Origin: Macrostomum lignano | Taxonomy: Eukaryota | Length of the DNA: 64,000 nucleotides | Assembly: GCA_002269645.1 (NCBI GenBank) | Contig: NIVC01002430.1 | Coordinates: 72,942 to 136,941, forward strand | Direction: 5' to 3' | Shown here: in pieces, positions 1 to 64,000 of the stretch | How positions within the stretch are numbered: the stretch's first letter is position 1 | Layout: each line of letters begins with the position of its first letter | Position numbers and translations under genes: made by a program | Notes under the pieces: generated by a model | What the model saw: the letters and a program-made list of their open reading frames with translations, nothing else | The model's database searches: none | What the model was told of the DNA's origin: nothing

Positions 1-2
1 GG

Positions 3-362
3 CTTGGCGCCAATAGTAGCAACAACAGCTCGTCAGAGTTGGCGCTCAATTTAGCCGCCGATCAGTTGCGTAGAAATTCTGGCCAGCTTAGCGATTTGGA
101 ATTAGCCGAGTTGCCAAGCTTAGTGACAGCTTGTCAGGCTTGTCTGGGTAATTCGGCCTGCTCTAGCCAAGCTGGCCTCGGACACCGACTGTTATTGCCT
201 ACTCTGCAAGTCTTGTCGCTTATCAAACGTCGCGTCGGATTTGAGTCTTGGAATCGACTTGTAGGCGATAATCGCTTGCTGAATCAACTGCTGGTGGACT
301 GCAGCGGCTTGGCCGCCTCGGCTGCTGAGCAGACCGCCTATCTCATTGGTGGCGGCGAGTGA
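3..362 (+). CDS. 3' part of an uncharacterised Leu-rich, probably helical protein (runs off the left edge)
   Basis: Frame open from base 3 to TGA at 360-362, with exon-like GC content; AATAAA at about 4762 after the array. No family recognised. Confidence 0.55.
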   Translation, partial: LGANSSNNSSSELALNLAADQLRRNSGQLSDLELAELPSLVTACQACLGNSACSSQAGLGHRLLLPTLQVLSLIKRRVGFESWNRLVGDNRLLNQLLVDCSGLAASAAEQTAYLIGGGE

Positions 363-380
363 TGCTTGGAATGGACCGCA

Positions 381-3300
381 GGGTGACGGGGGGAGCTGAA
401 TTGGATTGGGGGGTGACGGGGGAGCTGAAGGAGTGGAGGGTGACGGGGGAGCTGAAGGAGTGGATGGTGACGGGGGAGCTGAAGGAGTGGAGGGTGACGG
501 GGGGAGCTGAAGGAGTGGAGGGTGACGGGGGAGCTGAAGGAGTGGAGGGTGACGGGGGAGCTGAAGGACTGGAGGGTGACGGGGGGAGCTGAAGGAGTGG
601 AGGGTGACGGGGGGAGCTGAAGGAGTGGAGGGTGACGGGGGGAGCTGAAGGTGTGGAGGGTGACGGGGGAAGATGCTGAAGGAGTGGATGGTGACAGGGG
701 GACCTGAAGGACTGGAGGGTGACGGGGGAGCTGAAGGAGTGGAGGGTGACGGGGGGAGCTGAAGGAGTGGAGGGTGACGGGGGGAGATGCTGAAGGAGTG
801 GATGGTGACAGGGGGAGCTGAAGGACTGGAGGGTGACGGGGGAGCTGAAGGAGTGGAGGGTGACGGGGGAGCTGAAGGAGTGGATGGTGACGGGGGAGCT
901 GAAGGAGTGGATGGTGACAGGGGGAGCTGAAGGACTGGAGGGTGACGGGGGGAGCTGAAGGAGTGGATGGTGACAGGGGGAGCTGAAGGACTGGAGGGTG
1001 ACGGGGGGAGCTGAAGGAGTGGAGGGTGACGGGGGAGCTGAAGGAGTGGAGGGTGACGGGGGAGCTGAAGGAGTGGAGGGTGACGGGGGAGCTGAAGGAG
1101 TGGATGGTGACAGGGGGAGCTGAAGGACTGGAGGGTGACGGGGGAGCTGAAGGAGTGGAGGGTGACGGGGGGAGCTGAAGGAGTGGAGGGTGACGGGGGG
1201 AGATGCTGAAGGAGTGGATGGTGACAGGGGGAGCTGAAGGACTGGAGGGTGACGGGGGGAGCTGAAGGACTGGAGGGTGACGGGGGGAGCTGAAGGACTG
1301 GAGGGTGACGGGGGGAGCTGAAGGACTGGAGGGTGACGGGGGGAGCTGAAGGAGTGGAGGGTGACGGGGGGAGCTGAAGGAGTGGAGGGTGACGGGGGGA
1401 GCTGATGGAGTGGATGGTGACAGGGGGAGCTGAAGGAGTGGAGGGTGACGGGGGGAGCTGAAGTAGTGGAGGGTGACGGGGGAGCTGAAGGAGTGGAGGG
1501 TGACGGGGGAGCTGAAGGAGTGGAGGGTGACGGGGGAGCTGAAGGAGTGGAGGGTGACGGGGGGAGCTGAAGGAGTGGAGGGTGACGGGGGGAGCTGAAG
1601 GAGTGGAGGGTGACGGGGGAGCTGAAGGAGTGGATGGTGACGGGGGAGATGCTGAAGGAGTGGATGGTGACAGGGGGACCTGAAGGACTGGAGGGTGACG
1701 GGGGGAGCTGAAGGACTGGAGGGTGACGGGGGAGCTGAAGGAGTGGAGGGTGACGGGGGGAGCTGAAGGAGTGGAGGGTGACGGGGGAGCTGAAGGAGTG
1801 GAGGGTGACGGGGGGAGCTGAAGGACTGGAGGGTGACGGGGGAGCTGAAGGACTGGAGGGTGACGGGGGGAGATGCTGAAGGACTGGAGGGTGACGGGGG
1901 AGCTGAAGGACTGGAGGGTGACGGGGGGAGCTGAAGGACTGGAGGGTGACGGGGGGAGATGCTGAAGGAGTGGATGGTGACAGGGGGAGCTGAAGGACTG
2001 GAGGGTGACGGGGGGAGCTGAAGGAGTGGATGGTGACGGGGGGAGATGCTGAAGGAGTGGATGGTGACAGGGGGACCTGAAGGACTGGAGGGTGACGGGG
2101 GGAGCTGAAGGACTGGAGGGTGACGGGGGAGCTGAAGGAGTGGAGGGTGACGGGGGGAGCTGAAGGAGTGGAGGGTGACGGGGGGAGCTGAAGGAGTGGA
2201 GGGTGACGGGGGGAGATGCTGAAGGAGTGGATGGTGACAGGGGGAGCTGAAGGACTGGAGGGTGACGGGGGGAGCTGAAGGAGTGGATGGTGACAGGGGG
2301 AGCTGAAGGACTGGAGGGTGACGGGGGAGCTGAAGGAGTGGAGGGTGACGGGGGGAGCTGAAGGAGTGGAGGGTGACGGGGGAGCTGAAGGAGTGGAGGG
2401 TGACGGGGGAGCTGAAGGAGTGGATGGTGACAGGGGGAGCTGAAGGACTGGAGGGTGACGGGGGAGCTGAAGGAGTGGAGGGTGACGGGGGGAGCTGAAG
2501 GAGTGGAGGGTGACGGGGGGAGATGCTGAAGGAGTGGATGGTGACAGGGGGAGCTGAAGGACTGGAGGGTGACGGGGGGAGCTGAAGGACTGGAGGGTGA
2601 CGGGGGGAGCTGAAGGACTGGAGGGTGACGGGGGAGCTGAAGGACTGGAGGGTGACGGGGGGAGCTGAAGGAGTGGAGGGTGACGGGGGGAGCTGAAGGA
2701 GTGGAGGGTGACGGGGGGAGCTGATGGAGTGGATGGTGACAGGGGGAGCTGAAGGAGTGGAGGGTGACGGGGGGAGCTGAAGTAGTGGAGGGTGACGGGG
2801 GAGCTGAAGGAGTGGAGGGTGACGGGGGGAGCTGAAGGAGTGGAGGGTGACGGGGGGAGCTGAAGGAGTGGAGGGTGACGGGGGGAGCTGAAGGAGTGGA
2901 GGGTGACGGGGGGAGCTGAAGGAGTGGAGGGTGACGGGGGGAGCTGAAGGAGTGGATGGTGACGGGGGGAGATGCTGAAGGAGTGGATGGTGACAGGGGA
3001 CCTGAAGGACTGGAGGGTGACGGGGGGAGCTGAAGGACTGGAGGGTGACGGGGGAGCTGAAGGAGTGGAGGGTGACGGGGGGAGCTGAAGGAGTGGAGGG
3101 TGACGGGGGGAGCTGAAGGAGTGGAGGGTGACGGGGGAGCTGAAGGACTGGAGGGTGACGGGGGGAGCTGAAGGACTGGAGGGTGACGGGGGAGATGCTG
3201 AAGGACTGGAGGGTGACGGGGGGAGCTGAAGGACTGGAGGGTGACGGGGGGAGCTGAAGGACTGGAGGGTGACGGGGGGAGATGCTGAAGGAGTGGATGG

Positions 3301-4680
3301 TGACAGGGGGAGCTGAAGGACTGGAGGGTGACGGGGGAGCTGAAGGAGTGGATGGTGACGGGGGAGATGCTGAAGGAGTGGATGGTGACAGGGGGACCTG
3401 AAGGACTGGAGGGTGACGGGGGAGCTGAAGGACTGGAGGGTGACGGGGGAGCTGAAGGAGTGGAGGGTGACGGGGGAGCTGAAGGAGTGGAGGGTGACGG
3501 GGGGAGCTGAAGGAGTGGAGGGTGACGGGGGGAGATGCTGAAGGAGTGGATGGTGACAGGGGGAGCTGAAGGACTGGAGGGTGACGGGGGAGCTGAAGGA
3601 CTGGAGGGTGACGGGGGGAGCTGAAGGACTGGAGGGTGACGGGGGGAGCTGAAGGACTGGAGGGTGACGGGGGAGCTGAAGGACTGGAGGGTGACGGGGG
3701 AGCTGAAGGAGTGGAGGGTGACGGGGGAGCTGAAGGAGTGGAGGGTGACGGGGGAGCTGAAGGAGTGGAGGGTGACGGGGGGAGCTGAAGGAGTGGAGGG
3801 TGACGGGGGGAGCTGAAGGAGTGGAGGGTGACGGGGGAGCTGAAGGAGTGGAGGGTGACGGGGGGAGCTGAAGGAGTGGAGGGTGACGGGGGGAGCTGAA
3901 GGAGTGGATGGTGACGGGGGGAGATGCTGAAGGAGTGGATGGTGACAGGGGGACCTGAAGGACTGGAGGGTGACGGGGGGAGCTGAAGGACTGGAGGGTG
4001 ACGGGGGAGCTGAAGGACTGGAGGGTGACGGGGGGAGCTGAAGGAGTGGAGGGTGACGGGGGGAGCTGAAGGAGTGGAGGGTGACGGGGGGAGCTGAAGG
4101 ACTGGAGGGTGACGGGGGGAGCTGAAGGACTGGAGGGTGACGGGGGGAGCTGAAGGACTGGAGGGTGACGGGGGAGCTGAAGGAGTGGAGGGTGACGGGG
4201 GGAGCTGAAGGACTGGAGGGTGACGGGGGGAGATGCTGAAGGAGTGGATGGTGACAGGGGAGCTGAAGGACTGGAGGGTGACGGGGGAGCTGAAGGAGTG
4301 AATGGTGACGGGGGAGATGCTGAAGGAGTGGATGGTGACAGGGGGACCTGAAGGACTGGAGGGTGACGGGGGGAGCTGAAGGACTGGAGGGTGACGGGGG
4401 AGCTGAAGGAGTGGAGGGTGACGGGGGAGCTGAAGGAGTGGAGGGTGACGGGGGGAGCTGAAGGAGTGGAGGGTGACGGGGGGAGCTGAAGGAGTGGAGG
4501 GTGACGGGGGAGATGCTGAAGGAGTGGATGGTGACAGGGGACCTGAAGGACTGGAGGGTGACGGGGGGAGCTGAAGGACTGGAGGGTGACGGGGGAGCTG
4601 AAGGACTGGAGGGTGACGGGGGAGCTGAAGGACTGGAGGGTGACGGGGGGAGATGCTGAAGGAGTGGAGGGTGACGGGTG
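381..4680 (+). repeat. G-rich minisatellite, 27-28 bp unit GGAGTGGAGGGTGACGGGGGGAGCTGAA, about 4.3 kb
   Basis: Directly visible tandem array with a few recurring variants (gactgg, gatggtgacag, gagatgctg). Confidence 0.97.
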
Positions 4681-5224
4681 GGTGTGATAGCACATACTTA
4701 TTGAAGAATAGCAATCATGTCAAGTACTTCGTATTTAGTGTGATCTGGTTAAAAGTCTATTAATAAAATCGTGTTTATCTTCATAGTGCTTTGCACTAGA
4801 CTGACTAACCATACAGTATAACTGTTAGTTCTTTAGAGAAGCATTTCTATTATGATTTTGTATTTTCCCTGTGCCCTAGAAAGCATATTTTTTGATAATC
4901 TGTTTAGAGTTTCTCATTGCAGTGTCTTTCGGTAGTTCAACGCATTGTATCTGTGTAATTTCTCTTAAATTAAAGCGAGGAAGCCTTGAAGATCTTTTTG
5001 TGCATTCGCAGTGAAATACATATTGGCGCAAAAAAACAAAAATCCTTTGTTTTTTGCCAATGGTGTTTTGGAATCTCTGCTGTGTTTTTTTATTTAGCGA
5101 TTTAATGAAATTCACAAGGGCCGGTGCCCATTGTAAAAATTCTACAATGACTTTACTCTCACCTTCTTGAATCCCGCAGCGTCTTAGCGACTAAAACTTA
5201 ACATATTACTAATAGCAATAAAGG

Positions 5225-6824
5225 ATGGGCGGCGGACACGAGCCTGAACCGACACGGGAGTCGCTCTACACCCCGGTGACTAGCAAGGCGTTCACTGACA
5301 CTTGGCTATTCAAAGCATTCGACTTGCCAACCACCTGGTTCAAGGAGAATGTGATTGACAAGTACAGGAAGAAATATCCCTATTATCACCGCCGATATCC
5401 TAGGGTGCCTACTATCGACCAGTGCTTTGTTGATGACGAGCTTTGCAATCTGGAGGCCGACGAGCAGTACAAAAGGGATCGGTGAGTTTTTACTGTTAAA
5501 TTAAAAAATAAGTTACATTTTCTTACTAACCTACTAACTAGTAAAAATGTCAAATAATTATCACTATTTTTGTGATATCGATGTGAAAATCTATACAATA
5601 GAACCATTTTCCCGATATGTAGCGTTGATATTTTCGAGACTGAAAATAGCTACTTTTTAATTACAAGTAAATTTTTACCTGTCCCCAACTAACCCAGCCT
5701 GGTTGACCAGGAGATTGTCAACATACTTCGTCGTCGGCGGGAACAGTGCTTCCAGTGGTACGGCAGGCAGCGCGACCTTATTGAGAAACACTGCGGCCAG
5801 ATTCAAAAGGATTATGATGAAGGTAATCTTCGCGATCGGAAGAAAATCTACGACGAGAGTGACCAGGTTAAAGGAACAGTGACAAGGGTTAGAATTAGAC
5901 TAGCTAGGCTCAGCGATCGAAAGAGTGACAAGGATAGCTATAGTGTGAATAGGAGAGTGTGACAAATAGTCATCTAGGAGAGTGACAAGTAGTCATCTAG
6001 GAGAGTGGCAAGTAGTCATCTAGGAGAGTGACAAGTAGCCATCTAGGAGAGTGACAAGTAGCCATCTAGGAGAGTGACAAGTAGCCATCTAGGAGAGTGA
6101 AAAGTGGCAATCTATGGGAGTGACAAGTAGTCATCTAGGAGAGTGACAAGTAGCCATCTAGGAGAGTGACAAGTAGTCATCTAGGAGAGTGACAAGTAGC
6201 CATCTAGGAGAGTGACAAGTAGTCATCTAGGAGAGGGACAAGTGGCCATCTAGGAGAGTGACAAGTAGCCATCTAGGAGAGTGACAAGTAGCCATCTAGG
6301 AGAGTGACAAGTAGTCATCTAGGAGAGGGACAAGTGGCCATCTAGGAGAGGGACAAGTAGCCATCTAGGAGAGTGAAAAGTGGCAATCTATGGGAGTGAC
6401 AAGTAGTCATCTAGGATAGTGACAAGTAGCCATCTAGGAGAGTTACAAGTAGTCATCTAGGAGAGGGACAAGTGGCCATCTAGGAGAGGGACAAGTAGCC
6501 ATCTAGGAGAGTGAAAAGTGGCAATCTATGGGAGTGACAAGTAGTTGAAACTCCCCTCCCACCCACGCAGCCTCCACCAACTACTTCATCAAGCACGGCG
6601 ACATGGGCTACGCGCACAACGTTAAGAACGCCCTGATGAAGCAGAAGCACCGGATGCTGTGGGAAAGAAAATACGGCGAAGTTGGCAGCCGAGGCGATCC
6701 AAACAAATATCCGAATGTGATTGATATGGAGCCTGGCACTCTGGAGCACGAGGACACTTTGATTGGCAACATGCGCAAATTCGGCAACAATCACGATCGA
6801 AATCCGAAAGAGATGGCGCCCTAA
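5225..6824 (+). CDS. NDUFB10: NADH:ubiquinone oxidoreductase subunit B10 (PDSW); join(5225..5481,5698..5822,6571..6824), 211 aa
   Basis: GT-AG introns join in frame. Motifs YPYYHRRYPRVPTIDQC, EADEQYKRDRLVDQEIVNIL and YFIKHGDMG..ALMKQKHRMLWER match NDUFB10. Confidence 0.93.
5950..6545 (+). repeat. 23-bp minisatellite GGAGAGTGACAAGTAGCCATCTA in NDUFB10 intron 2
   Basis: Visible tandem array. Confidence 0.95.
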
Positions 6825-7223
6825 GTTTGCCCCCCTGTTCTGGGCGGCCTGTAAAACTATAACTATTTGGGAAACTGATACTACTACTCGACTAAGACTG
6901 CAAGTAGTGTGTTCGTTTAGCTTTATATACAGCATCTAGAACTGTAGTTTATGAAATAGCCAATTTTAATAATAGAGGTTCAATGGCTCTGTTATACTGA
7001 TACAAAAATGTCGACCCAGCTAAATATTCACTCACTTTCAGTCCTAGCTTATATCTTCACTAAATAGGCCCCGTATAGAAAATTTAGAATTTCAACCATT
7101 AATAAATCAATTATTACATACAAGCTAATTTATGCAGTAAATTAACATTGCTGCATGGTCTTAGTAGACACTAGCTATTTTATTTGTGATTTCTTTGTTA
7201 GATTTGTGGCTTGTTTCATAGCA

Positions 7224-7585
7224 GTAGGACTGGGACTGGGACTTGGAGTGGGACTGGGGTTGGGACTAGACTAGGACTGGGACTTACGAGTATACTGAAA
7301 CTGGGACCGGAATAGGACTGGGACTTGGACTAGAAGTGGAACTGGGAGTCGGATTGGGACTTGGAGTGGGGCTGGGACTTGGACTGGGATTGGGACTGGG
7401 ACCTGGAGTGGGGTTGGAGTGGCACTCGGTTGGGACCTGGAGTGGGGTTGGAGTGGCACTCGGTTGGGACCTGGAGTGGGGTTGGAGTGGCACTCGGTTG
7501 GGACCTGGAGTGGGGTTGGAGTGGCACTCGGTTGGGACCTGGAGTGGGACTCGGTTGGGACCTGGGATGGGACTGGAGTGGGACT
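7224..7585 (+). repeat. GACTGG hexamer-type repeats plus about 5 copies of a 34-bp unit GACCTGGAGTGGGGTTGGAGTGGCACTCGGTTGG
   Basis: Visible tandem array upstream of the Rab ATG, possibly in a 5'UTR intron. Confidence 0.9.
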
Positions 7586-7754
7586 TTAAGTATGGCAGTG
7601 ACTATACTTAGTGACTAAACTAACTTTCGTGTTAAATTTTTAATTATTAACAATGAACAATTGCTTGATTCTATTTATTATTTTCTATCTAATACATATT
7701 TGTAAATTATAAAGCATACCTCCGCATTGTTACTACTTTCAGTAAATTTTCCCG

Positions 7755-9233
7755 ATGGAGCAACTAATGAAAATATTAGTAATTGGCGATCCAACAGTTG
7801 GTAAAACTTCGTTCGTTCATCGATATGTGAATAACATGTTTCAGACTGACTATAAGCAGACCATCGGGGTGGACTTTGCGCTTAAAGTTATTCGCTGGTC
7901 TGACACTCAAACTATTAAACTGCAGATGTGGGACATTGCCGGGCAGGAGAGGTGAGCACTGGCTGACTGACTGACTAACTGACTGACTGACTGACTGACG
8001 GACGGACTGACTGACTGACTGACTGACTGACTGACTGACTGACTGACTGACTGACTGACTGACTGACTGACTGACTGACTGACTGACTGACTGACTGACT
8101 AACCCACTGACTGACTGACTGACTGACTGACTGACTGACTGACTGACTGACTGACTGACTGACTGACTGACTGACTGACTGACTGACTGACTGACTGACT
8201 GACTGACTGACTGACTGACTGACTGACTGACTGACTGACTGACTGACTGACTGACTAACCCACTGACTGACTGACTGACTGACTGACTGACTGACTGACT
8301 GACTGACTGACTGACTGACTGACTGACTGACCCACTGACTGACTGACCCACTGACTGACCCACTGACTGACCCACTGACTGACTGACCCACTGACTGACT
8401 GACTGACTGGCCCACTTACCCACTGACTGACTGACCCACTGACCCACTGACTGACTGACCCACTGACTGACTGGCCCACTTACCCACTGACTGACTGACT
8501 GACTGGCCCACTTACCCACTGACTGACTGACTTGAGTGAGTGGGTGACTGACTGACTGACTGACCCACTGACTGACCCACTGACTGACTGACTTGAGTGA
8601 GTGGGTGACTGACTGACTGACTGACCCACTGACTGACTGACTTGAGTGAGTGGGTGACTGACTGACTGACTGACCCACTGACTGACCCACTGACTGACTG
8701 ACTGAGACACAGAGAAAGACACAGGCAGTCAGCCAACCCCCCACCCCTGCAGGTTCACCTCCATGACGCGAGTGTACTACAGAGACGCCCACGCAGCCGT
8801 AATCGTATTTGACTTAACCAAACGCTCAACATTTGACGGTGCGCTGAAATGGAAACGCGATTTGGACAGCAAATGCGCCCTGCCCGATGGCAGCCCGCTG
8901 CCGGCCATCCTGCTGGCTAATAAATGCGACTTGTTGAGCGGCGAGCGGCAGCTGCAACTGTCCGAGATTGAGACATTCTGCAGAGAGAACGGCTTCATTG
9001 GTTGGACAGAGGTCAGCGCCAAGGAGGGCGTCATGATTGAGGAGGCGATGCGATTTCTAATTGAATCGGTGCTAGCCAAGACTGCCAACTCTGAGTCAGC
9101 GGCTCAGACAGTCTCACTGACCGACGATCCGGCCATTGTCCGGCTGGGGGCGGTTAGCGGCGCGAAGAACAAGCCGCGGCGTGGTAACGTAGATGAGGAC
9201 GATGAAATCGGCGGCGGCAGATGTGCGTGCTAG
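7755..9233 (+). CDS. RAB29: Rab32/38/29-subfamily GTPase, RAB29(RAB7L1)-like; join(7755..7951,8753..9233), 225 aa
   Basis: GDPTVGKTS, GVDFALKVIRWSD, WDIAGQERFTSMTRVYY, NKCDL, C-terminal CAC prenylation motif. FTSMTR favours RAB29 over RAB32/38 (FGNMTR). Confidence 0.85.
7960..8705 (+). repeat. (GACT)n microsatellite filling the Rab intron
   Basis: Visible; interrupted by CCCACT and GAGTGAGTGGGT variants. Confidence 0.97.
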
Positions 9234-9329
9234 GTTTGATTCTTAGAATTATTTTTTAAGGATTTGACCATTATTTTTTCCTAGACGGGAAAACTGTTAA
9301 TTATTTTGGAAAAAAAATGACCCCCGAAT

Positions 9330-9830
9330 TCTTTAAAATTGGTTTTGAATGTCTTGGAAAACTATCACTCAGACTCTTTGAAATCGCCCTGGAATTTCTT
9401 GAAAAACTGTCCCTCTGATTCTTTGAAATCGATTTCAAACTCCTTAGAAAACCGTCCCTCTGATTCTTTGAAATCGGTTTTTAATTTCTTAGAAAACTGA
9501 CTCTCCGAATATTTAAAATCGGTTTTTAATTTCTTAGAAAACTGACTCTACGAATATTTGAAATCGGTTTTTAATTTCTTAGAAAACTGACTCTCCGAAT
9601 ATTTGAAATCGGTTTTTAATTTCTTAGAAAACTGACTCTCCGAATATTTGAAATCGGTTTTTAATTTCTTAGAAAACTGACTCTCCGAATATTTGAAATC
9701 GGCTTTTAATTTCTTAGAAAACTGACTCTCCGAATATTTGAAATAGTTTTTTATTTTCTTAGAAAACTGACTGAATATTTAAAATCGGTTTTTAATTTCT
9801 TCGAAAACTGTCTCTCAAACTCTTTGAAAT
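9330..9830 (+). repeat. 45-bp AT-rich minisatellite (TTAATTTCTTAGAAAACTGACTCTCCGAATATTTGAAATCGGTTT)
   Basis: 45-bp period between AGAAAACTGA at 9491 and 9536; degenerate at the ends. Confidence 0.9.
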
Positions 9831-10660
9831 CGCTTGTTATTTAAATTTGTTCAGTTTTTTTATCTTTTAAATCTTAAGAGATCACAGAACAACACAAAAT
9901 TATCAGATAAGGTCACTGAACCCCACCAGATGTAATGCGATGTTTAAAACATTCTTGTGTGTGATATTAAATTCCTCATTTTCAATAGATCCCATGCAGT
10001 TATATTCAAGATATTACTGAACCCTGCTATCTATTGTGTTAACTGTAATACAGCTTGTAATTATCAATCATATATCAGCTGTTATTTGTCGTACGCGTGC
10101 AATATGTTAAAATAAAACCAGATTTTCTTGTTATTCAGTTTGGCCAATTATGAATATTTGTCTTACTCTTGAGAATAATATCTTATTTTGGCGGCTACTG
10201 GTGCTGTGAATCTCTTCCAAAATTTAATGGTGAATGTTTCTTATTCCATCATTAATTATTTAATATCACATTTAATTGGTGCTCTAAGGCTGTCTTCCAT
10301 AGTTTTAGTAAATATTCAATTTTTTTAGATTGCACTGCTGCCATCTTTTTGGCAGGTTTTTGACTGAATTTATTATTATTATACTGTCTCGATTTAGAGG
10401 TCTTTTGGACACCTAATTTTTTATATTGTAATTTTCCACTCCTGTATCATCATTATTGCAGTACGTACACAATCAGGTTTTTCGTGTAGAACACTGTACA
10501 CAACGAATTTTTATAAATTTTTGTTTAAATGTTTTTAATAAAACGTCGATAATATATATTTTATTTAATTCGCGTTTTAAGCTGTTTTAAACGTGTTTCA
10601 GTTATTTTCAGAAAGGTCTTTGGGGGATCCGTTTAGATAGGGAATTCACGATATTAGAGA

Positions 10661-10880
10661 AGGTCACTTGATGAACTATAAATAGAACACACCCGCCCCA
10701 CTCCCCCTGTACATTCATGTTGTAAGGCGAGTAAGTCACGTGGTGTGCTAAAATAGAACACTCGCCTATGCACATTCATAGACGAGGTCACGCGATGGGC
10801 TATAAATTGAACAGACACTCCCTGTATTAGACAAATAAACACGCAAGGAAAAGTCACGTGATGAGCTGAGTGTATTGAAC
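10661..10880 (+). promoter_or_regulatory. Four degenerate copies of an E-box + TATA-like module upstream of BCAS2
   Basis: Consensus RGTCACGTGATGNGCTATAAATWGAAC at 10661, 10733, 10785 and 10851; BCAS2 ATG at 10915. Confidence 0.5.
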
Positions 10881-10914
10881 TCTGACTATTCGTGCCCACA
10901 GAGCAAATTTAGGC

Positions 10915-13900
10915 ATGTCTGCACTGGAACAACAGGCCGCTTTGGTCAACGCTCTTCCTTACGTTGACCGAGGCTTCGACGAGGCCGGCGTCAGAGAGGC
11001 CGCCCTCGCATGGTTGAAGAGGAGATGCGACGCTACCGGCCAACTAAAAACTATTTGGAACACCTGCCGCCATTGAATCTTCATCAGTTTGAGACCGATA
11101 TATTGCGGGCCGAATTTGAACGTTTAAGCAGTCGACAGCCGCCTGAGCACATGAGCATGAAGCGATACGAACTGCCAGCCCCGCCAACTGGCCGCCTGAC
11201 CGATGTGCAGAGCTGGCGAGACTCAGTTGACAACAGTCGAGCCCAGCTGGAGCACCAGAGTGTCCGCATTGAGAATCTGCAACTGCTGCTGGCTCACGGA
11301 TCCGATGCTTGGCGCTGTCACAACGACACTCTGGTGCGCATGGTTGCTGAGACTGAACGGCGTCTGCAGGCGACTCGGAAAGCAGTGAAGGAGGTTAATT
11401 TGCAGCGGAAGACTGAGCAGGTGCGTGCCGCATGCGTAGCATCCAGGACGACTTAAGTAGGAGGACATTCTACTTAAGTCGTCCTTGGTAGCATCTTGTG
11501 TAATTGAATGTAAAATCTAGTGTAATTGAATGTAAAATCTAGTGTAATTGAATGTAAAATCTAGTGTAATTGAATGTACTATCTAGTGTAATTGAATGTA
11601 CTATCTAGTGTAATTGAATGTACTATCTAGTGTAATTGAATGTACTATCTAGTGTAATTGAATGTACTATCTAGTGTAATTGAATGTACTATCTAGTGTA
11701 ATTGAATGTAATATCTAGTGTAATTGAATGTAATATCTAGTGTAATTGAATGTAATATCTAGTGTAATTGAATGTACTATCTAGTGTAATTGAATGTAAT
11801 ATCTAGTGTAATTGAATGTAATATCTAGTGTAATTGAATGTAATATCTAGTGTAATTGAATGTAATATCTAGTGTAATTGAATGTACTATCTAGTGTAAT
11901 TGAATGTAATATCTAGTGTAATTGAATGTAAAATCTAGTGTAATTGAATGTAATATCTAGTGTAATTGAATGTACTATCTAGTGTAATTGAATGTACTAT
12001 CTAGTGTAATTGAATGTAATATCTAGTGTAATTGAATGTAATATCTAGTGTAATTGAATGTAATATCTAGTGTAATTGAATGTAAAATCTAGTGTAATTG
12101 AATGTAATATCTAGTGTAATTGAATGTAAAATCTAGTGTAATTGAATGTAAAATCTAGTGTAATTGAATGTAAAATCTAGTGTAATTGAATGTAAAATCT
12201 AGTGTAATTGAATGTACTATCTAGTGTAATTGAATGTACTATCTAGTGTAATTGAATGTAAAATCTAGTGTAATTGAATGTAAAATCTAGTGTAATTGAA
12301 TGTACTATCTAGTGTAATTGAATGTACTATCTAGTGTAATTGAATGTACTATCTAGTGTAATTGAATGTAATATCTAGTGTAATTGAATGTAATATCTAG
12401 TGTAATTGAATGTAATATCTAGTGTAATTGAATGTAATATCTAGTGTAATTGAATGTAATATCTAGTGTAATTGAATGTAATATCTAGTGTAATTGAATG
12501 TACTATCTAGTGTAATTGAATGTACTATCTAGTGTAATTGAATGTACTATCTAGTGTAATTGAATGTACTATCTAGTGTAATTGAATGTAATATCTAGTG
12601 TAATTGAATGTAATATCTAGTGTAATTGAATGTAATATCTAGTGTAATTGAATGTAATATCTAGTGTAATTGAATGTAATATCTAGTGTAATTGAATGTA
12701 ATATCTAGTGTAATTGAATGTAAAATCTAGTGTAATTGAATGTAAAATCTAGTGTAATTGAATGTAAAATCTAGTGTAATTGAATGTAAAATCTAGTGTA
12801 ATTGAATGTAATATCTAGTGTAATTGAATGTAAAATCTAGTGTAATTGAATGTAATATCTAGTGTAATTGAATGTAAAATCTAGTGTAATTGAATGTAAA
12901 ATCTAGTGTAATTGAATGTAAAATCTAGTGTAATTGAATGTAAAATCTAGTGTAATTGAATGTACTATCTAGTGTAATTGAATGTACTATCTAGTGTAAT
13001 TGAATGTAAAATCTAGTGTAATTGAATGTAAAATCTAGTGTAATTGAATGTAATATCTAGTGTAATTGAATGTACTATCTAGTGTAATTGAATGTACTAT
13101 CTAGTGTAATTGAATGTAATATCTAGTGTAATTGAATGTAATATCTAGTGTAATTGAATGTAATATCTAGTGTAATTGAATGTAATATCTAGTGTAATTG
13201 AATGTAATATCTAGTGTAATTGAATGTAAAATCTAGTGTAATTGAATGTACTATCTAGTGTAATTGAATGTACTATCTAGTGTAATTGAATGTAATATCT
13301 AGTGTAATTGAATGTAATATCTAGTGTAATTGAATGTACTATCTAGTGTAATTGAATGTAATATCTAGTGTAATTGAATGTAATATCTAGTGTAATTGAA
13401 TGTAATATCTAGTGTAATTGAATGTAATATCTAGTGTAATTGAATGTAATATCTAGTGTAATTGAATGTACTATCTAGTGTAATTGAATGTAATATCTAG
13501 TGTAATTGAATGTACTATCTAGTGTAATTGAATGTAATATCTAGTGTAATTGAATGTACTATCTAGTGTAATTGAATGTAATATCTAGTGTAATTGAATG
13601 TAATATCTAGTGTAATTGAATGTAATATCTAGTGTAATTGAATGTACTATCTAGTGTAATTGAATGTAATATCTAGTGTAATTGAATGTAATATCTAGTG
13701 TAATTGAATGTACTATCTAGTGTAATTGAATGTAATATCTAGTGTAATTGAATGTAATATCTAGTGTAATTGAATGTAATATCTAGTGTAATTGAATGTA
13801 CTATCTAGTGTAATTGAATGTAATATCTAGTGTAATTGAATGTAATATCTAGTGTAATTGAATGTAATATCTAGTGTAATTGAATGTAATATCTAGTGTA

Positions 13901-14314
13901 ATTGAATGTAATATCTAGTGTAATTGAGTGTAGCATCTGGTGTGATTAAGTGTAGCACAACAATCCATCTATTTATTGCACCCTAGCTTTCCTTTAATTT
14001 ATCTAATTAATTAATTCAAGGTGCAAGCTGGCGAGCGGTTGCACACCCTCGAAGACACCTGGGTGCACCTGGTGATGAAGAACTACGAATTAGAGCGGGA
14101 AATCGCCGATTTAGAGACGGCCGTATCGAAAGCCGAGGCTGAGCGGCCTTTGCCGCAGACTGAGAAGTCAACCGAACCGGAAGCTGCACAGGTGGAAACT
14201 GCGGAAGCTGCGGAAGCTTCCGACGACAACGACGAACTGCCGCCGACGCCGCCAGCGCGTCAGTCGCCCGTGCCGACACCGCCGCCGGCGTCAGAGGAGC
14301 CTGCCGACGACTGA
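10915..14314 (+). CDS. BCAS2: Pre-mRNA splicing factor SPF27/BCAS2; join(10915..11420,14021..14314) with a 1-nt frameshift near 11009
   Basis: N-terminal ALPYVDRGFDEAGVREAAL, then in the shifted frame MVEEEMRRYRPTKNYL..MSMKRYELPAPP..EHQSVRIENLQLL; exon 2 AGERLHTLEDTWVHLVMKNYELE. Phase-0 GT-AG intron. Confidence 0.9.
11445..11485. other. Perfect 16-bp inverted repeat with 9-nt loop
   Basis: AGGACGACTTAAGTAG (11445-11460) and CTACTTAAGTCGTCCT (11470-11485). Confidence 0.9.
11499..13945 (+). repeat. 22-bp minisatellite TGTAATTGAATGTA(AA/CT/AT)ATCTAG, about 110 copies, BCAS2 intron
   Basis: Visible array with three dinucleotide variants. Confidence 0.97.
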
Positions 14315-14618
14315 CAGTTTTTTACTTGACATGACTTGACTTCGTAAATTGTACATGCAATTCTGTACTATGCTATGCTGTATTAATGTTTATAAAACCT
14401 TACTCTAATACTAATAAACACAAATTAATTGCGTCATCAAAAGCAAACAAAATTCTGTTTTTTTCTGGCTGCTGCATTTAATAATTAATTGGTTTAATTG
14501 TCTCATTTTTGTCGATAATTTTTCAACCACTTATTAGCTGGCGAGGCTTCAATTACTCCGGCCGTTTACCCGAAAAAATCTCTAATTTATGAAAACTCTA
14601 CTATTATTGAATTTGATA

Positions 14619-16973
14619 ATGGCATCGAAAGAGGCAGACGGTTCTGTTCGCTGCTTCTACGATATTCTTCAGGTGGATCGTCAGGCCAGTCAAGCTGAGA
14701 TTCGTACAGCTTATCACCGTCAGGCCCTGCGATGGCATCCGGATAAGCAACGGAATCGAGCCGATGCTGACAGTACTACTGCTGAGGATACTACTGATCA
14801 GTTTCAACAGATTCAACGAGCTTATGAAATACTTGGCGATCCTCGTACCAGAGCTCTGTATGATCAGCATAGAGAGGCCATACTGCGTCAGCGCGACACC
14901 CAGTGGGAGCCTGAGACCGATTCTACTAACCCGTTCAACTACTTCCCACCTGGTTGCTATAGCAACTATGGCGACGGCCCGGGCGGCTTCTTTGACGTCT
15001 ATGGCCGACTGTTTGACAAGTTGGCCGGCGAATTGAATTTGACTTTGCCTGGTGAGTCTTTTATTTGTCCGGGATTTTATAAGTTCCCAGGTCCCAATTT
15101 CTGCGGATTTCCTAATCCCGATTCTAAAAGAGTTCCTGGTCCCGATTCTATAACAGGTCCTAGTCCCGATTCTATAAGAGTTCCTAGTCCCGATTCTATG
15201 ATAGTTCCTAGTCCCGATTCTATAAGAGTTCCTGGTCCCGATTCTATAACAGGTCCTAGTCCCGATTCTATAAGAGTTCCTGGTCCCGATTCTAAAAGAG
15301 TTCCTGGTCCCGATTCTATAAAAGTTCCTGGTTCCGATTCTATAAGAGTTCCTAGTCCCGATTCTATGATAGTTCCTAGTCCCGATTCTATAAGAGTTCC
15401 TAGTCCCGATTCTATGATGGTTCCTAGTCCCGATTCTATAAGAGTTCCTGGTCCCGATTCTATAAAAGTTCTGGTTCCGATTCTATAAGAGTTCCTAGTC
15501 CCGATTCTATGATAGTTCCTAGTCCCGATTCTATAAGAGTTCCTAGTCCCGATTCTATGATGGTTCCTAGTCCCGATTCTATAAGAGTTCCTGGTCCCGA
15601 TTCTATAAGAGTTCCTAGTCCCGATTCTATAAGAGTTCCTAGTACCGATTCTATAAGAGTTCCTGGTCCCGATTCTATAAGAGTTCCTAGTCCCGATTCT
15701 ATGATAGTTCCTGGTTCCGATTCTATAAGAGTTCCTGGTCCCGATTCTATGATGGTTCCTAGTCCCGATTCTATAAGAGTTCCTAGTCCCGATTCTATGA
15801 TAGTTCCTAGTCCCGATTCTTTAAGAGTTCCTGGTCCCGATTCTATGATAGTTCCTGGTTCCGATTCTATAAGAGTTCCTAGTCCCGATTCTTTAAGAGT
15901 TCCTAGTCCCGATTCTATGATGGTTCCTAGTTCCTAGTACCGATTATAAGAGTTCCTGGTCCCGATTCTATGATGGTTCCTAGTCCCGATTCTATGATGG
16001 TTCCTAGTCCCGATTCTATAAGAGTTCCTAGTCCCGATTCTATAAGAGTTCCTGGTCCCGATTCTATAAAAGTTCCTGGTTCCGATTCTTTAAGAGTTCC
16101 TAGTCCCGATTCTTTACGAGTTCCTGGTCCCGATTCTATAAGAGTTCCTGGTCCCGATTCTATAAGAGTTCCTAGTCCCGATTCTATAAGAGTTCCTGGT
16201 CCCGATTCTATAAAAGTTCCTGGTTCCGATTCTTTAAGAGTTCCTAGTCCCGATTCTTTACGAGTTCCTAGTCCCTAAAATCCTTTTAAGTTTTAACAAA
16301 TCTCTAAGTTTTATCCCAAAACATTTGCGATATCCCTGGCCCTAATCCCACAGAATTCGGCAAATCGAACTCCGACTACAAGTCGGTAGTGGCCGAGTTC
16401 TACTCCGCCTGGGAGGCCAGCCTGACTCAGCTGAGCAGTCAGCAGCAGCAGCAGCATCGCCGCTGTGAAGAGCTTCGCGTATTGCTCGCCTTTGTCAAAG
16501 CCTGGGATCCCCGAGTGTTCAACTGGCGAGTGCAGGCGGCCTCCCAACTAATTACCGGCTTAGCGGAGGAGGAGGTTTTACAAGCGTCAGTTAGCCGGTC
16601 GGTTTTGGCCGGTTTGGCCGTCGGAGGCGGCGCTCTGCTAGGCGGCGCGTTGCTGCCTCGCGTCGGCAATTTCGGCCTGGCGCTTGGCGCTGCGTGCGCC
16701 GCCGTAGCCTACGCTGTTGCTAACCGAGGCGGCTTCGTGTCGCTGGCTGACGCCATTCGCTCGATGCCGCCCGAGAAGCGCACTCGTCTAGCCGAGCTCA
16801 CCGTAGACGCTATGCGCGATATGAACGCTATGGATTCGGCCACGTGGGCATCTCTGATAGCAACAGATGCTCAGTTTAGAGCCAGGCTGCTACAGTTGGC
16901 TAGGAGATTTGCTTACGGACAGCAAACGGCTGATGAGGCTAGGGAGGCTGAGCTACCCATTGGTACTCGTTGA
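14619..16973 (+). CDS. DNAJC21-derived J-domain protein fused to a C19orf12/Nazo-like C-terminal domain; join(14619..15051,16354..16973), 350 aa (alternative ATG 14589)
   Basis: J-domain with HPD; FFDVYGRLF..EFGKSNSDY..FYSAWE..LLAFVKAWDPRV parallels DNAJC21; then a Gly-rich hydrophobic segment and GGFVSLADAIRSMPPEKRTRL resembling C19orf12. Phase-1 GT-AG intron joins in frame. Confidence 0.8.
15110..16275 (+). repeat. 24-bp minisatellite CCCGATTCTATAAGAGTTCCTAGT in the intron
   Basis: Visible array; explains the PSPDSIRV ORFs. Confidence 0.96.
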
Positions 16974-17185
16974 TTAGAGATACAACTATTGTGCATTTTT
17001 AATATTCTGGTATATATTCCGAACTACATATAGTTCATTGATTTAGTGCTGATTAAGAATTTTTTATGCCATTGATTTCTCTTACAGACCCGTTAAATTT
17101 TAAATATATTTTCCTTAAAAATATGATTGAAATTTGTGTACTTATATTTTGGCGCTTGTTTTTGCCTGTGATTTGTCTGGTTTAA

Positions 17186-20130
17186 CCTGATGAAGGAAGC
17201 TGTAGGTTAGAGTGAGTAGCCTGATGAAGGAAGCTGAAGGTTAGAGTGGGTAGCCTGATGAAGGAAGCTGAAGGTTAGAGTGGGTAGCCTGATGAAGGAA
17301 GCTGAAGGTTAGAGTCGGTAGCCTGATGAAGGAAGCTGTAGGTTAGAGTGGGTAGCCTGATGAAGGAAGCTGAAGGTTAGAGTGGGTAGCCTGATGAAGG
17401 AAGCTGAAGGTTAGAGTCGGTAGCCTGATGAAGGAAGCTGAAGGTTAGAGTGGGTAGCCTGATGAAGGAAGCTGAAGGTTAGAGTGGGTAGCCTGATGAA
17501 GGAAGCTGAAGGTTAGAGTGGGTAGCCTGATGAAGGAAGCTGAAGGTTAGAGTGGGTAGCCTGATGAAGGAAGCTGAAGGTTAAAGTCGGTACCCTGATG
17601 AAGGAAGCTGAAGGTTAGATTCGGTAGCCTGATGAAGGAAGCTGCAGGTTAGAGTTGGTAGCCTGATGAAGGAAGCTGAAGGTTAGATTCGGTAGCCTGA
17701 TGAAGGAAGCTGCAGAGTCGGTAGCCTGATGAAGGAAGCTGAAGGTTAAAGTCGGTAGCCTGATGAAGGAAGCTGAAGGTTAAAGTCGGTAGCCTGATGA
17801 AGGAAGCTGAAGGTTAGAGTCGGTAGTCTGATGAAGGAAGCTGCAGGTTAGAGTCGGTAGCCTGATGAAGGAAGCTGAAGGTTAGATTCGGTAGCCTGAT
17901 GAAGGAAGCTGAAGGTTAGATTCGGTAGCCTGATGAAGGAAGCTGAAGGTTAGAGTCGGTAGCCTGATGAAGGAAGCTGAAGGTTAGAGTCGGTAGCCTG
18001 ATGAAGGAAGCTGAAGGTTAGAGTCGGTAGCCTGATGAAGGAAGCTGAAGGTTAGAGTGGGTAGCCTGATGAAGGAAGCTGAAGGTTAGAGTGGGTAGCC
18101 TGATGAAGGAAGCTGAAGGTTAGAGTGGGTAGCCTGATGAAGGAAGCTGAAGGTTAGAGTGGGTAGCCTGATGAAGGAAGCTGAAGGTTAGAGTGGGTAG
18201 CCTGATGAAGGAAGCTGAAGGTTAAAGTCGGTACCCTGATGAAGGAAGCTGAAGGTTAGATTCGGTAGCCTGATGAAGGAAGCTGCAGGTTAGAGTTGGT
18301 AGCCTGATGAAGGAAGCTGAAGGTTAGAGTCGGTAACCTGATGAAGGAAGCTGAAGGTTAGAGTCGGTAGCCTGATGAAGGAAGCTGAAGGTTAGAGTGG
18401 GTAGCCTGATGAAGGAAGCTGAAGGTTAGAGTGGGTAGCCTGATGAAGGAAGCTGAAGGTTAGAGTGGGTAGCCTGATGAAGGAAGCTGAAGGTTAGAGT
18501 GGGTAGCCTGATGAAGGAAGCTGAAGGTTAGAGTGGGTAGCCTGATGAAGGAAGCTGAAGGTTAGAGTGGGTAGCCTGATGAAGGAAGCTGAAGGTTAAA
18601 GTCGGTACCCTGATGAAGGAAGCTGAAGGTTAGATTCGGTAGCCTGATGAAGGAAGCTGCAGGTTAGAGTTGGTAGCCTGATGAAGGAAGCTGAAGGTTA
18701 GAGTCGGTACCCTGATGAAGGAAGCTGAAGGTTAGATTCGGTAGCCTGATGAAGGAAGCTGCAGGTTAGAGTCGGTAGCCTGATGAAGGAAGCTGAAGGT
18801 TAGAGTCGGTAACCTGATGAAGGAAGCTGAAGGTTAGAGTCGGTAGCCTGATGAAGGAAGCTGAAGGTTAGATTCGGTAGCCTGATGAAGGAAGCTGCAG
18901 AGTCGGTAGCCTGATGAAGGAAGCTGAAGGTTAAAGTCGGTAGCCTGATGAAGGAAGCTGAAGGTTAAAGTCGGTAGCCTGATGAAGGAAGCTGAAGGTT
19001 AGAGTCGGTAGTCTGATGAAGGAAGCTGCAGGTTAGAGTCGGTAGCCTGATGAAGGAAGCTGAAGGTTAGATTCGGTAGCCTGATGAAGGAAGCTGAAGG
19101 TTAGATTCGGTAGCCTGATGAAGGAAGCTGAAGGTTAGAGTCGGTAGCCTGATGAAGGAAGCTGAAGGTTAGAGTCGGTAGCCTGATGAAGGAAGCTGAA
19201 GGTTAGAGTCGGTAGCCTGATGAAGGAAGCTGAAGGTTAGAGTGGGTAGCCTGATGAAGGAAGCTGAAGGTTAGAGTGGGTAGCCTGATGAAGGAAGCTG
19301 AAGGTTAGAGTGGGTAGCCTGATGAAGGAAGCTGAAGGTTAGAGTGGGTAGCCTGATGAAGGAAGCTGAAGGTTAGAGTGGGTAGCCTGATGAAGGAAGC
19401 TGAAGGTTAAAGTCGGTACCCTGATGAAGGAAGCTGAAGGTTAGATTCGGTAGCCTGATGAAGGAAGCTGCAGGTTAGAGTTGGTAGCCTGATGAAGGAA
19501 GCTGAAGGTTAGAGTCGGTAACCTGATGAAGGAAGCTGAAGGTTAGAGTCGGTAGCCTGATGAAGGAAGCTGAAGGTTAGATTCGGTAGCCTGATGAAGG
19601 AAGCTGCAGAGTCGGTAGCCTGATGAAGGAAGCTGAAGGTTAAAGTCGGTAGCCTGATGAAGGAAGCTGAAGGTTAAAGTCGGTAGCCTGATGAAGGAAG
19701 CTGCAGAGTCGGTAGCCTGATGAAGGAAGCTGAAGGTTAAAGTCGGTAGCCTGATGAAGAAAGCTGAAGGTTAAAGTCGGTAGCCTGATGAAGGAAGCTG
19801 AAGGTTAGAGTCGGTAGCCTGATGAAGGAAGCTGAAGGTTAGAGTCGGTAGCCTGATGAAGGAAGCTGAAGGTTAGATTCGGTAGCCTGATGAAGGAAGC
19901 TGAAGGTTAGATTCGGTAGCCTGATGAAGGAAGCTGAAGGTTAGAGTCGGTAGCCTGATGAAGGAAGCTGCAGGTTAGAGTCGGTAGCCTGATGAAGGAA
20001 GCTGAAGGTTAGAGTCGGTAGCCTGATGAAGGAAGCTGAAGGTTAAAGTCGGTAGCCTGATAAAGGAAGCTGAAGGTTAGATTCGGAAGTCTTAGGAAGG
20101 TTTTAGTTGGTAGCTTGATGAAGGAAGCTG
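17186..20130 (+). repeat. 34-bp minisatellite CCTGATGAAGGAAGCTGAAGGTTAGAGTCGGTAG, about 85 copies
   Basis: Visible array between the two DnaJ genes, with recurring ordered variant blocks. Confidence 0.97.
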
Positions 20131-20186
20131 AATTATGGATTATCTTCATATCTCAACGCACTGTTCTTGATGCGGCAGCGGCCTCG

Positions 20187-23049
20187 ATGACCTCAGTCGA
20201 ACAGCAGCACCAGAGAGCCGGCGGAGTCCGCTGCTACTACGAACTGCTGGAGGTGGAGCGCCAGGCCACCGACGATGAGCTGAAGAAGGCCTACAGGCGG
20301 CTGGCGCTTCGCTGGCATCCGGACAAGAACCCGGACAGGGTGGAGGAGGCCACCGCCCACTTCCGGCTGGTGCAGAAGGCCTACGAGACGCTGTCCGATC
20401 CGCAGGAGCGGGCCTGGTACGACAAGCACCGCGAGCGGATCTTGAAAGGCGGCCTTGGCCGCGGCGACGCCTATCAGGAGGAGCGTCTGGACGTCTTCCA
20501 GTTCTTCACCTCCGCCTGCTACGACGACTACGACGACGGCGAGGAAGGCTACTTCACTGTGTACGCCCGGGTGTTCAGCGATCTGGCCGAGGAGGAGCGG
20601 CGGGCCTGCGACGGAGACGACGAACCGCCGCCTGACTTTCCAGGTTGGTGGCTGTTGATGGCTAACCAGGTGTCACCGTTGACCTTCCAGATCCTCAGCT
20701 GCTGGGCCAGCCTCCCAGATCCTCAGTTGCTGGGCCAGCCTCCCAGATCCTCAGCTGCTGGGCCAGCCTCCCAGATCCTCAGCTGCTGGGCCAGCCTCCC
20801 AGATCCCGAGTTGCTGGGCCAGCCTCCCAGATCCCGAGTTGCTGGCCAGCCTCCCAGATCCTCAGTTGCTGGGCCAGCCTCCCAGATCTTTAGTTGCTGG
20901 GCCAGCCTCCCAGATCCTCAGCTGCTGGGCCAGCCTCCCAGATCCCCAGTTGCTGGGCCAGCCTCCCAGATCCTCAGTTGCTGGGCCAGCCTCCCAGATC
21001 CTCAGCTGCTGGGCCAGCCTCCCAGATCCCCAGTTGCTGGGCCAGCCTCCCAGATCCTCAGTTGCTGGGCCAGCCTCCCAGATCCTCAGTTGCTGGGCCA
21101 GCCTCCCAGATCCTCAGCTGCTGGGCCAGCCTCCCAGATCCTCAGCTGCTGGGCCAGCCTCCCAGATCCTCAGCTGCTGGGCCAGCCTCCCAGATCCTCA
21201 GCTGCTGGGCCAGCCTCCCAGATCCCCAGTTGCCGCACCCCCAAGTCCATGCAGCATGGGATTAGCTAGGATCCATAAGCACTATTATCGCATTCAACTC
21301 CCCTGTCATTCCGCACAGAGTTTGGCCGCTCCGACTCCCCATACGACACGGTGGTCAGGCCGTTCTACGCGCACTGGGAGACCTTCTTCACGCGCAAGTC
21401 CTACGTGTGGGTGGAGAAATACGACACCAGGGAGGCGCCAAACAAGTACGCCAGGAAGGCCATGGAGAAGGAGAATCGCGCAGCCAGAGACGCCGCCCGT
21501 CGAGAGCGCAACGAAGAGATTCGAACTCTGGTTGCTTTCGTTAAAAAGCGCGATCCTCGGGTGCGCGCCGAACGGCGCCGATTAGAGGCGCGCGCGCGCG
21601 AAGTCGAAGCCAAAGCGAAAGCGATGGCCTCGGCGGCTAGGAAGGCCCACCTGGAGACCGCCAGCCGGTACAGGGCGCCCGACTGGGCCAGGACTGACGA
21701 CCTCGAGGCCGAGCTGGCCAAGATCGAAGCCGAGCACGGGGCCGGCGCCTCCGATCTAGACGATGACGGAGACTGGGAGGATCAGGAAGATGGCGGCGAA
21801 GAAGGCGCTGGGGTGATCAATGGAGCTGTAGGTGCTGCCGAGTGTGATGAAGCTGAGGAAGCGGATGAGGATGATGCTGAGGATGCGCTGGTGTGCGTTG
21901 TTTGCGAGAAGGTGAGCTCAAAGTCTGAAGTTTTCCTTATGGCTAATGACTTTCTCGATCAGCTCTGACTCTTTCTCGATCAGCTCTGGCTCTTTTTCGA
22001 TCAGCTCTGACTCTTTCTCAATCAGCTCTGACTCTTTCTTGATCAGCTCTGACTCTTTCTTGATCAGCTCTGACTCTTTTTCGATCAGCTCTGACTCTTT
22101 CTTGATCAGCTCTGACTCTTTCTCAATCAGCTCTGACTCTTTCTCAATCAGCTCTGACTCTTTCTCGATCAGCTCTGACTCTTTCTTGATAAGCTCTGAC
22201 TCTTTCTCGATCAGCTCTGACTCTTTCTTGATCAGCTCTGACTCTTTCTCGATCAGCTCTGACTCTTTCTCGATCAGCTCTGACTCTTTCTTGATCAGCT
22301 CTGACTCTTCCTCGATTGTTTCTGACTCTATCAATCGACTCTGTCTGACCCTGACAGTCCCACTTTCTCTGACTCTCTGATGACGCAACGCCGCCCTCTG
22401 CATCGCTGCATCCAGCCACCCCTCCTCACCATCGCAGGCATTCCGCACCCCAGGCGCCAAGCAGAGCCACGATCGATCCAAGCGGCACAGAGAGCGACTC
22501 GAGCTGCTCAAACTTGAGTTAGCAAAGCACGATGCCCAGCCAGTAGAAAAAGATCCAGCAGCAGCAGACAATGACTCTTTAGACAATGATGAAGACGTAC
22601 AGCTGGAAGCGGAAGTCCAGCAGGTCTCTGGCGGCAAGAAAAAGAAGAGCAAAAGAAAGCAACAGCAGCGCCAGCAGCTACAGGCTCAGCTAGGAGAAAA
22701 TGAGGAACCATCAGATAATCCAAATGCAAATTCTGCGGCAGCAAAACCAGCGGAAGATGCTGCGGAAGCTTCCGATGATGAAGCGGCGGCAGCAGCAACG
22801 CCGGAAACTTCAAAGAAGCCGCGCCGACGGAAGGATCGCCAACGGCAGAAGCAGCAGGAGCTGCTTGAACAGAAACGTCAGGAACAGTTGGAAGAGGAGG
22901 CTGACGGGACCACCCAAGTGTGCAAAACCTGCAGGCAGTGGTTCGATTCTAAGAATCAGCTGTTCAAGCATTTGAAGGAGAGCGGCCACGCCGCTATCAA
23001 GCCTGGGGCGGCGGCCGGACGGACTGACAAGAAATCGAAGCGAAAGTAG
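20187..23049 (+). CDS. DNAJC21: DnaJ homolog subfamily C member 21 (Jjj1/Zuo-related); join(20187..20643,21319..21911,22438..23049), 553 aa
   Basis: J-domain (RWHPDKNP), EFGRSDSPY..FYAHW..KSYVW, coiled coil, C2H2 finger across the exon 2/3 junction (CVVCEK|AFRT..HDRSKRH), second finger CKTCRQWFDSKNQLFKHLKESGH. Confidence 0.93.
20680..21235 (+). repeat. 28-bp minisatellite GGGCCAGCCTCCCAGATCCTCAGTTGCT in DNAJC21 intron 1
   Basis: Visible; same unit recurs at 55.8 kb and 57.6-58.0 kb. Confidence 0.95.
21948..22315 (+). repeat. 21-bp minisatellite TTCTCGATCAGCTCTGACTCT in DNAJC21 intron 2
   Basis: Visible array. Confidence 0.95.
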
Positions 23050-23211
23050 CGGTTTAAAATTTTGGTCAGCGCAGAGAGTTAATTAAATATAAATATGAGT
23101 ATATCTCTTTCAAAACTATTGTCGCTATATTTTATTGCGTCTGATTTTAATCAGGAAATTGATTGCTTTTTGACCAGTTTCGTTTTTTTATTTCTAGTCT
23201 TGTGGCCCTAG

Positions 23212-24320
23212 ACCTTAGTGACAATAGACAAGACTGTCACACAGCACGGTCACCTTGGTGACCATAGACAAGACTGTCACACAGCACGGTCACTTTGGTG
23301 ACCATAGACAAGACTGTCACACAGCACGGTCACTTTGGTGACCATAGACAAGACTGTCACACAGCACGTTCACCTTGGTGACCATAGACAGGACTGTCAC
23401 ACAGCACGTTCACCTTGGTGACCATAGACAAGACTGTCACACAGCACGTTCACCTTGGTGACCATAGACAGGACTGTCACACAGCACGGTCACCTTGGTG
23501 ACCATAGACAAGACTGTCACACAGCACGGTCACCTTGGTAACCATAGACAAGACTGTCACACAGCACGGTCACCTTGGTGACCATAGACAAGACTGTCAC
23601 TCAGCACGGTCACCTTGGTGACCATAGACAAGACTGTCACACAGCACGGTCACCTTGGTAACCAAAGACAAGACTGTCACACAGCACGTTCACCTTGGTG
23701 ACCATAGACAAGACTGTCACACAGCACGTTCACCTTGGTGACCCTAGACAAGACTGTCACACAGCACGGTCACCTTGGTGACCATAGACAAGACTGTCAC
23801 ACAGCACGGTCACCTTGGTGACCATAGACAAGACTGTCACACAGCACGGTCACCTTGGTAACCATAGACAAGACTGTCACACAGCACGGTCACCTTGGTG
23901 ACCATAGACAAGACTGTCACTCAGCACGGTCACCTTGGTGACCATAGACAAGACTGTCACACAGCACGGTCACCTTGGTAACCAAAGACAAGACTGTCAC
24001 ACAGCACGTTCACCTTGGTGACCATAGACAAGACTGTCACACAGCACGTTCACCTTGGTGACCCTAGACAAGACTGTCACACAGCACGGTCACCTTGGTG
24101 ACCATAGACAAGACTGTCACACAGCACGGTCACCTTGGTGACCATAGACAAGACTGTCACACAGCACGGTCACCTTGGTGACCATAGACAAGACTGTCAC
24201 ACAGCACGTTCACTTTGGTGACCCTAGACAAGACTGTCACACAGCACGGTCACCTTGGTGACCATAGACAAGACTGTCACACAGCACGGTCACCTTGGTG
24301 ACCCTAGACAAGTCTGTTAC
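23212..24320 (+). repeat. 40-bp minisatellite ACCATAGACAAGACTGTCACACAGCACGGTCACCTTGGTG with an internal palindrome
   Basis: Visible array, about 27 copies, no spacers. Confidence 0.96.
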
Positions 24321-25054
24321 GCAATATGATCACCTGCACTGGTCACAGTGACAATCCCACGATCACAACTTTTTTGGAAGGCTACCGAATATTGCTACTT
24401 GCAGTAGAGTAGTTTGGATTTAAAGATCAAAGTGATTAGCTTCGCACTGCCGGTCTGGACATACGTAGTTTTGCGTTGTTGGCATTCAAGGCCGGATGCT
24501 CTAAACGGGCAGCAGTTTTTAAGCCTCACGGGGTCGCGCCAACACGCCTGACTCTGCTGAAATATGCTGCTTTGATTTCTCTGCGAGCGAGCCAAACATT
24601 TTTTAGATCGTTCGTTTGCGCCGTTCGTCGAAAATTGGCCAATTATACTGGCGCTATAAAATATAGATTTTTATAATAAAAATAACGGCCGGCATTAGCG
24701 GCTCACGAAACAGCTCTAGTCTTTTGCGTGCGAAAATATCATTTTTGTTGGATGATTTACTCTAGGCTAAGTGCAGTTGCACAAACAGAAGGTTGAGGAT
24801 TTGGCCCCGTTGGCTGGTGGGTATCTGCAGCTGCCAGATTATGAGTAACTGTAGCTGCTTTTAGACCAGAATTCCAAGCTTTTGAATTGCTTGTGTAGTT
24901 TTTTTAGTTGTACATAATAAATGTTCTGGATGGGCATAATTAATTAATTAATTAAGGCAAATTGATTGGTTATATTTCAGGAATTTTTCTTGGCCTTAGC
25001 TTGCCTATTAAGAATCCCTTTTAGCGTAATTCATCAAATCCATCCAATCACGTT

Positions 25055-25905
25055 GCAGAGATCTCCGATCTATAACTTTGGCGCCAAACGAATCTCTAAG
25101 CATGACGCCAAACAGATTCTAATTGCAGCACCAAACAGATCTCTAATCATGACGCCAAACAGATTCTAATTGCAGCACCAAACAGATCTCTAAGTGGTGC
25201 CAACCAGCTCTAAGCATAGCGCCAAAAAAATTTCTAATTGCAGCACCAAACAGATCTCTAAGCCTGGCGCCAAACAGATCTCTAAACATGGCGCCAAACA
25301 GATCTCTAAGCATGGGGCCAAGCAGATCTCTAAGCATGGCGCCAAAAAGATTTCTAATTGCAGCACCAAACAGATCTCTAAGCCTGGCGCCAAACAGATC
25401 TCTAAACATGGCGCCAAACAGATCTCTAAGCATGGGGCCAAGCAGATCTCTAAGCATGGCGCCAAAAAGATTTCTAATTGCAGCACCAAACAGATCTCTA
25501 AGTGGTGCCAACCAGCTCTAAGCATAGCGCCAAAAAAATTTCTAATTGCAGCACCAAACAGATCTCTAAGCCTGGCGCCAAACAGATCTCTAAACATGGC
25601 GCCAAACAGATCTCTAAGCATGGGGCCAAGCAGATCTCTAAGCATGGCGCCAAAAAGATTTCTAATTGCAGCACCAAACAGATCTCTAAGCCTGGCGCCA
25701 AACAGATCTCTAAACATGGCGCCAAACAGATCTCTAAGCATGGCGCCAAAAAGATTTCTAATTGCAGCACCAAACAGATCTCTAAACATGGCGCCAAAGC
25801 CAAACAGATCTCTAAGCATGGCGCTAAACAGATCTCTAAGCATGGCGCTAAACAGATCTCTAAGCATGGGGCCAAGCAGATCTCTAAACATGGGGCCAAG
25901 CAGAT
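25055..25905 (+). repeat. 24-bp minisatellite (GCGCCAAACAGATCTCTAAGCATG family) with a 5-monomer higher-order pattern
   Basis: Visible array; variant monomers recur in fixed order. Confidence 0.93.
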
Positions 25906-26769
25906 CAAGTAACGAATGCAAAGCACTAAATAATGCAGTAAACATCTTATACTGCTATAATAATTCCCAATTGTTCAGCACTAACTGCCACTTCCAAAGC
26001 CGGGAAGAAATTAATAATCAAATCGCTTCTCTACCACACAACAAACTGAAAGTCCCGCTATCCCAGTTTCATTAGGTAGAATCTCTACTGAAAACGAGCA
26101 GTTTCACTTGATTGTCTCCGCTTCCTGCACGTGACGACGACAAAAGAATTTCTACAGATATTTAGTAGGGCTCTTGCGAACAAAGCTGACAGATTAAAAA
26201 GGAGATCCCACGGTTCTAAAGCAGAAAGCAGGAAGAAATGTGCCTGCATGTCTGCACCTGGGCTTGCTGTAAAATAAGATTGTGGCTATAGCGATATAAT
26301 AATGGCAGGGGGTGAGCATATTAGACATTATTGAGCTGTGTAGAGCTCAGCTTCATCTAGCTATCTTCTCCTGGCTTCCGTGCGCACCACATCTATCCCT
26401 TGTCCTCCCTGTGCCTGCAGCCAACCAGCATTGAGGCGGCTCTCTACATCGCTGGTCACCAATGAAGATCAGAGAGAAGTGTTATTGAATCCTATATCCC
26501 TCCCCTGCCTCTCATTCATGAACTTGATAGAAGCAGCCTTTGCTTTTGCGATTTCTGTTCGCAACTGCACCAAGAAAAGCCAGAGTTGTTAAAGACTGCC
26601 AACAATGAGATTACAGAACAGAAACTTGTACTTCTGCTGAGCATACATGTAAAGAAGGTAAGATTCTCCCACGCGTCACTGATAACTTTTTCAAGATTAA
26701 TTCTCTGAGTTTAACAAGCTCAGAGTGACTGTCAGGGCAGACAATTTACTAAGAGGTGCAAGGAGAGTA

Positions 26770-27130
26770 ATTCTCATGGGGTAGGAGGGCGATTCTCATG
26801 GGGTAGGAGGGCGATTCTCATGGGTAAGAGGGCGATTCTCATGGGATAGGAAAGCGATTCTCATGGAATAGGAGAGCGATTCTCATGGGGTAGGAGGGCA
26901 ATTCTCATGGAATAGGAGGGCGACTCTCATGGGGTAAGAGGGCGATTCTCATGGGATAGGAGTGCGATTCTCATGGAATAGGAGGGCGATTCTCATGGGC
27001 TAGGAGGGCGATTCTCATGGGGTAAGAGAGCGATTCTCATGGGATAGGAGGGAGATTCTCATGGGATAGGAGAGCGATTCTCATGGAATAGGAGGGCGAT
27101 TCTCATGGAGTAGGAGGGCGACTCTCATGG
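26770..27130 (+). repeat. 22-bp minisatellite CGATTCTCATGGGGTAGGAGGG, block 1
   Basis: Visible array. Confidence 0.93.
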
Positions 27131-27509
27131 TGAAATTAAACTTCATTATTGCTGAGCTAATAGAAGAAAAGATTTTATTCGCGTATTTTTATAACTTGTT
27201 AAAGGTTAATGTAATTATTTTTACGACTAATTCTTGGGGTTTATTAAGTTCAGAGGGACTGCCATGGTAAACAATTAACTATTCCGTCATTATCAATCAT
27301 TTTCGGTGGGGGGCTGTTGGCTGATGAGAAAGCGGGTAGGACTGAGCTGCTATAGCCATGAGCCATCATAATTAGGGACTGGCCTCTGCACATGGCCTGG
27401 CTATGCTATCTGCAACATTTCTGTGATACTAAATTGGCTTTGGCTGCTGCAAGACCGGCAAAAAATGAACACTCAAAACATGCAGTCCTCATTGGATTCC
27501 GGGTTGGGG

Positions 27510-27940
27510 GGTATTCTCATGGGGTAGGAGGGCGATTCTCATGGAATAGGAGAGCGATTCTCATGGGGTAGGAGGGCGATTCTCATGGGGTAGGAGGGCG
27601 ATTCTCATGGGGTAGGAGGGCGATTCTCATGGGGTAGGAGGGCGATTCTCATGGGTAAGAGGGCGATTCTCATGGGATAGGAGGGAGATTCTCATGGGAT
27701 AGGAGGGCGATTCTCATGGAATAGGAGGGCGATTCTCATGGGGTAAGAGAGCGATTCTCATGGAGTAGGAGGGCGATTCTCATGGGGTAGGAGGGCGATT
27801 CTCATGGGATAGGAGGGAGATTCTCATGGGATAGGAGGGCGATTCTCATGGGTAGGAGGGCGATTCTCATGGGTAGGAGGGCGATTCTCATAGAGTAGGA
27901 GGGCGATTCTCATAGAGTAGGAGGGCGATTCTCATGGGAA
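27510..27940 (+). repeat. 22-bp minisatellite CGATTCTCATGGGGTAGGAGGG, block 2
   Basis: Same unit as 26770-27130 after about 370 bp of unique sequence. Confidence 0.93.
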
Positions 27941-27968
27941 CATGGTCCCACAACCAGCGCCAATGCTG

Positions 27969-28019
27969 CTGACTTTCCAATCGTCAGGCATGTACAGTCT
28001 GTGTGTCTTGGGATTGACC
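27969..28019 (+). repeat. Dispersed 51-bp motif, copy 1
   Basis: 44/51 identical to the reverse complement of 63643-63692 by manual alignment. Confidence 0.75.
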
Positions 28020-28267
28020 CTCATGGGTCAATAAAATGAATCGAACTTGTGGCGCAAGAGACAGAAGCCTGACCGCTGAGCTCTCTGTACAGGGCGGTTC
28101 TTATAGACGAGGCATTTCTAGGAAAGCATCAATTCTCACTCGGGGGATCCGGCTGAACCTAAGAGCACTCTCCAAGCTACACGCACTGTGTTGATCGGGC
28201 CTGAGCAAGTGATCGAATCCGCCCCTCTGGCCCATCGCAGGCTCTCCCGGTGCTCATCTCCGAAGCC

Positions 28268-49020
<20,753 letters not shown>

Positions 49021-49124
49021 TAAATCAATCGAGAGTGCGACATTTTCCCAACGAGCTTTACCGACAAGGCTATTGCATTCTGCCATTTTACCGCCAAGGA
49101 CTTCTAGCAGGAGGTTCACCTAAA

Positions 49125-49700
49125 GATTTCTAACTGGGGACTTTCGTAATGATTCTAGCTGGGGATTTTGATAAGGATTTCTAGCTGGGGATTCCCCTAA
49201 GGATTCTAGCAGGGGATTCCCCGGAGGATTTCTAGCTGGGAATTCCCCTAAGGATTTCTAGCTGGGGAATCCCCTAAACATTCTAGCAGGGGATTCTGAT
49301 AAGGATTTCTAGCTGAGGATTCCTCTAATGATTGTAGCAGGGGATTCCCATAAGGATTTCTAGCAGGGGATCCCCCTAAGGATTTCTAGCAGGAGATCCG
49401 ATAAGGATTTCTAATATCTGGGGATTCCCCTGAGGATTTCTAGCTGGGAATTCCCCTAAGGATTTCCAGCTGGGAATTCTCCTAAGGATTTCTAGCTGGG
49501 GAATCCCCTAAACATTCTAGCAGGGGATTCCCCTAAGGATTTCTAGCAGGGGAATCCCCTAAGGATTTCTAGCTGGGGATTCTCTAAGGATTTCTAGCCA
49601 AGGATTTCTAGCTATGGATCTCGCCTAGGGATTTCTAGCTAAGGATTTCCCTATAAGGATTTCTATCTAAGGATTTCCCTAAGGATTTCTAGCTGGGAAA
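49125..49700 (+). repeat. About 27-bp minisatellite GGATTTCTAGCTGGGGATTCCCCTAA
   Basis: Visible degenerate array. Confidence 0.9.
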
Positions 49701-50329
49701 GATTAAATGTCGCTTCTTTTCAGAATCGGCGCTTTGGATAATATCAGCGGAGTTAAAAAGTTTTAGGCGTTGGCATGCTACGAATGTACAGTGTACGGCA
49801 GATAAAGTGAACTCCAAACCAAATATCCTGAATGACCCAGCTCCATGAACCATTTAAAGTTTCGCATGTAAAGCTGGAAAACCTTGACAGTAAAAATGAA
49901 ACTGGAAAAGTCGTCTAGGTGAGAAAATCTAATTAGACCTGTAAATCATAATTAGCTAATTAACATAACATTATTGTCCGAAACAGACATTGTCAACAAT
50001 AATTGATGAATAATTAATGAGCTTGCTTTTCGCCTAACACTACACTCCATGTCCAGTTAATTATATACACGTATAAGCGTTATATTGTTTAAACAGTAAA
50101 ACTGCATTCGTAGATTAATTAAAAAACAATAGCCGAAAATTCAAGTGCAAACACCACACGGGTAATGAGGAATGAGGCCTGATGGTCTCAAATTGGCATA
50201 TTAGTCTATGGCCCAGACTGTCTTTATGAGAATTTTGTAAGCTCTCAACTTTGGATGTCCGTTTTCCAACACACAAAAGCAATAGTATTGTCAATTTGAT
50301 CAGGTTGAGAATACAAAAGGGGATAGAGA

Positions 50330-51720
50330 TAAGGGAGAAGGGGGTACCATGAAGGGTGAAGGGGGTACCGTGAAGGGAGAAGGGGGTACCATGAAGGGTG
50401 AAGGGGGTACCGTGAAGGGAGAAGGGGGTACCATGAAGGGTGAAGGGGGTACCGTGAAGGGAGAAGGGGGTAGAGTGAAGGGAGGGGGTAGAGTGAAAGG
50501 GGGTAGAGTGAAGGGAGGGGGTAGAGTGAAGGGAGGGGGTAGAGTGAAAGGAGGGGTAGAGTGAAAGGAGGGGGTAGAGTGAAGGGAGGGGGTAGAGTGA
50601 AGGGAGGGGTAGAGTGAAGGGAGGGGTAGAGTGAAGGGAGGGGTAGAGTGAAGGGAGGGGTAGAGTGAAGGGAGGGGGTAGAGTGAAAGGAGGGGGTAGA
50701 GTGAAGGGAGGGGGTAGAGTGAAGGGAGGGGTTAGAGTGAAGGGAGGGGTAGAGTGAAGGGAGGGGGTAGAGTGAAGGGAGAAGGGGTAGAGTGAAGGGA
50801 GGGGGTAGAGTGAAAGGAAGGGTACAGTGAAGGGAGAAGGGGGTAGAGTGAAGGGAGGGGTAGAGTGAAGGGAGGGGGTAGAGTGAAAGGAGGGGGTAGA
50901 GTGAAGGGAGGGGGTAGAGTGAAGGGAGGGGTTAGAGTGAAGGGAGGGGGTAGAGTGAAGGGAGGGGGTAGAGTGAAGGGAGGGGGTAGAGTGAAGGGAG
51001 AAGGGGTAGAGTGAAGGGAGGGGGTAGAGTGAAAGGAAGGGTACAGTGAAGGGAGGGGTAGAGTGAAGGGAGGGGGTAGAGTGAAAGGAGGGGGTAGAGT
51101 GAAGGGAGGGGGTAGAGTGAAGGGAGGGGTTAGAGTGAAGGGAGGGGGTAGAGTGAAGGGAGGGGTAGAGTGAAGGGAGAAGGGGTAGAGTGAAGGGAGG
51201 GGGTAGAGTGAAAGGAGGGGGTAGAGTGAAGGGAGGGGGTAGAGTGAAGGGAGGGGTAGAGTGAAAGGAAGGGTACAGTGAAGGGAGAAGGGGGTAGAGT
51301 GAAGGGAGGGGGTAGAGTGAAGGGAGGGGGTAGAGTGAAGGGAGGGGTTAGAGTGAAGGGAGGGGGTAGAGTGAAGGGAGGGGGTAGAGTGAAGGGAGAA
51401 GGGGTAGAGTGAAGGGAGGGGGTAGAGTGAAAGGAAGGGTACAGTGAAGGGAGAAGGGGGTAGAGTGAAGGGAGGGGTAGAGTGAAAGGAAGGGTACAGT
51501 GAAGGGAGAAGGGGGTAGAGTGAAGGGAGGGGTAGAGTGAAGGGAGAAGGGGTAGAGTGAAGGGAGGGGTAGAGTGAAAGGAAGGGTACAGTGAAGGGAG
51601 AAGGGGGTAGAGTGAAGGGAGGGGTAGAGTGAAGGGAGGGGGTAGAGTGAAGGGAGGGGGTAGAGTGAAAGGAAGGGTACAGTGAAGGGAGAAGGAGGTA
51701 GAGTGAAGGGACAATGGGAT
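50330..51720 (+). repeat. G/purine-rich 18-19-bp minisatellite GTAGAGTGAAGGGAGGGG
   Basis: Visible array. Confidence 0.96.
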
Positions 51721-52364
51721 AAAGTGGAGGGGGTAGAATGATGAAGGGGCTGCTGCACATTCTCGACTTGGTCGGTTCAGTTATCAGCTTGACTGACAAA
51801 AATTACGAAATGGTCTGTGCATAAGTGCTTGAATTTGCCTACTACTTTAAATATTATACTCATGCGCTAGCTGTTGCTGTCACTATAGTATACCTACTGC
51901 TAATTAGCGAATATTCCTATCGCAAGCGAATAAAAAATCTCTCCCTGTACGTATAAAACCTGTCGCGTGTCACAAAAAAACATTGTTACGTAACTTCTGC
52001 TGTCAGCGATGCTTCTCTAAAACTTCAAGCGCTAATTCCGCGACCTAAAGGATTAAGATAAATCTTCTAACTCACTATAGTTTAGAAGAGCTGGACCACA
52101 TCAATGTCAGAGCTACAAGTTTTAATTGACTGACTAACTAATTGTACGTTGATGCTGCTGCAGCAATATTACTAAAACCAGTTCTGTGTAAAAATTCTCA
52201 AATTTCTAATAAAAATTGTGAAATTCATTGACAGGCTTATGAGCAATTCATATTTCTTTATTGAAGTTTAAATTTCAATTTGTGAATTTAATTAAACCCG
52301 AAGATTTTTGTTCTAATTTATACGCTGTTTATATACTTATACTTATACTTAAATACTTAATTTA

Positions 52365-53130
52365 TACGGATTGTTGAGATTCCAAGGCTCATCAGGAATT
52401 GTTGAGATGTCAAGGCTCATCAAGAGTTGTTGAGATGCCAAGGCTCATGGGGAATTGTTAAGATGTCAAGGCTCATAGGGAATTGTTGAGATGTCAAGGC
52501 TCATCAGGAGTTGCTGAGATGCCAAGGCTCACGGGGAATTGTTGAGATGCCAAGGCTCACGGGAATTGTTGAGATGCCAAGGCTCATGGGGAATTGTTGA
52601 GATGCCAAGGCTCACGGGGAATTGTTGAGATGTCAAGGCTCATGGGGAATTGTTGAAATGTCAAGGCTCATGGGGAATTGTTGAGATGTCAAGGCTCATG
52701 GGGAATTGTTGAGATGTCAAGGCTCATGGGGAATTGTTGAGATGTCAAGGCTCATGGGGAATTGTTGAAATGTCAAGGCTCATGGGGAATTGTTGAGATG
52801 TCAAGGCTCATGGGGAATTGTTGAGATGTCAAGGCTCATGGGGAATTGTTGAGATGTCAAGGCTCATGGGGAATTGTTGAGATGCCAAGGCTCATGGGAA
52901 TTGTTGAGATGCCAAGGCTCATGGGGAATTGTTGAGATGCCAAGGCTCATGGGGAATTGTTGAGATGCCAAGGCTCGTGTGGAATTCAGATACCAAGGCT
53001 CATAGGAGATTATTGAGATGCAAAGGCTCACGGGAAATTGTTAAGATGCCAAGGCTCATAGGAGTTGTTTGAGATGCCAAAGCTCATGGGGAACTGTTGA
53101 GATGCCGATCTGCATCATAAATTGTTGAGA
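52365..53130 (+). repeat. 28-bp minisatellite CAAGGCTCATGGGGAATTGTTGAGATGT
   Basis: Visible array. Confidence 0.94.
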
Positions 53131-53355
53131 TGCGCTAACTTTCTAAATGCCTGCGGTTGTACAAAATTAGTAAAATCTTAAGGAAATGGAGCTCATAGTG
53201 TAGAAAATAAAAGAGAATAGCAAAATAAAACAAACGCAATTATTGTCTTAAAAAATGCTAGGCAACAAAAACTGTTGCAGGCTAACAAGAGAGTTGAAAT
53301 TGAAATTTATTTCGATACAAATAAGCAACGTTCAGTCAAGGGGACCGGTCGGTCA

Positions 53356-55108
53356 TCACGGCTTCCTAATACGAGTTCTGTTCGAGCCGAGTAGCCGTTC
53401 GAAATTCGGCGGCCCCTGCTGCAGCATGTACTTGTCGAATACTCGAACACCCTCCGGCAGAGTTGGTTGAGGATACATCTCAGTTAGCCAATTGTCTACA
53501 TCAATTTTAGGCAGCTGGGCTGGCGGCAAACCGCCACCAGCCTCGCCAAGGGCAATGGGATACAGGGAAGCCTTCACCTGTACAGTGACCCGGTTGTTCA
53601 GCTGGACGCCAATACGAAATGTACTGCCAGCTCCGCCGCTGCCAGGCTTTGGCAATTTAGGCAGCTTGTCAGGCAATTTAATAGACTGCCTATTTAACTC
53701 CACACCGTAGCGTCTGAATGCTACGCATATGTGACGCTCGTTAAGAGGAAATCGGTCGCTTTTACTACTACTACTACCACTAGTAGTATTAACAGCAGAC
53801 AGATTTACTGGCACTAGCAGGTGCAAAGCTTCCAAGGTGCGCTGTAGTTGATAAAGTGGACCAGTGAATACGCGAGCATCGCGCCAGGAAGACTCAGAAC
53901 GATTGGACTGTTTCTGCTCCTGCTGCTGCTGGTGTTCAATCTTGGCCCAGCCTAGCGGATTCAAATAGTGCCAGAATCGCGACCGATGAACAAAGACTAA
54001 TTGACCGGATTCACCTAGGCCGGGCACATCGCGATTGAGACGAACTGACAGTAGCTGTTCGGATTCCGGTCGCAATGATAGCAGTTCAACAGTCTCGTAC
54101 AGCTTATTGTAGATCGGCACCCTGTCCGGGTAGTCGTCAATCTCGTGCAGAAGCGGCCTACCGTCCAGTTCAGGATAGGGCCGGTCCAGCTCGTGCTTGC
54201 GGGCCACGATCACTGTAGTACGAATGGGCTGTTGCAGGCGATGCAGCAGGGAGGCTGCGGCTGCGGACCTCAGCGAGGCCGAGCGACAGATTGAAGCCAC
54301 CACTAGGGATTGCAGGAGTGGTTGCAGTTTGGGGTCATTGGACTAATGAGTGGGTCATTGAACTAATGATTTGGGTCATTGGACTAATGATTGGGTCATT
54401 AAACTAATGATTGGGGTCATTGCACTAATGAGTGGGTCATTGAACTAATGATTGGGGTCATTGCACTAATGAGTGGGTCATTGAACTAATGATTGGGGTC
54501 ATTGGACTAATGAGTGGGTCATTGAACTAATGATTGGGGTCATTGGACTAATGATGGGTCATTGAACTAATGATTGGGGTCATTGGACTAATGATTGGGT
54601 CATTGAACTAATGATTGAGGTCATTGGACTAATGAGTGGGGTCATTGGACTAATGATTGGGTCATTGAACTAATGATTCGGGTCATTGGACTAATGAGTG
54701 GGTCATTGGACTAATGATTTGGGTCATTGGACTAATGATTGGGTCATTGAACTAATGATTGGGTCATTGATCTAATGATTGGGGTCATTAAACACTGATT
54801 GGGGTCACTGAATACCGATTGGGTCACTGAATATTGATTGGGTCAATGAATACCGAATGGGTCACTAAATACCGATTGGGTCACTGAATACTGATTGGGG
54901 TCACTGAATACCGATTGGGGTCACTGAATACCGAATGGGTCACTAAATACCGATTGGGTCACTGAATACTGATTGGGGTCACTGAATACCGAATGGGTCA
55001 CTAAATACCGAATGGGTCACTAAATACCGATTGGGTCACTGAATACTGATTGGGGTCACTGAATACCGATTGAAGTCACTGAATGGGACTGTTAAACTGC
55101 TAATCACT
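53356..55108 (-). CDS. MRPL9: Mitochondrial ribosomal protein bL9m; main exon 53356..54302, start codon probably completed by an upstream exon ending at 55108
   Basis: Presequence-like N-terminus, TTVIVARK, L9 N-domain VRLNRDVPGLGESGQLVFV..LNPLGWA, C-domain GVELNRQSIKLP..IGVQLNNRVTVQV. No in-frame ATG in the main exon 5' region. Confidence 0.8.
54330..55085 (+). repeat. 19-20-bp minisatellite, two sub-arrays (GGGTCATTGAACTAATGATT and GGGTCACTGAATACCGATT)
   Basis: Visible; fills the inferred MRPL9 intron 54303-55107. Confidence 0.94.
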
Positions 55109-55764
55109 TCCGCAGGGATCCAAGTTAGCAAACAATGCTGTTTTTCAAGGCAGCCTCAATACAAAGTAACAAAAATGAGTTGATATCATGGATGCGACTT
55201 TATAGATTTGTTATAATAGTAACACTTGTGTTGTACTTTTGCGGCAGAACGAAATACGTAGATTTCGATAGAACGTAAACACGGGGAGAGTGATAAGGAC
55301 GATACACATTGTGTATACCGTAATGCACTGGGCTGTTTTAAATTTTATGCTGAATATTACAGTTCCATATGCTAGCTTCTAAACTGTTTCCATACGTCGA
55401 TACAAACTTGCTGTTGATAATAAAGAAAGGAATTGTAGAAAAAACACAGAGGCCAAACAGAAAATCATGGGGAGGCAAAAACAGACAGTTTATTACTTAT
55501 GGCTGCTTGCAGAGTTAAATCCAGTCACTTGAATTATGTTATCAAATTGAATCATTTCACTAGTAACTTTTAGATGCACAAAACTGCTAAGGGTACATAG
55601 AAGAGTAGAAGGGTTTCAATACAAGCTTAAATAGGATTTTTCATACAGATAATTAGGCTGCAGTTGTTGTTACTTTTTTATTCCACATACTTTGCCGCCT
55701 AAAAATTATTAACAAACTTTTTTGCTGCTACAGATTCTTTACTTAGAGATTGATTTGATTAGAC

Positions 55765-55855
55765 ATTGAGAGGCTGGCCCAGCAACTGAGGATCTGGGAG
55801 GCTGGCCCAGCAACTGGGGATCTGGAGGCTGGCCCAGCAACTGAGGATCTATAGG
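55765..55855 (-). repeat. Short block of the 28-bp AGCCTCCCAGATCCTCAGTTGCTGGGCC minisatellite
   Basis: About 3 copies, same unit as in DNAJC21 intron 1. Confidence 0.88.
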
Positions 55856-56029
55856 CCCTGTTCGTATCTCACTTTAAATACCAGCCGGGAATTTGAAAAC
55901 CGAATATTGTCACTAAAACTTATGCGAAGCTAATCATCAAAATATTTTGTCCTAGCAAAACCAGCAAAATTTAACTACACTATGCTTCACACCCAAGCGG
56001 TATTATCAGTCAAAATATAAAACAAAAAA

Positions 56030-59000
56030 TTAGGCTTGGTAATTAGGATTCTTCCTTAGAATGACGAATCCCTCCAACGGCAGGCTGCTGACGGGCTCGT
56101 ACTCCTCGGTGGCCAGTTCGGCACGCTCTCCGTAGGCCAGCAGCACTGGAGTGGTGTGCGTCTGGAATCCCGTGATGGTTTTGGGCCGGCCGGCCTGGCC
56201 AACTGTGTCTACAGCTTGGCCAACTCGGACAGGCACCTGGAATTGTTGTTTAAGTGTGTGTGTGTGTATGCGCGCGATAACCATCCGAGTATGCTCTAGA
56301 TAGAAAACACATAGCGCTGGATGGGGTTTTGCCATAGACAAATTCGGTCAAGAAAAATCTACGCTAGCGATATACTAACGTACTAGCACTCAGCCTAGGG
56401 ACAGGCCCAATCTAGCTCAGCCAATGAGAGAGCAGTAAGGAGAGAAGTCAAAGTCAGACAGACGATAACTCAGCATAGGGGACAGGCCCAATCTAGCTCA
56501 GCCAATGAGAGAGCAGTAAGGAGAGAAGTCAAAGTCAGACAGACGATAACTCAGCATAGGGGACAGGCCCAATCTAGCTCAGCCAATGAGAGAGCAGTAA
56601 GGAGAGAAGTCAAAGTCAGACAGACGATACTCAGCCTAGGGGACAGGCCCAGTCTAGCTCAGCCAATGAGAGAGCAGTAAGGATTGAGGTCAAAGTCAGG
56701 CACAAGCGGGCATGCAAGAGGAAAGCCAAAACTGTTTTTCGACCTGGCTGGGGCTGTGGTGCCACCTCTTTTCGCTCTTGCTCGCTATGCACGCGCACTG
56801 GATTTGGGTGCAGCTTCAAACAGGGTGAAGATGCTAATCTAATAGGACTGTTTGTAGAAAGCCAGAGGCGATTGTTGCAGGTTAAAAACTTTAAATAGCC
56901 AGCAAAAATTTAACAGATTTTATTAACTATAATAAAGGAAAAACGCTAATTTTACTACTGAAAAAAGTAGATAGGCGCATTTTTTCGAGAGACACCTAGT
57001 TATTTTAATATATTTGTACATGTATTCAATAGCAAACTAAACAAGAAGTAATAAAATTACCTGCATAGGCTGCAAATCGGCATCAAAAGTCATCAGCAGG
57101 CGGGGCTGAATAGCCGGAGTCAGATAGAACAACAGGCAGTCCCAGCCGCTAGCCAGCAGCAGCCGGCGCATGTCAAGCCCGGCAACCAGCACGGCCAATA
57201 GGCCAGCCAGAGCGCCAGGATTATTGAGAAACTTGTCCGAATGGGAGGGCGTCAGCGTTAGCGTGCCCTTGCCCAGATGGGTCAGGCCCTGGGCTAGGCG
57301 GACAGCAAACAGGGCTAGAGGATCTTTAGCGTGATAGCCGGCCAGCTGACGAAGCATAGCAGCCAGACGGGCATTGTTAGTGCCGGCGCCGCACAGGCCC
57401 ATGGCCAGGATGGAGGACAGGGCCACTTCCAGGTCGGAGTCGTGCGAGAACTTGCTGAGCAGGTCCAGCACCTGGCGGGTTTGGCAATGGGTTTCAGTTT
57501 AAATGGCTGGCAGACTACTCAACTAGATTAAAATGTTAGTTGACTGGCACAGCAACTGAGGATGTGGGAGGCAGGCCTAGTAACTAACACTCTGCGAGGC
57601 TGCAGGCCCACTAACTGTGGATCTGAGAAGCTGGCCCAGCAACTGGGGATGCGGGAGGCTGGCCCAGCAACTGAGGATCTGAGAAGCTGGCCCAGCAACT
57701 GAGGATCTGAGAAGCTGGCCCAGCAACTGAGGATCTGAGAATCTGGCCCAGCAACTGAGGATCTGAGAAGCTGGCCCAGCAACTGAGGATCTGAGAATCT
57801 GGCCCAGCAACTGAGGATCTGAGAAGCTGGCCCAGCAACTGAGGATCTGGGAGGCTGGCCCAGCAACTGGGGATGCGGGAGGCTGGCCCAGCAACTGAGG
57901 ATCTGGGAGGCTGGCCCAGCAACTGAGGATCTGGAAGGCTGACCCAGCAACTGAGGATCTGGGAGGCTGGCCCAGCAACTGAGGATCTGGAAGGCTGACC
58001 CAGCAACTGAGGACCTGGGACCAGAACCATGTTAGACCCAGCGGACAAGAGTCTCACCTTAAGCTCCGGATTAGAGGTATAAACCAGGCCAAGCGCAAGC
58101 GGCACAGCCCGTTTAATATTGGCCTCGCCGAATCGCAGCAGATTTCCAAAAATTCGGAAAGCCATATCTTTGCCAACATCTTCGCCCATAGCAACCAGGG
58201 CGACGCCCAGAACGGCGGCGCCTTGAGCATAGGCTGTTGTGGCCTCTTCGGACGACTTTTTATCGGCAGCTGCGGCGGACGGAGAGCCGCTGTTGTTCTC
58301 CAGCGGCCTGCCGCTACTGGCTGTAGAAGTAGACCGACTGCCGCCGCCACCGCTGCTACTGCCGGCATCGCCAGCTCCAATTTCTTCTTGAGCCTTCTCG
58401 CTGAGCAGATGAAGCATGCTTTGCACTTTGAGCACATTGCCTGTACAGGCGTAGGCGCATGCTTCGCACAGGACTCTAGCTAGGGAACGGACTGGCTCTT
58501 CTACGGCTGCCAGGCCGGCTAGAACCGGCTCGGCCGCTTCCTGCCTGCCTAAGCAGCACAGCGCCAAGCCGAGAGCGTGCAGCCTAGCCAGCGGCTTCAC
58601 CCGGTCGCCAGGCGGAGCCTCCAACAGGCTCTGCAGAATGCTCGACGTCACATCCGAGTGCAGAGTGCCGGCAGCGATCACGCCGCAGGACAGGGCGGCC
58701 AGGGCGGCCTGCTCAGGCTTGCCCTGCTCAGTGATGAGCGGCTGCAGCTTAGCAATGGCCGATTCGCCGCCACTGCCTCGGCCAGCATAAGCCACTCCCA
58801 GGCCGATTAGCGCGGCTTTGTTCAGACAGGAGGTCTTATTCTCAACGTAGTCGGCTAGCAGGGCCAGAGCCGGCTCGCATTCGTTGCGCACGCCAGAGTT
58901 AACAACGCCACAGGCTAGCAGAGCGCCGGCTTTGATGTTGTCGTCCTGGCAGTAGGGTTTTAGGTTGCCATGGTTGAGAGTTGGGTGATAGCCTATTAAG

Positions 59001-62000
59001 GTGCTTAGTGAATCAGGGACTCAATAACTAATGAAAATGCTTGCTAAGGTATAGATGGTTGCTATGGGATAGATGGTTGCTATATGGGATAGATAGTTGC
59101 TATGGGATAGATGGTTGCTATGGGATAGATAGTTGCTATGGGATAGATGGTTGCTATGGGATATATGGTTGCTATGGGATAGTTGCTATGAAAATATGAA
59201 ATAGATGGTTGCTATGAAATAGATGGTTGCTATGGGATAGAGGGTTGCTATGGTATTGATGGTTGCTAAGGTATAGATGGTTGCTATGGGATAGATGGTT
59301 GCTAAGGTATAGATGTTTGCTAAGGTACATATGGTTGCTATGGGATAGATGGTTGCTATGGGATGGATGGTTGCTATGGGATAAATAGATGCTATTGCAT
59401 AGGAAATGGCCGGTTGATATTGGATAGGAGTCACTCACCTGCAAATACAGGTACTTGTCAATCTGTACCAGACCGCCGTCCACATCCCACAGTAGCAGCC
59501 AGCCAAGAGTAGCCACTGATGACATCATGCCGGCATCCTTATTCCTATAGATCCACTTCATTTTGTTATCGTCTTCCATCAGCAGTTTGTCCCGGCCAAA
59601 GCCGCAGTTAACTAGGCCATTAACGTAGGATGAGGCGAGATTCTGCCTAGCCGAATCCACCGTGCCAGTGCTCATGCGAGTGGGCTCCAGGTGCGACTTG
59701 TAGATATCCTCTGGCAGCTGGATATTGAATTTTTCACGGCAGAATTTAATAATAGTTTAATAATATTGATGAATTCCATCAATTAAGTGCATCGATCAGT
59801 TACGCGATTCACACCCAAGTGTATGAATATGCTAAGGAGTCAATGTCCCCGAAGACGTTGCGCGCCAGGGTGCCCACAATCCTACCAGTACTTGTGCGAG
59901 CATTTATTTTTACGTAATTTTACCTAGCTATGCATCTCTTTCTTCTCTTCTGCCCCTGTAGCCTAGTGGTCGGGGGTTCGATCCCCGATCCCACTGGAAC
60001 AATTTGTGTCCTTGTGCAAGACGCTTAACTCTGCATTGCTTCAGTTAACCCAGCTGTGAAATGGGTGCCAGCATTGGCTGGGGTAATTGAGGCTGTGTGT
60101 GGCGACCCCCCAGCCGTACGGCAGCCTTCAGATGCGCCGCGCAATAGCTGCGGCTGAGCTGTCGGTTGCACATCTGGCCCAATTGGGGCAGGTGTAATCA
60201 ATTATTATTATGATTCTGGAGTCAGAGGATTGGGCAGAATTGCCATGCACGCCATCCCCATACCTTAGGCTCCATAATATCGAGCTCCCGGCCCAATGCG
60301 TGGAAATGCTCATTCAGCCTGGCATTGGCCATCAGCTCGCTGAGCAGTTCCGCATCATCGTAGGCGTCTTCGTCCCAGTCAACGGCGAACTGCTGCCTGC
60401 CCAGCAGACAGGCGAGCTGCTTGCGCACTGTAGGATCGGGCGTCTCAGCGAACTGTTTGGAAACCAGCTCGGGACTGTTCAACTTCAAAGCGCACCGCAT
60501 TGCGTTGCCTTGGTCGCCGAATTTCAGGTAGATTCGCCTGGCCGTGTCGAGCACAGCTGTCCAGTCCTCGTCTGGCAGGTAGGGCACGCAGCTGGTCAGG
60601 TAGAGGCACACTCGCTGGTAATTGGCCTTTGGGAGGGAGAAGAGGGGGGTTATACGATCCTGATGAAGGCTAGGCTAAGAAGCGCCTCAGAGTCACTTCG
60701 TCTTTGCAGGTAACACAGGTAAAATAGGCAAGGTCTCTACTAGACGACTCTAAAATGACGAGATGTCACGGTACAAGTCGTCAAATAGTCGCTGTGTCTG
60801 GGGCCATATTGATTTTACTCTGCAGATTAATTAAAACCAGATTAATGCTACTATACTACACTAGACTGGTTGCTATTGGAAACCAGATTAATGCTACTAT
60901 ACTACACTAGACTGGTTGCTATTGGAAACCAGATTAATGCTACTATACTACACTAGACTGGTTGCTATTGGAAACCAGATTAATGCGTTAGCGTTACTAT
61001 ACTACACTAAACTGGTTGCTATTGGAAACCAGATTAATGCGTTACTATACTACACTAAACTGGTTGCTATTGGAAACCAGATTAATGCGTTACTATACTA
61101 CACTAAACTGGTTGCTATTGGAAACCAGATTAATGCTACTATACTACACTAAACTGGTTGCTATTGGAAACCAGATTAATGCGTTACTATACTACACTAA
61201 ACTGGTTGCTATTGGAACCAGATTAATGCTACTATACTACACTAAACTGGTTGCTATTGGAAACCAGATTAATGCTACTATACTACACTAAACTGGTTGC
61301 TATTGAAACCAGATTAATGCGTTACTATACTACACTAGACTGGTTGCTATTGGAAACCAGATTAATGCGTTACTATACTACACTAAACTGGTTGCTATTG
61401 GAAACCAGATTAATGCTACTATACTACACTAAACTGGTTGCTATTGGAAACCAGATTAATGCGTTACTATACTACACTAAACTGGTTGCTATTGGAAACC
61501 AGATTAATGCTACTATACTACACTAAACTGGTTGCTATTGGAAACCAGATTAATGCTATATACACTAACTAACTGGTTGCTATTGGAAACCAGATTAATG
61601 CGTTACTATACTACACTAGACTGGTTGCTATTGGAAACCAGATTAATGCTACTATACTACACTAGACTGGTTGCTATTGGAACCAGATTAATGCTACTAT
61701 ACTACACTAGACTGGTTGCTATTGGAAACCAGATTAATGCTACTATATACTACACTAGACTGGTTGCTATTGGAAACCAGATTAATGCTACTATACTACA
61801 CTAGACTGGTTGCTATTGGAAACCAGATTAATGCTACTATGCTACACTAGACTGGTTGCTGTTGGAAACCAGATTAATGCTACTATACTACACTAGACTG
61901 GTTGCTATTGGAAACCAGATTAATGCTACTATACTACACTAGACTGGTTGCTATTGGAAACCAGATTAATGCTACTATACTACACTAGACTGGTTGCTAT

Positions 62001-63841
62001 TGGAAACCAGATTAATGCTACTATACTACACTAGACTGGTTGCTATTGGAAACAGATTAATGCTACTATACTACACTAGACTGGTTGCTATTGGAAACCA
62101 GATTAATGCTACTATACTCACTAGACTGGTTGCTATTGGAAACCAGATTAATGCTACTATACTACACTAGACTGGTTGCTGTTGGAACCAGATTAATGCT
62201 ACTATACTACACTAGACTGGTTGCTATTGGAACCAGATTAATGCTACTATACTACACTAGACTGGTTGCTGTTGGAAAACCAGATTAATGCTACTATACT
62301 ACACTAGACTGGTTGCTGTTGGAAACCAGATTAATGCTACTATAACTACACTAGACTGGTTGCTATTGGAAACCAGATTAATGCTACTATACTACACTAG
62401 ACTGGTTGCTATTGGAAACCAGATTAATGCTACTATACTACACTAGACTGGTTGCTATTGGAAACCAGATTAATGCTACTATACTACACTAGACTGGTTG
62501 CTGTTGGAAACCAGATTAATGCTACTATACTACTAGACTGGTTGCTATTGGAAACCAGATTAATAATGCTACTATACTACACTAGACTGGTTGCTATTGG
62601 AAACCAGATTAATGCTACTATACTACACTAGACTGGTTGCTATTGGAAACCAGATTAATGCTACTATACTACACTAGACTGGTTGCTATTGAAACCAGAT
62701 TAATGCTACTATACTACACTAGACTGGTTGCTATTGGAAACCAGATTAATGCTACTATGCTACACTAGACTGGTTGCTATTGGAAACCAAACTTAATCTG
62801 AGCAAACAAATAAACTAAAGCAGCCCTACAAAAAACACAGACAGCCGCAGTTTATCTCACCTGGCCAGTATGCTTTTCAAGCATAGCCAATTGGCCAGTT
62901 TCAACGCACAAATCGATGGCCTCAGACTCGGCATTGTGGCTCATATGATAAGGTATGATAAGCTGCACAGTGACAACAGTTGGTCGCGAGTAATCCGAAT
63001 CCGCCGGCAGCTGGCCCGTCCTCCTCCATGGGTTCTTCGCCGTCCTCGTCGCCGCTTTCGTCATTGTCTTCGTCGTTGTCTTTCTTGCTGTCAGCACCGG
63101 ACTGTTGTCGCTGCTGGCGACGCTCCAGGACGCTGTCGAAGCATCTGCTGTTGTTCAGCCTCGGCCATGGCCTCCCATTCCAGCACGCACTGGCCAGTGA
63201 GATGCCGGACGTACTCGTGCCCCAGGCGCCGATATCTTCGCCGCTGCCTAAGAATCGATAGCGCAGCGAATCGGTGCGGAACTCCGGCTTATCCACGGCG
63301 GTCATGGCCAGCACGGAGACAATGTCGGCGCACAGTCGCTTAGTAGGGCCGTCGGGAATTTTTACGTACACTTCGTTGCGCAACGATTCGTAATGCGGCC
63401 GAAGAAATTTCAACGGTTTAGGAGCCGAAATCATTGAAGTTGTTGATGAGCGGATTAAATTCCGCAGACTCTCCAGAGCTGGCTTGTACAGGTTGGAGTC
63501 CGACTCCTGTTGGGCAATTGATTTTAATTGATTTATTGGGATTTCAAGTAAGGGGAACTTCCCACCTTCATAACGTCTGTTCGAGTCTGTTCGCGGCGAA
63601 ATTCATTTAGCCGCGAGTTGTAGTGCGAATCACACACATGGTGGCCAACCCCAAGGCACACAGAGTATACATGCCTGACGATTAGAAGTCAGGGACACTG
63701 CTGTACACCCGTGTGAGCGTGTGTACGAGTGCTCAGAACTGCCTTACTGCTGCTTGAGAGACAAAGTTAATTCAGCCATCTCACCTGAAGCCGCTCAACT
63801 AGCATGTTGAGCTCGTCTTTTAGCTGGGCATCTTCTTCGGA
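56030..63841 (-). CDS. PSMD2: 26S proteasome non-ATPase regulatory subunit 2 (Rpn1), 5'-partial; complement(join(63785..63841,62861..63506,60264..60626,59439..59717,58058..58945,57061..57471,56030..56236)); frameshifts in 62861..63506
   Basis: [31 protein letters not shown](H)[65 protein letters not shown]; GT-AG introns. Confidence 0.92.
56387..56700 (+). repeat. 81-bp tandem repeat, about 4 copies, last PSMD2 intron
   Basis: GACAGGCCC recurs at 56400, 56481, 56562 and 56642. Confidence 0.93.
57550..58020 (-). repeat. 28-bp minisatellite (same family as DNAJC21 intron 1) in a PSMD2 intron
   Basis: Reverse complement of the 20680-21235 unit. Confidence 0.94.
59040..59395 (+). repeat. About 20-bp minisatellite GGGATAGATGGTTGCTAT in a PSMD2 intron
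   Basis: Visible array. Confidence 0.92.
59952..60215 (+). mobile_element. tRNA-derived SINE with CORE/V-like central domain and (ATT)n tail
   Basis: A-box TAGCCTAGTGG (59959-59969), B-box GGTTCGATCC (59975-59984), GTGTCCTTGTGCAAGACGCTTAAC and ACCCAGCTGTGAAATGGGTGCC segments typical of CORE/V-type SINEs, ATT tail. Confidence 0.72.
60830..62790 (+). repeat. 46-bp minisatellite GGTTGCTATTGGAAACCAGATTAATGCTACTATACTACACTAGACT, PSMD2 intron
   Basis: 46-bp period visible (60841/60887), about 42 copies. Confidence 0.97.
63643..63692 (-). repeat. Dispersed 50-bp motif, copy 2 (PSMD2 intron)
   Basis: CTGACTTCTAATCGTCAGGCATGTATACTCTGTGTGCCTTGGGGTTGGCC matches 27969-28019. Confidence 0.75.
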
Positions 63842-64000
63842 CTAAAAGACAAAAGGAATTAATTTAATGTATACTTTATGTATTAAATATAACAAAAAAG
63901 CAATTTGGTTAACTAATAAAAAGTCTCCCATAGCTTTGATTTACTATTTATTTAGATTAGAAGTACTGACCTAGAAAATTTATTTATTAAATAATGGGAA

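What the first reader, a model, noticed from the sequence alone, without database searches (positions are those of the whole stretch)
14619..16973. Chimeric gene: DNAJC21-type J-domain fused to a C19orf12/Nazo-like membrane protein
Seen: after the DNAJC21-like FVKAWDPRV (ends 16517) the same exon continues SQLITGLAEEEVLQASVSRS-[Gly-rich hydrophobic]-GGFVSLADAIRSMPPEKRTRL..MDSATWASLIATDAQFRARLLQL. By eye this aligns with human C19orf12 as I recall it (KLLCSLSGERKMKAAVKHS-[Gly-rich][44 protein letters not shown]). Established: C19orf12 is a mitochondria/ER membrane protein mutated in MPAN, and its fly homologue Nazo is linked to lipid homeostasis and antiviral defence. Inference: a new membrane-anchored Hsp70 co-chaperone with intact HPD; I know of no described J-domain + C19orf12 fusion.
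Basis: partly seen in the sequence, partly recalled or inferred. Interest (0 to 1): 0.8.

Follow-up and report, generated by a model that had tools for sequence, protein, structure and literature searches.

The report
Flatworm J-domain fused to C19orf12
A flatworm (Macrostomum lignano) gene really does join an Hsp70-recruiting J-domain, copied from its neighbour DNAJC21, to a complete copy of the membrane protein C19orf12; no other case of this combination turned up, and it hints that this poorly understood disease-linked protein may work with chaperones.

Summary
Window 14619-16973 (+) is a two-exon gene (GT..AG intron 15052-16353) encoding 350 aa. It matches GenBank PAA57946.1 of Macrostomum lignano, whose gene models were built from RNA-seq.

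- **N-terminal part:** an intact J-domain (Pfam DnaJ 1.4e-20, HPD present) followed by a worn-down zuotin-homology region.
- **C-terminal part:** 151 aa that are truly C19orf12. Pfam's own model scores below its cut-off (24 bits against 30). An exhaustive phmmer of 1.84 billion proteins gave about 40 end-to-end hits of 137-143 aa (best E 2e-11), and all of them are PF20721 members. An independent family HMM gives 58 bits, and none of 500 shuffles comes near.

New here: both parent genes are neighbours.
- A full DNAJC21 (J + ZHD + zinc fingers) lies 3.2 kb downstream. Its first intron has the same position and phase as the fusion's intron.
- An intronless stand-alone C19orf12 lies 17 kb upstream on the same strand.

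So this is a locally born chimeric gene, also present in a second genomic copy. It is strongly diverged, yet the reading frame and 9 of 11 family-conserved residues are kept.

Most likely function (inferred, not shown): a hairpin-anchored J-protein that faces the cytosol and recruits Hsp70 to ER, mitochondrial or lipid-droplet membranes. No other J + C19orf12 protein appeared in limited surveys. Interest is moderate.

The parts
14619..15051 (+). Exon 1 of the fusion gene (residues 1-144 plus the first base of codon 145). The GenBank partial CDS begins 27 nt upstream at 14592, and an in-frame ATG lies at 14589.
   Evidence: Donor is CTG|GTGAGT. ATG 14619 has A at -3 and G at +4. The N-terminus (DGSVRCFYDILQV) parallels that of the neighbouring DNAJC21 (GGVRCYYELLEV).
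14655..14864 (+). J-domain (residues 13-82), with HPD at 14736-14744. The loop between helices II and III is 7 aa longer than usual.
   Evidence: Pfam DnaJ 73.6 bits, E 1.4e-20. PDB J-domains down to E 4e-12. The AlphaFold J-domain has pLDDT 80-92 and Foldseek matches J-domains only.
15052..16353 (+). The single intron (phase 1, GT..AG). It is filled by a 24-bp minisatellite (15109-16275, 48.5 copies). The second genomic copy has the same intron with fewer repeats (611 bp).
   Evidence: Position and phase are identical to intron 1 of the neighbouring DNAJC21, 20644-21318.
16354..16532 (+). 5' part of exon 2: a DNAJC21-derived remnant of the zuotin-homology domain (EFGKSNSDYKSVVAEFYSAWEA...LRVLLAFVKAWDPRVFNWRV). 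About 25 residues are deleted relative to DNAJC21.
   Evidence: BLASTP against a DNAJC21-type protein P0003 and against the neighbouring gene. PF21884 reaches only 15.7 bits, profile 2-44 of 105. No PDB hit, whereas the neighbour's equivalent region hits the Zuotin ZHD 5dje.
16533..16913 (+). C19orf12-like module, collinear with a whole 140-aa C19orf12 protein from about its residue 2-6 to near its end.
16599..16724 (+). Glycine-zipper hydrophobic hairpin (residues 227-268): SVLAGLAVGGGALLGGALL - PRVGN - FGLALGAACAAVAYAVA.
   Evidence: Hydropathy peaks of 1.85 and 1.69. AlphaFold gives two adjoining helices with pLDDT about 75-81. Family-invariant Gly residues are kept.
16914..16973 (+). Short acidic C-terminal tail and stop codon (TGA 16971-16973). 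The second copy carries a 12-bp in-frame insertion here.
20175..23049 (+). Parent gene 1: canonical DNAJC21/JJJ1-type gene (557 aa; J-domain, ZUO1-like ZHD, C2H2 zinc fingers), 3.2 kb downstream. Exon 1 is 20187-20643 and exon 2 starts at 21319.
   Evidence: One search gives gene calls and Pfam (L003 coordinate + 4591 = window coordinate).
11010..14314 (+). Upstream neighbour BCAS2/SPF27. It ends 278 bp before the annotated start of the fusion gene and gives context for a possible shared transcription unit.

Best explanation
**What it is.** This is a real, transcribed, lineage-restricted chimeric gene of the flatworm Macrostomum lignano.

**How it arose.** It was assembled at the DNA level from two genes of its own neighbourhood.
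- One piece is a tandem copy of the 5' part of DNAJC21: exon 1, intron 1 and the start of exon 2. This gives the J-domain plus the beginning of the zuotin-homology domain.
- That piece was joined in frame, inside exon 2, to an almost complete copy of an intronless C19orf12 gene that had lost only its start codon.

**What it encodes.** The product has four parts:
1. an intact J-domain;
2. a degenerate helical linker that has lost the ribosome-binding ZHD core and the zinc fingers of DNAJC21;
3. the C19orf12 glycine-zipper hydrophobic hairpin;
4. the C19orf12 soluble helical domain.

**How it most likely works (inferred).**
- The hairpin inserts into the cytosolic face of the membranes where C19orf12 proteins reside: ER/MAM, mitochondrial outer membrane and lipid droplets.
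- Both ends, and so the J-domain, stay in the cytosol.
- There the HPD motif stimulates ATP hydrolysis by cytosolic Hsp70/Hsc70. This concentrates chaperone activity on clients or partners bound by the C19orf12 domain.
- It may also pair with the stand-alone C19orf12 through the glycine zippers.

**How sure.**
- Gene structure, homology of both halves and synteny with both parents are shown (about 0.95).
- Origin by local duplication is inferred (about 0.75).
- Membrane anchoring, cytosolic orientation and Hsp70 recruitment are inferred (about 0.5).
For: - **Gene model:** correct splice signals and a closed 350-aa frame. The product is identical to GenBank PAA57946.1, whose annotation derives from RNA-seq-guided transcript assembly (PMC5730564).
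- **Not an assembly artefact:** a second copy on contig NIVC01003107.1 has the same structure. It differs by 5 synonymous changes, 6 non-synonymous changes and two in-frame indels.
- **J-domain:** Pfam 1.4e-20 with HPD.
- **C19orf12 homology:**
  - exhaustive phmmer gives 45 hits at E<1e-3, best 2e-11, aligned end to end with 137-143-aa proteins;
  - all 39 aligned hits are PF20721 members and the fusion's own C-terminal part also matches that model, with several hits named C19orf12 homolog;
  - an independent HMM gives 58.5 bits, split 23.3 (N-helix plus hairpin) and 21.1 (soluble part), with 0 of 500 shuffles reaching it;
  - 9 of 11 invariant or near-invariant family columns are kept.
- **Parent 1:** DNAJC21 lies 3.2 kb downstream. 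It is 38-45% identical to the N-part and has the same phase-1 intron inside the Glu codon before FG(K/R)S.
- **Parent 2:** an intronless stand-alone C19orf12 lies on the same strand, 17.3 kb upstream on this contig and 13 kb upstream on the second contig.
- **Constraint:** the frame stayed open after divergence to about 33-38% identity from both parents. Between the two copies pN is 0.0063, against 3.3% mismatches in flanking non-coding DNA (Fisher p 4e-4) and pS of 0.020.
- **Hairpin:** predicted by hydropathy and AlphaFold.
- **Topology and location of C19orf12 proteins:** hairpin topology with both termini cytosolic, and ER / mitochondrial outer membrane / MAM / lipid-droplet localisation, are reported in PMC12384588.
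Against: - **No direct functional data:** nothing on protein, localisation or Hsp70 interaction.
- **Diverged C19orf12 part:**
  - It misses Pfam's gathering score (24.1 against 30).
  - It is far more diverged than the stand-alone paralogue (58 against 127 bits; mean distance 2.05 against 1.49).
  - It has lost the near-invariant Pro of GPxGL, changed one conserved Gly to Ala, and carries a PRV insertion with an Arg in the hairpin turn. Membrane behaviour could therefore differ.
- **Weak selection test:** dN/dS between the two copies alone is not significant (0.32, p 0.067).
- **Origin not resolved by phylogeny:** the fusion domain groups with the M. lignano stand-alone gene in only 3 of 200 bootstraps. 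An older origin or a different paralogous source is possible.
- **Start codon uncertain:** the GenBank CDS is 5'-partial and starts 27 nt upstream. An in-frame ATG at 14589 would add MKTLLLLNLI, a short hydrophobic N-terminus that could change targeting.
- **Topology disputed:** C19orf12 topology itself is debated, hairpin against single pass (PMC12384588).
- **Fusion seen in one species only.**
Confidence: 0.6

Rival explanations
1. Transcribed but functionless by-product. On this reading the gene is a chimeric partial duplicate, thrown up by the highly repetitive and recently duplicated M. lignano genome, that is drifting towards pseudogenisation.
For: - Both halves are much more diverged than their parents: 58 against 127 bits for the C19orf12 part.
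- The ZHD is eroded by a deletion of about 25 aa.
- Two near-invariant family residues are lost.
- dN/dS between the two copies is not significantly below 1.
- No orthologue was found outside M. lignano.
Against: - A 1053-nt frame stayed open, with correct splice sites, after divergence to about 35% identity from both parents. Neutral decay would have broken it.
- HPD, the J-domain core, the glycine zipper and 9 of 11 conserved C19orf12 columns are kept.
- Both indels between the two copies are in frame.
- Non-synonymous divergence is five times lower than flanking non-coding divergence (p 4e-4).
Confidence: 0.15
2. A lumenal J-protein. Translation would start at the upstream ATG (14589) or at the ATG supplied by the spliced leader. 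MKTLLLLNLIMA would then act as a signal peptide, so the J-domain would face the ER lumen and work with BiP, as ERdj proteins do.
For: - The GenBank CDS is open from 14592 and an in-frame ATG sits at 14589.
- The hydrophobic extension is kept in the second copy, KSLLLLNLIMA.
- The M. lignano spliced leader ends in ATG (PMC8629364).
Against: - The hydrophobic core is only about 8-9 residues and is interrupted by Asn.
- ATG 14589 has a poor context (T at -3), while ATG 14619 has A at -3 and G at +4.
- No AG acceptor precedes 14592.
- The N-terminus from 14619 matches the length and sequence of the N-terminus of DNAJC21, a cytosolic protein.
- C19orf12 termini are reported to be cytosolic (PMC12384588).
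Confidence: 0.1
3. A modulator of the stand-alone C19orf12 rather than an Hsp70 recruiter for clients. The diverged hairpin would pair with C19orf12 through the glycine zippers and alter its oligomerisation or stability, with the J-domain mainly controlling turnover. A related alternative is that the protein still acts in 60S ribosome maturation like DNAJC21.
For: - Glycine-zipper positions, proposed to drive helix packing or multimerisation (PMC12384588), are conserved.
- The two genes lie in the same 17-kb neighbourhood on the same strand.
Against: - No interaction data exist.
- For the ribosome role, the ZHD core is deleted and the zinc fingers are absent.
- An intact DNAJC21 remains next door.
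Confidence: 0.1
4. An annotation or assembly artefact: two separate genes merged by the transcript assembler or by misassembly.
For: UniProt models from an earlier annotation (A0A1I8FLB6, A0A1I8F438) are frameshifted chimeras that merge BCAS2, this gene and DNAJC21. M. lignano also has polycistronic transcription units (PMC5730564).
Against: - The DNAJC21-like and C19orf12-like parts are contiguous in one exon and one frame, with no stop and no internal ATG.
- The same arrangement occurs on two independently assembled contigs that differ by point changes.
Confidence: 0.02

Closest known systems
C19orf12 / Drosophila Nazo (CG11671) family, Pfam PF20721
   Same: The C-terminal 151 aa are collinear with a whole family member. 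They share the N-terminal amphipathic helix (LAEEE..L.V.V), the glycine-zipper hydrophobic hairpin, and the soluble helical domain with the F, L and D positions conserved.
   Different: - Family members found here are stand-alone proteins of about 140 aa. The only other architecture seen was a tandem double in a tunicate.
- This copy has no start codon of its own and sits behind 200 aa of J-protein.
- It is much more diverged and below Pfam's gathering score.
- It has N instead of the GPxGL proline, a PRV insert in the hairpin turn and an extra acidic tail.
DNAJC21 / yeast Jjj1 (cytosolic J-protein of 60S ribosome maturation)
   Same: The J-domain and the post-J segment (FNYF..CY..YGDGP.GFF.VY..LF..L; FGKS.S.Y..V..FY..WE; L..FVK..DPRV) are homologous. 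The first intron is at the identical position and phase, and the gene lies directly upstream of the true DNAJC21.
   Different: The ZHD core is deleted (about 25 aa) and scores below threshold. There are no C2H2 zinc fingers and no charged C-terminal region. A membrane hairpin is present instead.
Membrane-tethered, cytosol-facing J-proteins (DNAJB12/DNAJB14, yeast Hlj1; conceptually also DNAJC5/CSP and Pam18/DNAJC19)
   Same: Shared working principle (from general knowledge of J-proteins): a J-domain held at an organelle membrane recruits Hsp70 locally.
   Different: The non-J parts are unrelated. Here the anchor is a C19orf12 glycine-zipper hairpin rather than a single transmembrane span, tail anchor or lipid anchor. 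The orientation has not been tested.
New chimeric genes born by partial tandem duplication and fusion (for example Drosophila jingwei; Oryza fusion genes, PMC9199173)
   Same: Mode of origin: pieces of neighbouring genes were joined into one frame and then evolved faster than their parents.
   Different: The components differ. Here both parent genes are still intact, within 3 and 17 kb.

Membership tests
J-domain proteins (Pfam PF00226, Hsp40 class C) | J-domain profile match above the curated threshold | tested here: met
   73.6 bits against a cut-off of 27.8, E 1.4e-20, residues 13-82. PDB J-domains down to E 4e-12. Foldseek hits are J-domains only.
J-domain proteins (Pfam PF00226, Hsp40 class C) | HPD tripeptide between helices II and III | tested here: met
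   RWHPDK, residues 40-42, window 14736-14744. Kept in the second copy.
J-domain proteins (Pfam PF00226, Hsp40 class C) | Stimulates Hsp70 ATPase | not testable with these tools
   Needs a biochemical assay.
C19orf12-like (Pfam PF20721) | Profile match above Pfam's gathering score | tested here: not met
   24.1-24.7 bits against a cut-off of 30. E is 2-3.5e-5, covering profile 19-132 of 163.
C19orf12-like (Pfam PF20721) | Reciprocal sequence homology: the best database relatives are family members, aligned end to end | tested here: met
   Exhaustive phmmer gives a best E of 2e-11, with query 6-135 aligned to residues 6-132 of 137-143-aa proteins. All 39 aligned relatives hit PF20721. An independent HMM gives 58.5 bits with 0 of 500 shuffles reaching it.
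C19orf12-like (Pfam PF20721) | Glycine-zipper hydrophobic hairpin followed by a soluble helical domain | tested here: met
   Two hydrophobic segments, 227-245 and 251-268. AlphaFold gives a helix-turn-helix followed by 4 helices. Of 11 conserved columns, 9 are kept, with P51 changed to N and G61 changed to A.
C19orf12-like (Pfam PF20721) | Association with ER, mitochondrial or lipid-droplet membranes | not testable with these tools
   Needs tagging and fractionation.
DNAJC21 / Jjj1 | N-terminal J-domain with the DNAJC21-type post-J segment | tested here: met
   34% identity over 247 aa to a J+ZHD protein. 38% over 233 aa to the neighbouring DNAJC21. Shared intron position and phase.
DNAJC21 / Jjj1 | Zuotin-homology domain (PF21884) | tested here: not met
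   15.7 bits against a cut-off of 25.1, covering only profile 2-44 of 105. Deletion of about 25 aa. No PDB hit, whereas the neighbour hits the Zuotin ZHD.
DNAJC21 / Jjj1 | C-terminal C2H2 zinc fingers | tested here: not met
   Absent: the sequence after DPRV is C19orf12-like. The neighbouring gene has them.

The most novel reading that the evidence does not exclude
A 'Rosetta-stone' reading. On this view the fusion hard-wires a partnership that exists in trans elsewhere: C19orf12/Nazo proteins in general would work with cytosolic Hsp70 and a J-protein at ER, mitochondrial or lipid-droplet surfaces. That would give a concrete biochemical handle on the unknown function of the gene mutated in the human disorder MPAN. 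A weaker variant is that the flatworm evolved a new organelle-surface chaperone system built on a C19orf12 anchor.
Probability: 0.12. Interest if true: 0.8.

Novelty: new variant of a known kind. Interest (0 to 1): 0.5.

Why it matters
C19orf12 is an orphan protein. Mutations cause the human neurodegenerative disorder MPAN, and the fly homologue Nazo controls triglyceride stores, yet its molecular activity is unknown (PMC12384588, PMC10883546).

A natural, apparently constrained fusion of a whole C19orf12 to an intact Hsp70-recruiting J-domain gives a testable hypothesis: C19orf12 may mark membrane sites where Hsp70 acts. It also offers a ready-made tool, since the hairpin serves as a membrane anchor.

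Separately, the locus is an unusually clear example of how a new gene is born. Both parents are still intact within 20 kb, the inherited intron is preserved, the join point maps to a few codons, and both halves show accelerated divergence.

The limits are real. The fusion is seen in one species, there are no functional data, and class C J-proteins are known for acquiring almost any partner domain.

Tried and rejected
- **Word-indexed homologue searches** with the post-J region and with the N-terminal 208 aa found only the gene itself and one DNAJC21-type fragment. So no orthologues at 50-90% identity are in that collection, and the age of the fusion could not be bracketed.
- **Phylogeny** of the C19orf12 domain (NJ, Kimura distances, 76 sequences, 139 columns, 200 bootstraps):
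  - The fusion is a long branch. It joins the M. lignano stand-alone gene in only 3 of 200 replicates, although that gene is its nearest neighbour by raw distance. The origin rests on synteny, not on the tree.
  - A first attempt with Biopython timed out.
- **dN/dS between the two genomic copies:** only 11 substitutions, a ratio of 0.32 and p 0.067. This is suggestive only. The comparison with flanking DNA is stronger but assumes the flanks are neutral.
- **Foldseek of the AlphaFold model against PDB** returned only J-domains, so there is no structural clue for the C19orf12 part. PDB sequence search of the middle region found nothing.
- **Two long 'hits' from the exhaustive search** (P0008 of 3256 aa, P0033 of 2078 aa) are repeat-protein false positives, for example plectin repeats.
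- **P0004 and P0032** are frameshifted UniProt chimeras of three neighbouring M. lignano genes, not independent fusions.
- **Independent expression of the C19orf12 part via spliced-leader trans-splicing onto exon 2** was rejected. The leader's ATG would be out of frame and would meet a stop after 12 codons (sequence, SL).
- **Literature searches** for C19orf12 with J-domain, for PF20721 and for Mlig015190 found nothing relevant.
Full report
**1. What is in the sequence**

The window is from the flatworm Macrostomum lignano (assembly GCA_002269645.1, contig NIVC01002430.1; window position 1 is about record position 72942). At 14619-16973 (+) there is a two-exon gene:
- Exon 1 is 14619-15051, with donor CTG|GTGAGT.
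- The intron is 15052-16353.
- Exon 2 is 16354-16973, with acceptor CCCACAG|AA and stop TGA at 16971.

The intron is phase 1, and the spliced CDS is 1053 nt, or 350 aa.

The spliced product is 100% identical to GenBank PAA57946.1 ('hypothetical protein BOX15_Mlig015190g4, partial'). GenBank models for this assembly were derived from a genome-guided RNA-seq transcriptome (StringTie/TACO/TBONE/TransDecoder; PMC5730564). The 15051/16354 junction therefore has indirect transcript support.

A second genomic copy sits on contig NIVC01003107.1 (PAA53278.1). It has the same splice sites and differs by 5 synonymous changes, 6 non-synonymous changes and two in-frame indels (-3 and +12 nt). Its intron is shorter because it holds fewer copies of the 24-bp minisatellite. 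Two independently assembled copies rule out misassembly.

**2. The N-terminal half**

Residues 13-82 are a J-domain (Pfam DnaJ 73.6 bits, E 1.4e-20) with HPD at residues 40-42. PDB J-domains match down to E 4e-12.

The next 120 or so residues align with DNAJC21/Jjj1-type proteins:
- 34% identity over 247 aa to a J + ZUO1-like-ZHD protein (P0003).
- 38% identity over 233 aa to the gene immediately downstream.

That downstream gene (window 20175-23049, 557 aa) has the full DNAJC21 architecture of J-domain, ZHD and C2H2 zinc fingers. Its post-J region hits the crystal structure of the Zuotin ZHD (5dje).

Its first intron (20644-21318) interrupts a Glu codon after its first base, just before FGRSDSPY. 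In the fusion gene the intron interrupts a Glu codon after its first base, just before FGKSNSDY. Identical intron position and phase, plus adjacency, show that the N-part is a DNA-level tandem partial duplicate of DNAJC21.

It is not a functional DNAJC21, for three reasons:
- About 25 residues of the ZHD core are deleted.
- PF21884 scores 15.7 bits against a cut-off of 25.1, and there is no PDB hit.
- The zinc fingers are missing.

**3. The C-terminal half**

- **Pfam's C19orf12 model.** It matches at E 3.5e-5 but at 24.1 bits, below the gathering score of 30. Taken alone this is only suggestive, because Gly/Ala-rich membrane segments can inflate scores.
- **Exhaustive phmmer.** The last 151 aa (window:16518-16970) were searched against 1.84 billion representative proteins.
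  - This returned 45 proteins at E<1e-3, with a best foreign hit of 2e-11.
  - About 40 of them are 137-143-aa proteins aligned from their residue 6-10 to residue 122-135.
  - All 39 of these that were aligned match PF20721 (best E 5.8e-33).
  - The named ones are 'protein C19orf12 homolog' of spiders.
- **Control for composition and selection bias.** I built an HMM from 32 other, mostly arthropod, family members.
  - The fusion's C-part scores 58.5 bits (E 4e-20 for one comparison).
  - The N-helix plus hairpin gives 23.3 bits and the soluble domain alone gives 21.1 bits.
  - None of 500 shuffles exceeds 8.2 bits.
- **Conserved positions.** Of 11 invariant or near-invariant family columns, 9 are kept.
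  - The exceptions are the Pro of GPxGL (now Asn) and one Gly (now Ala).
  - A three-residue PRV insertion sits in the hairpin turn.
- **Structure.** Hydropathy and an AlphaFold model (mean pLDDT 72) give two adjoining hydrophobic helices followed by a small helical domain.
- **Join point.** The alignment register shows that essentially a whole C19orf12 ORF, minus its start codon, was joined a few codons after DNAJC21's '...FVK..DPRV'.

**4. Where the C19orf12 piece came from**

M. lignano has a normal stand-alone C19orf12 (142 aa, single exon; PAA57941.1 and PAA53273.1). It lies on the same contigs and the same strand, 17.3 kb upstream of the fusion here (2.7 kb before the window starts) and 13 kb upstream on the second contig.

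The gene order is: C19orf12, an unknown gene of about 510 aa, NDUFB10, an Arf/Ras-like GTPase, BCAS2, the FUSION, DNAJC21.

So both parents flank the chimera. However, the fusion's C-part is only 33% identical to that stand-alone gene, no closer than to a spider homologue (34%). It is a long branch (mean distance 2.05 against 1.49), and a bootstrap NJ tree does not place it (3 of 200). Local duplication followed by fast divergence is the most economical reading, but it rests on synteny, not phylogeny.

**5. Is it functional?**

*Arguments for function:*
- A 350-codon frame with correct splice sites has survived divergence to about 35% identity from both parents.
- The catalytic HPD and the J-domain core, the glycine zipper and the conserved soluble-domain residues are all kept.
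- The indels between the two copies are in frame.
- Non-synonymous divergence between the copies (0.63%) is about five-fold below flanking non-coding divergence (3.3%; p 4e-4) and below synonymous divergence (2.0%; ratio 0.32, p 0.067).

*Arguments against:*
- There are no protein-level data.
- Conservation in both halves is relaxed.
- The gene is found in one species only.

**6. Most likely mechanism (inferred)**

C19orf12 proteins are described as hydrophobic-hairpin proteins with both termini in the cytosol. They are found on the mitochondrial outer membrane, ER/MAM and lipid droplets, although the topology is debated (PMC12384588).

With Met at 14619 there is no signal or transit peptide. 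The start resembles that of cytosolic DNAJC21, and this ATG has the better context. The protein would then be a cytosol-facing J-protein anchored by a hairpin. It would recruit and activate Hsc70 at C19orf12-type membranes. The former ZHD would serve as a helical spacer, and the C19orf12 soluble domain or glycine zipper would provide partner or client binding, possibly including the stand-alone C19orf12.

This works like DNAJB12/14 or Hlj1, but with an unrelated anchor.

One unresolved point could invert the topology. The GenBank CDS is open from 14592, and an in-frame ATG at 14589 would add a short hydrophobic N-terminus (MKTLLLLNLI). The M. lignano spliced leader ends in ATG, but there is no AG acceptor here. 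I rate this alternative at about 10%.

**7. Novelty**

- No J-domain protein appeared among the 45 hits of the exhaustive search or the 47 hits of a family-profile search. All of the profile-search hits are single-domain proteins of 75-184 aa.
- The only other multi-domain family member seen was a tandem C19orf12 double in a tunicate.
- Full-text searches found no paper linking C19orf12 to a J-domain fusion, and none mentioning PF20721 or this gene.
- These surveys are limited, and a complete domain-architecture census was not possible.
- In databases the protein is a 'hypothetical' or 'J domain-containing' protein, and its C19orf12 part is invisible to Pfam thresholds.

I class it as a new variant of a known kind: a class C J-protein with a previously unreported partner domain, born by local gene fusion.

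**8. Verdict**

- It is sharpened as to origin: both parents are neighbours, the intron is shared, and the DNAJC21 functions are lost.
- It remains untested as to function.
- Interest is 0.5. This is a clear case of new-gene birth and a suggestive, but single-species, link between an orphan disease protein and the Hsp70 system.

Noticed in passing
window 380-4678, 11493-13954, 15109-16275, 17186-20100, 20683-21233, 21950-22316, 23212-24317, 37197-41147, 60834-62797 and others: The window is saturated with minisatellites. There are 37 TRF rows with score >=400, units of 18-46 bp plus about 4 kb of (ACAG)n. Almost every intron and intergenic spacer of the BCAS2, fusion and DNAJC21 genes holds its own, different array. 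Copy number differs between the two genomic copies (fusion intron 1302 against 611 bp).
   Followed up: partly
window 14589-15488 (also 15509-15937, 15970-16278): The 24-bp intron repeat is a multiple of three and stays open in frame with exon 1. Read-through of the donor would add about 145 codons of (V/I)P(S/G)PDSI(R/K)-type octapeptide repeats to the J-domain before a stop. An intron-retaining transcript would therefore encode a J-domain-repeat protein. No evidence that this happens.
   Followed up: no
window 14560-14620: The GenBank CDS is 5'-partial from 14592. An in-frame ATG at 14589 would add MKTLLLLNLI. The bases just upstream (CTCTAATTTATG) loosely resemble the 3' end of the M. lignano spliced leader (..CTCAATTTATTGCATG), but no AG acceptor is present. 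The true 5' end and start codon are unresolved.
   Followed up: partly
window 42065-47317 (+): An uninterrupted 1750-aa ORF with endonuclease/exonuclease/phosphatase, reverse transcriptase and RNase H domains. It is an apparently intact non-LTR (LINE-like) retrotransposon ORF2.
   Followed up: partly
UniProt A0A1I8FLB6 (P0004) and A0A1I8F438 (P0032), mapping to window about 10900-23046: Older M. lignano gene models are frameshifted chimeras that string together BCAS2, the fusion gene (partly in the wrong frame) and DNAJC21. They surface as spurious 'hits' in homology searches.
   Followed up: yes
contig NIVC01000043.1 (L004 3001-3429): A third genomic copy of the stand-alone C19orf12 and its downstream neighbour exists. 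No third annotated copy of the fusion protein is in the 90% cluster. Whether that region carries the fusion was not checked.
   Followed up: no
P0006 (Clavelina lepadiformis XP_076809569.1, 285 aa): A tunicate protein made of two tandem C19orf12 modules. It was the only other multi-domain architecture of the family met in these searches.
   Followed up: partly
window 5225-6824, 7755-9233, 53356-54300 (-), 57611-58888 (-): Other genes in the window: NDUFB10, an Arf/Ras-family small GTPase, an ORF with a ribosomal L9 N-terminal domain, and an ORF with a proteasome/cyclosome repeat.
   Followed up: no
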